A stretch of DNA of 64,000 nucleotides, taken from an uncultured Bacilli bacterium (GTDB lineage: Bacteria; Bacillota_I; Bacilli_A; RF39; UBA660). The notes below the pieces were generated by a model. It was given only the letters and a program-made list of their open reading frames with translations. It was not told where the DNA came from and made no database searches. Position 1 is the stretch's first letter; every line of letters starts with the position of its first letter. Made by a program: the position numbers and the translations under genes. Where the stretch lies: NCBI GenBank assembly GCA_944358535.1, contig CALVRH010000002.1, positions 27,840-91,839 on the forward strand, in the 5' to 3' direction. Shown one piece after another: positions 1-64,000 of this stretch.

Positions 1-9
1 CTTGCAGCA

Positions 10-957
10 TTATACCACTCCTTCTAAACTCATTATTAGTTTATCCATTAGTAAATTAGTATTAATATTATATTTTATTAAGTCTTTTAATTCAACTAAT
101 TTATTTATTTTTTGACATAGTTCATTAATATCATTATTTTTTGAAATATTTTTTATATCATCATTTGGCGTAAAAATTTCTGATGGCTTATTTAATGAAT
201 AATTTAAAATATCTTTATAATAGTTTATCATTATTTCAAAGGCCATTTCAAATTCTTCTTTACTTGTTATATATTCATTCCAAAGTTTTCCTATATATAA
301 CATTGTATTTAAATGATTTTTTTCATAGTAGTTAACAAAGTCAATGATTTTAGATATTTTGTTTGTAACTACTTCATCATCTATTTCTTTATTTGAACCA
401 ATAGTTATTTGTTTTAATTTTTCAATGGTGGAAAGTTTTTCTTTTGAAATATCAGTGGATTTTAATTTTAGAATTTGACATCTAGATCTAATGGTAGAAA
501 GAACATTATATATGTTATCAGCTAATAAAATTGCTACTAAGTTATTATCTGGTTCTTCTAGAAATTTTAAGATAGAGTTTGCTGAGGATTTATTTAATCT
601 ATCTGCTTTTGTTATAATATAAACTCTTTTGTTACCAATTAAAGCTTTAGTATTGAATTCTTTTTGAAGGTTTTGAAGTTGTTCTTTTTTTACCCATAGA
701 CCATCAGGTTTAATTATTTCAATTTCTGGAAAGTTTCCTGAATCTATTACTTCGCATTGATGACAATTTCCACAATTTTCTTTCGCTAATTTTTTTAATG
801 GGCAAAGAAGAGATTTAACAAATGACATTGTAAAATTTATTGAATCATAAAAACCGCCTGTTTCTATTAAATAGGCGTGAGAGCATTTATCATTTAAAAT
901 AGCATTTTTTAATATTTTATAGACAATTGGTTGGGAATTTTTATAACTATCTAACAT
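10..957 (-). CDS. holB: DNA polymerase III subunit delta' (clamp loader)
   Basis: 315-aa ORF with AAA+ clamp-loader layout: HAYLIETGG, Cys-rich module CGNCHQC and sensor motif IRSRCQ. Lies downstream of dnaX-ybaB-recR as in Bacillus. Confidence 0.8.
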   Translation of the reverse strand: MLDSYKNSQPIVYKILKNAILNDKCSHAYLIETGGFYDSINFTMSFVKSLLCPLKKLAKENCGNCHQCEVIDSGNFPEIEIIKPDGLWVKKEQLQNLQKEFNTKALIGNKRVYIITKADRLNKSSANSILKFLEEPDNNLVAILLADNIYNVLSTIRSRCQILKLKSTDISKEKLSTIEKLKQITIGSNKEIDDEVVTNKISKIIDFVNYYEKNHLNTMLYIGKLWNEYITSKEEFEMAFEIMINYYKDILNYSLNKPSEIFTPNDDIKNISKNNDINELCQKINKLVELKDLIKYNINTNLLMDKLIMSLEGVV

Positions 958-969
958 CTTTAAATCCTC

Positions 970-1167
970 CTAATATACTATAAGTCTTATAATAATTAAA
1001 AAAATAAATGCGGGGATACTGAAAATAGTAATAAGTAAAACGGTTATTAAATTAATAGGAATAATAGCGGTTGCTGGAACGATAACATTATATCCATATA
1101 ACATGAAAAAACTCATTATAAATTTTTTTAACATTTTAAATAATTTATTAAGCATGAAACACCTCAA
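970..1167 (-). CDS. small integral membrane protein, possibly BofA-family
   Basis: 65-aa ORF with two hydrophobic helices. IPINLITVLLITIFSIPAFIFLIII resembles the BofA segment VPINLVTTAISGILGIPG. Position after recR matches Bacillus bofA. Start codon uncertain. Confidence 0.4.
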   Translation of the reverse strand: MRCFMLNKLFKMLKKFIMSFFMLYGYNVIVPATAIIPINLITVLLITIFSIPAFIFLIIIRLIVY

Positions 1168-1193
1168 TAAATTATATAATTTTACATGCTATT

Positions 1194-1793
1194 TTATGAG
1201 ATGGTTGTTCTATCTTCAATGGCCATTTCTAAGGTTAGAGGATCGATGTAATCAATGTCTGCTCCTAGTGGAATTCCATGGGCTATTTTTGAAATTTTTA
1301 CGTCAGTTCCTTCTAATAATTTTCTTATATATAAAGCAGTAGTTTCACCTTCAACACTTGGTTTTATGGCAAGTATTACTTCTTTAATATTTTCATTTTT
1401 AATTCTATTAATTAATTTGTCAATATGAATATCTTCAGGATTTATTCCTTCTAATGGAGAAATTAATCCTCCTAAAACATAGTATATGCCTTTAAATGAA
1501 CCTATTTTTTCAAAGAGAATAACATTCTTGCATTCTTCAACAACACAAATAGTTGATGTATCTCTAGATTTATCAGTGCATATTTGACATAGATTTTCTT
1601 CTGTTAAACTACCACATTTAGAACATTTTTTTATTTTTGTTTTACTATCATTTAATGATTTACTGAATAGGTCAATTATGTTATTATCCATGTTTAAAGT
1701 TGATAGAGCAAGTCTTTCAGCAGTTTTTTCACCGATGCCTGGAAATTTTTTAAAGCATTCGATTAAGTTTAATATTGTTTTTGGATAATTCAT
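1194..1793 (-). CDS. recR: recombination protein RecR
   Basis: 199 aa with HhH N-terminus, C4 zinc finger CSKCGSLTEENLCQIC and a Toprim domain. Overlaps the ybaB stop. Confidence 0.92.
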   Translation of the reverse strand: MNYPKTILNLIECFKKFPGIGEKTAERLALSTLNMDNNIIDLFSKSLNDSKTKIKKCSKCGSLTEENLCQICTDKSRDTSTICVVEECKNVILFEKIGSFKGIYYVLGGLISPLEGINPEDIHIDKLINRIKNENIKEVILAIKPSVEGETTALYIRKLLEGTDVKISKIAHGIPLGADIDYIDPLTLEMAIEDRTTIS

Positions 1794-2089
1794 TAGAATA
1801 GACCTGGCATTCCTTTAGTATATTTTCCCATTTTTTGTTCTGTTTCATTATCTATTTGGTGATTGGCGTCATTTATCGCAACTAAAATCATGTCTTGTAG
1901 CATTTCTATGTCATCTTTGTCTAGCTTTTCAGCGTCAATTTTTACTTCTACTACTTCTTTAGTCCCTTTAACTTTAACTGTTACGAGAGATGATTTACCT
2001 TCAAAAGTTTTTTCATCTATTTCTTTTTTTTCTTTTAACATATCATTTTGTAATTTTTGGGCTTGTTTCATCATTGCTTGTATATTCAT
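1793..2089 (-). CDS. ybaB: nucleoid-associated protein YbaB/EbfC
   Basis: 98 aa, starts MMKQAQKLQ and ends MPGLF. Conserved dnaX-ybaB-recR context. Confidence 0.88.
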   Translation of the reverse strand: MNIQAMMKQAQKLQNDMLKEKKEIDEKTFEGKSSLVTVKVKGTKEVVEVKIDAEKLDKDDIEMLQDMILVAINDANHQIDNETEQKMGKYTKGMPGLF

Positions 2090-2107
2090 TTTATTTCCTT
2101 CTTTCTA

Positions 2108-3865
2108 TTAATTGTATTCTATTATATCTTCAAACATTGATTCAATATTGTTTTTTGAATCATCTTCTTTAAAGATATCTTCTAATTTAAATTGTTCTTC
2201 TTTATAAATAAATGGTCTTAATTTATGATTAAAATCATTTTTAATTATTTCCCATTCATCTAAATTAGTTGCAATTAAATTATATTTTTTATTTAAAATT
2301 TTTTCAATAGTTTCTTCGAGAATTGGTAAATTTTCATTAAATAAGTCAGATAATCTATTTGTTTTAAAAACAAATATTAAATTTTCATCACTTGCAGCTT
2401 TTAAGGTACCATCTAAAATAATAGATGCTGAATGACTATATTCTGGGTCTAGTAATAAATCATTTAATAGTTCTAATGACGGGGTGATGTTTCTAACTTC
2501 TTGTTTGCTAAATTTAGCAAGCGTATTATCAATTCTAATTTGTTTTATTTTTTCAATATTATTTTTTAAGTTTTTGTTGATTTTTGGAATTTTTGGAGGT
2601 GTTTTAACTAATTCTTGAGTTGGTTTGTCGATTTCAACATTTTTTTTGTTTGGTTTTTGTTCGTTATTTTCGTTTTTATCATTAGAGTTTTCCACATTTT
2701 TTATTTGATTTTGTGGATAACTAACTATTTTTACTGAATTTTCATAATTTTTTTGTTCTAAACGTGCTTGTTCTGTGTTTTTTTCCACTATTTGTTGTTT
2801 TTTTTCAGAAATTATTTTAATAAGAGCTAATTCAAATAGTAATTTACTATTTGTATTATTTTTCATTTCAAAAGAGTATTTATTTAGTGTTTCAATGATT
2901 GTAAAAAGTTGATCTATATTAATTTTTGAAGAAATATTTTTATAAGTTTCAATATTTTTAGTATTTTCTTTAAAATAATTAGGTGCTTCTATAAATAAAA
3001 TAGTATTTCTTATAAATTCAATAAATTCTTCAATTAATTTAACAAAATCTTTTCCTTTATCATTATAGTTATCAATTTTTTTTAATATTTGATCTAATTT
3101 ATTATCTATTATGTTTTCTAATAGTTCACTTAGGTCTTCTTCGGTTAAAGTTCCGTTAATGTCATGAATATCATTTATGGTTATTTTTCCTTCGGTATAA
3201 GCTCTAGCTTGGTCAAGCATTCCGACAGAATCTCTCATTCCACCATCAGATAATTTTGCAATTTCATATAAGGCATTTTGATCAATATCTATTTCTTCTT
3301 TTTTGGCAATTTTACTAAGGTTTTCCACAATTGCATCATTGGTTATTTTTTTAAAATCTAATCTTTGACATCTAGATAGAATTGTTTCTAATACTTTGTG
3401 TGGATCTGTGGTGGCTAGAATAAATATTACATGAGCAGGGGGTTCTTCTAATGTTTTTAATAGGGCATTAAAGGCTCCTTGAGTAAGCATATGTACTTCA
3501 TCTATGATGTAAACTTTATATTTTCCATAAGCTGGTAATAAATTTATTTTATTTCTTAATTCTCTTATTTCATCGACACCATTATTACTAGCAGCATCAA
3601 TTTCAATAATATCGCTATTGTTTTCTTCTAAACAACTTACACATTTTCCACATGGCTTGCAATCTACGGGATGTTCACAGTTAATTATTTTAGCAAAGAT
3701 TTTGGCGATGCTGGTTTTACCAGTTCCTCTTGGACCAGCAAATAGGTAAGCATGGTTTATTTGATTATTTAGTATTGAGTTTTTTATAATTTTTACGATG
3801 ACATCTTGTCCACAGACATCATCGAGGGTTTTTGGTCTGTATTTTCTATATAATGCTTGATACAT
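2108..3865 (-). CDS. dnaX: DNA polymerase III subunit tau (gamma/tau)
   Basis: 585 aa with Walker A GPRGTGKTS, zinc module CGKCVSC, Walker B IIDEVHML and sensor SRCQRLDF, followed by a Lys/Asn-rich linker and C-terminal domain. Confidence 0.93.
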   Translation of the reverse strand: MYQALYRKYRPKTLDDVCGQDVIVKIIKNSILNNQINHAYLFAGPRGTGKTSIAKIFAKIINCEHPVDCKPCGKCVSCLEENNSDIIEIDAASNNGVDEIRELRNKINLLPAYGKYKVYIIDEVHMLTQGAFNALLKTLEEPPAHVIFILATTDPHKVLETILSRCQRLDFKKITNDAIVENLSKIAKKEEIDIDQNALYEIAKLSDGGMRDSVGMLDQARAYTEGKITINDIHDINGTLTEEDLSELLENIIDNKLDQILKKIDNYNDKGKDFVKLIEEFIEFIRNTILFIEAPNYFKENTKNIETYKNISSKINIDQLFTIIETLNKYSFEMKNNTNSKLLFELALIKIISEKKQQIVEKNTEQARLEQKNYENSVKIVSYPQNQIKNVENSNDKNENNEQKPNKKNVEIDKPTQELVKTPPKIPKINKNLKNNIEKIKQIRIDNTLAKFSKQEVRNITPSLELLNDLLLDPEYSHSASIILDGTLKAASDENLIFVFKTNRLSDLFNENLPILEETIEKILNKKYNLIATNLDEWEIIKNDFNHKLRPFIYKEEQFKLEDIFKEDDSKNNIESMFEDIIEYN

Positions 3866-3942
3866 CTTATCACCTCTATCTGTTTTATTATATCATATTT
3901 ATCCACAAAAAAAGGAAATAAGTTAGTGTATTTTTTGTTTAG

Positions 3943-4350
3943 TTACTTATTTCTTTTTGTTTTGAAAAAGTTTTTTAATAATTGAGAAGCTTTTTCCACA
4001 TTTTTTAATTGAATCATTGTAGGTTCTTTAAGGTTTGATTTTTTTTCTTGAGATGCAGCATAAATTACTTTTGATATTCTTGCCTGTTTTATTGTTTCTA
4101 AACACATTTTACATGGTTCTAGAGTCACATATAAAGTACAGTTGTCTAAGTGCCATGTTTTTTTCTTTTTACAGGCCTTTTCAATAGCATTTATTTCAGC
4201 ATGTCTTGTAATCATGTGAGTTTTTTCTCTTGTGTTATGTGCTTTAGCAATTATTTTATTGTTTTCTACTATGACTGCACCAATTGGAACATCATCTGTT
4301 TTTAAACTTTTTTTTGCTTCATTTAGGGCTATTTCTATGTATTTTTCCAT
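3943..4350 (-). CDS. tadA: tRNA-specific adenosine deaminase
   Basis: CDA-fold zinc motifs HAEINAI and PCKMC. ATG at 4350 is preceded by AGGTGG; the ORF-track GTG at 4359 overlaps that SD. Confidence 0.9.
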   Translation of the reverse strand: MEKYIEIALNEAKKSLKTDDVPIGAVIVENNKIIAKAHNTREKTHMITRHAEINAIEKACKKKKTWHLDNCTLYVTLEPCKMCLETIKQARISKVIYAASQEKKSNLKEPTMIQLKNVEKASQLLKNFFKTKRNK

Positions 4351-4370
4351 TATTACCACCTAATTAAAAA

Positions 4371-4443
4371 GGTACACACATTTAGAGGACCTTAAGGCTG
4401 CTATCTTCCGATTCTGACCTGGTTCAGCCATAAATGTTGTACC
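4371..4443 (-). ncRNA. ffs: small (4.5S-type) signal recognition particle RNA
   Basis: Reverse complement reads GGTACAACATTTATGGCTGAACCAGGTCAGAATCGGAAGATAGCAGCCTTAAGGTCCTCTAAATGTGTGTACC. It has the conserved helix-8 core CCAGGTCAG..CGGAAG..GCAGCC and a closing stem GGTACA/TGTACC. The locus next to tadA-dnaX matches the Bacillus scr neighbourhood. Ends approximate. Confidence 0.75.
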
Positions 4444-4605
4444 GATAATATAATATAATATTTTTTATAAAATTACAATTGTTTTTAATAAAAACAGTGT
4501 TTTTCCACAGTATTTTTTTTGATGATTTACATAGAATATAAAAAAATTTGCTATATATTTATGTGTATTAAATACATTTTTATTAATTTATACTGAATTA
4601 AATCA

Positions 4606-5924
4606 ATGTTTCACGTGAAACATTGTTATTACCTATATTTAAATTTTTTTACGTTTATTACAATTTAATAAAACATAATTATTTTGGCTTTTACTTGTTT
4701 TAAATAAATATTATTTGTTAATTTTGAAATTTTAAGTTGTAATTTTTTTATGTGATATATCCTATGTTTCACGTGAAACATTAAGTCTTTAAAAACTTTT
4801 TTTTAATATCAAGATTATATTTGATATTATATTATTTATATTAATAAAAAAAGGGGTTAATCAAAATAACTAATAAAAAGTAATGTATTTTAATAAATAA
4901 AAGGATAATTTAATTTAAATATATTAATTATATAATAACGTATAATATTGTTTATCATTTATAAAGTATAACAGATCAAAAATAGAAAACAATGTTTCAC
5001 GTGAAACATTGCATACCAGTATTTAAGTTTTAGTGGTTTATTGCAATTTGATAAAATATTCTTAATAAAACAAAACATAATCATTTTAGTTATTAATTGT
5101 TTTAAATAAATAATATTTATAAATTTTTAGATTTTAAGTTGTAATTCTTTTATGTGATATATTCTATGTTTCACGTGAAACATTAAGCCTGTGGAAAACT
5201 TTTTTATAAATATCAAGATTATATTTGATATTATATTATTTATATTAATAAATAAGGGTGTTTTACTTAAAATAACTAATAAAAAAACAATAATATATTT
5301 TAATAAATATAAGAATTTAATTTAAATATATTAATTATATAATAACGTATAATATTGTTTATTAGTTACAAGTATAACAAAAACAAAATAATAAACAATG
5401 TTTCACGTGAAACATTGTTTATTACCAGTATTTGAATTTTTAGTTATTTGTAGCATTTTAATAAAATATATTTATTTTAATTTTTATTTTAATTTAAATA
5501 AATATAATCTATTAATTTTAAAATATAAATTTAAAATTTTTGTATAATTATTTATCTTATGTTTCACGTGAAACATTAAGTCTGTGGAAAACTTTTTTTA
5601 TATTAAATATTTTTTACAAATAATATTTTATATTTTATATTTTATATCTTATTATTTTTTATTTAAAATTGAACAATGTTTCACGTGAAACATTGCATAC
5701 CAGTATTTAAGTTTTTAACGGTTTATTGCAATTTGATGAGAATATTTTTATAAAATATAATTATTTTGACTTTTACTTGTTTTAAATAAATAATATCTAT
5801 TATTTTTTGTTATCAATTTACATTTTCTTATGTGATATATCTATGTTTCACGTGAAACATTCACAAAAAAACGGTTTTGACACCGTTTTTAATTATACCT
5901 TTTTATATGTTTCACGTGAAACAT
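4606..5924. repeat. array of nine perfect parS sites inside a higher-order tandem repeat
   Basis: Exact 18-bp palindrome ATGTTTCACGTGAAACAT at 4606-4623, 4764-4781, 4992-5009, 5166-5183, 5398-5415, 5559-5576, 5676-5693, 5843-5860 and 5907-5924. The inner 16 bp equals the Bacillus parS consensus TGTTNCACGTGAAACA. Flanks alternate between two conserved types. Confidence 0.9.
5863..5890 (-). terminator. rho-independent terminator of gyrA
   Basis: Minus strand reads AAAACGGT-GTCAAA-ACCGTTTT followed by a T-run. Lies 40 bp after the gyrA stop, with one parS between stop and hairpin. Confidence 0.7.
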
Positions 5925-5927
5925 TGA

Positions 5928-8402
5928 TTATTCTTCTGAATTGTTTTCATTTTTTTGATTTTCAGAATCACTATTATCTTCTGATTCTTCTTTTATTAAT
6001 AAAGCTATACTACTTACTGTTTGGTTGTCTTTTAAATTGATTAATCTAACACCTTGGGCAACTCTTCCTGTTGTAGAAATTTGCTCGATTGGTAGTCTTA
6101 TTATTATTCCACTATTGGTAATTATCATTAAATCTTCATTACCTTTAACTATTTTGAATGAAACTATATTACCGTTTTTTTCGGTTATATTTAAGGCTTT
6201 AACACCTTTGCTACCACGATGTGTCATACGATATTCCTCAATATTTGTACGTTTTCCATAGCCTTTTTCTGTAACAACTAATATTTGTTCATTTGGATTG
6301 GCTATTTCACATCCAACACATTTACCATCGCCAAGATCTATACCTTTGACACCAGAAGCAGTTCTACCCATTATTCTAATTTCATTTTCATTAAATCTAA
6401 TCATACGACCATTTGAAGATGCAATTACTATTTCGTTTTCCCCATTTGTTTTCTTTACAGAAATTAATTGATCATTTTCTTTTAAAGAAATAGCAAGTTT
6501 TCCACTTTTTCTAATATTTTTGAATTCTTCAATAGCGGTTCGCTTTATTAATCCATTTTGTGTACAAAATACAATATTTTTATTTTCTTCATTTTGATTA
6601 ATTTTCAACATGGCAGTTACTTCTTCACTTTTTTCAAATGGCAATAAATTAACAATTGGTAAACCTTTTGATTGACGACTGTATTGTGGTATTTCATAAC
6701 CTTTTACTCTGTATGCTTTACCTTTATTAGTGAAGAACATTAAGTAATCATGAGTTGTCATTGATATAAGTGTTTCTACAAAGTCATCTTCATTAGTACT
6801 CATACCTTTGATACCAACACCACCGCGATTTTGTGTTTTATATGTTTCACTGGTCATACGTTTAATATAACCTTTATTTGTTAGTGTTACAACGATGTTT
6901 TCCACAGGTATGAGTGATTCATCCTCAATATAGTCAATTGCTGTCATATCTATGTTTGTACGTCTTTCATCACTATATTTATTCTTGATTTCTATCATTT
7001 CTTGTTTTATAATTTCTAAAACTTTAGCTTCTGATGCTAGAATTTCATTATAATATTTGATTTTTTCTAGTAAATCTTTTAACTCAGCTTCGATTTTTTC
7101 TCTTTCTAGGCCAGTTAAACGACGTAGTTTTAATTCTAGAATAGCTTCTGCTTGGACTTCAGTTAAACTATATTTAGCAATTAACTTAGTTTTTGCTTCT
7201 ACATCAGTTTTAGCATCTCTAATAATTTGAATAAAATCATCAATATTATCAAGAGCTATTTTATAACCTTCTAAGATATGAACTCTCTTTTCAGCTTTAT
7301 CTAAATCAAATCTTGTTCTTCTAATAATAACTTCTTTTTGATAATCAACATATTTTGAAATAATATCTTTTAACCCTAAAGTTCTTGGAGTATTATTATC
7401 AAGCATTAATAGAATAATTCCATATGTTGTTTGAAATTGGGTGTGTTTATATAAGTTATTCAAAACAACTTGTGGATTGGCATCTTTCTTTAATGTGATA
7501 GTTATTTTAATACCATTTTTTAAATCTGTATGATAGTCTGAGATACCATCAATTACTTTACTATGGACAAGTTCAGCTACTTTATCTTTTAAGTCTGAAG
7601 TATTTACACCATATGGAACTTCGTCGATAATAATGTAATGGCGACCATTTTTTTCTTCAATTGTAGCTTTACTTCTAATTGTAATTGTTCCACGACCTGT
7701 TTCATAGGCTTTTTTAATACCACTATTACCTAGAATAGTTGCACCGGTAGGAAAGTCTGGTCCTTTAATATACTGCATTAATCCATCGGTATCAATGTCT
7801 GGATTATCAATATAAGCAATACATCCATCAATTACTTCACCTAAATTATGCGGCGGAATATTGGTTGCCATACCAACAGCGATACCCATTGTTCCATTAA
7901 CTAAAATATTAGGGAAACGAGAAGGTAAAACAGTTGGTTCTTTTCTTGTTTCATCATAGTTTGTAGTGAAATCCACAGTATTTTTATTAATATCTCTTAA
8001 TAATTCTAAAGATATTTTGGCTAATCTTGATTCGGTATAACGCATGGCAGCGGCACCATAGCCTTCAATATTACCAAAATTTCCATGGCCATCAATTAAT
8101 GGGTAACGATAACTAAAGTCTTGTGCCATACGAACCATAGCTTCATAGATACTTGAATCACCATGTGGGTGATAATTACCCATTACTTCTCCGACAGTTT
8201 TTGCACTTTTCTTATGTGGTTTATCTGGGGTGTATCCAGATTCATACATTGAATATAAAATACGTCGATGTACAGGCTTTAAACCATCTCTTAAGTCGGG
8301 CAAAGCTCTTGATTTGATGACACTCATGGAATATTCAATAAATGATGATTCTATTTCATTTACAATGTTATTTTCTTCTAATCTATCTCTTGTATGATCC
8401 AT
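5928..8402 (-). CDS. gyrA: DNA gyrase subunit A
   Basis: 824 aa with [17 protein letters not shown], active-site region AAMRYTE and C-terminal beta-pinwheel repeats. Confidence 0.97.
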
Positions 8403-8412
8403 AAGTTACCTC

Positions 8413-11453
<3,041 letters not shown>

Positions 11454-11595
11454 GTTTTACATCACTACCCATTTTTAAGCTATTAATTTTTAAATTATAG
11501 TGTCTAGCATACTCCTATACCTCATTACCATTATACCACAAAATGGGCTTAAAAACGCAAAAATAGACGAAATAACGTCTATTTTATATTTCTTT

Positions 11596-12048
11596 TTATG
11601 AATTTTTTCGATTTTTTAAAATTAATAGTAATTTTGTAGCTCTTAATACTTGATTTTCAAAAGATTCATAGGATATATTTAAATCAATTTGATGGTTTGT
11701 TTTGAATAAAATAGTTACTTTATTTCCATTTTTCTTATAATCAGAAATGTTTTTTAAAGATATCCAAGCACATTCATTATTTTTATATGATGTGGTTGGA
11801 AATAATATTATTTCTCTTGTTTCTTCAACAATTATAGGTAATTTATATTTACTTCCTAGAACTGTTTTGGCACCTTCTAATCTTCCTTTGAATGAACTAC
11901 CGTAATATGAACAACTATAATCAATAAGTTTATTAATTGGATATTCAATATTTGTTATTCCATTAATATCAATTATGGTTGTGGAAAAGTTATTTTCAGT
12001 TATTAAAGCGCAGGTAGTACTATTAATTTCATATGTTTTTGTATTCAT
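11596..12048 (-). CDS. comK: ComK-family competence transcription factor-like protein
   Basis: Matches B. subtilis ComK blocks: SCSYYGSSFKGR (SCRFFGSSYAGR), KLPIIV..ILFPTTSYKNNECAWIS and ISYESFENQVLR (ISYNSFENQVYR). ATG at 12048 follows AGGGAGGA. Confidence 0.75.
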   Translation of the reverse strand: MNTKTYEINSTTCALITENNFSTTIIDINGITNIEYPINKLIDYSCSYYGSSFKGRLEGAKTVLGSKYKLPIIVEETREIILFPTTSYKNNECAWISLKNISDYKKNGNKVTILFKTNHQIDLNISYESFENQVLRATKLLLILKNRKNS

Positions 12049-12151
12049 AATTCCTCCCTTTGTCAAATGACATATCTCTTATACTCATTTTATAGGTCGA
12101 ATTTTGTTACTTTTTGTCATATAAAGGGAATTTTTAAAAAAAAAGAACTTT

Positions 12152-13273
12152 TTAATAAGTTCTTATAGGTAAAATCAATTGTATTAAGTCATCACTTAAT
12201 GGGTTTCTTAATATAATAGGTTTGATTTCTCCGTTGAACATTAGTTCTATTTCTTCAGATTCTAATGATTTTACAGCGTCCATCATGAATTTAGAATTAA
12301 AAGCTATTTTGATTTCACTATCATTATTTTTTTCTACAGTAATTTTTTCTTCAACATTGCCAATTTCAGGAATATTTGATGAAATAACAGCTATGTCATT
12401 ATTTGTTTCAAATTTTATAGTGTTTTTATCACTTTCATTAGTAAGTAATGAAGCTCTATCGATGGCACTATATAGATTATCATATTTAACTTTCATAGTT
12501 AATTCATAAGTGTCTGGAATTAGTTTTGATGTATCAGGGTAGGTGCCACTGATTAATCTAGTCATCATGACTATTTCATTAAATTTAAAAACTACTTTGT
12601 TTGCGAATATATGCATTTCAATATTTTCTTCATCTTCAGTCATTAGTTTTACTAATTCATTTAAGTTTTTATTTGGAATAACAATATTTGAGTTTTCCAC
12701 AGCTTTGTTTTCTAATGTAATTGTTTTAACAGCTAATCTATATGAATCAGTAGCAGTACATTTTAAAATGTTTTCATCAATTTTAAAGTTTATACCAGTT
12801 AATATTGGTCTTGTTTCACTAATTGAAGTAGCGAATGATGTTTGATTTATAATTGTTTTAAATAATTTTTGTTTTAAAATAATGGGGTTTTGATTAAATT
12901 CTAATTCTAGATCTGGAAATTCATTTACATTACTACAATTTAAAGTAAATGAAGAATTTTTAGTTGTTATGTATAATTTTGAATCAATTACTTCTTCTAA
13001 ATTTATTATTTCGTCTGGTAGTTTTTTTATTATTTCATATATATATCTACCTGATACAACTATTTCTCCAGTTGTATCAATTTTATTGATATTTTTTTTA
13101 TTAATAAATGTTTTAATAGAGATTTCACTATCGGTACTCATTAAATATAATCCTTCATCGGTTAATTCAAATTTTATACAGTTTAATATAGGTCTTAAAT
13201 TTTTTGTTGATATTCCTCTTATGACATAGTTTAAATGTTCTAAAAGTATATTTTGTTTAATTTCTAATTTCAT
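12152..13273 (-). CDS. dnaN: DNA polymerase III subunit beta (sliding clamp)
   Basis: 373 aa with three-domain clamp pattern and C-terminus LILPIRTY. Directly downstream of dnaA. Confidence 0.95.
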   Translation of the reverse strand: MKLEIKQNILLEHLNYVIRGISTKNLRPILNCIKFELTDEGLYLMSTDSEISIKTFINKKNINKIDTTGEIVVSGRYIYEIIKKLPDEIINLEEVIDSKLYITTKNSSFTLNCSNVNEFPDLELEFNQNPIILKQKLFKTIINQTSFATSISETRPILTGINFKIDENILKCTATDSYRLAVKTITLENKAVENSNIVIPNKNLNELVKLMTEDEENIEMHIFANKVVFKFNEIVMMTRLISGTYPDTSKLIPDTYELTMKVKYDNLYSAIDRASLLTNESDKNTIKFETNNDIAVISSNIPEIGNVEEKITVEKNNDSEIKIAFNSKFMMDAVKSLESEEIELMFNGEIKPIILRNPLSDDLIQLILPIRTY

Positions 13274-13329
13274 TAAAAATCACTCCTTTTATTTATTATT
13301 TATGTTTATTTTTTATTATTAATGTTCAT

Positions 13330-13410
13330 AAGTGTGGAAAAGTGTAATTTTACACCATAAATAAAGGTGTTTTACACTGTTTATAAAATGTGGAAAAGTG
13401 TGGATATTTT
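13330..13410. other. oriC part 2: DnaA-box cluster in the dnaA-dnaN spacer
   Basis: TGTGGAAAA at 13333-13341 and 13389-13397, TGTGGATAT at 13399-13407, in an AT-rich 150-bp spacer. Confidence 0.75.
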
Positions 13411-13422
13411 TATTTTTTTCCA

Positions 13423-14766
13423 CTACTTAATTTGATTTACTATTTTTGAAATTTCTACTTCAAGATTTTTATCTTTTTTTAGTTCTCTTTTTATTTTAGC
13501 AACTGAGTGCATTACTGTTGTATGATCTTTTCCACCAAATTCACTACCTATTTTTGGTAATGATTCTTTTAAATATACTCTACATATATACATACCTATT
13601 TGTCTTGGTACAGATATTTTGGATAATCTTTTTTTAGATTTTATATCTTCTACAGTAATGTTGTAATTGTTAGCTACTAACTGTATTACTTGATCTATTT
13701 TATTTCTAGATATTATGTTTTTTCCAATGTAATCTTTTAGAGCTTCAACGGCAAGCTCAAGAGTTATTTCAGATCCATTCATTATAGTAGCATAAGCAAA
13801 TACTCTAGTCAAAGCACCTTCTAATTTTCTGATGTCTGTGGTGCAGTTATTTGCGATATATTCTTTTACTTCTTCAGGTACATAACTTCCAATTCCTTGT
13901 GCTTCTATTTTTTTATCGAGTATTGCCATTCTTAGTTTAAAGTCAGGTGGTAAAATATCTATTGTTAATCCCCAATTGAATCTAGTTCTTAGTCTTTCTT
14001 CTAATTTTTTTAAATCATCTGGTGATCTATCAGAAGATATTATTATTTGTTTGTTTTTATTATGTAGTTCGTTAAAAGTGTTGAAAAATTCTTGTTGGGT
14101 TTTACTAGCTATTTCAAGGTATTGAATATCGTCAATCATGAGGACATCAATGTCACGGTATTTTCTTTTAAAGTTATCCACAGCTTTGAAATTACTTGTT
14201 TCATTTTTTCTATATATATTAAGAAAATCATCAACAAATTTTTCACTTGTTACGTATAAAACTTTTTTATTTGATGTAGATACTATATAGTTACCTATGG
14301 CATGCATTAGGTGAGTTTTTCCTAAACCGCTACTACCGTATATAAATAGTGGATTGTACATAGCACCTGGTTTTTCTGCAACAGCAAGTCCAATAGCTTT
14401 TGCAAATTTATTACTTTCTCCTGAAATAAAGTTATCAAAATTATATTTACTATCTAAGCCACTTTCAAATGTTGCTTCATTGTTATCAGTTATTTCTGTT
14501 TGAGGTTTATCTTCGGTTACTTCTTCTGGGGTAACATATTTAAATTTGAAGATAGATCCAGTTACTTCCATAAATGTTTCTTTTATTATGTCGCTATAGT
14601 TTTCTTGCAGATGTTTTTTATGTACATCTAGCGGTACTTCTACTATTGCATATTCGTTATTTAAATCAATTAATTTTGTGTCTTGAAACCATGTTTGATA
14701 TAAAACTGGTTTTAATTTTATCTCTATTTTAGATAAAAAAACGGACCAAATACTTTCTAAATCCAT
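13423..14766 (-). CDS. dnaA: chromosomal replication initiator protein DnaA
   Basis: Walker A GSSGLGKTHL, Walker B MIDDIQYL and C-terminal DNA-binding signature HTTVMHSVAKI. ATG at 14766 (MDLESIWS) chosen over the longer ORF-track start. Confidence 0.95.
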   Translation of the reverse strand: MDLESIWSVFLSKIEIKLKPVLYQTWFQDTKLIDLNNEYAIVEVPLDVHKKHLQENYSDIIKETFMEVTGSIFKFKYVTPEEVTEDKPQTEITDNNEATFESGLDSKYNFDNFISGESNKFAKAIGLAVAEKPGAMYNPLFIYGSSGLGKTHLMHAIGNYIVSTSNKKVLYVTSEKFVDDFLNIYRKNETSNFKAVDNFKRKYRDIDVLMIDDIQYLEIASKTQQEFFNTFNELHNKNKQIIISSDRSPDDLKKLEERLRTRFNWGLTIDILPPDFKLRMAILDKKIEAQGIGSYVPEEVKEYIANNCTTDIRKLEGALTRVFAYATIMNGSEITLELAVEALKDYIGKNIISRNKIDQVIQLVANNYNITVEDIKSKKRLSKISVPRQIGMYICRVYLKESLPKIGSEFGGKDHTTVMHSVAKIKRELKKDKNLEVEISKIVNQIK

Positions 14767-14835
14767 ACTACTACCCCCAATGGTTATAAACAATCTATAA
14801 ACATTTTACATTATTTTTACGTTTTTTTCTATAAA

Positions 14836-15064
14836 AACTGTGGAAAAAGATAAAAAAAATTATTAACAGGTTTTTTTTGTCGAAATTTAGGGGTTTTTGT
14901 AAAATTTCCACATATTATGTGGATAATTATTTTTGCACATTTGTGCATAAGTTTTTATTTTACACATATGTTGAAAAATAGTAAAAATGGTTTATAATAT
15001 AGGACTAACTTATGTGGAAATGTAATGTGAATAAAAGTTGAAAATATTTTACTGTGGAAAACTT
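14836..15064. other. oriC part 1: DnaA-box cluster upstream of dnaA
   Basis: TGTGGAAAA at 14839-14847 and 15053-15061, ATTTCCACA at 14904-14912, consensus TGTGGATAA (TTATCCACA) at 14918-14926, TGTGGAAAT at 15013-15021. A very AT-rich stretch follows. Confidence 0.8.
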
Positions 15065-15132
15065 AAATATTGATTTTTTGATAATTTTTTGATATAATTG
15101 TGGCAATTTTTATTATAATTTAGGTTTTTAAA

Positions 15133-15161
15133 TTGACAAATGTTAGTTTTATCTATATAAT
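15133..15161 (+). promoter_or_regulatory. sigma-A type promoter of rpmH
   Basis: TTGACA (15133-15138), 17-bp spacer, TATAAT (15156-15161), about 40 bp upstream of rpmH. Confidence 0.6.
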
Positions 15162-15200
15162 TTATAAAGCGATATGAATTTATGTAGGAGGTGTATATAG

Positions 15201-15326
15201 ATGTCTAAAAGAACGTTTCAACCAAATACTCGCAAGAGAAGTAAAAAAATGGGATTTTTTGCGCGAATGAAAGCTGGTATTGTAAGTAGAAGAAGAAATA
15301 AAGGCCGCAAGGTATTATCTCATTAA
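15201..15326 (+). CDS. rpmH: 50S ribosomal protein L34
   Basis: Not in the ORF track because it is short. Translates to [41 protein letters not shown], preceded by AGGAGG. Confidence 0.95.
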
Positions 15327-15329
15327 TTT

Positions 15330-15358
15330 GCCACTGCTGGTGTTGCAGTGGCTTTATT
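15330..15358 (+). terminator. hairpin after rpmH (possible attenuating terminator)
   Basis: GCCACTGC-loop-GCAGTGGC followed by TTTATT. Confidence 0.45.
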
Positions 15359-15379
15359 AGTAATTTATAAGGTTACTTT

Positions 15380-15724
15380 ATGAAGAAAATTAATATTGTT
15401 AAAGAAAATCGAGATTTTAATCGAATTATTAAAAATAATAGGCCTTTTAAGTATAAAGATTATATTATATATATAGATAAAAGGGAGCCTTCTATTTATA
15501 AATTTGGCTTTTCTGTAGGAAAAAAAGTTGGAAATGCGGTTACTAGAAATCGAGTAAAAAGACAAATAAAGAATATTGTTTCCCAAAATGACTATCAAAA
15601 TGATTTTGATTGTATTATAATAGTTGGTAAGGGAATATTAAGTCGAAGTTTTAGTGAAATGCGTGAAAATTTAAATTATGCTTTAAAAAAATTGAAATTA
15701 GTAAAGGAGCGAAAAGATGCGTAA
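15380..15724 (+). CDS. rnpA: ribonuclease P protein component
   Basis: 114 aa, basic, with RNR motif AVTRNRVKRQIKN. Conserved rpmH-rnpA-yidC order. Confidence 0.9.
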   Translation: MKKINIVKENRDFNRIIKNNRPFKYKDYIIYIDKREPSIYKFGFSVGKKVGNAVTRNRVKRQIKNIVSQNDYQNDFDCIIIVGKGILSRSFSEMRENLNYALKKLKLVKERKDA

Positions 15725-16733
15725 AAAATTAGGACTGATATTTATAATTGCAATTTTGACTTTATCTTTATCTGGATGTACGACTTATGTTAAGGATAAA
15801 GATGGTAACCCAGTTAAGGAGACAACGACTGGGCAGACACTTGCTGAAAATATACTTTGTAAGCCAACAAATGAAGATGTACTAAAAACTTATAAGAAAA
15901 ATAAGGTCGATATTGAAGATTTACCTAAGTGTTCTGATTTTACTCCAACATCTGGTGATTATGGTGGTTTATGGGAAACAATTTTTATTAAACCTTTAAG
16001 TTGGTTTATTATTAAGATTGGTGAATTTCTTGGAAATTATGGTGTGGCAATTATTGCTGTTACTTTAATTATTCGTTTGGTTATTTTTCCAATTAGTAAA
16101 AAGTCAGCACTTCAATCTGAAAATATGAGGTTTGCTCAAAAGGATTTAGAAAAACTTGAAAGAAAATATCGTGGTCGTGAAAGTCAAGAAGATCAAATGA
16201 TGAAAGCGCAAGAAATGATGGGAATTTATAAGAAATATGATATTAATCCAATGGCTGGTTGTTTATTTGCGTTTATTCAAATGCCACTTTTCTTTGCCTT
16301 TTTGGAAAGTTTAAATAGATTACCTATTGTTTTTGAGGGTAAGTTTTTGGGATTTAATTTAGGTATGAGTCCTTTTGTTAGATTATTTGGAGGAAGTTTT
16401 GATTTTTCAGCATTTGCAGATAGTTTTACTAATGGTGGTTGGATTTATTTATTACTTCCAATTTTAGTAGGACTTACAACATTCTTCTCATTTAAGTTAA
16501 ATTCTGGTGTTAGTGGTGGAAGTGAAGAACAACAACATCAAATGAAGACTATGATGAATGTAATGCTTGTATTTATTGTAATTACTTCATTTACAATGCC
16601 AACAAGTATTATTATATATTGGATAACTGGTAGTTTATTTACTATTGTTCAAGCTGAAATTATTAGGAGGATGAAAGAAAATGCTAAAGGTGGTACAAAA
16701 CGAATCAAAAAACAAAGAAGAAGCGTTAACTAG
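15717..16733 (+). CDS. yidC: membrane protein insertase YidC/SpoIIIJ (lipoprotein form)
   Basis: Lipobox LSLSGC, five hydrophobic helices and a basic C-terminal tail KRIKKQRR. Confidence 0.9.
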   Translation: MRKKLGLIFIIAILTLSLSGCTTYVKDKDGNPVKETTTGQTLAENILCKPTNEDVLKTYKKNKVDIEDLPKCSDFTPTSGDYGGLWETIFIKPLSWFIIKIGEFLGNYGVAIIAVTLIIRLVIFPISKKSALQSENMRFAQKDLEKLERKYRGRESQEDQMMKAQEMMGIYKKYDINPMAGCLFAFIQMPLFFAFLESLNRLPIVFEGKFLGFNLGMSPFVRLFGGSFDFSAFADSFTNGGWIYLLLPILVGLTTFFSFKLNSGVSGGSEEQQHQMKTMMNVMLVFIVITSFTMPTSIIIYWITGSLFTIVQAEIIRRMKENAKGGTKRIKKQRRSVN

Positions 16734-17295
16734 GTGTTTGGAAGAGTTAAATGTTAATTCTAATGAGGTTTATTATTATATAGAAGAAGGAGAAGTGGGA
16801 CTTTTTGGCAAGAAAAAATATATTGCTTATGTTGTTACTAGATATGATGTAAAAATTTATGTAAAAGAATTTTTAAATGAGCTTGCTAAAAAAATGAATA
16901 CATCATTTAATGTAGAAGTAAATGAAAATGATGGGATTATTTCTGCTATTATAGTAACTGATGATAGTTCAGTTATGATTGGAAAAGAAGGAAAAAATTT
17001 AAATGCTATTCAAACGATTTTAAGGCAATCGCTTAGAAAATATGGTAATTTTGATATTAAGGTTAATTTAGATATTTCTGGTTATAAAGCTAAAAGACAA
17101 AAAAATATTGAAAGAGAAGTTAGAAAAATAGCAAAAGAGGTTTTAAAAACTAAGATTGAGGCTAAGTTAGATCCGATGAATTCTTACGAGAGAAGAATTG
17201 TTCACACTATAATTTCTGAATATGATAATTTAGCTACTCAAAGTGAAGGTGAAGCTCCTAATAGATATGTAGTTATTAAGATTAAGGAAGATTAA
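16681..17295 (+). CDS. jag: RNA-binding protein Jag/KhpB (Jag_N-KH-R3H)
   Basis: 204 aa with R3H motif NSYERRIVHTII. ATG follows AGGAGGA. Overlaps the yidC tail in another frame. Confidence 0.85.
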   Translation: MLKVVQNESKNKEEALTRCLEELNVNSNEVYYYIEEGEVGLFGKKKYIAYVVTRYDVKIYVKEFLNELAKKMNTSFNVEVNENDGIISAIIVTDDSSVMIGKEGKNLNAIQTILRQSLRKYGNFDIKVNLDISGYKAKRQKNIEREVRKIAKEVLKTKIEAKLDPMNSYERRIVHTIISEYDNLATQSEGEAPNRYVVIKIKED

Positions 17296-17324
17296 GTTCT
17301 TTCTTTTTTTCTTTTTAAAAAGAC

Positions 17325-17561
17325 TTAGATATCTTTTCTATCTAAGTCTTTGGCAGTAAATTCCTCTCCAGTAAGGTTATTTTTGAAGTATATAGAATAG
17401 TCGCAAAGTCCGGCTATTTTTTCGATGGTTTCAAAAGTTGGATTTCTTTGACCTTTTTCGTACTGTGTAATGGTATTTCCTTTTACTTTAATCATTTGAC
17501 CTAGGACTTCTTGTTTATATTTCTTTTGTTTTCTCATATATCTGATTACTTTTCCAATCAT
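17325..17561 (-). CDS. XRE-family helix-turn-helix transcriptional regulator
   Basis: 78 aa with HTH QEVLGQMIKVKGNTITQYEKGQRNP. Divergent from 17684. Confidence 0.8.
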   Translation of the reverse strand: MIGKVIRYMRKQKKYKQEVLGQMIKVKGNTITQYEKGQRNPTFETIEKIAGLCDYSIYFKNNLTGEEFTAKDLDRKDI

Positions 17562-17579
17562 TTAAATCACCAACAAAAT

Positions 17580-17662
17580 TATCTCATTTTGTGATATTTT
17601 CTTATTGACAACTCACAAAATGTGAGTTAATATATTAGTAAGATAAACTCACAAATTGTGAT
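17580..17662 (+). promoter_or_regulatory. promoter with three related operator palindromes
   Basis: TTGACA 17605-17610, 17 bp, TAATAT 17628-17633. The spacer is filled by the palindrome AACTCACAAAATGTGAGTT (17610-17628). Related sites are ACTCACAAATTGTGAT (17647-17662) and ATCTCATTTTGTGATAT (17581-17597). Confidence 0.6.
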
Positions 17663-17683
17663 TTTTGTATGAGGTGAAGATTA

Positions 17684-18613
17684 ATGAGAGTGATTAAAAA
17701 ATTTTTAAAGAATAATATTTTTTGTTTTATATTAGGAGCATTTATATTTGGAGTTATCGGAGTATCAGCGGCTACTTATTTTGCAAGTAGTAATGTTACT
17801 TATGATAATAGTGAAAGTGGTCTTTTAAGTACAGATGTACAGGGTGCGATAGACGAACTTTATGATGTTTTTAATAATACAACAATTTCTGGAGCTGGTG
17901 GCGAGATAATAGATAAATCTAATATAGTTAATTCTGGTGATGGGTTATATGCTGAAGATAAATATGTTTATAAAGGAGCTAATCCTAATAATTATATAAC
18001 GTTTAATGGGGAAAAAGCCGGCTGGCGAATAATATCTATCGAAACAGATGGAACAATAAAAATAATTAAAAGAACAACTTTATATGCTTTAAAGTGGGGC
18101 AGTAATCATGGTGATGCTGATTGGAGTACTTCTTACTTAAAAGAATATTTTAATACAACATATTATAATAGTCTTACTAGTGCTGCAAAACAACAGATAA
18201 TATCAAGTTATTGGCCACCTAGTGGTATGACTGGAAAAATTGTAAAAGATAAAATTGCATTATTTACAGTTCCTGAGTATTTAAGGGCAAATAGTAATGT
18301 AAGTCAATGTGGTACGGGTTTTTTGAATAGTCAAAATTCCAGCACATGTAAAAATACAAATTGGATATATAATATGATACTTAACGATACTACTAGGATT
18401 GGTTATTGGGTATGGACTTTGACTACTTGGATGAATGTAGATTCTGAACTTTATGGCTATGTTTATAGATTAAATGTTCCATCTGGAAATTTTACGGTAG
18501 ATTTATCAGTAAATGCTAATTCTTATGTGTATCCTGTTCTTTACCTTTCGTCAGATATTAAAATTACTGGTGGAAACGGTTCACAAAATAATCCATATGA
18601 AATTTCTTTATAA
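17684..18613 (+). CDS. secreted or membrane-anchored protein of unknown function
   Basis: 309 aa with N-terminal signal/anchor ending VSA-A, then NVTYDNSESGLLSTDVQGAIDELY and a Trp/Tyr-rich domain. Confidence 0.5.
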   Translation: MRVIKKFLKNNIFCFILGAFIFGVIGVSAATYFASSNVTYDNSESGLLSTDVQGAIDELYDVFNNTTISGAGGEIIDKSNIVNSGDGLYAEDKYVYKGANPNNYITFNGEKAGWRIISIETDGTIKIIKRTTLYALKWGSNHGDADWSTSYLKEYFNTTYYNSLTSAAKQQIISSYWPPSGMTGKIVKDKIALFTVPEYLRANSNVSQCGTGFLNSQNSSTCKNTNWIYNMILNDTTRIGYWVWTLTTWMNVDSELYGYVYRLNVPSGNFTVDLSVNANSYVYPVLYLSSDIKITGGNGSQNNPYEISL

Positions 18614-18740
18614 AAAGGCTAATTATATACAACAATGTATATTTTAGTCTTTTTTATTTGTAAAGAAGATAGTAAATTTTTCTTTGTGTGTTTAAATACG
18701 TTTAGTGATGTGTTATTATTTATAATAGGGGGAGTTGGTT

Positions 18741-20222
18741 ATGAAAAAGGGTTTTAATAATGAAAAGTATGTAGAAATACAAAGTAAAAGAATAAAGGAG
18801 AAAATAAAGGAGTTTGATAAGCTTTATTTAGAATTTGGAGGTAAATTATTTGACGATTATCATGCTTCGAGAGTTTTACCTGGTTTTGAACCAGATTCTA
18901 AAATAAAGATGCTTTGTGAGCTTAAAAAGATTACGGAAATAATTATTTGTATTAATGCTAAGGATATAGAAAGAAAGAAAATTCGGGCTGATTATGGTAT
19001 TACTTATGATATGGAAGTTTTGAGATTAATTGATGAGTTTCAAAATTTAGGATTATCTGTTAATAGTGTAGTTATTACTTTATATACGGGCAAGGAAAGC
19101 TCTAAGAAGTTTATTAATCAACTTGAAAAAAGAGGTGTTAAGACTTATGTCCATACACCTACTAAAGGTTATCCAACTGATGTTGATGTAATTGTTAGTG
19201 ATGAGGGTTATGGGGCTAATCCTTATATTAAAACGACTAAAAAATTAGTTGTTGTTACGGCTCCTGGTCCTTCTAGTGGTAAATTGGCTACTTGTTTATC
19301 TCAGCTTTATCATGAATATAAAAAGGGAGTTAAGGCTGGTTATGCGAAGTATGAGACTTTTCCTGTTTGGAATTTACCTTTAAAACATCCTGTTAATGTG
19401 GCTTATGAAGCGGCAACTGCTGATTTAAAGGATGTTAATATGATTGACTCTTTTCATTTAGAGAAATATGGAATTACTTCGGTTAATTATAATCGTGATT
19501 TAGCTGTATTTCCGGTGCTTAAAGCGATACTTTATAAGATTACGGGAAAAGATATATATTATTCGCCAACTGATATGGGTGTTAATATGATAGGTTTTTG
19601 TATTGATGATGATGAGGTTATTCGCATGGCTAGCAGGCAAGAAATTATTCGAAGGTATTATAAAGCTTTTTGTGATTATAAGACTGGTGATGCAGAAGAA
19701 GATGTATATAAGAGAATTAGGCTTTTGATGAACGAATTAGAAATTGATCCTTTGAAGGAAAGGCCGGTTATAAAAGTGGCTAGAGAAAAAAGTAGTTTGG
19801 AAGATTTACCGGTTATTGCGTTAGAACTTGGTAATGGAAAAATTATTACTGGTAAAAAGACTGAGCTTTTAAGTCCGGCTAGTAGTTTAATTTTAAATGC
19901 GATAAAGGCGCTTAATAAGATACCGGATGATGTTGATTTGCTTTCTAAATCAGTACTTGAGCCTATTTTAAAGTTAAAACCACTTAGTAATCACTCATCG
20001 AAATCATTAAATTTAGAGGAGGTTCTTATTACTTTAAGTATTTGCTCAGTTACTAATCCAATTATTAAAAAGGCTTTAAAGAATTTGAATAAGTTATCAG
20101 GGTTAGAGGCGCATGCATCTTTTATGGTTTATAATGGAGATTTGAATACTTTAAAGAGGCTTAATATTAATTTAACATGTGACCCAGTATTTTATTCGAG
20201 TAATTTATTTATGAGTGAGTAA
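18741..20222 (+). CDS. UPF0371/DUF1846 family protein
   Basis: About 493 aa. N-terminus FNNEKYVEIQSKRI...LYLEFGGKLFDDYHASRVLPGFEPD is characteristic of DUF1846. ATG at 18741 follows GGGGGAG. Confidence 0.65.
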   Translation: MKKGFNNEKYVEIQSKRIKEKIKEFDKLYLEFGGKLFDDYHASRVLPGFEPDSKIKMLCELKKITEIIICINAKDIERKKIRADYGITYDMEVLRLIDEFQNLGLSVNSVVITLYTGKESSKKFINQLEKRGVKTYVHTPTKGYPTDVDVIVSDEGYGANPYIKTTKKLVVVTAPGPSSGKLATCLSQLYHEYKKGVKAGYAKYETFPVWNLPLKHPVNVAYEAATADLKDVNMIDSFHLEKYGITSVNYNRDLAVFPVLKAILYKITGKDIYYSPTDMGVNMIGFCIDDDEVIRMASRQEIIRRYYKAFCDYKTGDAEEDVYKRIRLLMNELEIDPLKERPVIKVAREKSSLEDLPVIALELGNGKIITGKKTELLSPASSLILNAIKALNKIPDDVDLLSKSVLEPILKLKPLSNHSSKSLNLEEVLITLSICSVTNPIIKKALKNLNKLSGLEAHASFMVYNGDLNTLKRLNINLTCDPVFYSSNLFMSE

Positions 20223-20280
20223 AAAACGGTAATTTATTTACTGTTTTTTGTGCTATAATATTTGAGAAAAGGAGCTAATT

Positions 20281-20832
20281 ATGAGAAAAAAAGATATTAC
20301 AAAAGAGCTTGTTCAAGATGAGGAGTTTTTGAAGATAGTGGCTCCGATACTTGGGTCGAGTGAATTTCAGAAGCGTAAAAATTGGGTTCACCATGAGAAT
20401 TGTTCTCTTTATGAACACTGTTTAGTTGTTTCATATTTGTCATATAGGATATGTAAAAAAAGACATTGGAGTTATAAAGATGCGGCAATTGGTGGTTTAC
20501 TTCATGATTTTTACAAAGAACCTTGGCAAGAACATATATACGATAAGGTACCTTTTTTTAAAAAACATGGTTTTGTACATGCGCATGAGGCAATGGAAAA
20601 TGCTTATAAGTTTTTTCCAGAGCTTATGAACGAGAGAATTGCGAATATAATTGAAAGACATATGTTTCCACTTAATATAATTCCGCCTAAATATAAGGAG
20701 GGATGGGTTGTAACTTATGCGGATAAGAGACTTTCAATGGATGTGGTAGTTAATATTAAGGCTTTACCTAAGTATTTAGGTTTGGCTCGTATGTTTTATA
20801 AGATTAAGAATTTTTTTAAGTTTGGTAGGTGA
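20281..20832 (+). CDS. HD-domain phosphohydrolase
   Basis: 183 aa with H...HD pattern (HCLVVSYL, LLHDFYK). Confidence 0.65.
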   Translation: MRKKDITKELVQDEEFLKIVAPILGSSEFQKRKNWVHHENCSLYEHCLVVSYLSYRICKKRHWSYKDAAIGGLLHDFYKEPWQEHIYDKVPFFKKHGFVHAHEAMENAYKFFPELMNERIANIIERHMFPLNIIPPKYKEGWVVTYADKRLSMDVVVNIKALPKYLGLARMFYKIKNFFKFGR

Positions 20833-20836
20833 TTTG

Positions 20837-22186
20837 ATGGAAGATACGATAGCGGCTATATCAACGGCACAAGGTGTTGGAGCGATATCTATTATTAGGG
20901 TTAGTGGACCCGAGGCTATTCAAATTGTCAGTAAGATTTTTTCTAATAAAAAGTTTTATGATGCTCCTAGTCATACTATTCATTATGGTTATATAATGGA
21001 TGGTGATGAGAAGATTGATGAGGTTTTAGTAACTATTATGAGGAGTCCTAAGACTTTTACTAAGGAAGATATTGTAGAGATAAATGCTCATGGTGGAATT
21101 ATGACTACTGATAAGATTTTAGAATTGTTATTAGTTAATGGATGTAGATTAGCGGAACCTGGAGAGTTTACTAAAAGAGCTTTTTTAAATGGACGAATTG
21201 ATTTAACAGAAGCTGAAGGTGTTATGGATTTAATTAATTCAAAGACGGATATATCTAGAAAAATAGCTTTAAATCAAGTTGGTGGTAAAGTATCTAATAT
21301 GATTAGTAGGCTTCGAGATGAACTTGCCGGTATAATTGCAAATATTGAGGTTAATATTGATTATCCAGAGTATGAAGATATTGAAGAGATGACAATTGAA
21401 AAGATTAATTCTAATTTAAGTGAACTTGAAGATAAAATAGATAAGATTTTGAAGGAAAGTAAGAATGGTGAGGTTTTAACACATGGTATTAAAACGGTGA
21501 TTATTGGTAAACCTAATGTTGGAAAAAGTAGTTTGCTTAATAGATTAATTGGTGAGGATAAGGCTATTGTTACGGATATTAGGGGAACGACACGTGATAG
21601 TGTTGAGGCTACTTTACGTGTAGATAATTTAATTTTAAATTTAATTGATACGGCGGGCATTAGAAAAACTGATGATGTTGTTGAAAGTATTGGGGTAGAC
21701 AAGAGTTTAAAATTAATAGATGAAGCTGATTTGATTTTATTTGTAGTTAATTATAATGAAAAATTAAGTGATGAAGATTTAGTTATTTTAGATAGATTAA
21801 AAGGTAAAAATTATATTACAATAGTGAATAAAACTGATTTAGAGAAGAAAATTGATGATGATAAGCTTTCTAACGTGGTTTATGTTAGTGCTTTAAATGA
21901 TAAAAACATTGATGAAATAGGTAATAAAATTAAGAAGTTATTTAATTTAGAGAAAATTGAAACAACTGATTTAACTTATTTAACTAGTGCGAGAAGTCAA
22001 TCTATTTTAAGAAAGGTTTTAGGAAGTGTTAAAGCAGTTAGAAAAGGTATAGAAGAAAATTATCCTATCGATATGGTGGAAATTGATTTAAAGGATATAT
22101 GGAATTTACTTGGCGAGATAATTGGTGAGAGTTATGATGAGGAATTATTAGATCAATTATTTAGTAGATTTTGTGTTGGTAAGTAA
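20837..22186 (+). CDS. mnmE: tRNA modification GTPase MnmE
   Basis: G1 GKPNVGKSS, G3 DTAGIR, G4 NKTD and C-terminal FCVGK. Confidence 0.95.
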   Translation: MEDTIAAISTAQGVGAISIIRVSGPEAIQIVSKIFSNKKFYDAPSHTIHYGYIMDGDEKIDEVLVTIMRSPKTFTKEDIVEINAHGGIMTTDKILELLLVNGCRLAEPGEFTKRAFLNGRIDLTEAEGVMDLINSKTDISRKIALNQVGGKVSNMISRLRDELAGIIANIEVNIDYPEYEDIEEMTIEKINSNLSELEDKIDKILKESKNGEVLTHGIKTVIIGKPNVGKSSLLNRLIGEDKAIVTDIRGTTRDSVEATLRVDNLILNLIDTAGIRKTDDVVESIGVDKSLKLIDEADLILFVVNYNEKLSDEDLVILDRLKGKNYITIVNKTDLEKKIDDDKLSNVVYVSALNDKNIDEIGNKIKKLFNLEKIETTDLTYLTSARSQSILRKVLGSVKAVRKGIEENYPIDMVEIDLKDIWNLLGEIIGESYDEELLDQLFSRFCVGK

Positions 22187-22252
22187 AATATTTTATTTGA
22201 CTAAAGTGTTTCTCTGATGTAGAATTAACTCTAGTATTTGGTGGTGATTTAT

Positions 22253-24103
22253 ATGGAATATGAAGTAATTGTAGTAGGTGGTGGTCATGCGGGATGTGAA
22301 GCTGCTTTAGCATGTGCTCGCATGGGTCATAAGACTTTACTTGTTACAGGAAATATTAATAATATTGCGGATATGCCATGTAATCCATCGATTGGTGGTA
22401 GTGCGAAAGGTATAGTTGTTAGAGAAATAGATGCTTTAGGCGGAGAGATGGGAAATAATGCAGATAAGAGCTTACTACAAATAAAGATGCTTAATACTGC
22501 TAAAGGTCCAGCTGTTCGTAGTTTAAGGGCACAAGCTGATAAAATAACTTATCCAAAAAATATGCTTAAGACTTTAGAGATTACAGATAATTTAGATATT
22601 AAGGAAGCTTTAGTTAAAGATGTTCTTACTTTTAATAACAAAGTTAGTGGAGTATTACTTGAAAGTGGAAAAGAAATTAAAGCTAAGGCGGTTATTTTAA
22701 CAACTGGTACATATATGAATGCGGATATTATGGTTGGTGATACGCGTCATAGGGAAGGACCTCATGGGGAGAGGCCATCTAATTATTTAAGTGATAATTT
22801 AGCTAAAAAAGGTTTTATTATTAAAAGATTAAAGACAGGAACTCCACCTAGGATTGCTCGCGATAGTATTGATTTTTCAAAAGCTAAAAGAGAAGATGGT
22901 GACAAGATTTATCACACTTTTAGTTTTAATAATGAACCGATGTATGATATAGATAAACAAGTACCTTGTTATTTGATCTATACGAATGATGAAACTCATA
23001 AAATTATTAGAGATAATTTAAATAAATCTAGTATGTATGGTGGTTTATCAGATATTAAGGGTGTTGGCCCTAGATATTGCCCTTCGATTGAAGATAAAAT
23101 AGTTAGATTTAGTGATAAGGAAAGACATCAATTATTTTTAGAGCCGGAAAGTTTATTTTATGATGATATTTATTTACAAGGTTTTTCAACTAGTATGCCT
23201 TATGATGTTCAAGAAAAGATGGTTCATAGTTTGACAGGTTTAGAGAATGCGAAAATTTTAAAATATGCTTATGCGATAGAGTATGATGCAATTTATCCGA
23301 CTCAGCTTAAGTTTAATTTGGAAACTAAGTTGATTGAAAATTTATTTACAGCAGGTCAGATAAATGGTACAAGTGGATATGAAGAAGCTGCTTGTCAAGG
23401 ATTAATGGCTGGTATTAATGCTTGTTTGAAATTAGAAGGAAAAGAACCATTTATTTTAAGAAGAGATGAAGCTTATATTGGTGTATTAATAGATGATTTG
23501 ATTACTAAAGGTATAAGAGATCCTTATAGATTACTTACTTCTAGAGCAGAATATAGATTACTTCTTAGAACTGATAATGCGGATTTAAGACTTCGTGAAT
23601 ATGGTCATAAATTTGGTCTTGTTTCTGATGAAAAGTATGAAAGATTTTTAAATAAAAAAGAAAATATTGAAAAAGCAACTATTGAATTTAAGGAAAAAAG
23701 ATTAACTCCTAAAAATAATGAATATTTAGAAAGTTTAGGAACTAAGCCTTTAAGAGATGGAATTTCTTTATATGATTTACTTAGAAGACCAGAAATTAAA
23801 ATAGATGATTTGATTAAGTTTTTAGATAATGATTACAGTTCTGAAGTGTTAGAACAAGTTTCTATTTCGGCTAAATATGAAGGTTATATTAATAAAGCTC
23901 TTCACGAAGCTGAAAAGTTAAAAAGTTTGGAAAATAAAAAAATTCCAGAAAATATTGATTATGATGCAATGCATAATTTAGCTAGTGAGGCTAAACAAAA
24001 GTTAAAAGAAGTTAGACCACTTACAATTGGTCAAGCAATGCGGATTAGTGGAGTAAATCCAGCCGATATTTCAATACTTACTATGTATATGAAGCGAGGT
24101 TAA
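22253..24103 (+). CDS. mnmG: tRNA uridine 5-carboxymethylaminomethyl modification enzyme MnmG
   Basis: FAD motif VVGGGHAGCEAA, about 616 aa. mnmE-mnmG-rsmG order. Confidence 0.95.
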   Translation: MEYEVIVVGGGHAGCEAALACARMGHKTLLVTGNINNIADMPCNPSIGGSAKGIVVREIDALGGEMGNNADKSLLQIKMLNTAKGPAVRSLRAQADKITYPKNMLKTLEITDNLDIKEALVKDVLTFNNKVSGVLLESGKEIKAKAVILTTGTYMNADIMVGDTRHREGPHGERPSNYLSDNLAKKGFIIKRLKTGTPPRIARDSIDFSKAKREDGDKIYHTFSFNNEPMYDIDKQVPCYLIYTNDETHKIIRDNLNKSSMYGGLSDIKGVGPRYCPSIEDKIVRFSDKERHQLFLEPESLFYDDIYLQGFSTSMPYDVQEKMVHSLTGLENAKILKYAYAIEYDAIYPTQLKFNLETKLIENLFTAGQINGTSGYEEAACQGLMAGINACLKLEGKEPFILRRDEAYIGVLIDDLITKGIRDPYRLLTSRAEYRLLLRTDNADLRLREYGHKFGLVSDEKYERFLNKKENIEKATIEFKEKRLTPKNNEYLESLGTKPLRDGISLYDLLRRPEIKIDDLIKFLDNDYSSEVLEQVSISAKYEGYINKALHEAEKLKSLENKKIPENIDYDAMHNLASEAKQKLKEVRPLTIGQAMRISGVNPADISILTMYMKRG

Positions 24104-24104
24104 T

Positions 24105-24803
24105 ATGAATTTAAATGAATTTAAAGTTGAAGTAGATAAATTAGGTATTAAGGTTACTGAAGAGGAGATAAGTAAATTAGAAAAGTATGCTTTACTTTTA
24201 AAAGATTGGAATGGAAAAATTAATTTGACTGCTATAACCGAAAAAGAACAAGTGTTTTTAAAACATTTTTATGATAGTTTAACTTTAGTTAAAATAATTG
24301 ATTTAAGTAAAATTGATAGTATATGTGATTTAGGAACAGGAGCTGGTTTTCCTGGAGTTGTACTTAAAATATTTTTTCCTAATTTAAAATTAACTTTGGT
24401 TGACGCTTTAAATAAAAGAATTAATTTTTTAGATGTTGTAGTTAAAGAGTTAAATTTGGAAAATGTTACTTTAGTGCATGCAAGAGCAGAAGAATATGGT
24501 AAAAATCATAGAGAATGTTTTGATGTTGTGACAGCTAGAGCTTTATCTAGTTTTCCTATTTTACTTGAGTATGGAATACCTTTATTAAAAACCTGTGGCC
24601 ATTTGATTGCAATGAGGGGTTTAAATGATAGTGTTGATGGGGTTAATGCGCTTAAAGTTTTAAATTCGAAAATTAATAATATTATTGAGTTTAAATTACC
24701 TTTTGAAGAGAGTAATAGAACTTTAGTTGATATAGTAAAAATTTCTCAAACTTCTTTGAAGTATCCTAGAAGGTATGCAGAAATTAAAAAGAAACCAATT
24801 TAA
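24105..24803 (+). CDS. rsmG: 16S rRNA (guanine527-N7)-methyltransferase
   Basis: 232 aa with SAM motif DLGTGAGFPG. Confidence 0.92.
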   Translation: MNLNEFKVEVDKLGIKVTEEEISKLEKYALLLKDWNGKINLTAITEKEQVFLKHFYDSLTLVKIIDLSKIDSICDLGTGAGFPGVVLKIFFPNLKLTLVDALNKRINFLDVVVKELNLENVTLVHARAEEYGKNHRECFDVVTARALSSFPILLEYGIPLLKTCGHLIAMRGLNDSVDGVNALKVLNSKINNIIEFKLPFEESNRTLVDIVKISQTSLKYPRRYAEIKKKPI

Positions 24804-24915
24804 GAAGTTTATAATATAAACTTTATCATTTTTTATGGTAAAGTTTTTTAAATGGTTGAATTATTTTCTAAAAAATAGTATGATAAAGTAAAAGAATAGA
24901 AGGGAGGGGTGGATT

Positions 24916-26643
24916 GTGCTTGAAAACGGTCAATTAATGGTGCTCAATATGCGTGATATTCTTCCTAACAGATTTCAGCCACGTATTAGATTTGATGAAG
25001 AAAAATTAGAAGAGTTAGCAGATTCAATAAGTAAATATGGCGTTATTCAACCAATTGTGGTTAGAACTGTTGGAAATAAGTTTGAAATTATTGCGGGCGA
25101 AAGACGTTTTAAAGCTAGCAGACTTGCAAATAGATCTACCATCCCAGCTATTGTACTTAATTTATCAGATAAGGATAGTGAAGAGATTGCTTTACTTGAA
25201 AATGTTCAAAGGCAAGAGTTAAATCCAATTGAGGAAGCTGTTTCATATAAGCGAATTTTAGATATGGGATATATTACTCAGGAGGAACTTTCTAGAAAAA
25301 TAGGTAAATCGCAATCTACGATTGCAAATAAGATAAGGTTACTTAATTTGGATGATGAAGTTCAAAGTTATTTACTTAATAATAAGATTTCTGAAAGGCA
25401 TGCAAGAAGTTTACTTAGAATTTCTGATAAGGAAAAACAAGTGGAAATGCTTCATAGAATAGTTGAAGAAAGATTAACTGTTAAACAAACAGATAAAGAA
25501 ATTGCTAAGATTAGAGAAACTGAAAAATCTGTTAAACCAGTTGATTTAAATATTCCTGTTAAAAAAAATGTTCAACCAGTGGTAAATCCTGTTAGTAAAT
25601 CTGAGGAAATTGAGAGTTTATTTGATGATGATTTTGATAAGAATGAAGGGGGAGATAGTATGGATATAGATAGGATTATGCGTGAAGCTAAAGATATAAA
25701 TTCTGCTTCTATACCAGAGGCAAAAGATATTTCTAATTTAATGGTTCCGGGTGAAATGTCTGGTCAACCAGTTAATCAACCTATGCCTGAGGTTCAACCA
25801 GTAGAAGAGATGGAAGCAAAGAAATTTATTAATGTAGAATCTCCAACTGAAACACCTAAGCAGGTGGAGCACCCAGTTAATAATACAGTTACTTTTGATA
25901 GTATGTTTAATCAACATGTTACGCCAGTAGCTACGCCAGAAGGTCAAGTTATGAGTAATACGCAACCTACTCCTTCAATAAATGATTCTTCTAGTATTCC
26001 AGCGCCGTCTGTTACACCAAATGTTTCACTGGTAGAAAGTATGTCAACACCTTCAGAGACAGTGAATGATTTTTCGACTATGCCTCCTACTATAAATAAT
26101 AATGTAGTTAGTTCTACAGATAGTTCAATGTCAGAGGTAAGTGGAGATAATAATGTTTCATCAATTCCTGAAATTTCAAATGTAGATGTTAATAATTTAA
26201 ATGTTGGTCCAAATATTTATAGCAATTCTGAATCTGATGATATTTCTTTAGATACGAAGAAATCTATTTCATCCGCAGTGGCTAGTGCTCTTAAAAAATA
26301 TCATGAAAATAAGGCTCGTCAAAGTTTAGCTAATACAATTCCATCGCCTACTGCTAATGTTACTCCTTCAGTGAATAATGTTAATACAGTAAATATTCCA
26401 GATATGGATATTATTGCATCTGATACATTGAATGAGTATTCAAACAAAAATGTTCAACCAACGATGGCTAGTACAATTAGTCAAGATGTTAAACCGGTTA
26501 ATAATCAAGTTAGTTTTGCAAATGTTGTGAAAATGCTTAGAGATTGTGCTGATAGAATTGAACAAAACGGATATTTTGTTAATATGGACGAATTAGATTT
26601 AGGTAATCAATATAAGGTTACTTTTACAATTAATAAGGAATAA
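24916..26643 (+). CDS. parB: ParB/Spo0J-family partition protein with a very long low-complexity linker
   Basis: The N-terminal ~200 aa is canonical: ParB box GERRFKAS and HTH ELSRKIGKSQSTIANKIRLLNL. About 330 aa of Ser/Pro/Asn/Val-rich sequence follows, then a short structured C-terminus. GTG start follows GGAGGGG. Confidence 0.88.
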   Translation: MLENGQLMVLNMRDILPNRFQPRIRFDEEKLEELADSISKYGVIQPIVVRTVGNKFEIIAGERRFKASRLANRSTIPAIVLNLSDKDSEEIALLENVQRQELNPIEEAVSYKRILDMGYITQEELSRKIGKSQSTIANKIRLLNLDDEVQSYLLNNKISERHARSLLRISDKEKQVEMLHRIVEERLTVKQTDKEIAKIRETEKSVKPVDLNIPVKKNVQPVVNPVSKSEEIESLFDDDFDKNEGGDSMDIDRIMREAKDINSASIPEAKDISNLMVPGEMSGQPVNQPMPEVQPVEEMEAKKFINVESPTETPKQVEHPVNNTVTFDSMFNQHVTPVATPEGQVMSNTQPTPSINDSSSIPAPSVTPNVSLVESMSTPSETVNDFSTMPPTINNNVVSSTDSSMSEVSGDNNVSSIPEISNVDVNNLNVGPNIYSNSESDDISLDTKKSISSAVASALKKYHENKARQSLANTIPSPTANVTPSVNNVNTVNIPDMDIIASDTLNEYSNKNVQPTMASTISQDVKPVNNQVSFANVVKMLRDCADRIEQNGYFVNMDELDLGNQYKVTFTINKE

Positions 26644-26647
26644 GTTT

Positions 26648-27850
26648 ATGAAAGATATGGAAGAGTTAATTAATTATTGTTTAAATTGTCCTACTAAACC
26701 TTGTAGGAAAGGTTGTCCCTTAGAAAACAATATTCCAGATTTTATTAAAGCAGCTAAGAATCAAAAGTTTTTAGATGCTTTTAATATACTTAGTGAAACA
26801 ACGGTTTTATCATCTATATGTGGAAGAATTTGTCCTTTTAATAAACAATGTGAAGGAAATTGTGTAAGAAGATTAAAAGGTGAGCCTGTTCAAATTGGTA
26901 AAATAGAGGCTTATATTGGTGATAAGTTTTTAGATAGTGATTATCCTTTATTTTCAAGTATGAATGAAAAAAATAAAAATAAAGTAGCGATAGTTGGTGG
27001 AGGTCCAGCGGGTTTAACTTGTGCGGCTTTTTTGAAGAAGTTCGGTTATGATGTGACAATATTTGAAAAATATGATTATTTAGGAGGAATTATCAGTCAT
27101 GGTATTCCTAGTTTTAGGTTGGATAAAGAGGTTACTTTAAAGACTTTTAAAAAGATTATTGATTTAGGAATTAAAGTTGAATTTAATAAAGAACTTGGGA
27201 GAAATTTGTCACTAAAAAAATTGAAAAAGAAGTTTGATGCAATATTTCTAGGATTTGGTGCGAACAAATCGAAAATATCTAATATAAAAGGTAAAAAATT
27301 ACCTAATGTGTATGGAGCTAATGAATTTTTAGAAAGTAAAAGAAAATTAGACTTGTATAATAAAAACGTTATAGTAATTGGAGCTGGCGATGTGGCAATG
27401 GACATGGCTAGAACAGCTAGAAAATGGGGCGGTAATGTTTTAACAATTTATTACCGTGAAAAAAAATATATGAAGGCTGATGCTTTTCAAGTTAAATTGG
27501 CATGTGAAGAAGGTGTTGATTTTCTTTTTAATACAACTTTAAAACAAATAATTAAAAATAATATCGGTTATAAAGCATATTTTATTAATAAGAAGGGAAT
27601 AAAATTTGTTTATCCTTGTGACTATGTGTTTTTTGCTATTGGTTCAAAAACGGACGAAAAAGTTACTAAAAAATTAGGTTTGAAATTGGATATTAATGGA
27701 TATATTAAAACTGATAAAAAGCAAATGACATCTATGGAAGGCGTGTTTGCTGGTGGTGATTTGATAGGTATTGAACAAACAGTTGCACATGCTGCTCGTT
27801 CTGGTAGAGATGCAGCTTATAATATTGATTTATATTTGACAAAAAAATGA
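26648..27850 (+). CDS. GltD-like NAD(P)H-dependent Fe-S flavin oxidoreductase
   Basis: N-terminal Cys clusters (CPTKPCRKGCP, CGRICP..CEGNC), then VAIVGGGPAGL and GAGDVAMD dinucleotide folds. Confidence 0.7.
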   Translation: MKDMEELINYCLNCPTKPCRKGCPLENNIPDFIKAAKNQKFLDAFNILSETTVLSSICGRICPFNKQCEGNCVRRLKGEPVQIGKIEAYIGDKFLDSDYPLFSSMNEKNKNKVAIVGGGPAGLTCAAFLKKFGYDVTIFEKYDYLGGIISHGIPSFRLDKEVTLKTFKKIIDLGIKVEFNKELGRNLSLKKLKKKFDAIFLGFGANKSKISNIKGKKLPNVYGANEFLESKRKLDLYNKNVIVIGAGDVAMDMARTARKWGGNVLTIYYREKKYMKADAFQVKLACEEGVDFLFNTTLKQIIKNNIGYKAYFINKKGIKFVYPCDYVFFAIGSKTDEKVTKKLGLKLDINGYIKTDKKQMTSMEGVFAGGDLIGIEQTVAHAARSGRDAAYNIDLYLTKK

Positions 27851-27888
27851 TTTAAATATAAAATTAAATAGCATTTGAGGTGATAGAT

Positions 27889-28731
27889 ATGCTTAAGTTT
27901 ACAAAAATGGAAGGTATTGGCAACGATTATGTTTATATAGATGCTATTAATCAAATAATTGATAATCCAAGTGAGCTTTCTAAAAAAGTTAGTGATAGAC
28001 ATTTTGGAATCGGTTCTGATGGATTAATATTAATTAGTAAAAGTGATAAAGCTGATTTTAAGATGAATATATATAATCCTGATGGGTCTGAGGCTGAGAT
28101 GTGTGGTAATGGAATAAGATGTTTAGCTAAATTTGTTTATGATAAAAAAATGACTAATAAAACATCTATTACAGTTGAAACTTTGTCTGGAATTAAAACA
28201 TTAGATTTAAAGGTAGAAAAAGGAAAAGTTTCTTTAGTTACTGTTGATATGGGTGAACCAATACTTGATGCCGATAAAATACCCGTTATTAATGGTTTTA
28301 AAGAAAAATCTTTGAATGGTATTGATTTTATTAATGTTAAAGTTGAATTTAAAAAATTTACTTGTGTGTCAATGGGAAACCCTCATGCAATATGTTTTAT
28401 TGATAACATTAATAATATTGATATAGCTAAAATTGGACCAATTATTGAAAACGACAAATGTTTTCCTAATAAAACAAATGTTGAATTTATAGAAATTATT
28501 AGTAAGAATGAAATTAATATGCGAGTTTGGGAACGTGGTACTGGTGAGACATTAGCTTGTGGGACTGGAGCATGCGCTTCGGTTATAGCGAGTATTTTAA
28601 ATGGGTATACTGATAGAAAAGTTACCGTTAATTTACTTGGTGGAAAGTTGGAAATTCTCTGGAATAAAGAAGATAATCATGTTTATATGAAAGGTCCAGC
28701 TAGAACTGTTTATGAAGGTGAAATTGATTAG
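27889..28731 (+). CDS. dapF: diaminopimelate epimerase
   Basis: GNDYVYID with catalytic Cys motifs CGNGIRC and ACGTGACA. ATG at 27889 follows GAGGTGA. Confidence 0.92.
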
Positions 28732-28756
28732 ACACTAATAGGTGTCTAATTTTTTC
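28728..28756 (+). terminator. rho-independent terminator after dapF
   Basis: TTAGACAC-loop-GTGTCTAA followed by TTTTTTC. Confidence 0.7.
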
Positions 28757-28813
28757 TTTTTTGCTTTGTTTTTTTTTGAACATGATATAATTATATTAAA
28801 GGTAGATGATTTG

Positions 28814-29929
28814 ATGATTGAATTTAGAAAGGTATCGAAAGCTTATAAAAATAATATGGTTTTAAAAGATATTTCTTTTAATATTGAGAAGGGGAAATTT
28901 ACTGTATTAATTGGTGAATCAGGTTGTGGTAAGACTACTTTACTTAAAATGATTAATAAGTTAATAGTTCCAACTAAAGGTGATATTTTTATTGATGGAA
29001 AAGATATTAAAGAAATTGATGATATTAAACTTCGAAGAAGTATGGGATATGTTATTCAACAAACTGGTTTATTTCCGCATATGACGGTTAGAGAGAATAT
29101 AACAATTATTCCTAAAATATTAAAGGTAGATGAAAATAAAATAAATAAAGATTCGTTAGAAATGATGAATATGATAGGATTAGATGAATCTTTACTTGAT
29201 AGATATCCTAGTGAGCTTTCTGGCGGACAGCAACAACGTATTGGAATTGCGAGAGCTTTTATTACTAATCCTAATATTATTTTAATGGATGAGCCTTTTA
29301 GTGCTTTAGATCCAATGAGTAGAGTTGCTTTACAGGATGAATTACTTAAATTACAAGAAAAATTACATAAAACGATTGTGTTTGTAACTCATGATATGGA
29401 TGAAGCTATAAAATTAGCTGATAAAATAGCAATTTTTGATAATGGTGAGTTAGTACAGTATGATGTTCCAGAAAATATTTTGAAACATCCGGCAAATGAT
29501 TTTGTTAAAAATTTTGTTGGTAAGAAAAGAATTTGGACAAGTCCTAAGTATATTAAGGTTGAGGATATTATGATTGATAAACCAGTTACTTGTTTTCCAA
29601 ATTATACGGTATTTTATTGTCTTAATAAAATGAAGATGATGAAGGTTGATAGTTTAATGGTTGTTGATGATAAAAAGAATTTTCTTGGAGTTTTGTATGC
29701 AGAAAGTGTTACAGATAAAGAGGCAATGAATAAAGAAGCTAGTGAATATATGCTTAAGGATATTCCAATTGTAAAAAAAGGCGATTCTATTAGTACTTTA
29801 GCTAAGTTAGTTACAGAAAGTAGACTTTCTAATATTCCAGTTTTAGATGAAGAAAATCATTTATGTGGTCTTATTACTAGAAGTAGTTTAATTATGGCTT
29901 TAAGTCAGCAGTTCTTGGAGGAGGAATAG
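28814..29929 (+). CDS. osmoprotectant-type ABC transporter ATP-binding protein with tandem CBS domains
   Basis: Walker A GESGCGKTT, signature LSGGQQQR, Walker B ILMDEP and a C-terminal CBS pair. ATG at 28814 (MIEFRKV). Confidence 0.85.
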   Translation: MIEFRKVSKAYKNNMVLKDISFNIEKGKFTVLIGESGCGKTTLLKMINKLIVPTKGDIFIDGKDIKEIDDIKLRRSMGYVIQQTGLFPHMTVRENITIIPKILKVDENKINKDSLEMMNMIGLDESLLDRYPSELSGGQQQRIGIARAFITNPNIILMDEPFSALDPMSRVALQDELLKLQEKLHKTIVFVTHDMDEAIKLADKIAIFDNGELVQYDVPENILKHPANDFVKNFVGKKRIWTSPKYIKVEDIMIDKPVTCFPNYTVFYCLNKMKMMKVDSLMVVDDKKNFLGVLYAESVTDKEAMNKEASEYMLKDIPIVKKGDSISTLAKLVTESRLSNIPVLDEENHLCGLITRSSLIMALSQQFLEEE

Positions 29930-29930
29930 T

Positions 29931-31496
29931 ATGGAGTTTATAGATTATGTAATTCAAAATCATGAACAAATTATTTCACTTTTTTTAGAACATATTGAGC
30001 TTACTTTTATTGCTGTTGGTCTTTCTATTTTAATAGGTGTTCCTATTGGAATTTTAATTAGTTACGTTAGAAAGTTGGATAAACCTATTTTAGGTCTTTC
30101 TTCAGTTATTCAAGCAGTTCCATCAATGGCTTTACTTGGTTTTATGATTCCGTTTGTTGGAATTGGTACTATTCCTGCTATTATTGTGGTTATACTTTAT
30201 TCATTACTACCAATTATTAAGAATACATATACTGGTATTAATGGTATTAGTGAGTCGATGATTGAATCGGCTAAGGGTATTGGTCTTACTAAAAGTCAAA
30301 TTTTGTTTAAAATTCAGATTCCTCAAACATTACCAGTTATTATGGCTGGTATTAGAATTTCAGCTGTATCAGCAGTAGGTTTAATGACTATGTCAGCATT
30401 TATTGGTGGTGGCGGTCTTGGTTATTTGATATTTTCTGGTATTAGAACGGTTAATAATTATCAAATTTTAGCTGGGGCAATTCCGGCTTGTATTTTAGCT
30501 TTATTTGTTGATTATTTCTTTAGTTTAATAGAAAAGTTAGTGACTCCTGTTAGTATACAAATGAAAGATTTATCTAGAGAGGAAGTATTAAGAAAACGCA
30601 AAATACAAAAGGTTATATTATTTTTAATTTTATTAATTATTGGTGGTGTGTTTTTAAGTCAAGTTAAATTTAATGATAACAATGTAAAAACAATTACGGT
30701 GAGTGGTAAGGACTTTACAGAACAAAATATTTTGTGCGAAATGGTTTCTGATTATATTGAATCTAATACGGATATTTCAGTTAATAGAAAGTGTAATTTA
30801 GGTGGTGCTCAAGTCGTATTTTCAGCAATTCAAAGAGGAGATATTGATTTATATATTGATTATTTAGGAACTGATTATACAGATATTTTGAAATATTCAC
30901 CTATTAGTGATGTTAATAAGGTGTATCAAACAGTTAAATCAGAGTTTAATAGTAAATATAATTTATCTGTTTTAAAACAAATGAATTTTAATAATACTTA
31001 TGCTTTGGCGGTTAGGCAAGATACTGCTTTAAAATATAATTTGAAAACAATATCTGATATTGTTCCTTATGCTAGAGAGTTAAAGATTTCTCCAACTTTA
31101 GAATTTGTTAATAGAGAGGATGGGTTAGCTGGTCTAAATAAAACTTATGGACTTAATTTTGCAGATGTTATTGCAATAGATGGGAGTCCTAGATATACAG
31201 CTTTAATGAATGATAATAGTCAGGTTATTGATGCTTTTACAACTGATGGATTACTTAGAAAGTTTGGTTTGGTTGTTTTAGAGGATGACAAGAATTTCTT
31301 TCCCCCTTATTATGCAGTTCCAGTTATTAGAAATGAAGTTTTAGATGAGTATCCTGAACTTGAAGAACTTATGAATAATTTAGGGGGATATTTAACTAAT
31401 GAAAGTGTTCAAGAGTTAAATTATGAAGTTGATGAATTAGGTAAAAATCCTGAGATTGTTGCAAATGAGTTTTTAAAAGAAAATAATTTAATATAG
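29931..31496 (+). CDS. ABC transporter permease fused to an OpuAC-like substrate-binding domain
   Basis: 521 aa. The N-terminal half has multiple TM helices with an EAA-like loop. After another TM helix the C-terminal half resembles glycine-betaine/choline binding proteins. Confidence 0.8.
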   Translation: MEFIDYVIQNHEQIISLFLEHIELTFIAVGLSILIGVPIGILISYVRKLDKPILGLSSVIQAVPSMALLGFMIPFVGIGTIPAIIVVILYSLLPIIKNTYTGINGISESMIESAKGIGLTKSQILFKIQIPQTLPVIMAGIRISAVSAVGLMTMSAFIGGGGLGYLIFSGIRTVNNYQILAGAIPACILALFVDYFFSLIEKLVTPVSIQMKDLSREEVLRKRKIQKVILFLILLIIGGVFLSQVKFNDNNVKTITVSGKDFTEQNILCEMVSDYIESNTDISVNRKCNLGGAQVVFSAIQRGDIDLYIDYLGTDYTDILKYSPISDVNKVYQTVKSEFNSKYNLSVLKQMNFNNTYALAVRQDTALKYNLKTISDIVPYARELKISPTLEFVNREDGLAGLNKTYGLNFADVIAIDGSPRYTALMNDNSQVIDAFTTDGLLRKFGLVVLEDDKNFFPPYYAVPVIRNEVLDEYPELEELMNNLGGYLTNESVQELNYEVDELGKNPEIVANEFLKENNLI

Positions 31497-31505
31497 GAGG
31501 TTTTT

Positions 31506-32135
31506 ATGATTTCAGTTAATATTCAAAGTAGTATTTTAATTAGTGGAAATATTAAAATATATTTTGATCCGATAAAGATGGATAGAAAGTATGATGCAGA
31601 TTATATTTTTATAACCCATAGTCATTATGATCATTTTTCAAAAGAAGATATTTTAAACATTAAAAATGATAATACAGTTATTATTGGTCCTTATGATATA
31701 TATAATAAGTGTTTAGAAATGGGATTTAGTAAAGATAAGGTTATTAAAGTAAAACCTTGTGAAGAATATGATTATGGTGTTATTAGATTTAAAACAGTTT
31801 ATGCATATAATTTAAATAAAACTTTTCATTTAAAACAAAGTAATTGGGTTGGTTATTTACTTGAATTTGAAGGTAAGAAATATTATATTGCGGGTGATAC
31901 GGATGTTATTATGGATAATTTATCTGTTTTAAAAAATATAGATGTTGCTTTTATTCCTATTGGTGGAACTTATACTATGGATGTTTTAGAAGCAGCTGAT
32001 TTTGTAAATAAGATAAAGCCTAAATCAGTTGTTCCTATTCATTATGGTATGGTGGCCTTTGATGAAAAGGATTTGAAACAATTTATATTAAATGTTAGTA
32101 GTGATATAAAAGTTGATGATTTATTAGGAAAATAA
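31506..32135 (+). CDS. MBL-fold metallo-hydrolase
   Basis: 209 aa with motif THSHYDHF. Confidence 0.7.
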   Translation: MISVNIQSSILISGNIKIYFDPIKMDRKYDADYIFITHSHYDHFSKEDILNIKNDNTVIIGPYDIYNKCLEMGFSKDKVIKVKPCEEYDYGVIRFKTVYAYNLNKTFHLKQSNWVGYLLEFEGKKYYIAGDTDVIMDNLSVLKNIDVAFIPIGGTYTMDVLEAADFVNKIKPKSVVPIHYGMVAFDEKDLKQFILNVSSDIKVDDLLGK

Positions 32136-32193
32136 ATTTTTCAAGATTATTTCACATAAATATGATATACTTTATTTAGATTGGAGGAATTGT

Positions 32194-32469
32194 ATGAAAT
32201 GCCCAGTTTGTAAAGATGTTACTTTACTTATGAGCGAAAAGAAAGGTATTGAGATTGATTATTGTCCTGAATGCCGTGGAATATGGCTTGATAGGGGAGA
32301 ACTTGAAAAATTAGTAGAAAAAGAGAATGAAACTTTACGTTCTAATTATAGTGATTATGATGAGCGTGAAAAGTATGATAAAGATATGAAGTATTCAAAG
32401 AATGGTAAACATACTAAAAGAAAAAAAGAATCTATTTTTGGAGAAATATTTGATATGTTTGGTGATTAA
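32194..32469 (+). CDS. TFIIB-type zinc-ribbon protein
   Basis: CPVC...CPECRGIWLDRGELEKL. Confidence 0.6.
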   Translation: MKCPVCKDVTLLMSEKKGIEIDYCPECRGIWLDRGELEKLVEKENETLRSNYSDYDEREKYDKDMKYSKNGKHTKRKKESIFGEIFDMFGD

Positions 32470-32543
32470 AGATATTAAATATTTCTTTTTTCTTGACATA
32501 GAGTTAGCTCTAGGTTATATAATTACTTTAGGATGGTGGTCTA

Positions 32544-32903
32544 ATGAGTATTGGTGAGGTTGCTAGAGAACTTGATTTGTCAATTGATACTTTAAGGTAT
32601 TATGAGAAAATAGGACTTGTTAAAAATATTAATAAAATTAATGGAAAACGTGAATATACTGATGAAAATATTAAAGATTTAAAGTTTATTTTATGTATGA
32701 AATCTGCTGGACTTTCTTTAATGGATATTAAGAGGTTTTTAAAATATTATGAGGAAGGTAATAAAACATTAGATTTAAGAATAGATATGCTTAAAAATCA
32801 GAAGATAGTGTTAGAAAAAGAAATTAAGGAAAAACAAGATACTTTAGATTATTTAAATTATAAAATTGATCTTTATGAAAAAAGAAAAGGGGAAAAGAAA
32901 TGA
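32544..32903 (+). CDS. MerR-family transcriptional regulator
   Basis: IGEVARELDLSIDTLRYYEKIGLV plus a coiled-coil dimerisation helix. Confidence 0.85.
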   Translation: MSIGEVARELDLSIDTLRYYEKIGLVKNINKINGKREYTDENIKDLKFILCMKSAGLSLMDIKRFLKYYEEGNKTLDLRIDMLKNQKIVLEKEIKEKQDTLDYLNYKIDLYEKRKGEKK

Positions 32904-33367
32904 GATTAATTTGCTATTATTCTTATACTGGTAATACGAGAGCTTTAGCTTATAAAATTAAAGAAAAATATGGTTATGATATATGTGAAATTAAACCAGT
33001 AAAACCTTATAGTGATGATTATGATATGGTAGTTAATGAAGCTCAAGAGGAAGTTAATATGAATTATCAACCTGAAATACAAGATTTGAATGTTGATTTA
33101 GATAAATATGACACGATAATATTGATGATGCCAGTTTGGTGGTATACATTTGCTTCACCGGTTAATACTTTTTTACATAAATATGATTTATCTGGAAAGG
33201 TGATTTATGCTGTTGCTACTAATGGAGGTTGGTTAGGACATACTTTTGAAGATATTGAAAGAGTGTGTAAGGTAAGTATTAAAGATAAAGTTAGTTTAAA
33301 ATATAATAATGATGAATTATTAGAGGAAGGTAAGTTTAATAGTTTTATAGAAAGGATTGGTAAATAA
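32900..33367 (+). CDS. flavodoxin-like protein
   Basis: 155 aa starting YSYTGNTRALA. Translationally coupled to merR. Confidence 0.55.
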   Translation: MRLICYYSYTGNTRALAYKIKEKYGYDICEIKPVKPYSDDYDMVVNEAQEEVNMNYQPEIQDLNVDLDKYDTIILMMPVWWYTFASPVNTFLHKYDLSGKVIYAVATNGGWLGHTFEDIERVCKVSIKDKVSLKYNNDELLEEGKFNSFIERIGK

Positions 33368-33691
33368 ATGGTTAAACAGACTGCAGGAAGAGATATTTTA
33401 GGGGATTTTGCTCCTAAATTTGCTGAACTTAATGATGATGTTTTATTTGGTGAAGTATGGTCTAGAGAAGATAAACTTTCTTTAAGAGATCGTTCACTTG
33501 TTACAGTAGTGGCCTTAATGAGTAAGGGAATTTTAGATTCTAGTTTTCAAAGTCATTTAATTAATGCGAAGAAAAATGGTATTACTAAAGATGAGATGGC
33601 TGAAATTTTAACCCATGCGGCTTTTTATGCTGGATGGCCAAATGCTTGGGCTGCATTTAGAATGGCTAAGGAGGTTTATAAAGATGAATAA
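33368..33691 (+). CDS. carboxymuconolactone decarboxylase-family protein
   Basis: 107 aa with VWSREDKLSLRDRSLVTVVALM and HAAFYAGWP. Confidence 0.65.
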   Translation: MVKQTAGRDILGDFAPKFAELNDDVLFGEVWSREDKLSLRDRSLVTVVALMSKGILDSSFQSHLINAKKNGITKDEMAEILTHAAFYAGWPNAWAAFRMAKEVYKDE

Positions 33692-34112
33692 AGAAGAATT
33701 TGAAAAGGTAAATGTTTTTGGTTTAGGTAATCCTAATGATGCTTTTGCACAGTATTTTATAGGTCAAAGTTATTTAAATCCTTTGACTGATTTAAATGAA
33801 ACAAGTTTATTTTTAGCAAATGTTACTTTTGAACCAGGATGCAGAAATAACTGGCATATTCATCATGCATCTAATGGTGGTGGACAGTTATTAATATGTA
33901 CAGCTGGATATGGCTGGTATCAAGAAGAAGGAAAAGAGGCTATTAGTTTGGAACCGGGTAAGGTTATTACGATACCAGCTAATGTTAAGCATTGGCACGG
34001 TGCTAAGAAAGATTCATGGTTTAGTCATATTGCTATTGAGGTTCCTAGTAAAGATACTACTAATGAGTGGTGTGAGGCAGTTAGTGATGAAGAATATAAT
34101 AAATTGGGCTAA
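33684..34112 (+). CDS. cupin-domain protein
   Basis: NWHIHH...HWHGA cupin motifs. ATG at 33684 follows AGGAGG; the longer ORF-track start overlaps the previous gene. Confidence 0.65.
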   Translation: MNKEEFEKVNVFGLGNPNDAFAQYFIGQSYLNPLTDLNETSLFLANVTFEPGCRNNWHIHHASNGGGQLLICTAGYGWYQEEGKEAISLEPGKVITIPANVKHWHGAKKDSWFSHIAIEVPSKDTTNEWCEAVSDEEYNKLG

Positions 34113-34139
34113 TGCTCAATTTTTTGGTATAATTTTATT

Positions 34140-35018
34140 ATGATATTAAATGTTAGTGGAAGAACAGATATTGTAGCTTTTTATAGTAAGTGGTTTATGA
34201 ATAGGTATAATGAGGGTTATGTTGATGTGCGTAATCCTTTTTATCCTAAACTAGTTAGTAGGATATATTTTGATGATGTTGATTTGATTGTTTTTTGTAC
34301 AAAGAATCCTTTACCTATTTTAGATAATTTAAACAAGATTAATAAACCAATTATTTTTCATGTAACTTTAACTCCTTATGGAAAGGATATAGAACCTAAT
34401 GTTATTCCAAAAGGAAAAATTATAGAAGCTATAAAAAAATTATCTAATATGATTGGTGTGGATAATGTATATGTTAGATATGATCCTATATTAATTAACG
34501 AAAAATATGATATTAATTTTCATATAAAATCTTTTAAAAGCTTATGTGAAAAGTTAAATGGATATATTAAACATATTATTGTATCATTTGTAGATGATTA
34601 TAAAAATGTTAGAAATAATATGGAAGTTTTAAAATTAATAAAATTTGATGATAATATTTATAAAATTATTGGTGAAAATTTTAGTAAGATTGCTAGCAAT
34701 AATGGAATGACTGTACAGACGTGCTTTGAAAAAAATGATTTATCAGAGTATGGCTTTATTTCTAGTCCTTGTGTTTCTAAAGAACTTGCATTTTCTTTAA
34801 CTGGGAAAAAGTTTCCTAAGTGGAAGGCACGTGATTGTGGATGTGCCGAAATGGTGGATATTGGGATTTATAATACGTGTAAGCATTTTTGTAAGTATTG
34901 TTATGCAAATTATGATGAGAAAAAAGTAATGGATAATGTGAAAAAGCATGATGATGATTCTTCACTTTTGATTGGCTATTTAAATAAAAATGATGAAATT
35001 AAAATTAGGAAAAAATAA
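34140..35018 (+). CDS. DUF1848-family protein
   Basis: 292 aa starting LNVSGRTDIVAFYSKWFMNRY, with a C-terminal Cys cluster CKHFCKYCYA. Confidence 0.55.
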   Translation: MILNVSGRTDIVAFYSKWFMNRYNEGYVDVRNPFYPKLVSRIYFDDVDLIVFCTKNPLPILDNLNKINKPIIFHVTLTPYGKDIEPNVIPKGKIIEAIKKLSNMIGVDNVYVRYDPILINEKYDINFHIKSFKSLCEKLNGYIKHIIVSFVDDYKNVRNNMEVLKLIKFDDNIYKIIGENFSKIASNNGMTVQTCFEKNDLSEYGFISSPCVSKELAFSLTGKKFPKWKARDCGCAEMVDIGIYNTCKHFCKYCYANYDEKKVMDNVKKHDDDSSLLIGYLNKNDEIKIRKK

Positions 35019-35258
35019 TTTACATTTTATTTACATATTATTATGTTTTTATATAAATTTTCAATAATATTACTTTTTAATATTTTAAAATAAACACTTT
35101 ATTTTATTAACATTTACTTTATATTTTTGAATAAAATGATATATATTGCTTTAAAAGGTAATAAAATGTAAAAAAATGTTATGTTAAATTAGTTATTCGC
35201 TGTTTGTGGGGTACTAAATTTTAATTAGTTTTGATATTCTTTTTTTGAGGTGGGAAAA

Positions 35259-36401
35259 ATGGATACTTTGAAAATCGGAAAGTTTATTGCACTTAAGAGA
35301 AAAGAAAAAAATATGACACAGGAAGAGTTAGCTCGAGTTTTGGGGGTGACTAATAAAACTGTATCAAGGTGGGAAAATGGAAATTATATGCCTGATTTAT
35401 CTTTACTAAAACCTTTAAGTGAAACTTTGGGTGTTAGTTTAAATGCACTTTTAAGTGGAGAAGAAGATGTGGATGTTCAAAAAGCTGATGAAAATATTTC
35501 TAACATTACTAATTATTCTAACTTGGTAATTAAAAAGATTTTTAAAAATATTTATATATTTGTTATGTTTTTGGGTTTATTTTTAATTATTTCGGCTTTA
35601 ATTGTTACTTCTCCAGAAAGTAGCTGGGGGGCAATTTATACAGCTATTGGTTTATGCGTGTTTATAGCTGGTTTTAATAGATGTTTAAAAAATTATAAAG
35701 TTATTTGGCAGTGGATTTTGACTTTAGGTGTTACTTTATTATGTTTGGGTTGTTTGTTATTTTTTGATTATTTGAACGTTATAGAAAATAAAAGTGTTCC
35801 TAGGTTTAGGTTGACTGTTACTTATACTAGTGATGATATAATAAAATATGAAACTTTATTTTATAATGTTTTTAGAATAAATCATGATACTTCAAATGAA
35901 TATTATATTGTGGATAATTTAAAGAAATATGATTTTTCCACAGTACCTAGAAGTCCATTTAATAGAGATTTGAGTGGTATTGATAATATTATAAAATATA
36001 AAAGTAAATATATAGGTGATAATAGTAATACTGGTAATTTAATTAATTCTTTACCACTTGCTGATTATGGTTATGTTTTTGAAATTGATGATAATAAGTT
36101 GATAGTAGATTATCATATGACAGATTGGTATTTGAATGATGATTTATATGTAAATAAAGCTTTAATATATAATAGTGTTTCTTTATTTGCTTTAATTAAT
36201 AATTTAGAAAGTATTACATATAATTTCAGTGGCTCTTCTTATTATGTGGATAGAGATGATATAGAAAATAATTATCCTAATTATTTTAAAGTTTTTGTTG
36301 ATGACAAAATAAATAAGAATAATTTTAATAAGTATGTTGAAAACCTTATGAATGATGAAGATTTTATAAAAAATAATTTTAAAAAAATGTTTAAAAGTTA
36401 A
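35259..36401 (+). CDS. membrane-bound XRE-family HTH protein with DUF4825-like extracytoplasmic domain
   Basis: HTH MTQEELARVLGVTNKTVSRWENG, three or four TM helices, C-terminal KYIGDNSNTGNLINSLPLADYG. Confidence 0.65.
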   Translation: MDTLKIGKFIALKRKEKNMTQEELARVLGVTNKTVSRWENGNYMPDLSLLKPLSETLGVSLNALLSGEEDVDVQKADENISNITNYSNLVIKKIFKNIYIFVMFLGLFLIISALIVTSPESSWGAIYTAIGLCVFIAGFNRCLKNYKVIWQWILTLGVTLLCLGCLLFFDYLNVIENKSVPRFRLTVTYTSDDIIKYETLFYNVFRINHDTSNEYYIVDNLKKYDFSTVPRSPFNRDLSGIDNIIKYKSKYIGDNSNTGNLINSLPLADYGYVFEIDDNKLIVDYHMTDWYLNDDLYVNKALIYNSVSLFALINNLESITYNFSGSSYYVDRDDIENNYPNYFKVFVDDKINKNNFNKYVENLMNDEDFIKNNFKKMFKS

Positions 36402-36458
36402 ATTTGACAAAAATTTCTGATGTTATATAATATTTTCCGTATTTAAAGGGGGAATATT

Positions 36459-36932
36459 ATGACTTTTAATAATATAAATTTACAAGGTAAAAAGGTTTTT
36501 GGTATATTTGAATCAAATTCTAAAAAAATTTCAGTTAAAAATGAAATTGTTTCTTTTGCGGCAGATTATTGGGCTGATGCTATAGAAAATGCTGAAGATA
36601 AACAAATTAGTTATCAAATGGGTAATGGAGTGATAACTTTATCTGATAAAGAAATAGATAGATTTAAAAAATCTTTTATTAATTATGTTTCAAAGATTTT
36701 TCCGAATGAAGGTAGTATTATGCTTTGGACTTCTGATGGAACTCATTTTGAAGATGTTGGGACAGATGCTTATTTACCAGAAATTATGAAAAATTGTAAT
36801 TTACCATTAATATGTTTACCTAGTGATTTATGTATGTGGATATCTTCTAATAAAATTGTTGTGGAAAATGATTTTAATCAAGAAGTAATTTATGATACGA
36901 ATAAAAAGCAAAATAAAAATGGACTTTTGTAA
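36459..36932 (+). CDS. hypothetical protein
   Basis: 157-aa ORF with GGGGGA SD. No recognisable motif. Confidence 0.35.
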   Translation: MTFNNINLQGKKVFGIFESNSKKISVKNEIVSFAADYWADAIENAEDKQISYQMGNGVITLSDKEIDRFKKSFINYVSKIFPNEGSIMLWTSDGTHFEDVGTDAYLPEIMKNCNLPLICLPSDLCMWISSNKIVVENDFNQEVIYDTNKKQNKNGLL

Positions 36933-36940
36933 GCCCGTTT

Positions 36941-37966
36941 TTATTTTTTTGGATCAATCATAATTTTTACCGCATCATCTGTTCCACTTGTTAATCTTTC
37001 ATAAGCTTTTTGGGTTTCTTCAAGTGGTACAATATCATCGACAAATTTCATAACATCTATTTTTTTATTTGCCATTAAACTTATACAATTTTTAAATTCT
37101 TCTTTTGTATATGCGATTGCACCTTTAATTGTTAATTCTTTCATAACCGCAATTACAGATGCAAATTCTATTGGTTTAGGTGATACACCAACTAAGACAA
37201 TTGTTCCACCTGGTCTAACTGTCATTAATTCACTTTCTACAGCTTTAGTAGTACCAGAACAGTCTATTACAACATCAAATCCATTAGGAATTTTAGTAAA
37301 AATATTATTTAAAAAGTTTTCATCTTTAGCATCGAACCAATCATCAGCAACATTTAGTTTTACTGATTTTTTGCCTCTAGCTTCATTTGTTTCACTTACG
37401 GCAACAAATTCAGCACCTTCTAGTTTAGCAAACATAGCTGAGACTAGACCGATAATCCCACCACCAACAATTAAAACTTTATCTCCGACTCTAATGTCAG
37501 CTAAATGAACAGCATGTAAGCCAACTGCTGTTGGTTCAACCATTGCACCCTCTTCATCTGTAATATTATCTGGTAATTTTAATACCATGTCTGGTCTTAT
37601 TGCTATTGTGCTTGTTAATCCGCCTGGATTATCTAATGATAGTCCAATGGCATGAGTCCAAGTTTCTGAACAATACTGTGGATTTCCTGTTTCACATGCT
37701 TCACAGTTCCCGCATGGTGAGATAGGTAGAGCAGTTACTCTATCTCCAATTTTTAAATCTGTTCTACTACCAGGATTTACAACTTTACCTGTAAATTCAT
37801 GTCCCATTATTAAACCTTTAGGTTCTCCAGCATCCCAGTTATGGATATCTGAACCACATATTCCGGTTTTTATTATGTCAATTATTACTTTGTTATTATC
37901 TGGTTTTGGAGCATCTACATCGGCTATTTTAAATTTCTTTATATCTTCTAATATTGCAGCTTTCAT
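36941..37966 (-). CDS. zinc-dependent medium-chain alcohol/polyol dehydrogenase
   Basis: GICGSDIH, GHEFTG, structural zinc CGNCEACETG, NAD fold VGGGIIGL. Confidence 0.85.
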   Translation of the reverse strand: MKAAILEDIKKFKIADVDAPKPDNNKVIIDIIKTGICGSDIHNWDAGEPKGLIMGHEFTGKVVNPGSRTDLKIGDRVTALPISPCGNCEACETGNPQYCSETWTHAIGLSLDNPGGLTSTIAIRPDMVLKLPDNITDEEGAMVEPTAVGLHAVHLADIRVGDKVLIVGGGIIGLVSAMFAKLEGAEFVAVSETNEARGKKSVKLNVADDWFDAKDENFLNNIFTKIPNGFDVVIDCSGTTKAVESELMTVRPGGTIVLVGVSPKPIEFASVIAVMKELTIKGAIAYTKEEFKNCISLMANKKIDVMKFVDDIVPLEETQKAYERLTSGTDDAVKIMIDPKK

Positions 37967-38057
37967 TATATCCCTCCATTATGATTATAACATTTGTTAA
38001 ATTATGAAGAATAAAAAAATTAAAAATATTTTTAAATTTTACTTTTAGTATACTAAA

Positions 38058-38085
38058 AGTAGTATGCAATTTTATGCATACTACT
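38058..38085 (-). terminator. hairpin downstream of the collagen-like gene
   Basis: AGTAGTATGCA-6 nt-TGCATACTACT followed by TTT on the minus strand. Confidence 0.45.
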
Positions 38086-38094
38086 TAATTGTAA

Positions 38095-39180
<1,086 letters not shown>

Positions 39181-39188
39181 TTAAGATT

Positions 39189-39710
39189 ATGAAAAAGGTT
39201 AGTATATTATTTTTCGGGTTAATTTTATTGTTTGTTGGTTGTTCAAATAAAGAAGAAGTTAAAACGGAAGATTTATCTTTAAAAGAAATTGAAAAAACTT
39301 TAAAAGAAAATGAGAATTCTATAAAAGAGTTATTACAAGAGAATAAAGAATTAGAACAAAAAGTTGAAAATTTAAATAAAGAGAATAGCCAACTTAATGA
39401 AAAAATTTCTTTGTTAGAAAAAAGTGATGAATCAATTAATGATGATATTAATAAAAAATATCAAGAATTAAAAAACAGTAATACTAATAGTACAAAAGTT
39501 GTATCTACTAATAATTATACTATTTCTAAAAATCAATTAATTGGAAATTGGAAATATTTAAATAATAAAAATGAAATAAGTTTTACTAATAATAATGTTG
39601 AAGTGTATGGAAATTGGATTATATATAATGGATATCAAGCTGTTTATTATATGTATAAAGATGGTAAGTTATATATTACAGATGATGGCGTTGTAATGTT
39701 GAAAAAATAA
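39189..39710 (+). CDS. lipoprotein with coiled-coil region
   Basis: Lipobox LFVGC, then heptad-like KELEQKVENLNKENSQLNEKISLLEK. Confidence 0.6.
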   Translation: MKKVSILFFGLILLFVGCSNKEEVKTEDLSLKEIEKTLKENENSIKELLQENKELEQKVENLNKENSQLNEKISLLEKSDESINDDINKKYQELKNSNTNSTKVVSTNNYTISKNQLIGNWKYLNNKNEISFTNNNVEVYGNWIIYNGYQAVYYMYKDGKLYITDDGVVMLKK

Positions 39711-39765
39711 AAATATTTTTCTAATAAATGTGGTAAAATAATATTATTTCGAGGTGAAAAATAAA

Positions 39766-40209
39766 ATGGATAAATTAGATAGATTTATTAAAGCACAGGA
39801 AAATACATATTATATAGCTTTAAATGAAATAAAGAATGGTAGAAAGAGGTCACATTGGATGTGGTATATTTTTCCACAGATAAAAGGTCTTGGTATGAGT
39901 GATGCTTCTAGATTTTATGGAATAGATGGTGTTATAGAGGCTAGAGCATATTTGGATAATGAAATATTAGGCGCTAGATTACGTGAAATAACAGGTGAAC
40001 TTTTAAAACTTAATGAAAATAATCCTTTTGATATTTTTGGAACAATTGATACGATTAAGTTAAAATCTTGTATGACTTTATTTAATTATGTTTCTGATGA
40101 AGATATTTTTATGGATGTTTTAGAAAAATTTTATAATGGAGAGATAGATGATAAAACAATTTTTCTTTGTGAAAAAGGGAAAAGTTTAACATATAAGAAT
40201 AAAAAATAA
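39766..40209 (+). CDS. DUF1810-family protein
   Basis: [40 protein letters not shown] is typical of DUF1810. Confidence 0.6.
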
Positions 40210-40241
40210 AAGATGACATTATTATAGTGAGGAGGAATTTT

Positions 40242-40517
40242 GTGTTCGATTTAGTATCTAAATTTGATCCGAGTGGTGATCAACCACAGGCAATAGATGA
40301 ACTTGTTAAAGGAGTAGAGGAAGGAAAAAAATTCCAAGTATTATTGGGGGCAACGGGTACTGGTAAGACTTTTACGATAGCTAATGTTATTCAAAAAACT
40401 CAAAAGCCAACGCTTGTTTTAGCTCATAATAAGACACTAGCTGGACAGTTATATGGAGAACTCAAAGAGCTCTTCCCAAATAATCACGTGTGCTATTTCG
40501 TTTCTTATTATGATTAA
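40242..40517 (+). pseudogene. uvrB: uvrB 5' stub 1 (codons 1-91, ends at the element junction)
   Basis: GTG start after GAGGAGG. The 91 codons match the N-terminus of the intact UvrB at 51785 almost exactly and include Walker A GATGTGKT. The stop is created at the junction TATTATGATTA-A. Confidence 0.9.
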
Positions 40518-40569
40518 AATAAAAAAACGTTGAAAAATAAGGTTTTTTGATGTTATTAAATCTATAAAA

Positions 40570-41784
40570 ATGTACAAAAAAATACCAAATTCAGAAGTTC
40601 CTAAATTTAAAGCTACATATACTGATACAATAAGTGTTTATATTGTGCCATCTGACATTGCTGTTGCTATTGAAAATTTGAATGAAAGAGATATAGATTC
40701 TAGGGAATTGGAAAAGCGAATCTCTGATATAAAAAATGAATTGGCATTTTTTTCTGAATTAAATACTAATTGTTTTGATTATATTTTAGTTAATGATTAT
40801 AATATTTATAGTGTAAAAGAATTTAATGATTTTATTTCCAAGACGTTAAATATTAATATTAATAAAGATTTACAAGATAATGATTTTTTGAATTATATTC
40901 CATCTGATATAAAAAAAGAAGTAGATGAATTTGTTACAAAGGCGAAAAAGTCAATTCTATATACTTCATTTGATGGTGACGATATGCATTATTTAAATGA
41001 TATATGTAATGATGTGATAAATAGAGAAGAAATACCACTAAATCCAGAAGCAGCTTTAGGTTATTATGTATCCACTGTAACTCTTGGTGGTACAAAACAA
41101 AAAGTGATGGCAGATTGTTTAACTTTAGAAATGTTATCTGATAAATTGTATGTTTATCGAAATGATGATGTAGATATATCTGAAGGAATTATTGCCGAAT
41201 TGATACTTTGGAATATTATTAAAAATCAAGGCTTTTCTTTTATACATGATGTTAGAAGATTAGAAAATCCTAAAGATGATATTTTAAGTGGAAGTGAACT
41301 TAGCCAATGGATTAGCAGTCAAGATTCTGTGTTGAATCAAGAACTGTTTCACAATTTATTAAATAGTTATATGAAACAAAATCATGAATCAGTTTATATT
41401 ATTGCGAATTTTAAAAATTTTAAACACATTGATTGGGCAAGAGCATATTGTTATGATAGTGACTTATGTCCTATAAGTCCTCAAAACATTCTACCTTTTT
41501 CATTATATAAGAATGATGAAAACAATTATTTAGAGTCTAGATTAAATTTACTAGACAGAGTGAATCAAGTATTTCTATTTATTGATAGATTTAATGAGAA
41601 AGAGGAAATAAAAAATTTAGATAAGTTTTCTTTAGCAGAGTTATATTATTTAAAGGAATATTGCCCTAATAAAATGTTTACTATAATTGGTTGGAATCAA
41701 GCTAATGTTCCAAAATATGACAAAGGTAAAAAATGGTCGTTGACAAGTAAGGAAGATATTAAGGTTAGAAGGTTGGTAAAATAG
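40570..41784 (+). CDS. multidomain protein: guanylate-kinase C-terminal-like segment plus two nucleoside 2-deoxyribosyltransferase/DUF4406-like modules
   Basis: The first ~95 aa resemble the lid/C-terminal part of Gmk (VYIVPSD...FDYILVNDYNIYSVKEF) without a P-loop. Two repeats follow the pattern ILYTSF..IPLNPE..SDKLYVY..SEGIIAEL and VYIIANF..PISPQ..VFLFID..SLAELYY. No clear SD. Confidence 0.4.
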   Translation: MYKKIPNSEVPKFKATYTDTISVYIVPSDIAVAIENLNERDIDSRELEKRISDIKNELAFFSELNTNCFDYILVNDYNIYSVKEFNDFISKTLNININKDLQDNDFLNYIPSDIKKEVDEFVTKAKKSILYTSFDGDDMHYLNDICNDVINREEIPLNPEAALGYYVSTVTLGGTKQKVMADCLTLEMLSDKLYVYRNDDVDISEGIIAELILWNIIKNQGFSFIHDVRRLENPKDDILSGSELSQWISSQDSVLNQELFHNLLNSYMKQNHESVYIIANFKNFKHIDWARAYCYDSDLCPISPQNILPFSLYKNDENNYLESRLNLLDRVNQVFLFIDRFNEKEEIKNLDKFSLAELYYLKEYCPNKMFTIIGWNQANVPKYDKGKKWSLTSKEDIKVRRLVK

Positions 41785-41820
41785 TTTTTTCATGTTATAA
41801 TCAAATATAGGTGTTTAAAT

Positions 41821-42594
41821 ATGAAAATAATAAATAATGATGAAAAAATTAATAATGTGTTAAAAGTTTTTTTACCAACAGTAGAACAAGATTATAGTAT
41901 TTTAAAAGGTAATTTGTTAAAAGAAGCTGAAAAAAGTTTTATTTATGATAATCCTAATGCTTTTGTGATAGGTTTAATATCTGATCAATCGGTTAAAGCA
42001 GAGTTGGCGTGGAGTTTACCTTATAATTTATATAAGAGATTGGGTACTTTTAATTTTAAAAATATAGTACAAAACTTTGATGTTGAGTCTTTAGAAAAAG
42101 TTATCAAAGAAAAGCCTGCATTACATAGGTATCCAAATAGAATGGCGAATTATATATTTTTTGCAATGAAGAAAATATTGGAAGATTATAATAATGATGC
42201 ACAAAAAATTTGGAAAAATCAACAGGCTAGTGTTATTGTGAAAAGACTAGAAGAATTTAAAGGAATTAGTCATAAAAAAGCTTCTCTAGGAACATTAATT
42301 TTAATTCGTGATTTAGGAGTAGATATTGAAGATAAACAAAATATTGATATTGCTTATGATGTACATATTCGACGAATCTTTTTAAGAATGGGTTTGGTTG
42401 AAAAAGATACACAGGAAGATATTATAAATAAAGCAAAGCAAATTAATCCTAAATTTCCTGGCGAATTGACTACTTCATTTTGGGCTATTGGTAGAAAATA
42501 CTGTTTTGCAAATAATCCGAGTTGTGAAGCGTGTCCGTTAAATCATTATTGTAGAGAGTATAAATTGAAAACAACTATGAAAGTGGGTGCGTAA
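41821..42594 (+). CDS. HhH-GPD superfamily (endonuclease III-like) DNA glycosylase homologue with Fe-S cluster loop
   Basis: HhH FKGISHKKASLGTLILIRDLGV, Asp-containing YDVHIRRIFLRMGL (cf. VDTHVxR) and Cys loop CFANNPSCEACPLNHYC. Confidence 0.55.
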   Translation: MKIINNDEKINNVLKVFLPTVEQDYSILKGNLLKEAEKSFIYDNPNAFVIGLISDQSVKAELAWSLPYNLYKRLGTFNFKNIVQNFDVESLEKVIKEKPALHRYPNRMANYIFFAMKKILEDYNNDAQKIWKNQQASVIVKRLEEFKGISHKKASLGTLILIRDLGVDIEDKQNIDIAYDVHIRRIFLRMGLVEKDTQEDIINKAKQINPKFPGELTTSFWAIGRKYCFANNPSCEACPLNHYCREYKLKTTMKVGA

Positions 42595-43174
42595 TTTGAA
42601 ATTAATATTAGCTTCTTCGTCTAAAATGAGAAAAGAAATATTACAAAAGGTTGGTTTGAAGTTTACAGTAATTAGTAGTGATGTTGATGAGCAAACGAGT
42701 GCTAATACAAATGAAGAATATTTGATTAATTTATCTAAATTAAAAGCAAATAAAATTGCTTCATCTTTATCTGAAGGTGTAGTTATTGGGGCTGATTCTA
42801 TGATATGTTTTAATGGAAAAAGAATTGGAAAACCTAAAACTAAAGAAGAAGCAAGTAGAATTTTAAAAGAATTATCTGGGAAAGTTAATTATGCTTTAAC
42901 CGGAGTTACTATTTTGGATTTATATACTGGTAAAAGCGTGTGCTTTTGTGAAAAAACGAAAGTTTATTTTGATGAATTGTCTGATGAGGAAATAGAATGG
43001 TATATAAATAATGAGGAACATATTTTAGAACGTGCAGGATATTCGTTGGCTGGAAAAACAGCAGTGTTTATTCCTAGAATAGATGGAGATTATTATAATG
43101 TTTTGGGTATGCCTATATGTAGAGTTTATAAGGAATTAAAAAAACTTGGTTATAATTTGTCTGATTTCGAGTAA
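42587..43174 (+). CDS. maf: Maf-family nucleoside triphosphate pyrophosphatase
   Basis: LILASSSKMRKEILQKVGLKF..SDVDE, GADSM, YNVLGMP. Start is either GTG 42587 or TTG 42595. Confidence 0.8.
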   Translation: MRNLKLILASSSKMRKEILQKVGLKFTVISSDVDEQTSANTNEEYLINLSKLKANKIASSLSEGVVIGADSMICFNGKRIGKPKTKEEASRILKELSGKVNYALTGVTILDLYTGKSVCFCEKTKVYFDELSDEEIEWYINNEEHILERAGYSLAGKTAVFIPRIDGDYYNVLGMPICRVYKELKKLGYNLSDFE

Positions 43175-43453
43175 AAATATTATTATTGAAAGAAAATAAT
43201 AATATTTTTTTATAAATATTTTTAATTGTAGTGATGTATTGTTGTTTTATACTATTATAAATGATAAAATATCTAATAGCTTTAAAATTAGTGTTATTTG
43301 CTTCAAGTAATATTATTTAGTTATTTTATATGATGTTTAGTAAATTTGTGACTTTTTCGCGTTGCGAAGTTAAAAATAGTCAAAATTTGAGTAAAAAAAT
43401 TAGTGACTTTTTGAAAAAATATGCTGATAATTGTCATAATAAGGAGGGATTTT

Positions 43454-43729
43454 GTGTTCGATTTAGTATCTAAATTTGATCCTAGTGGTGATCAACCAGA
43501 GGCAATAGATGAACTTGTTAAAGGAGTAGAGGAAGGCAAGAAATTCCAAGTATTACTGGGCGCAACGGGTACTGGTAAGACTTTTACGATAGCTAATGTT
43601 ATTCAAAAAACGCAAAAACCAACACTTGTTTTAGCTCACAATAAGACACTAGCTGGACAGTTATATGGGGAACTTAAGGAACTCTTCCCAAATAATCATG
43701 TTTGTTATTTCGTCAGTTATTATGATTAA
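43454..43729 (+). pseudogene. uvrB: uvrB 5' stub 2 (codons 1-91)
   Basis: GTG start after AAGGAGGG. About 93-95% nucleotide identity by eye to the other two copies, with mostly synonymous changes. Same junction stop. Confidence 0.9.
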
Positions 43730-43984
43730 AATAAAAAAAACGTTGAAAAATAAGGCTTTTTAATGTTATTTAATTCATAAAAATGTATAAAATAGTACTA
43801 AAAAAACGAAATAATATAAGCTGAAAACATAGAATTTGTGACCTTTATGCGTTGCAAAATGGAATTACGAATTTTATTAATATGAAACTATAATTTTTTA
43901 TAACATATTTTTGCTTGTGTACATAGCCATTTTATTTTATAAGATGGCTAATTTTTTTTATGGAAAGGAGGGTGAAAAATATTA

Positions 43985-44083
43985 ATGAATGGAAAAATTA
44001 TTGCTGTTGTAAATCATAAATGTGATGTTGGTAAAACTATAATAGTCTTTAACTTATGGGGTAACTTTAACAAATTCTGGTAA
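43985..44083 (+). pseudogene. ParA/Soj-type ATPase relic (32 codons)
   Basis: MNGKIIAVVNHKCDVGKTIIVFNL corresponds to the deviant Walker A KIIAVxNxKGGVGKTT and is then truncated. Good SD. Confidence 0.5.
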
Positions 44084-44178
44084 TTAAGTAAAATCTATAA
44101 ATTATAAAATGAATAGTAAAGATATATGGATATAGATCAGTGTAAATAACCTAAAGTTATTTTTTTTGTGTATAAAGG

Positions 44179-44207
44179 TTGCAAAACTGTTAAAAAAATG
44201 ATATTAT
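44179..44207 (+). promoter_or_regulatory. possible promoter of the E2 operon
   Basis: TTGCAA, 17 bp, TATTAT, 34 bp upstream of the GTG at 44241. Confidence 0.35.
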
Positions 44208-44240
44208 TATTAATAAAATTTTTGTGTTGGGAGTGATTTT

Positions 44241-45650
44241 GTGCCATTATTTTCTATTATAGTACCAACTTGTAATGTAGAAAAATATATAGCTGATTGT
44301 TTAAATAGTATTGTAAAACAAAATTTTAAGGATTATGAGGTAATAATTGTCGATGATGGTTCGACTGATAATACTTTGAATATTGTTACTGGATTTTGTG
44401 ATAAATATGATAATTTTTATTTATTTAAGGAAGAACATAATGGTGTTTCTACTGCACGAAATATTGGATTAAATAAATCTAAAGGACACTATATAATGTT
44501 TTTAGATGGTGATGATTTTATTGATTCTAATAGTTTACTTTATATTTCTAAGATTATTACTGCCACTCATAAAGATGCTTATGTATCAAATTTTAAAACA
44601 GTTAATAGTGATGACTGTGATAGACAGTTATATGATCGTCAAATAGATTATAAAATGATTGATGAAAGAAGAATGTCTGCTGTATTGGATTATATAAAGA
44701 TAAGTAAGATAATTTTTACAGTTTGGAGATTTATAGTAAAAAGAGATTTAATCTTAAAATATAAATTATTTTTTATTAACGGTATTGTTCACGAAGATGA
44801 AGAATGGACTGTAAAAATGTTATGTCATATTAAAAATTTATATTATATAGATATAAAATACTATAATTATAGATTACATAATAATTCTATAACTACTTCA
44901 TTAAATTTATTCAATGTTTTTTGTTATTATGACATTGTTACAATATTGACAAAATATGCTATTTTAGAAAAAGTAAAATATAAAAAAGATTTTTATTTGT
45001 TTTATGCAAAAAAATTATCAAAATATGCGACTAAATTGATTTCGAGTGTTTATAATGATAATGCGAAAAAAGTAAAAAAGAAAAATATAATAATTTTTGG
45101 CGGTAGTAGATGTGGTAAAAGTACATTAGCTAGAAGAATTTCTAGAAAATTTAATTATAATTTAATATCTTTAGATTTTTTAATTACAGCCTTTCAATAT
45201 GGAATGCCGAATTTAAACATTAATCATTTGCGGAGAGATGAAGTTATGTTAAATGATATTTTTAGTTTTATGTATAGTTATATTAGAGCTTTAAATCATG
45301 ATAGTAAAAATTCTTATGATGTTAATTATGTGATAGAAGGATGTTATTTAAAATTAGATGATTTTGTTGAGAAGTTTAACATTAATAATTTTATGATAAT
45401 TGTTTTGGGATATGATGATAGTGCTACTCAATTATTTAATGATATAAGAACTCATGATACTATAAAAGATTGGACAAAAGATTTATCTGATGAAGATTTA
45501 TTAAAGTATTGTAATAGGGTAATTGAAGATTGTAAAAAATTAAAAGAATATTGTTTAAAAAGAAAAATTCCATATTTTGATATGTCTGGTGATAGAAACG
45601 AAAAAATTTTTTCAATAATAGATAAGGTAAGGATAGAAAATGGTTTATAA
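44241..45650 (+). CDS. family-2 glycosyltransferase fused to a P-loop kinase-like domain
   Basis: GT-A motifs FSIIVPTCN, VDDGSTDNT, LDGDD, HEDEEW. The C-terminal ~200 aa has Walker A FGGSRCGKSTLA. Confidence 0.65.
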   Translation: MPLFSIIVPTCNVEKYIADCLNSIVKQNFKDYEVIIVDDGSTDNTLNIVTGFCDKYDNFYLFKEEHNGVSTARNIGLNKSKGHYIMFLDGDDFIDSNSLLYISKIITATHKDAYVSNFKTVNSDDCDRQLYDRQIDYKMIDERRMSAVLDYIKISKIIFTVWRFIVKRDLILKYKLFFINGIVHEDEEWTVKMLCHIKNLYYIDIKYYNYRLHNNSITTSLNLFNVFCYYDIVTILTKYAILEKVKYKKDFYLFYAKKLSKYATKLISSVYNDNAKKVKKKNIIIFGGSRCGKSTLARRISRKFNYNLISLDFLITAFQYGMPNLNINHLRRDEVMLNDIFSFMYSYIRALNHDSKNSYDVNYVIEGCYLKLDDFVEKFNINNFMIIVLGYDDSATQLFNDIRTHDTIKDWTKDLSDEDLLKYCNRVIEDCKKLKEYCLKRKIPYFDMSGDRNEKIFSIIDKVRIENGL

Positions 45651-46737
45651 TTATGAAACAATAAATAAGTATTTAGATGAAATAAAAAAAACAGAAGGCA
45701 TATCATTACAAACAATAAATTATCAACATAATTCAATAAATGGAATTTTATTTAAATGTAATAAAAAGAAATTTTTTAAAATTATTTCTAAAGATGAAGC
45801 AATGAGAGAAAGAAATTCTATCAAAATATGTAGTTCAATTTTTCCAGTTATGCCACAAACTGATGTGTATTGCTTTAATGAAAATTTATGCCTAGTTTTG
45901 TATGACTATGATATAAATGTAGGGTTAAATAAAGGACTTTTAAATGATTATTTTGTTATTAATGATTTTAAGAAAACTTTTGATGAAGCACCCATCAATA
46001 AACTTCTCTGTTTTTATAAAAAAAGTTCACAGAACTCGCAAAAAATCACAAAAGCTCCAATTGATATTTTCTTTCGAGAAAGAGTGCATTCAAGATTGAA
46101 CAATTGGTATAAAAACAATAATGATTTTTATAAAACCGTGATTGTTAATGGGGAAAATAGTGTTACTACAGAAAAAATTATTAAAGAGACTATTTCTTAT
46201 TTTCAGTTAGAAAAAGCACATGATGGCTTTATCACTCAAGGTGATCATAATGTATTAAATTTGTCAATTACTTCATATTTTTTTGATGTTAGTTCGGCTG
46301 GTTATAATTATGCTATTGGAGAATTTGCAATGTGTTTTATATCTATTTTGTTTTTTGATCAATATATTTGTCCAAAATATCATGAAGAGTCTTATAAAAA
46401 TCATGAAAAAATATTTGAAACTTTAAATAATTATAAGCCCAAAATAAATTATAATCTATATAAGGAAAACATTGTGATTAATTGTGAATTTAGAATAAGT
46501 AAAATTAGAAGGGCATATATTTTAAAATTTCTTGATATTGTAAAAGATTTTGATATATATGATGATTTGATTTATTTTGTTATAATGAGATTGCTTTGTA
46601 TATTTAACATTAATACTTTTGATAGTGATGACTATTATTATATATTGTTTTTAATACATTGGTTTTATTTAAAATTGTCTAATTTGAATTATAATAAGTT
46701 AAAAAATTTGATACTAAAAATGAATCTTTTGGATTGA
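45640..46737 (+). CDS. APH/choline-kinase-like phosphotransferase
   Basis: Putative catalytic loop ITQGDHNVLN (HxDxxxxN-like), followed by FFDVSSAG (metal-binding Asp). N-lobe Lys/Glu candidates FFKIISKDEAMRE. Confidence 0.45.
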   Translation: MVYNYETINKYLDEIKKTEGISLQTINYQHNSINGILFKCNKKKFFKIISKDEAMRERNSIKICSSIFPVMPQTDVYCFNENLCLVLYDYDINVGLNKGLLNDYFVINDFKKTFDEAPINKLLCFYKKSSQNSQKITKAPIDIFFRERVHSRLNNWYKNNNDFYKTVIVNGENSVTTEKIIKETISYFQLEKAHDGFITQGDHNVLNLSITSYFFDVSSAGYNYAIGEFAMCFISILFFDQYICPKYHEESYKNHEKIFETLNNYKPKINYNLYKENIVINCEFRISKIRRAYILKFLDIVKDFDIYDDLIYFVIMRLLCIFNINTFDSDDYYYILFLIHWFYLKLSNLNYNKLKNLILKMNLLD

Positions 46738-46775
46738 GTTAAGTTAATTTATTGAAGAAAGGGGTCAAGTAATGT

Positions 46776-47492
46776 ATGAAAAATGATATAATTATTACAG
46801 GTGGGGCGAATGGTATAGGATTAGAATGTGCAAAATTATATAAATCTAAAGGATATAATGTTTTTGTTTTAGATATTGATAAAGTAGAAGGAAAAAAATT
46901 GTCGAAATATGGGATACATTATTATGTTTGTGATGTTTCATCCGAAGATGATGTAAATTACATTGCTAATTTAATGTTGCCGCAATTGAATCAATTAGTT
47001 GCTATTATTAATTGTGCGGCAATTCAAATTGAAGAAGATTTTGAATGTTATAATCAAAAAAAATGGCAAAAAGTTATAAATACAAATTATTTTGGTGTAT
47101 GTAATGTAATTCATGCTTTTTTTAAATTTTTGTCTGAAGGTTCTACAATTTTGAATTTAATTTCTGTTCATTCAGTTAAACCGCGAACAAAAAAATATGC
47201 TTATGATTCTTCAAAGAGTGCAATTGAAATACTAACAAAAGAACTTGCATTAGAATTTGCTCCCCATAAAATCACTGTTAATGCATTATCATTTGGTGCG
47301 GTGGAGACAGACATGAATAATACTTGGCTAACTCATAGTGAACAAAGAGAAATAGCTAGAGCTAAAGTACCGTTAAAAATTGTTTTTAATCCTGTGCAAA
47401 TTGCAAATTTTACATATGTGATAATAAAAGTATTTTCTAAATATACAACAGGTTCAGTTTTTGTTATTGATGGTGGAAGAAGTTTAACTTAA
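46776..47492 (+). CDS. short-chain dehydrogenase/reductase
   Basis: TGGANGIG cofactor motif, NCAA, catalytic YDSSK. Confidence 0.8.
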   Translation: MKNDIIITGGANGIGLECAKLYKSKGYNVFVLDIDKVEGKKLSKYGIHYYVCDVSSEDDVNYIANLMLPQLNQLVAIINCAAIQIEEDFECYNQKKWQKVINTNYFGVCNVIHAFFKFLSEGSTILNLISVHSVKPRTKKYAYDSSKSAIEILTKELALEFAPHKITVNALSFGAVETDMNNTWLTHSEQREIARAKVPLKIVFNPVQIANFTYVIIKVFSKYTTGSVFVIDGGRSLT

Positions 47493-47521
47493 ATAACTGT
47501 ATTATGAAAGGAAGATGTTTT

Positions 47522-47974
47522 ATGAATATTAGAGTACGTGGAATTGTTGTTGAAAATAATCATTTATTATTGATAAAAAGGGTGCGAATGGAAAATAACA
47601 AAGAAAATATTTATTATGTTTTTCCAGGTGGTGGTTTAGAAACTGGCGAAACTTTGGAGGAAGGAGTTAAAAGAGAAGTTTTAGAAGAATTGGGAATTGA
47701 TGTAGAGGTGCAAGATATGAGATACCTTGAAAATTTTAAGCATACTGATACTTATTTCTTTAATTGTAAGTGGATTAGTGGAAATTTAGGTACAGGTAAA
47801 GGACCTGAATTTACCTCAAAAGAATATGAAAATAGAGGATTATATATTCCTATGGCTGTACCTATTTCCGAGCTTTCTAAATTAAATGTCGTACCTAGTG
47901 AGGTCAGAGATTTAGTTGTAAATGATTATAAAAATAAAGAAAAAGGTGATTCTGGTTGTATCAAATTTCGTTAA
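47522..47974 (+). CDS. Nudix hydrolase
   Basis: Complete Nudix box GGGLETGETLEEGVKREVLEELGI. Confidence 0.8.
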   Translation: MNIRVRGIVVENNHLLLIKRVRMENNKENIYYVFPGGGLETGETLEEGVKREVLEELGIDVEVQDMRYLENFKHTDTYFFNCKWISGNLGTGKGPEFTSKEYENRGLYIPMAVPISELSKLNVVPSEVRDLVVNDYKNKEKGDSGCIKFR

Positions 47975-49164
47975 ATGGTTTAGATGGCTCTGGTAAAACA
48001 ACTCAATACAGTTTGTTAAAAAAGAATTTTTACTATGCTTATTTTTCTAATGATATTTCAAAATATAATGTTTTTCCTAATTTAAAGGGTGACAATTTTT
48101 TTAGATGGTGGTTTTTAGAAAGTTCATTGGATGAGTTTTGTGATTCAATTTATAAAGGAATCAAATTAAGAAATGATGATTCTTTGAATCAACAAAAAAA
48201 AATAGTTTTTAATGATAAAGGTATTTTTACTTTTGATTGTAGAATTCTAGCTAATTTTTTATTAAGGGGTTATTCAAATGAAAATATTAATCAGTTTATA
48301 AGAGAATATAAATCAAAATATGAAATTGAAAATGAGGATTTGTCTGTTTTTTTGAATGTTTCTGATACTTCTAAATTAAATTCTAGAAGAAAAAATAGAA
48401 ATGTTGATTCTCGGAATTCTTATGATGATTATTATGAACAATATCAAAACAAGTTGTTAGAAGTGACTAATGGTTTATTATATCAGAGTGATATAAAATT
48501 AATTAATGCGAACGATAAAATTGAAAATGTCTTTAAAAATTTATTCAACTTGTTTATTGGTAATGAACAACAATTTATATTTGTTTCTGGAGTATCTGAA
48601 TCAGGTAAAAGTACAGCTTCAGAATATTTGAGTATGAAGTTACCTAATGCGATACATGTTAAAATGCGAGATATTTCTGATGAATTATATCGAAATTCAA
48701 ATAGTAAAGAAGAAAAATATATATGGATGCGTGAACAAGAAAAGTATTCACCTTATAAATTTTGGTTTGATTTTTTGATGTTAACATCTGCTTATACAAA
48801 AAATAATCAGATCATAATAATGGATACATTGCATGGAATATCAGCTGCACAGTATATGAAAAAAATATTAGGTGATCGTTTATCTATATTATATATTGAT
48901 GCTTTATTTAATAATAGGGTTAATAGAGAATATAATAAATTAAAGTTAAAAGGTGAAAATTGTAGTATTTCAGATATTGCGAAAAGAACCGAAAAAAAAG
49001 ATATTGCTAAAGCAAAATTTGGACTATTGTCAATAAAGAAATTACCATATACTTATATTTTAAATAATGATGATGATTTTTATAGTTTTGAAAAAAAATT
49101 AGATGTTTTTGCTAATTATATTTTAGGAGAACAGGAAAAAAATAAATGTATAGTGAAAAAATAA
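47956..49164 (+). CDS. two-domain P-loop kinase (thymidylate-kinase-like N-domain plus a second nucleotide-kinase-like domain)
   Basis: LNGLDGSGKTTQ (Tmk-type GxDGxGKTT) and a second Walker A VSGVSESGKSTA. TTG start follows AAAAGGTGA. Confidence 0.5.
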   Translation: MYQISLNGLDGSGKTTQYSLLKKNFYYAYFSNDISKYNVFPNLKGDNFFRWWFLESSLDEFCDSIYKGIKLRNDDSLNQQKKIVFNDKGIFTFDCRILANFLLRGYSNENINQFIREYKSKYEIENEDLSVFLNVSDTSKLNSRRKNRNVDSRNSYDDYYEQYQNKLLEVTNGLLYQSDIKLINANDKIENVFKNLFNLFIGNEQQFIFVSGVSESGKSTASEYLSMKLPNAIHVKMRDISDELYRNSNSKEEKYIWMREQEKYSPYKFWFDFLMLTSAYTKNNQIIIMDTLHGISAAQYMKKILGDRLSILYIDALFNNRVNREYNKLKLKGENCSISDIAKRTEKKDIAKAKFGLLSIKKLPYTYILNNDDDFYSFEKKLDVFANYILGEQEKNKCIVKK

Positions 49165-50051
49165 AATATTCATTTATAATTCCAACATATAATTCTGAAA
49201 AAACTATATTTAAATGTTTGAATAGTGTTTTAAATCAAGAAAATTGTGATTATGAGGTTTTGATTATTGATGATGGTTCGACCGATAATACTTTGAATAT
49301 TGTTACTGAACTTTCAAAAAAAAATGATAAAATCAAAATAAAAAAGAATAGTCATAAGGGAATTAGTGAAATTAGAAATATTGGTATATGTAATAGTATT
49401 GGTGATTATATAATTTTTGTGGATTCTGATGATTATGTTAATCCTGAATTACTAAGTGTCTTAAATAAATATGATGATGACGTTATTAAATTTTCTGTTT
49501 TTTGTAGTAATGGTGGTGATAGATTTGTTCAGCCTAAATTTATATCAATTACTGGTATGGAATGTTTAAAATTGTTTTGTAATAGTGAAAATATTTTTGC
49601 TACACCATGGGGTTATGCTTTTAGGAGGAGTTTGTTTTTAAATAATAAATTATTTTTTTTAAAAGGAAAAACGCATGAGGATTTTGGCTTAATACCTTTG
49701 GTGTTAATTTATGCTAAGACTGTTAGTAGTATAGAATATGTTGGATATAATTATATTAAACGTGTTGGAAGTATTACTCAGGAAACTGAGTATGAAAAAG
49801 AAATATCTAGAATGTATGATTTTATTGATCAATTTTGCTTTGTAATTGGTAGTCTTAATAATATGGATATTGAACAATCATACAAAAAAATTTATAATGA
49901 TTATTTTATAAATAGATTATATATAAAAATTAATAATTTTAAACGTAATATAAAAGAATATTATGATTATGATGAGGTGGTAAAAAAATGTTGCAAAAAA
50001 ATCAATACGTTTTTGATAAAACAAAAGTTGAATTACCGGAAATTTACATAA
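49146..50051 (+). CDS. family-2 glycosyltransferase
   Basis: FIIPTYN, IDDGSTDNT, VDSDD, HEDFG. Confidence 0.75.
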   Translation: MYSEKIKYSFIIPTYNSEKTIFKCLNSVLNQENCDYEVLIIDDGSTDNTLNIVTELSKKNDKIKIKKNSHKGISEIRNIGICNSIGDYIIFVDSDDYVNPELLSVLNKYDDDVIKFSVFCSNGGDRFVQPKFISITGMECLKLFCNSENIFATPWGYAFRRSLFLNNKLFFLKGKTHEDFGLIPLVLIYAKTVSSIEYVGYNYIKRVGSITQETEYEKEISRMYDFIDQFCFVIGSLNNMDIEQSYKKIYNDYFINRLYIKINNFKRNIKEYYDYDEVVKKCCKKINTFLIKQKLNYRKFT

Positions 50052-51172
50052 AAAAACTTAATGAGGTTGTTGAGCAAGCTATTAAAATTTTTAAAAATAA
50101 TTTAAAAAGTATAATTTTAGGTGGTTCTGGCGGGAAGGCTGAAATTATTCCATATTGGTCTGATTTAGACATATATATTGTATTAGATGAATATAATTTT
50201 TCTCAGGTGCAAACATTTATGAAGGTTGATAATAAATATGATGAAATTCATGTTGGTGTAACAATATATACAATGGATGAAGTGGTAAATAATTTGATTG
50301 ATGGAAAAACAAAAGTTATGATTTATGAAAAGGAACAATTAAATGTTGATCCAACCCTTTATGGAAAAAATTATTTTTTAAAACAAAAGTATACTGACAT
50401 ACAACTTAATGATATTAATAATTTGCCTAGTATTGTTCATTCTTGTAGAAGAAATTGCATTGATTTAGAAAATAATGAAGTGACCTTATTAAAGTCGCAT
50501 GTAAAAAAGTTTATTGTTATGTTAAAATGTATTTTAAATATTAATGGAATATTTTCTTATGGATATCAAAAGGTTATGAACGATTTTTACAATTTGTGTG
50601 AAGAAAAGAAATTGTTGAATAAAAGGATACTTAATTTTAAAATTAAAGAGGTTACTTCAAAAAATTATAATTTGAGTGAAGCAAAAGAAGATTTTTTAAA
50701 TATAAATAAATTTGTTTTTGAAAACTTATTAGAACTAATAAATAAAAAAATTAATAAGAGTGAGCAGGTTATATCTTGTATGGGTGTTGTTTCTTGTAAA
50801 AAAAACAATGACATATATGTTGCTCTATTACGGGATGTTAATAATTGTTGGGTTATTCCAAAAGGACATTTGGAAAAAAACGAAACATTTATAGAAGCGG
50901 CAATTAGAGAGGTAAAAGAAGAAACTAATGTAGATATCACCACTCATGATTTTGTAGATAAGGTTGGAGAATATAAATATTGTTCTAATCTTGAAGGAAC
51001 TATGAAATTAATAAAAATTTATTTATTTAAAGTTGATGAATTTCAACCGATTGTTCCTTCGGTTAAAGAAAGTTTTGTGGATGGAAAGTGGTTATTATTG
51101 AGAGAAGCCATAGAAAAAAGTACATATCAGGAGCAAAAATCTGCTTTAGAAAAAATAGAATTGATGTTATAA
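49988..51172 (+). CDS. Pol-beta-superfamily nucleotidyltransferase fused to a Nudix domain
   Basis: N-terminal GGSGGKAEIIPYWSDLDIYIV (GS-x-DxD NTase signature). C-terminal Nudix box KGHLEKNETFIEAAIREVKEETNV. 64-nt overlap with the preceding gene. Confidence 0.6.
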   Translation: MLQKNQYVFDKTKVELPEIYIKKLNEVVEQAIKIFKNNLKSIILGGSGGKAEIIPYWSDLDIYIVLDEYNFSQVQTFMKVDNKYDEIHVGVTIYTMDEVVNNLIDGKTKVMIYEKEQLNVDPTLYGKNYFLKQKYTDIQLNDINNLPSIVHSCRRNCIDLENNEVTLLKSHVKKFIVMLKCILNINGIFSYGYQKVMNDFYNLCEEKKLLNKRILNFKIKEVTSKNYNLSEAKEDFLNINKFVFENLLELINKKINKSEQVISCMGVVSCKKNNDIYVALLRDVNNCWVIPKGHLEKNETFIEAAIREVKEETNVDITTHDFVDKVGEYKYCSNLEGTMKLIKIYLFKVDEFQPIVPSVKESFVDGKWLLLREAIEKSTYQEQKSALEKIELML

Positions 51173-51216
51173 AAATAAATTGAATCCCGAAATTTGAATA
51201 AAGAAAAAAATGTCAA

Positions 51217-51256
51217 AAAGCTATGATAAATAATAAAAGTATTATAGCTTTTTTTG
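51217..51256 (+). terminator. terminator of the E2 operon
   Basis: AAAGCTATGATA-loop-TATTATAGCTTT followed by a T-run. Confidence 0.55.
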
Positions 51257-51311
51257 TGATAAGATATCATTGAAGAGTGATAATTTGAAAAATAATTATA
51301 TTGTTCATTGA

Positions 51312-51561
51312 TTTAGACATATACGCAACAATGCTATAAAATAAAAGTTTTTGTGTAAAAACTGTTTCTCTTATGTTAGGACACAGTTCTACAATAATTA
51401 CAACAGATGTTTATTATGATAAGAGTTGTTTAGTAATTGATTTAACTGAGGAATTAAATAGGTATATAGATAAGGTAAAACCGGTTAATAAAATTAACAA
51501 AGATGTAGTTGATGTTGCAACGAATTTTAATAAAATATTTAAAGAATTTCAGTTAGTATGA
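51312..51561 (+). pseudogene. tyrosine recombinase (integrase) C-terminal relic
   Basis: VKTVSLMLGHSSTIITTDVYYD matches the integrase C-terminal box (LGHSSxxxTxxxYxH, catalytic Tyr). An upstream FRHIRNNAI (cf. LRHTxAT) lies in another frame, and the rest of the gene is absent. Confidence 0.6.
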
Positions 51562-51784
51562 CATGAGTAGTTGTGTTAATTTATTATAAATGATAAAATA
51601 CATAATAGCTTGAAATTATTGGTGTTATTTAAGTTTATTTAATGCTATTTAATGTTGTTTTGTGTTATTTAGTAAGTTTGTGACTTTTATGCGTTGCAAG
51701 ATTAAAATTTTGAAAAAAACGGTGGATATTTGTATTTTTGCAACGAATTTAATGGTTAGTAGTAGTCATAGTGAGGTGATAAAA

Positions 51785-53734
51785 ATGTTCGATTTAGTAT
51801 CTAAATTTGATCCGAGTGGTGATCAACCACAGGCAATAGATGAACTTGTTAAAGGAGTAGAAGAAGGAAAAAAATTTCAAGTATTACTAGGGGCAACGGG
51901 TACTGGTAAGACTTTTACGATAGCTAATGTTATTCAAAAAACGCAAAAACCGACACTTGTTTTAGCTCACAATAAGACACTAGCTGGACAGTTATATGGG
52001 GAACTCAAAGAGCTTTTCCCAAATAATCACGTGTGTTATTTTGTCTCATATTATGATTATTATCAGCCAGAAGCTTATGTGGCTAAAACTGATACTTATA
52101 TAGAAAAAGATGCTTCAATTAATGATGAAATTGATGAACTTAGACATTATGCGACTGCATCACTTTTAGCTCATAAAGATGTAATTGTGGTGGCCTCTGT
52201 TTCTTGTATATATGGTATTGGAGAGATTGAAGATTATAAGAAAAAAGTTTTATTTTTAAGTGTTGGAGAGACTGTAGATAGAGATCAAGTCATTGAAAAA
52301 TTGATTGAAATGCTTTATGAGAGAAATAATATTGATTTAAAACGTGGTACTTTTAGAGTCCATGGAGATGTTTTAGAAATTGTTCCTATTGGGCAGCATG
52401 CTCATGGGATTAGAGTAGAGTTTTTTGGTGATGAAATTGATAGAATTAGTGAGTTTGATTTAGTTACTGGAACTTTAGTAAACGATAAAAAAACTTATAC
52501 ATTATTTCCCGCAAGTCATTTTGTTACTAATGATGAAAAATTGAAGATTGCTATTGAAAATATTAAGAAAGAATTAGAAGGGCAATTAGAAAAGTTTCAA
52601 AGTGAAAATAAGTTACTTGAGTATCAAAGATTAAAAGAAAGAACTAATTATGATATTGAAATGCTTTCGGAAACAGGTTCTTGTAGGGGAGTAGAAAATT
52701 ATTCAGCACCACTCGCTTTAAGAAAACCAGGAGAGATGCCAACAACTTTAATTGATTTCTTTGGTGATGATTTTTTGCTTGTTGTCGATGAATCTCATGT
52801 TACATTACCACAAGTTAGAGCTATGTACAATGGAGATAGAATGCGTAAGCAAGCTTTGGTTGATTATGGTTTTAGACTTCCTAGTGCACTTGATAATAGG
52901 CCTTTAAAGTTTGAAGAATTTGAGGGTAAAATTAAACAAGCAATATTTGTTTCTGCAACACCAGGAGATTATGAGATGGAAAAAGTTCATAATAAGGTTA
53001 CTGAACAAATTATAAGACCAACAGGTTTATTAGATCCAAAAATTGAGGTTAAACCGACTAAAAATCAAATAGATGATTTAGTTAGTCAAATACATAAACA
53101 AATAGAGAAAAATGAAAGAACTTTAATTACAACTTTGACAATTAGAATGGCTGAAGAATTATCGGTTTATTTGAAAAATTTAGATATTAAAGTTGCTTAT
53201 TTACACAATGAGATTAAGACTTTAGAGAGAATGCAGATAATTCATGATTTGAGGGTTGGTAAATATGATGTGGTTGTTGGAATTAATTTACTTCGTGAGG
53301 GAATAGATGTTCCAGAAGTTAGTTTGATTGCAATAATGGATGCGGATAAACAAGGATTTTTACGAAGTGAACGTAGTTTAATTCAAACAATTGGTAGAGC
53401 TGCTCGTAATGCGAATGGTAGAGTTATCATGTATGCGGATGAGATAAGTTCAGCTATGGATGCAGCTATAAAGGAAACTAATAGAAGAAGAAGTATTCAA
53501 GAAGCATATAATGAAAAACATGGTATTATTCCAAAAACAATTATTAAAGAAATACGTGAAGTTATCTCTAATAAGTTTGAAATTAAAGAGAAAAAAGAGA
53601 AAAAGATGACTAAGAAAGACAAAGAAAAATTGATGTTTGATTTAGAACATGAAATGAAAGAGGCAGCTAAGAATCTTGATTTTGAAAGAGCTATGGAGCT
53701 ACGTGATGCATTATTTGAGATGCAAAGTGAATAA
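51785..53734 (+). CDS. uvrB: excinuclease ABC subunit B
   Basis: 649 aa with [16 protein letters not shown], helicase motifs and a C-terminal UVR domain [16 protein letters not shown] at 51785 follows GTGAGGTGA; the ORF-track N-terminal extension is non-homologous. Confidence 0.95.
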
Positions 53735-53762
53735 GGATTAGAGTTTTTCTAATCTTTATTTT
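53735..53762 (+). terminator. terminator after uvrB
   Basis: GATTAGAG-TTTT-TCTAATC followed by TTTATTTT. Confidence 0.6.
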
Positions 53763-53820
53763 GCTTTTCATTCTTTTGTTTCTTAAGCTTGAATATGCTA
53801 TAATGTAGGTGGTGACAAAT

Positions 53821-54246
53821 ATGCATAAGAGTAAGTATAATTTTATGAAGTTTATCGATTGGATAATTAGAATATTAGGTTATACAGTAATTTTAATGTT
53901 GATGACTTTAGTTTTTAAAAATACTTTATATATTGATAATTCATATTATGGTTTATGGTGTTTGATTGCTTCTGTACTTATTTATTTACTTAATAAAACA
54001 GTTAAACCTTTTTTGATATGGCTTACTATTCCAATTACAGGGGTTACTTTAGGGTTGTTTTATCCATTTATTAATTTAATTATTTTAAAAATAGTGAGTT
54101 TTATATTGGGAGATCATTTTAATTTATATGGTATTTGGTTTGCGGTATTAGTGGCAATTTCAATTTCTGTTTTAAATGTTATTTTAGATATGACTGTATT
54201 TAAACGTTTGACATTTAAGGAGGCAAAAAATGAAGCCAATAATTGA
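53821..54246 (+). CDS. PF04020 (holin-4-like, YvlD-type) membrane protein
   Basis: Four TM helices. Extended -10 TGCTATAAT at 53796-53804. ATG at 53821 follows AGGTGGTGA. Confidence 0.55.
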   Translation: MHKSKYNFMKFIDWIIRILGYTVILMLMTLVFKNTLYIDNSYYGLWCLIASVLIYLLNKTVKPFLIWLTIPITGVTLGLFYPFINLIILKIVSFILGDHFNLYGIWFAVLVAISISVLNVILDMTVFKRLTFKEAKNEANN

Positions 54247-55021
54247 TTTAGGAATTATATCTATTCACTGGTATTCAATAATTATATTTGTGGCTATTTT
54301 GATTGGCTCTAATTTAGCAATAAAAGAGGCAAAGCGGCACGGGTATGAAGAAGATTTTGTGGTTAATTTGCTTTTTTTAGGAGTGATTTTAGGAATTATT
54401 GGAGCTCGCATTTACTATGTTATTTTTAATTTTGATTATTATAAGTATAATTTAATAGAAATATTTAAGGTGTGGAATGGCGGTTTAGCAATTCATGGGG
54501 GAATAATTGCTGGCTTTATAACTATTGCTATAATTTGTTATAAGAAAAAAGTTAATTTACTTCGTATTTTAGATTATTTAGTGGTTGGGCTTATTATTGC
54601 TCAGGCTATTGGTAGATGGGGTAATTTCTTTAATGGGGAAGCTCATGGGCCTGCGACAACACTTGCTTATTTAGAAGGTTTACATTTACCACAGTTTATC
54701 ATTGATGGAATGAATATAGGTGGTAATTATTATATTCCAACATTTTTATATGAATCAGTATGGTGTTTAATAGGTTTTATTGTTATGATTATTTTGAGAA
54801 GACGAAAGTTTATGAAAATTGGATATTTAACTAGTTTTTATTTAGTGTGGTATGGAATTGAAAGATTTTATGTCGAAGGAATGCGAACAGATAGTTTGAT
54901 GTTTTTAACGCTTAAGGTGGCTCAAATCGTATCACTATGTATGATAGTAATTGGATTTATTGTATTTATATATAGTTTTAGAAAGAAAATAAAATATGAA
55001 GGTGGTGAAGGAAATGCCTAA
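54230..55021 (+). CDS. lgt: prolipoprotein diacylglyceryl transferase
   Basis: 263 aa, polytopic, with signature IGRWGNFFNGEAHG. Confidence 0.92.
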   Translation: MKPIIDLGIISIHWYSIIIFVAILIGSNLAIKEAKRHGYEEDFVVNLLFLGVILGIIGARIYYVIFNFDYYKYNLIEIFKVWNGGLAIHGGIIAGFITIAIICYKKKVNLLRILDYLVVGLIIAQAIGRWGNFFNGEAHGPATTLAYLEGLHLPQFIIDGMNIGGNYYIPTFLYESVWCLIGFIVMIILRRRKFMKIGYLTSFYLVWYGIERFYVEGMRTDSLMFLTLKVAQIVSLCMIVIGFIVFIYSFRKKIKYEGGEGNA

Positions 55022-55892
55022 GTGTGTGATTGTTGGTGCAGGTCCAGCTGGGATGAATGCGGCTTTATATTTAAAAAGAGCAGGAATTGATGTTTCAATT
55101 ATTGAAAAAAATATTCCTGGTGGAGAGATGCTTAAGACAAACAAGATAGAAAATTATTTAGGTTTTTCAGAAATCGATGGTGGTGATCTTGCATTAAAAA
55201 TGAGTGCCCAAATAAAAAAAATAGGCGTTCCTATTATAAAAGATGAGGTTTTGAATATTACTAAGAAAAAAAAGTTTGAGATTGTGACTAAAAAAGGTAC
55301 AATACAGGCAGATTATGTAATTGTTGCGACTGGTAGGACACCAAGAAAGTTAGGAGTTTTAGGTGAGGATGATATGCTTAACCGAGGCATTAGTTATTGC
55401 GCTGTTTGTGATGGAGCTTTTTATCGTGGCTTGGATGTGGCTGTAGTTGGAGGTGGAGATAGTGCTTTGACTGAGGCTTTATATCTAGCAGATTTATGTA
55501 ATAAGGTGTATGTGCTTGTTCGTAAAGATGTAAGAGCTAACGAGATTTTACAAAACAGGGTTAAAGCTAAGAAAAATATTGTTTTATTAAAAAATGTTCA
55601 AGTTAGTGCACTTAATTATAGTGATAAGTTATCGCAAGTTATTTTATCAGATGGTAATAAACTTGATATTAGTGGTATGTTTATTGCAATAGGTGGCATA
55701 CCAAAGTTAGATTTTTTAGCTAACTTAGATTTAAATTTAAAAAATGGTTATATCAAAACCAATGATAATATGGAAAGTAGTGTTAAGGGGTTATATGCTG
55801 CCGGCGATGTTAGAGATAAAGATTTTTATCAGATTATTACTGCGGCAAGTGATGGAGCGATTGCAGCTCTTAGTATTAAGGAGGATGTATAA
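55014..55892 (+). CDS. trxB: thioredoxin-disulfide reductase
   Basis: GAGPAGM, redox centre CAVCDG, GGGDSA. ATG at 55014 chosen. Confidence 0.85.
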   Translation: MPKCVIVGAGPAGMNAALYLKRAGIDVSIIEKNIPGGEMLKTNKIENYLGFSEIDGGDLALKMSAQIKKIGVPIIKDEVLNITKKKKFEIVTKKGTIQADYVIVATGRTPRKLGVLGEDDMLNRGISYCAVCDGAFYRGLDVAVVGGGDSALTEALYLADLCNKVYVLVRKDVRANEILQNRVKAKKNIVLLKNVQVSALNYSDKLSQVILSDGNKLDISGMFIAIGGIPKLDFLANLDLNLKNGYIKTNDNMESSVKGLYAAGDVRDKDFYQIITAASDGAIAALSIKEDV

Positions 55893-55894
55893 GT

Positions 55895-56836
55895 ATGAAA
55901 GTAGCAGTTTTAGGTGGAGGTACTGGAATGAGCCAGTTACTTCGCGGACTTAAGAAATTACCGTTTGATATTTCAGCTATTGTATCGGTTTGTGATGATG
56001 GAAGTAGTACAGGTAGACTTAGAGAAGAATTTCATACACCAGCAGTTGGTGATATAAGAAAAGTTTTGATTAGTTTATCTGAAAATGAGGAGGAAATAAA
56101 AAAACTTTTTGATTATAGGTTTAATACTTCTAGCGATTTAGATGGTCATGCACTTGGAAATTTATTACTTACTGGAGCGGCAGAAATTACTGGAAGTGTT
56201 TCTGATGGCATAGAACTTGTTAATTCACTTTTGAAGTTGAAAGGTAAAGTTATGCCACTTACTGAAGATGATGTTGTACTTATGGGTAAGATGGCTAGTG
56301 GCAAAGTGGTTATGGGTGAACATCTTATTACAGAATATGATGATAAGATAAAAAAAGTTTATTATAAAGAAACTCCAGAGGTTAATCCTGATGTTTTGAA
56401 GTCGATTCGTGAGGCTGATGCAATTATTTTAAGTATGGGTAGTTTGTTTACAAGTATTATTCCTAATTTGCTTTGTAAGGAAGTAAAAAAAGAAATAGAT
56501 AATAGTAAGGCTAAAATAATTTATGTTTGTAACATTATGACACAGCCTGGTGAGACGGATAATTTTACTGTTAGTGACCATGTTAAACTTTTAAATAGTT
56601 ATTTAGGAAAAAGAAAGATTGATGCTGTTATTGTAAATAATGGTGAAATTGATAGTGCTATTGTTGAAAATTACGAAACTACGGAACAAAAGGATTTGGT
56701 TGAAGTTGATCGTAATAATTTACAAAATTACAATCTTGATATTATTGAAAATGATTATATTTCAATTGAAAATGATATGATAAGACATAATACGCTTAGA
56801 GTGGCTCTTGATATACTTTCATATTTGCTTGATTAG
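55895..56836 (+). CDS. yvcK: YvcK/CofD-family gluconeogenesis/cell-shape factor
   Basis: VAVLGGGTGMSQLLRGLK...DDGSSTGRLR. Upstream of whiA as in Bacillus. Confidence 0.88.
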   Translation: MKVAVLGGGTGMSQLLRGLKKLPFDISAIVSVCDDGSSTGRLREEFHTPAVGDIRKVLISLSENEEEIKKLFDYRFNTSSDLDGHALGNLLLTGAAEITGSVSDGIELVNSLLKLKGKVMPLTEDDVVLMGKMASGKVVMGEHLITEYDDKIKKVYYKETPEVNPDVLKSIREADAIILSMGSLFTSIIPNLLCKEVKKEIDNSKAKIIYVCNIMTQPGETDNFTVSDHVKLLNSYLGKRKIDAVIVNNGEIDSAIVENYETTEQKDLVEVDRNNLQNYNLDIIENDYISIENDMIRHNTLRVALDILSYLLD

Positions 56837-56846
56837 GGGTGATTAG

Positions 56847-57767
56847 ATGTCCTTTACAGCTTTAGTTAAAGATGAGGTTAGTAGATTAGATATATCAGAA
56901 ACGGAGAGAATTTCTGAACTTTCAGCTATTGTTCAAAATAGTGAGCATGATAATAAAATAAAAATTGTTACAGAAAATAATACGGTTGCTAGACTTATTT
57001 ATTCTCTTTTTAAAGATATATTTAATGTTTATCCAAAAGTTAGTGTTAGAAGAGGTTATAATTATAATAAGAATATGCTTTATACTTTAGAAGTTAGGCA
57101 AAAGATTTCACACATTTTGAGAAGTTTAGGTATTTCTTCGGATGTTCCAGAAAACTTTATATATGCAGATGAGGATTTATTGATGGCATATTTGAAGGGT
57201 TTGTTTTTAATGAAAGCAAGTGTGAATGATCCTAAGACTTCGAGATATCATTTGGAGTTTAATTTAGATAACTTTAAGTATGCGGAGTTTGTTTCGAATT
57301 GTTTAAATCATTTTAATTTAAATAGTAAGATTTTACATCGCGAACATAGATATGTCGTATATATTAAAGAAGCTGAAAAAATAGGAGATTTTCTTAGAAT
57401 AATGGGTGCAGTTAAAGCGGTTCTTTATTTTGAGGATATTCGTATTTATAGAGATCATAAAAATATGACGAATAGGCTTAATAATTGTGAGCAAGCTAAT
57501 GTGGATAAGATTATTGAAACAGCTAATGATCAAGTAAAGGATATTTTGTTTTTAAAAGAAATGGATGTATATGATTTACTTAGTGATAAAGAGAAAGAAG
57601 TATCAGAGTATAGGGTTAAGTATCCAGAGGCTTCGCTTGTTGAACTTAGTCAAATAATTAGTATGGAAACAGGTAATAAAATTACCAAATCTGGTGTGTA
57701 TCATAGACTTAACAAAATTAGACAGTTGGCTTTAAAACTTAAAGAAAAGAAAAAATCAGAAAATTAA
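56847..57767 (+). CDS. whiA: DNA-binding protein WhiA
   Basis: 306 aa with degenerate LAGLIDADG scaffold plus C-terminal HTH KSGVYHRLNKI. Confidence 0.9.
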   Translation: MSFTALVKDEVSRLDISETERISELSAIVQNSEHDNKIKIVTENNTVARLIYSLFKDIFNVYPKVSVRRGYNYNKNMLYTLEVRQKISHILRSLGISSDVPENFIYADEDLLMAYLKGLFLMKASVNDPKTSRYHLEFNLDNFKYAEFVSNCLNHFNLNSKILHREHRYVVYIKEAEKIGDFLRIMGAVKAVLYFEDIRIYRDHKNMTNRLNNCEQANVDKIIETANDQVKDILFLKEMDVYDLLSDKEKEVSEYRVKYPEASLVELSQIISMETGNKITKSGVYHRLNKIRQLALKLKEKKKSEN

Positions 57768-57778
57768 AAGTTTTTTGA

Positions 57779-57836
57779 TTTTTTTCATGGGAAAAAAGGA
57801 AATACGTTTTTTACGTCGTATGTTTATATATGAAGG
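57779..57836 (+). repeat. conserved 58-nt leader, copy 1 (upstream of Rpn-like gene 1)
   Basis: TTTTTTTCATGGGAAAAAAGGAAATACGTTTTTTACGTCGTATGTTTATATATGAAGG. Nearly identical copy at 58774-58831. Confidence 0.8.
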
Positions 57837-57864
57837 GATAAAAAGGGACTTAGAAAGGAGAACT

Positions 57865-58761
57865 ATGAAAATAGACGAAAATTATCTTGCAGATTTAGAT
57901 CAAAAATTATCTTTAATACCACTCAGCTATGATAGAGCTTTTAAAAGTGTTTTTAAAATTAATTTAGATATTTTAAAAGATTTCTTAAAAGTAGCTATCC
58001 CTACAAATATAAACGATGATGATAGTATTAATCTTTTGGATAGCGAAATATCTGTCACAAGTAAAAATGAATATCAAAAAAATTCCTTTATATTAGTAGT
58101 CATTAATAATAAAATATATATTGAAGTAGAAGTGGATAAAAGCAAATTAGAATATGTATCTGACCATAACTTTTCATATAGAGATATAATATTTACCAAA
58201 GTTATTAATACAAAAGAATATCTAAATTGTTTAATATATAATTATGTATATCATCTTGATTTAAATGAAAGTTCGTATGAAGATGTTTTAGAAGATGAAA
58301 TAGTTTTATATGGTCAAAAAACTCATAAAATATATATTCCTAATAGTCGTACATTCACTAAAGCCTTAAAACTTTATAGGAATTTATATTACAATAAAGG
58401 TGATAGAAGACCAGAAGTTATATGGTATACATTATTTACAGCAAAGACATTTAGTGAGTTATATGAATTAGCTAAGAATGTAATGGATGAGACGAAGGTT
58501 CAAAAGTTAATGGAGGCGGTTATAAATATGAGTAAAGATGAGGTTATTATTCATGAGTGGCAGAAAGAAAAGATGGATGCTTTAGTTAAACATAATGAAC
58601 TTGAAGGAGCAAAAAAAGAAGTCAAAGATGAAGAAATTAAAGAGAGTACATTTGAAACAGCTAAAAAATTACTCAATATGAAAATGAGTATAGAAGATAT
58701 TTCAAAAGCAACTGGTCTAACTGCAGAAGAAATTAAAAAAATTAAAAATACTGAAAATTAA
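57865..58761 (+). CDS. Rpn/YhgA-like PD-(D/E)xK nuclease family (putative transposase) protein
   Basis: N-terminal LSYDRAFKSVFK and C-terminal AKKLLNMKMSIEDISKATGLTAEEIKKI, typical of this family. ATG follows AAAGGAG. Confidence 0.55.
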   Translation: MKIDENYLADLDQKLSLIPLSYDRAFKSVFKINLDILKDFLKVAIPTNINDDDSINLLDSEISVTSKNEYQKNSFILVVINNKIYIEVEVDKSKLEYVSDHNFSYRDIIFTKVINTKEYLNCLIYNYVYHLDLNESSYEDVLEDEIVLYGQKTHKIYIPNSRTFTKALKLYRNLYYNKGDRRPEVIWYTLFTAKTFSELYELAKNVMDETKVQKLMEAVINMSKDEVIIHEWQKEKMDALVKHNELEGAKKEVKDEEIKESTFETAKKLLNMKMSIEDISKATGLTAEEIKKIKNTEN

Positions 58762-58773
58762 AGAAATTCAGTA

Positions 58774-58831
58774 TTTTTTTCATGAAAAAAAGGAAATACG
58801 TTTTTTACGTCGTATGTTTATATATAGAAGG
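58774..58831 (+). repeat. conserved leader, copy 2
   Basis: Same sequence as 57779-57836 apart from a 1-nt indel and two substitutions. Confidence 0.8.
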
Positions 58832-58862
58832 TAGTTTTATCTTCTTAGAAGGAGGTTATAGC

Positions 58863-59744
58863 TTGAAAAATAAGCTAAATAAAGATTTTTTTGTATGGTT
58901 AGATCAATTTTATAATGTATTTCCTATGACTTATGATTATACGTTTAAAGATATTTTTAAAAATCACCCTTGGCTTTTACGAGAATTTGTTGGAGATATT
59001 TTAGATTTACGTTTTATAAATGAGTGTGACATATATTTTGAAGATGATTATTTAAAGGAAAAAGCAGATGAGTATGGCAAATTTGTACGTATATATATTG
59101 TTATAGATGATCATATTGATTTAGTTGTCAGAGTTAATCGTGAACTTTTTGAAAAAGATTATTTTCAAAATAATTTACATGAAAATGATTGGTTTAATAA
59201 TTTGAAAAGAAAAGGTGAAAAGTTAAATAATGATAAAAAAGAAAAATTACGTAAAACTGTGGAAGAAGATGATTTTGATAATGATTATATACGAGTAATG
59301 TATGAAATGGAAGATGTTGGTAGCGATATTATAAGAGGTGTTCATCAAATATCTATTTTTGTATATACTTCTCATTATAGAAAATTATATTTTGAAGAGG
59401 GTTATAGAAATAAAAAAACCATATGGCTGGCTGCTTTAGATCCTAAATCTTATACAGAGTTATATGAATTGATGAATCAAATTTTAGATAGCCGATTATT
59501 ATATATGTTTATGAGTTACGTTATAGAGATGAGTAGTAATAATGATATAGAATATATGCTGCAAAAAGAAAGTTATAGGAAAATGAGAATACGTGAAAAA
59601 TATGAAATTAAAAAAAATAATGCAATTAAGGAAAAACAATTAGAAATTGCAGATAAGATGCTTGAAGAAAATATTGATTTGAATACAATTTCTAAAATAG
59701 CCTCTTTAACCATAGATGAAATCAAAAAACGTACTGAAGAATAA
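58863..59744 (+). CDS. Rpn/YhgA-like family protein, paralogue 2
   Basis: MTYDYTFKDIFK and C-terminal ADKMLEENIDLNTISKIASLTIDEIKK. TTG start follows AAGGAGG. Confidence 0.5.
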   Translation: MKNKLNKDFFVWLDQFYNVFPMTYDYTFKDIFKNHPWLLREFVGDILDLRFINECDIYFEDDYLKEKADEYGKFVRIYIVIDDHIDLVVRVNRELFEKDYFQNNLHENDWFNNLKRKGEKLNNDKKEKLRKTVEEDDFDNDYIRVMYEMEDVGSDIIRGVHQISIFVYTSHYRKLYFEEGYRNKKTIWLAALDPKSYTELYELMNQILDSRLLYMFMSYVIEMSSNNDIEYMLQKESYRKMRIREKYEIKKNNAIKEKQLEIADKMLEENIDLNTISKIASLTIDEIKKRTEE

Positions 59745-59831
59745 AAACTTCAGTTTTTAAATGTCTTTTCTAGTTAAATCATTGGTTTTAAATTTGTCTT
59801 TGTTTTTCTTATTAATAAAGTATATTTCATA

Positions 59832-59961
59832 TCAACATTTGTTTGCAATTTGTTCAATTGTATCAAAAGAAATAATCCTCTGTTCGTTTTCATAACGTGA
59901 AAGATTTTGCTGGGAAATACCTATTTCTTTAGCTAATACATCTTGTTTTAATTTTTCTCAT
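59832..59961 (-). pseudogene. XRE-family HTH gene relic (frameshifted and truncated)
   Basis: Minus strand encodes KLKQDVLAKEIGISQQNLSRYENEQRIISFDTIEQIANKC. The ATG (MRKI) is out of frame across an A-run. Confidence 0.55.
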
Positions 59962-59982
59962 ATATTTTAATGCTTTTCCTAA

Positions 59983-60239
59983 CCATATTCCGGTAACTTA
60001 AATAGATGTGATTTAGATGGTAGTAATTGTAGTCAATTAGCTAATGATCGTTCTAATCAGAATATTAATAGTATATATGTAACTAGTGACTATTTGTATT
60101 ATGCCATTACTAGCTATACGGCAAATAATGATCTTGGTTATTTTATACCATATTCCGGTAACTTAAATAGATGTGATTTAGATGGTAGTAATTGTAGTCA
60201 ATTAGCTAAATTTTATCCTAATCAGAATATTACTTTTTA
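59983..60239 (+). pseudogene. 3' relic of a beta-propeller (DUF5050-like) repeat protein gene with an internal direct repeat
   Basis: No start codon. Encodes ...PYSGNLNRCDLDGSNCSQLA... twice. The 62-bp exact direct repeats are at 59983-60044 and 60148-60209. Confidence 0.45.
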
Positions 60240-60382
60240 ATTATTGTATAATGGTTTAAACTTGAAATGTAATGTTTCAAGTTTTATTGTGGAAAAATAT
60301 ATCACAAGATTTTTATTATTTTGGATAGTGGTTGACAAGACAATCTTATCATTTTATAGTATAATGATAAGAGGGTGATATT

Positions 60383-61363
60383 ATGCGTGAACTCTTTGAA
60401 ATATTAAATGAAAATATAAAAAAGCATGATGAAATTATAATAATGACCCATGCTAGACCTGATTTAGATGGTATGGGGTCTAGTTTGGCTTTATATAAAA
60501 TTATTTCTTCTATGAAAAAGAAATGTTTTATTGTATCTCCTAAGGAAAAGTTATATCGTTCTTTGGATAAGGCAATGAAATTGCTTTCAGAAAATGATAT
60601 CAATTTTGAGTTTAGAAGTGAAGATGATATTTTAAATAATAAATTTAATAAGCCTTTGCTTGTTGTTTTAGATACGCAAAAAACTGAATTAGTTGAGTCA
60701 GAAAAAGTACTTGATTTGATAGATGATAAAATTGTTATTGATCATCATATTGGAAGTTTAGATTCGATTGATGATACCATTTACAAATATAGCGATGCCA
60801 ATAAGTCTAGTATTGTTGAAGTTATGGCCGAGTATTTAAATTATTTAGATTTAAAAATAGAACCATTAATTATGACAGTTTTGCTTTCTGGAATGGTGGT
60901 TGATACTAGTAGTTTTAACATTAAGACAACCGCTAGAACTTTTGATATGGCTTCTTATTTAGCTCGTAATGGTGCAGATTTTGTTATTATTCAAGATTTA
61001 CTTAAGGAACCAAGAGAAGAAATGGTTCAAAGGTATAGTTTTATAAGTAATAGTGTAGAAGTGGTTCCTGATGTACTTATGTGTAAGATGGATGATAAGA
61101 TACATGGTAATGTTGATATTGCACTTTTAGCTAAGGAGTTACTTAAATTTGAAGATATTAAAGCGTCTTTTGCAATTGGCAGGTTATCACAAAGTATTGT
61201 TGGAGTTAGTGCAAGATCTATGGGAAATGTAAATGTTGGAGAGATTATGGAAAAGATTGGTGGCGGTGGTCATTTAACGGACGCGGCCGCTCAAATTAAA
61301 GGTAAAAGTGTAGATGAGGTGGCAAAAGATTTAGAAAAAGTTATTAAGGATGTGATAAAATGA
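60383..61363 (+). CDS. stand-alone DHH/DHHA1 phosphoesterase (GdpP catalytic-domain homologue)
   Basis: HARPDLDGMGS, IVIDHH and GGGH motifs. Sits directly upstream of rplI-dnaB, where Firmicutes carry gdpP/yybT. Confidence 0.8.
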   Translation: MRELFEILNENIKKHDEIIIMTHARPDLDGMGSSLALYKIISSMKKKCFIVSPKEKLYRSLDKAMKLLSENDINFEFRSEDDILNNKFNKPLLVVLDTQKTELVESEKVLDLIDDKIVIDHHIGSLDSIDDTIYKYSDANKSSIVEVMAEYLNYLDLKIEPLIMTVLLSGMVVDTSSFNIKTTARTFDMASYLARNGADFVIIQDLLKEPREEMVQRYSFISNSVEVVPDVLMCKMDDKIHGNVDIALLAKELLKFEDIKASFAIGRLSQSIVGVSARSMGNVNVGEIMEKIGGGGHLTDAAAQIKGKSVDEVAKDLEKVIKDVIK

Positions 61364-61797
61364 GAGTTATATTACTTCAAGATGTTAAGAAACAAGGTAA
61401 AAAAGATGATATAATAGAAGTTAAAGATGGTTATGGAAATTATTTAATTAACAATAAATTAGCAGTTTTAGAAACTAAAGGTAGCAGTAAGGTTTTGAAG
61501 AAGCAGCAGGAAGAGGCGGCTTTAGAGGAGTCTTTACTTTTAAAAGATTGCGAGGATATTAAAACTAAGTTAGAAAAAATGACTTTGAATTTTAAAGTAA
61601 ATACTGGTAAAAATGGTCAGGTATTTGGTCAGATTAGTACTAAACAAATATCTGATAAACTTAAGGAAAAAGGATTTAATATTGATAAAAGAAAAATTAA
61701 ATTAGATGTACCTATTAATACTTTAGGAACGACGAATGTTAAAGTTATTTTACATAAAAAGGTGGAGGCTACTTTAAAAATACATTTGGAGAAGTAG
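61360..61797 (+). CDS. rplI: 50S ribosomal protein L9
   Basis: MRVILLQDVKKQGKKDDIIEVKDGYGNYL. Confidence 0.95.
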   Translation: MRVILLQDVKKQGKKDDIIEVKDGYGNYLINNKLAVLETKGSSKVLKKQQEEAALEESLLLKDCEDIKTKLEKMTLNFKVNTGKNGQVFGQISTKQISDKLKEKGFNIDKRKIKLDVPINTLGTTNVKVILHKKVEATLKIHLEK

Positions 61798-61805
61798 GTG
61801 ATTAG

Positions 61806-63152
61806 ATGAATGAAAGAGCAATGCCGCAGAAGATAGATGCAGAGCAAGCTATTTTAGGTTCGATGTTTTTAAGTGAGAAAGCGCTTGAATTAATTATTGA
61901 GCGTTTAAATAAAGATATGTTTTATTTAGATTCTCACAAAAAAATATTTGAGACTATTAAAAATTTGGCTGATAAAAAGATTCCAATTGATATCACAACG
62001 GTTACAGCGGAGCTTGAGCGAAAGAAACTACTTAATCAAATTGGTGGGGTTGAATATTTAACCCAGATAATTAATATTGTTCCAACGGCCGCTAATGCGG
62101 AAGAATATGTTAAAATAGTTGAAGAAAAATATTTAAGACGTAATTTGATTGAGGCAGGAACAGATATTGCGAATGCGGGTTTTTCTTCTACAGAAGATAT
62201 TGGAGATATTTTAGACGAAGCTGAAAAGAAAATATTTGATGTGGTTAAAAACAGAAGAGGTTCTGAGTTTAAAAGTATTCAAGATGTTTTGTTTAAAGCA
62301 CAAGCTGATTTAGAGAAACTTTCTTCAATGAAAGGTGAGATTACGGGTGTTCCTTCTGGATATTATGATATTGATAGATTAACAGCTGGTTTTCATGAAA
62401 ATGAACTTATAATTATTGCTGCTCGTCCAGCTATGGGTAAGACAGCGTTTGCAGTTAATTTGGCGGTTAATATGGCAATGAATGCAAAAAAAACTGTGGC
62501 TTTATTTAATATGGAGATGGGAGCTGAACAACTTATTAGTCGTATGCTTTCTTCTGTTGGACAGATTGAGGCTTCTAAACTTCGTACAGGAAAATTAGAG
62601 CATCAAGATTGGAAAAGGGTGAATGAAGCTATTAGTAGATTAGCTGATACGAGAATATTTATTGATGATACTCCAGGTATGACTGTTAGTGAGATTAGAG
62701 CAAAATGCAGGAGATTAGCTAATTCAGAAAATGGTCTTGATATTGTTATTATCGATTATTTGCAGTTAATTAGTGGTTCTGCAAGATATGCTGGTCAAAG
62801 GCAACAAGAAGTATCTGAAATATCTAGATCTTTAAAAACTATGGCGATGGAGCTTAATATTCCGGTTATTGCTCTTGCCCAACTTTCACGTAGTGTTGAG
62901 GGAAGAGAAGATAAAAGACCATTACTTTCTGATTTAAGAGAGTCCGGATCTATTGAGCAAGATGCAGATATAGTCGCATTTTTATACCGTGATGATTATT
63001 ATAATAAAGAAAGTGCGATAGATGAAAATACAAGTAAAAGTGAATTTATTATTTCAAAGCATCGTAGTGGTCCTACTGCAACAGTTAATTTGATTTTTAA
63101 ACGAGATACGAGTTCATTTTTTAATATGGAAAATAGTCAGGTAGGTGAGTAA
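61806..63152 (+). CDS. dnaB: replicative DNA helicase (DnaB; DnaC in Bacillus nomenclature)
   Basis: 448 aa with Walker A ARPAMGKTAF, IIDYLQLI and SRSVEGREDKRPLLSDLRESGSIEQDAD. Confidence 0.95.
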   Translation: MNERAMPQKIDAEQAILGSMFLSEKALELIIERLNKDMFYLDSHKKIFETIKNLADKKIPIDITTVTAELERKKLLNQIGGVEYLTQIINIVPTAANAEEYVKIVEEKYLRRNLIEAGTDIANAGFSSTEDIGDILDEAEKKIFDVVKNRRGSEFKSIQDVLFKAQADLEKLSSMKGEITGVPSGYYDIDRLTAGFHENELIIIAARPAMGKTAFAVNLAVNMAMNAKKTVALFNMEMGAEQLISRMLSSVGQIEASKLRTGKLEHQDWKRVNEAISRLADTRIFIDDTPGMTVSEIRAKCRRLANSENGLDIVIIDYLQLISGSARYAGQRQQEVSEISRSLKTMAMELNIPVIALAQLSRSVEGREDKRPLLSDLRESGSIEQDADIVAFLYRDDYYNKESAIDENTSKSEFIISKHRSGPTATVNLIFKRDTSSFFNMENSQVGE

Positions 63153-64000
63153 ATGAAAAAGATTTCAATTATGTTTATGCTTTTTATAATAGTTGTTGGA
63201 GTTTTTGTTTTGGGTTTTGGATATAAGGCTTCACCTGAGCCTAACAATTATTATGAGGTATATTTAAATGATAAGGCTTTAGGAACAATTCAGTCTGAGC
63301 AAGAACTTGAAGATTATATTGATGAAAATGGAGCATATTATAAGAGAAAGTTTAATGTTGATAAAGTTTATTCTCCTAAGGGATTACAAGTCAGAAAATT
63401 AACGACATATGATGGTGATGTTGATTCAGTATCTTCTATTTATAATAAAATTTCTAAAAATGAGAAATTTACTATTAAGGGATATGAATTTGTTATTAAA
63501 AAGCAATCTGAAGAAAATAATGAAGATAGCAGTCCAACTTTATCAACACAAAGTATTTATGTTTTAGATAAAAGTATATTTAAAAAAGCAGTAGAAAAGT
63601 TAACTGAAACTTTTGTGGGGGCAGATGCTTATAAAACTTATTTGGATGGAACGCAGGTTGAAATTGAAACTACTGGTGAAAATATTCAAAATGTATATAT
63701 TAATGAAGATATTACGGTTAGAGAAACTAAAATACCTGTTGATGAGACAATATATACTGATGAAGATACTTTGGCAAATTATTTATTATATGGCGAAAAT
63801 CAAAAAAGTACATCGTACATTGTTAAAGCTGGAGATACAGTTGAAAGTGTAGCTTTCAATAATAAGGTTAGTCCAGAGGAATTATTACTTTCTAATGAAA
63901 CGCTTACTAGTACAGCTAATTTATTATATCCTGGCCAGCAACTTAGAATTGTCGAAACTAATCCACAAATCAGTGTAGTTGAAGAATCTTATTTGGTTGA
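63153..64000 (+). CDS. membrane-anchored LysM-domain protein (3' end outside the window)
   Basis: An open frame from the ATG at 63153 runs to the window end and is missing from the ORF track. It has an N-terminal TM helix MFMLFIIVVGVFVLGF and a LysM-like YIVKAGDTVESVAFNNKVSPEELLLSN. Confidence 0.6.
   Translation, partial: MKKISIMFMLFIIVVGVFVLGFGYKASPEPNNYYEVYLNDKALGTIQSEQELEDYIDENGAYYKRKFNVDKVYSPKGLQVRKLTTYDGDVDSVSSIYNKISKNEKFTIKGYEFVIKKQSEENNEDSSPTLSTQSIYVLDKSIFKKAVEKLTETFVGADAYKTYLDGTQVEIETTGENIQNVYINEDITVRETKIPVDETIYTDEDTLANYLLYGENQKSTSYIVKAGDTVESVAFNNKVSPEELLLSNETLTSTANLLYPGQQLRIVETNPQISVVEESYLV

Follow-up and report, generated by a model that had tools for sequence, protein, structure and literature searches.

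The seven-gene operon at positions 44,241 to 51,172 of the window (the whole 64,000-nucleotide stretch analysed) forms the cargo of E2, an integrative island that has decayed, and represents a horizontally mobile cassette that moves between about 30 gut Firmicutes. The gene set is undescribed in the literature and curated families searched, as a sequence-only reading of this DNA had proposed: no paper or curated family describing the cluster was found. Tentatively, and with somewhat less than even confidence, we read it as a self-contained cassette that would make, recycle and spend NDP-X, a nucleoside diphosphate joined to a moiety X, and transfer X by glycosyltransfer. X is most likely a sugar. 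If this is true, a mobile element could glycosylate a host structure independently of host sugar-nucleotide pathways.

The 5' end of uvrB (300 nt) occurred in three copies on the plus strand, starting at 40218, 43430 and 51761, with mutual identities of 87 to 92%. The first copy (40218-40517), which is truncated, formed the left boundary of island E1, and the second (43430-43729), also truncated and 92% identical to the first, marked the boundary between E1 and E2. The third copy corresponded to the first 300 nt of the intact uvrB (51761-53734, plus strand), the right boundary of E2. Repeat comparison and ORF remnants defined the two arms of the island, both described on the plus strand. The left arm (43729-44240) had 74 nt in common with the left end of E1, and harbored one copy of a 26-nt motif (at 43835) and a ParA-like remnant of 32 aa (43985-44083). 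No ORF of at least 60 aa was found between the left end of the island (43729) and 44241. The right arm (51173-51760), running into the functional uvrB, had about 200 nt in common with the right end of E1. It contained a remnant at 51373-51561 (...LGHSSTIITTDVYYD...) that had no Pfam match and that we take to be a tyrosine-recombinase C-terminus, from its likeness to the Phage_integrase C-terminal motif. The integrase and ParA remnants are the only mobility genes left in E2; together with the three uvrB copies and the shared island ends, they bear out the mobile-element setting proposed earlier.

Seven co-directional ORFs (p1 to p7, all on the plus strand) filled the operon in the ORF list of the window. 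The co-directional arrangement thus stood, but not the count of eight genes in the sequence-only reading, whose own list also held seven. Gene ends overlapped or abutted, as had been noted (junctions from p1 to p7 of -11, +38, +11, -19, -19 and -64 nt). Catalytic motifs were intact in 7/7 genes, and dN/dS against three orthologous blocks ranged from 0.12 to 0.43; the seven genes are under purifying selection. Because the Kyte-Doolittle maximum was at most 1.61 over any 19-residue window of p1 to p7, all seven proteins look soluble and cytosolic, in line with the earlier claim of a system lacking membrane components. The module tally (four kinase, two Nudix, one nucleotidyltransferase, two GT-A and one SDR) agreed with the repertoire first read from the letters. 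Pfam thresholds were passed by both GT2 domains, the SDR and both Nudix domains. The p2 kinase and p7 nucleotidyltransferase had no profile match above threshold, and both assignments are backed only by motifs and AlphaFold/Foldseek.

The first protein, p1 (44241-45650, 469 aa), fused a GT2 part (residues 1-270, DGD motif at 89; PF00535, 4e-32) to a P-loop NMP-kinase-like domain (residues 271-469, Walker A GGSRCGKS at 287). The latter showed weak AAA_18 and adenylate-kinase-like matches, including a full-length match to adenylate kinase 3umf (E 0.01). The second GT2, p6 (49146-50051, 301 aa, DSD at 93; PF00535, 6e-32), shared 39% identity with the GT2 part of p1, the two being paralogues. In PDB sequence searches, the GT2 of p1 matched chondroitin synthase, GalT1, TarS and TarP, and the GT2 domains of the operon resembled these enzymes as well as SpsA. 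The classical SDR p3 (46776-47492, 238 aa) carried the motifs TGGANGIG and YDSSK (PF13561, 1e-42), and the Nudix hydrolase p4 (47504-47974, 156 aa) a complete Nudix box at residue 43 (PF00293, 9e-15; PDB 3id9, 2e-10). Two P-loop kinase domains made up p5 (47956-49164, 402 aa), bringing the NMP-kinase-like P-loop domains to three. In profile searches against PDB, its N-terminal half (GLDGSGKT) was thymidylate/deoxynucleoside-kinase-like (thymidylate kinase, 6e-8) and its C-terminal half (GVSESGKS) AdkA/UPF0200-like (AdkA-like 3lw7, 9e-9).

No match above threshold was obtained for p2 (45640-46737, 365 aa) in Pfam, NCBIfam or PDB sequences. Its AlphaFold model (pLDDT 87) matched APH(3'), including APH(3')-Ia, APH(4), AmiN, methylthioribose kinase and N-acetylhexosamine kinase with a Foldseek probability of 1.0, and K47, E57, the QGDxxxxN motif (QGDHNVLN at 200) and FFD at 214 were kept. 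Motifs and models support its prediction as a small-molecule kinase of the APH/eukaryotic-like-kinase fold. The family is small, with 319 representative clusters within 1.84 billion proteins, and is not covered by a Pfam model. The last gene product, p7 (49988-51172, 394 aa), fused a nucleotidyltransferase and helical domain (residues 1-255, GGSGGK-x8-SDLD; alignment A1) to a Nudix domain (residues 260-394; PF00293, 4e-12). NTP_transf_2 reached 16.8 bits, under the Pfam cut-off. In Foldseek searches with the AlphaFold model (pLDDT 83), the N-terminal half matched the spectinomycin adenylyltransferase AAD(9) (6sxj, 8e-8 over 269 columns), and the predicted Pol-beta type is supported by this match and the motifs.

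Related clusters were found at about 30 non-redundant loci, all in uncultured gut Firmicutes and at differing chromosomal sites; the source bacterium of the window is uncultured and from chicken gut. They comprised 7-10 conserved, variously fused genes with identities down to 35-40%, and their core consisted of the APH-fold kinase, the nucleotidyltransferase, the Adk-like kinase and Nudix, with GT2 and SDR as accessory parts. The SDR was a pseudogene in L002 and missing from L001, and roughly half of the variants encoded, in place of GT2, uncharacterised proteins (alignments A7 and A10) in which no GT-A signal was found. The nucleotidyltransferase was fused to Nudix in the window (p7), to GT2 elsewhere (L008, L016; P0015, P0017, P0019) and to a thymidylate-kinase-like domain in L031, L034 and L036. 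Further fusions joined GT2 to kinase (p1), kinase to kinase (p5) and GT2 to Nudix (P0028-P0032). Among 34 long members of the APH-fold kinase family, seven were fused to Nudix and three to a HAD/UMPH-1 phosphatase (pyrimidine-5'-nucleotidase). Such combinations are those expected of enzymes catalysing consecutive steps.

Several clusters adjoined large serine recombinases or sat within a relaxase-bearing mobilisable element, as in L038/L039, where the element carried serine recombinases, TnpV, relaxase and ParB. Large serine recombinases were the commonest flanking family (7 of 134 flanking ORFs sampled from non-redundant loci, versus 3 of 134 for Phage_integrase). In L013, the cluster interrupted mnmA and was accompanied by a 688-nt repeat of 98.5% identity. 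Overall, flanks held recombinases and housekeeping genes rather than defence islands.

PADLOC and PHROGs returned generic superfamily matches only, and none of the known families for defence, resistance or DNA hypermodification was matched. Searches found no relatives of the p2 kinase among GenBank phages, plasmids and IMG/VR, and none of the nucleotidyltransferase in IMG/VR. The best viral structural match of p2 was Bacillus phage G gp311 (TM 0.56, E 2e-9), a likeness in structure only (hhalign probability 0.2%). This phage gene adjoins a HAD phosphatase (gp310) and a glucose-1-phosphate thymidylyltransferase (gp309), and the stretch containing all three runs between the glucosyltransferases gp306 and gp313. 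A guanylyltransferase annotation is attached to the second viral match. Phage-borne gene clusters that combine a sugar kinase, a nucleotidyltransferase and glycosyltransferases are described as diversifiers of surface polysaccharides (PMC7824862).

From the observed content, folds, motifs, conservation, fusions and mobility, we infer all substrates and the step order of the NDP-X scheme. X would be phosphorylated to X-phosphate by p2, and the nucleotidyltransferase half of p7 would combine X-phosphate and NTP into NDP-X. The GT2 enzymes (N-terminal half of p1, and p6) would move X to an acceptor and release NDP, and the NMP-kinase-like modules (both halves of p5, C-terminal half of p1) would re-phosphorylate the released NMP or NDP. 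Nudix domains (p4, C-terminal half of p7) would convert NDP-X to NMP and X-phosphate, as control or proofreading, and the SDR would tailor X. By definition, a Nudix substrate is a nucleoside diphosphate joined to a moiety X, which supports this scheme, as does the presence of anomeric sugar kinases (N-acetylhexosamine 1-kinase, methylthioribose kinase) among the structural neighbours of p2. The resemblance of the GT2 domains to polymer- or protein-glycosylating enzymes, the fusions, intact motifs, dN/dS, mobility and phage G gp311 context also count in its favor. Against it, the canonical RmlA/GlmU-type enzyme was absent from every locus examined, GT2-less variants exist, and to our knowledge no Pol-beta-fold nucleotidyltransferase makes NDP-sugars. 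Three or four kinase modules exceed the need of nucleotide recycling, the SDR is classical rather than of the extended type usual in NDP-sugar tailoring, and the gp311 likeness is confined to structure. No acceptor, transporter or wall-polymer gene was linked to the cluster; this also speaks against NDP-X, and the absence of such machinery nearby agrees with the earlier remark that this is not a standard capsule or teichoic-acid locus. That the first-ranked PDB neighbours of both p2 and p7 are antibiotic-modifying enzymes weighs against the scheme too, and could stem either from a bias of the PDB or from a real function.

The main rival, possible though rather doubtful, is a pathway that starts from a nucleoside or nucleotide and yields a non-canonical NTP or dinucleoside polyphosphate. 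The APH-fold kinase, the thymidylate-kinase-like domain and the Adk-like domain would form a kinase ladder, with nucleotidyltransferase, Nudix, SDR and GT2 tailoring or controlling the product, which could act against viruses or microbes, or be a signal that mobile elements carry. This logic is analogous to the pairing of viperin with a nucleotide kinase. The nucleotide-centred chemistry proposed by the sequence-only reading finds support in the NMP-kinase-like domains, two Nudix domains and kinase-family fusions to Nudix and pyrimidine-5'-nucleotidase/HAD. These fusions favor this rival, as do the separateness of the three NMP-kinase-like domains (not recent paralogues), the p7 Nudix half, nearest to Ap4A hydrolases in Foldseek (TMt about 0.8), and the retention of the core where GT2 is missing. 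So does the context of L006 (Ham1, pyrophosphatase, nucleoside phosphorylase, more Nudix genes) and of L005, where a MoaA-like radical-SAM protein and a CYTH protein lay immediately upstream. Flanking radical-SAM proteins matched the PADLOC pVip model at 2e-18, but a general MoaA-like similarity is the best explanation for these matches; among the NCBIfam matches listed for the L005 protein (best 25 of 93), no viperin model appeared. The cluster also lacked an effector, sensor or regulator, its flanks offered no defence-island context, two polysaccharide-type GT2 enzymes would be left unexplained, and we know of no APH-fold nucleoside kinase.

It is unlikely that the cluster is a nucleotide-pool salvage or house-cleaning island, whose extra kinases, Nudix enzymes and phosphatases would serve nucleotide salvage or sanitation in hosts with presumably reduced genomes. 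NMP-kinase-like and MutT-like domains do occur together, Ham1, Nudix and nucleoside phosphorylase genes adjoin the cluster in L001 and L006, and the adjacent E1 carries Maf and an HhH-GPD (DNA glycosylase-like) protein, which would add related functions. However, E1-type genes accompanied the cluster at no other locus, the kinases are too divergent for canonical equivalogs (TIGR00041, 33 bits versus a cut-off of 83), and the most distinctive parts (APH-fold kinase, nucleotidyltransferase, GT2, SDR) stay unexplained.

Inactivation of a xenobiotic, such as an aminoglycoside- or nucleoside-type antibiotic, by the APH-like kinase, ANT-like nucleotidyltransferase, zeta/CPT-like P-loop kinases and glycosyltransferases appears quite improbable. 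It draws on the top PDB fold neighbours (APH(3'), APH(4), AmiN, AAD(9)), on Zeta_toxin and CPT matches of a variant kinase, and on the presence of the cluster on a mobilisable element that also bears TnpV and serine recombinases, Tn4451-type elements usually carrying resistance genes. A precedent is found in muraymycin self-resistance, where the phosphotransferase Mur28 and the nucleotidyltransferase Mur29 modify one and the same hydroxyl in a nucleoside antibiotic (PMC12710036). Yet 7-10 conserved, fused genes at 35-40% identity look like a pathway rather than a resistance gene array, and drug inactivation leaves the Nudix and NMP-kinase-like domains without a role. NCBIfam, which includes NCBI's resistance-gene models, gave no match for p2 or the nucleotidyltransferase half of p7.

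Phosphorylation and glycosylation of bases in DNA is very improbable: phage hypermodification pathways do include kinases, a nucleotidyltransferase and GT-A enzymes, the phage G analogue has annotated alpha-glucosyltransferases near dCMP deaminase and thymidylate-synthase genes, and E1 holds a DNA glycosylase-like gene, but no window protein matched the 5-hmdU DNA kinase (PF18748) at E <=0.01, TET/JBP, hydroxymethylase, DNA-binding and DNA-transferase domains were absent, no relatives were found for the kinase in the phage and IMG/VR collections or for the nucleotidyltransferase in IMG/VR, and the GT2 domains resembled polysaccharide and teichoic-acid transferases. The sequence-only reading had preferred DNA hypermodification or a nucleotide-based conflict system, a view disfavored by these results, by the lack of effector domains, by the generic PADLOC and PHROGs matches and by flanks other than defence islands. 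The other possibility it raised, that mobile GT2 enzymes remodel a glycan, is strengthened by the GT2 likeness to TarS, TarP, GalT1 and SpsA and the setting of gp311 in a phage G sugar module with sugar-1-phosphate thymidylyltransferase, phosphatase and glucosyltransferases.

The operon at 44241-51172 belonged to an undescribed gene cluster that was conserved, under selection and mobile, and that contained two orphan enzyme families. Its parts all came from well-known superfamilies, and its logic resembled known activation-and-transfer cassettes. The sequence-only reading had described eight co-directional genes encoding purely soluble proteins. The common direction and the solubility held, transmembrane-like segments being absent from every product, while the ORF count of the interval was seven: p1 (GT2/P-loop), p2 (APH-fold kinase), p3 (SDR), p4 (Nudix), p5 (double P-loop), p6 (GT2) and p7 (nucleotidyltransferase/Nudix). 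An eighth gene was rejected, the island arms carrying no ORF of 60 aa or more save a 62-aa recombinase remnant. Successive gene junctions from p1 to p7 measured -11, +38, +11, -19, -19 and -64 nt.

Apart from the gene count the earlier observation was essentially correct, its domain calls included: GT2, SDR and Nudix domains scored above their Pfam thresholds, whereas the p2 kinase and the p7 nucleotidyltransferase stayed below profile level and were supported by fold. The GT2 domains (PF00535, GT-A; cut-off 23.3 bits) reached 111.8 bits in p1 and 111.3 bits in p6, with DxD motifs DGD at residue 89 and DSD at residue 93, respectively. They resembled TarS, TarP, GalT1 and SpsA, and the p1 core matched TarS (5tze, 2e-21) and TarP (6h1j, 4e-9) in the PDB. 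The p3 protein was a classical SDR (PF00106/PF13561, 146.7 bits) with TGGANGIG at residue 8 and YDSSK at residue 143. Nudix domains (PF00293; cut-off 21.1 bits) were found in p4 (55.4 bits) and p7 (46.7 bits), both displaying the Nudix box GX5EX7REUXEEXGU, with N for the last G in p7. The three P-loop domains of p1 and p5 were each NMP-kinase-like and were not recent paralogues of one another. By profile searches against the PDB, the p5 N-terminal half was related to thymidylate/deoxynucleoside kinases (6e-8) and its C-terminal half to the AdkA-like protein 3lw7 (9e-9). The p1 C-terminal half matched adenylate kinase weakly (E 0.01). The thymidylate kinase equivalog TIGR00041 gave 32.9 bits against a cut-off of 83.25, aligning through the P-loop alone, and the family displayed DKG in place of the DRY of thymidylate kinases (by eye, alignment A4). 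The domain is thus classed as kinase-like and not as an orthologue of thymidylate kinase.

Neither p2 nor the nucleotidyltransferase half of p7 could be assigned by sequence searches, which gave nothing above threshold; their folds came from structure prediction alone. Sequence profiles did not place p2 among APH/choline-kinase-like proteins (PF01636 and relatives), no curated family was found for it in Pfam, NCBIfam, PADLOC or PHROGs, and its single PDB sequence match was judged spurious. Judged by a bilobal kinase fold plus a beta3 lysine, an alphaC glutamate, a catalytic loop of HGDxxxxN type and a metal-binding aspartate, it did belong there: the AlphaFold model (pLDDT 87, pTM 0.87) matched APH(3'), APH(4) and AmiN with Foldseek probability 1.0 (TM 0.4-0.5), its fold neighbours being aminoglycoside, amicoumacin, methylthioribose and N-acetylhexosamine kinases, and K47, E57, D202, N207 and D216 were invariant in the family. 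This family was rare: a search of 5.8 billion clustered sequences gave 17 matches, and one of 1.84 billion proteins gave 319 representative clusters. Long members of the wider kinase family were fused to Nudix domains (7 of 34), HAD/UMPH-1 phosphatases (3 of 34) or a BtrH_N-like domain (3 of 34). No p2 relatives were obtained by tblastn in GenBank phages or PLSDB plasmids, and two scans of IMG/VR, for which family alignments of the kinase and the nucleotidyltransferase were used, likewise yielded no relative of either; a phage, plasmid or viral origin was rejected on these empty searches.

For p7, the Pol-beta profile NTP_transf_2 (PF01909) gave 16.8 bits (cut-off 21), the nucleotidyltransferase family profile had no match among PDB sequences, and this half had no curated family, with nothing above threshold in Pfam, NCBIfam or the PDB. 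Pol-beta character, defined by the motif G[GS]-x(9-13)-DxD and by a helical domain placed after a minimal nucleotidyltransferase fold, was found by motif and fold, GGSGGK-x8-SDLD being invariant in 12 family members. In the AlphaFold model (pLDDT 83), the N-terminal half matched the spectinomycin adenylyltransferase AAD(9) (6sxj; E 8e-8, 269 columns, TMt 0.50) and the C-terminal half matched Ap4A hydrolases (TMt about 0.8) with Foldseek. A p7 search returned 32 matches among 5.8 billion sequences, not all of which contained the nucleotidyltransferase domain.

Scanning of 185,579 species genomes yielded 29 loci, all of them in MAGs that came from chicken, rabbit, human and rumen samples and represented uncultured gut Bacilli or Clostridia, and the cluster neighbourhood was conserved over about 30 loci. 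The chicken-gut MAG 'Candidatus Coprosoma intestinipullorum' (Bacillota incertae sedis) has a 5-kb contig with 99% identity across p2. Mapping the p1-p7 domains on the fetched loci displayed a conserved core of APH-fold kinase, nucleotidyltransferase, Adk-like kinase and Nudix domain. The variable parts were the thymidylate-kinase-like domain, GT2 (absent from about half of the cluster variants), SDR, a histidine phosphatase, a lactonase-like propeller and three further families, A7, A8 and A10. The seven-gene order of the window was found in at least three other species (55-88% identity), and these relatives (L001/L011, L002/L010, L040/L041) occupied a different chromosomal site in each; the SDR was a pseudogene in one and absent from another. 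Fusions of GT2-nucleotidyltransferase, nucleotidyltransferase-Nudix, thymidylate-kinase-like-nucleotidyltransferase, GT2-kinase, kinase-kinase and GT2-Nudix were seen, and such promiscuity indicates one pathway rather than independent genes.

The three additional families had homologues in 4-13 loci and no Pfam or PDB match. A7 (L014 2166-3302) spanned 380 aa and had HCxxC and HGHxE as invariant motifs, A10 (L014 3299-4120) was a domain of 270 aa joined to the Adk-like kinase where clusters have no GT2, and A8 (L008 2780-3400) was a 200-aa protein located between kinase and nucleotidyltransferase. By-eye guesses of A8 as nucleoside-diphosphate kinase-like (hhalign 3% probability, nothing in the PDB) and of A7 as GalT/HIT-like (no support from PDB or Pfam) were discarded, as was A10 as a cryptic GT-A (hhalign 0.1%) or a second APH-like domain (hhalign 1.3%). 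At one locus (L005 6440-8840), a fusion of a LysR regulator with a MoaA-like radical-SAM domain (614 aa) and, after it, a CYTH triphosphate-tunnel protein were encoded directly upstream of the kinase-nucleotidyltransferase pair.

In the window the operon lay on E2 (43729-51760), positioned in tandem with a second island, E1 (about 40517-43430), in the 5' end of uvrB. Roughly the first 100 codons of uvrB formed a 300-nt repeat present in three copies (40218-40517, 43430-43729 and 51761-52060; 87-92% identity), the full-length gene continuing from the third copy only. E1 and E2 belong to one element family, since they share end sequences (74 nt at the left and about 200 nt at the right, repeats D4-D7). 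The target gene is directly repeated on either side, as in a site-specific integrative island, and no intact recombinase gene was found. Of its mobility genes E2 kept no more than a ParA-like fragment of 32 aa and about 30 C-terminal codons of a tyrosine recombinase, the latter within the 62-aa ORF at 51373-51561; because recombinase and ParA survive as fragments only, E2 is a decayed, immobile island. Three other metagenome contigs, all encoding an identical UvrB, displayed the same decayed layout, and neither an empty uvrB site nor an insertion polymorphism was found, all contigs encoding this UvrB carrying both islands. The genes on this dead island are functional, because catalytic motifs were intact in all seven proteins and dN/dS was 0.12-0.43 against orthologous blocks 54-88% identical. 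A 26-nt motif, TTTGTGACyTTTwTGCGTTGCrAnAT, occurred near the right ends of E1 (43345-43370) and E2 (51677-51702) and near the left end of E2 (43835-43860); it may be a recombinase arm site or an element-borne regulatory site of uvrB.

The mobile-element setting proposed for the operon was corroborated by the uvrB bracketing of E2, the ends shared with E1 and the occurrence of the cluster as cargo of other elements. At L038/L039 it lay between two large serine recombinases on an element with TnpV, relaxase, NikA and ParB. At L013 (uncultured Clostridiaceae MAG) it split the tRNA 2-thiouridylase gene mnmA and was bracketed by a 688-nt direct repeat of 98.5% identity (9093-9777 and 15126-15813), an arrangement suggestive of a recent insertion that duplicated a long stretch of the target. 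Large serine recombinases were the most recurrent flanking family (7 of 134 sampled flanking ORFs; Phage_integrase, 3). Against PADLOC-DB 2.0 the operon proteins gave generic Nudix, nucleotidyltransferase and P-loop matches only (PDC-S07, PDC-S09 and VakA at 3e-8), and no defence family recurred more than three times among the 134 flanking proteins; a defence-island context was rejected, the flanks consisting of recombinases and housekeeping genes (PADLOC/Pfam). The pVip matches of flanking radical-SAM proteins were set aside; judged by the NCBIfam matches listed, they resembled MoaA-type similarity. Neither around the operon in the window nor among the recurrent families beside related clusters were capsule, EPS or teichoic-acid genes found (flippase, polymerase, priming transferase, LCP ligase or canonical sugar-nucleotide genes), in agreement with the earlier remark that the content is unlike a standard capsule or teichoic-acid locus.

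All parts of the cluster share the chemistry of nucleoside-diphosphate-linked compounds. Kinases make phosphate esters and recharge nucleotides, nucleotidyltransferases spend NTP, Nudix enzymes cleave NDP-X, the nucleoside-diphosphate-linked form of a substrate X, and GT2 enzymes use up NDP-sugars, releasing NDP. We tentatively favour, somewhat short of an even chance, an activation-and-transfer pathway in which the cassette makes, recycles and spends NDP-X through glycosyltransfer. In this scheme p2 would phosphorylate X, the p7 N-terminal half would join X-phosphate to NTP to give NDP-X, the GT2 enzymes would transfer X, the NMP-kinase-like modules would recharge the nucleotide and the Nudix domains would hydrolyse NDP-X; it gives a role to every gene and every fusion.

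Jumbo-phage clusters of sugar kinases, nucleotidyltransferases and glycosyltransferases, which have been interpreted as surface-polysaccharide diversifiers (PMC7824862), are likewise mobile and pair a kinase with a nucleotidyltransferase and glycosyltransferases, with a phosphatase beside them. Such clusters, e.g. phage G gp306-gp313, are read as supplying NDP-sugars autonomously for glycosylation. Among viral structures p2 was best matched by gp311 of Bacillus phage G, an uncharacterised kinase-fold protein (TM 0.56; JN638751, 8188-15141), encoded beside the HAD phosphatase gp310 and the glucose-1-phosphate thymidylyltransferase gp309 in a stretch bounded by the annotated alpha-glucosyltransferases gp306 and gp313, which looks like a sugar-activation module with no target, DNA or wall polymer, apparent in the annotation. 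The placement of gp311 next to phosphatase and thymidylyltransferase between glucosyltransferases lends independent support to activation and transfer, and the likeness of the operon GT2 domains to TarS, TarP, GalT1 and SpsA is counted in its favour as well. The two systems differ in that the phage G nucleotidyltransferase is RmlA-type by annotation and that of the operon Pol-beta and ANT-like, in that the operon is chromosomal and has, beyond the phage-borne layout, three NMP-kinase-like and two Nudix domains plus an SDR, and in that no sequence similarity was detected between them, the phage G glucosyltransferases showing none to the GT2 profile. Canonical enzymes also serve in the phage clusters of PMC7824862, whose nucleotidyltransferases belong to the HIGH superfamily. 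Genes for a dCMP deaminase, a thymidylate synthase and a 396-aa Nudix protein lay 4-16 kb from the gp311 stretch.

In the anomeric sugar-kinase salvage pairs AmgK/MurU and NahK/GlmU, an APH-fold kinase yields a sugar-1-phosphate that the nucleotidyltransferase converts to UDP-sugar. NahK (N-acetylhexosamine 1-kinase) was among the fold neighbours of p2, but sequence identity was only 9-12%, the operon nucleotidyltransferase has another fold, and their recycling context was absent around the operon. TarP and TarS of S. aureus, which remodel a wall polymer and can reside on mobile elements, are likewise soluble and of the GT2 (GT-A) type; they act alone on host UDP-GlcNAc, whereas the operon GT2s are fused to or placed among kinase, nucleotidyltransferase and Nudix modules, with no teichoic-acid genes nearby. 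The fusion in p7 recalls NadM-Nudix (NMN adenylyltransferase plus ADP-ribose pyrophosphatase), whose Nudix half hydrolyses a related dinucleotide; NadM is a HIGH-motif nucleotidyltransferase and p7 of Pol-beta type, and both operon Nudix domains matched NadM-Nudix weakly in NCBIfam (26 against a 418-bit cut-off).

Activation and transfer stays tentative because of serious weaknesses: we know of no precedent for a Pol-beta enzyme acting as sugar-phosphate nucleotidyltransferase, GT2 is absent from about half of the variants, and the operon has more kinases than the recycling of nucleotides requires. The main rival, a pathway to a non-canonical nucleotide, is a doubtful but serious possibility, suggested by the kinase ladder, the nucleotidase fusions of the kinase family, the Ap4A-hydrolase-like Nudix domain of p7 and the Ham1, nucleoside phosphorylase, MoaA-like radical-SAM and CYTH neighbours of some loci. 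It is unlikely that the cluster serves mobile small-molecule immunity or warfare, in which the kinase ladder, the ANT-like nucleotidyltransferase and Nudix control would produce a non-canonical, possibly glycosylated nucleotide or NDP-linked compound that poisons the replication of phage or competitors or serves as a signal; this would parallel viperin plus nucleotide kinase in function, with unrelated enzymes and two families lacking curated models. House-cleaning or nucleotide salvage by these enzymes seems distinctly unlikely. Antibiotic modification finds a precedent in the co-encoded Mur28 phosphotransferase and Mur29 nucleotidyltransferase of muraymycin producers, which act on one nucleoside antibiotic (PMC12710036). 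These are self-resistance enzymes of an actinomycete biosynthetic cluster, likened to the operon by enzyme classes and without the Nudix, NMP-kinase and GT2 partners that the operon has. The NCBIfam resistance models for acquired APH and ANT enzymes had no match in the operon (p2 matched nothing and p7 Nudix models only), and this option is improbable. DNA hypermodification is very improbable: its signature, a 5-HMUDK-type kinase, aGPT-Pplase, TET/JBP, DNA glycosyltransferase or other hallmark enzyme in a phage or DNA-metabolism setting, was not found, no window protein matched the 5-hmdU DNA kinase PF18748 at E of 0.01 or better, PHROGs gave generic superfamily-level matches only, and no phage or IMG/VR relative of the kinase and no IMG/VR relative of the nucleotidyltransferase was found.

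The sequence-only reading had preferred DNA-base hypermodification or a nucleotide-based conflict system, which was not supported: signature enzymes and defence context were missing, and the phage and IMG/VR searches described above found no relatives. Its alternative, glycan remodelling by mobile GT2 enzymes, came closer to the evidence in the TarS/TarP-like GT2 domains and the phage G module, though wall-polysaccharide genes were lacking in the flanks. Its suggestion of an undescribed system stood, no description of the cluster being found in the literature and two enzyme families having no curated model.

If activation and transfer is correct, donors for GT2 enzymes would be supplied, for the first time to our knowledge, by a nucleotidyltransferase of Pol-beta (ANT-like) type and an APH-fold kinase of an orphan family, and mobile elements of uncultured gut Firmicutes would carry a complete host-independent glycosylation kit that could change surface antigens, phage receptors or spore coats. 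Should the nucleotide-analogue reading be right instead, enzymes would be seen to reach antiviral or antimicrobial nucleotides by a new route. In both cases two protein families that lack Pfam models are defined, with a directly testable neighbourhood of about 30 loci.

E1, the smaller island immediately upstream of E2, contained three + strand ORFs, whose products, like those of E2, act on nucleotides or DNA: a 404-aa orphan (40570-41784; no Pfam or PHROGs match) whose residues 12-89 weakly recall the C-terminal region of guanylate kinase, an HhH-GPD/endonuclease-III-like protein containing an Fe-S motif (41821-42594) and a Maf nucleotide pyrophosphatase (42587-43174). E1-type genes did not accompany the E2-type cluster in any other locus. 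On the - strand, 38095-39081 encoded a protein that combines collagen-triple-helix repeats and a C1q-like C-terminal domain, an architecture reminiscent of BclA exosporium proteins; the 9-nt periodicity of this gene accounts for a large direct-repeat family and a local G+C peak of 0.42. Glycosylation is usual in proteins of this kind, which makes the product a conceivable candidate acceptor for the GT2 enzymes. G+C was 23-30% over most of the window, and GC skew changed sign near position 15000, where large ORFs had the sizes and order of dnaA, dnaN, recF, gyrB and gyrA, for which they are candidates. The sole Rfam match in the window was a small SRP RNA (4356-4453, - strand), and a holin-superfamily-IV-like membrane protein was encoded just downstream of uvrB (53809-54246, + strand).
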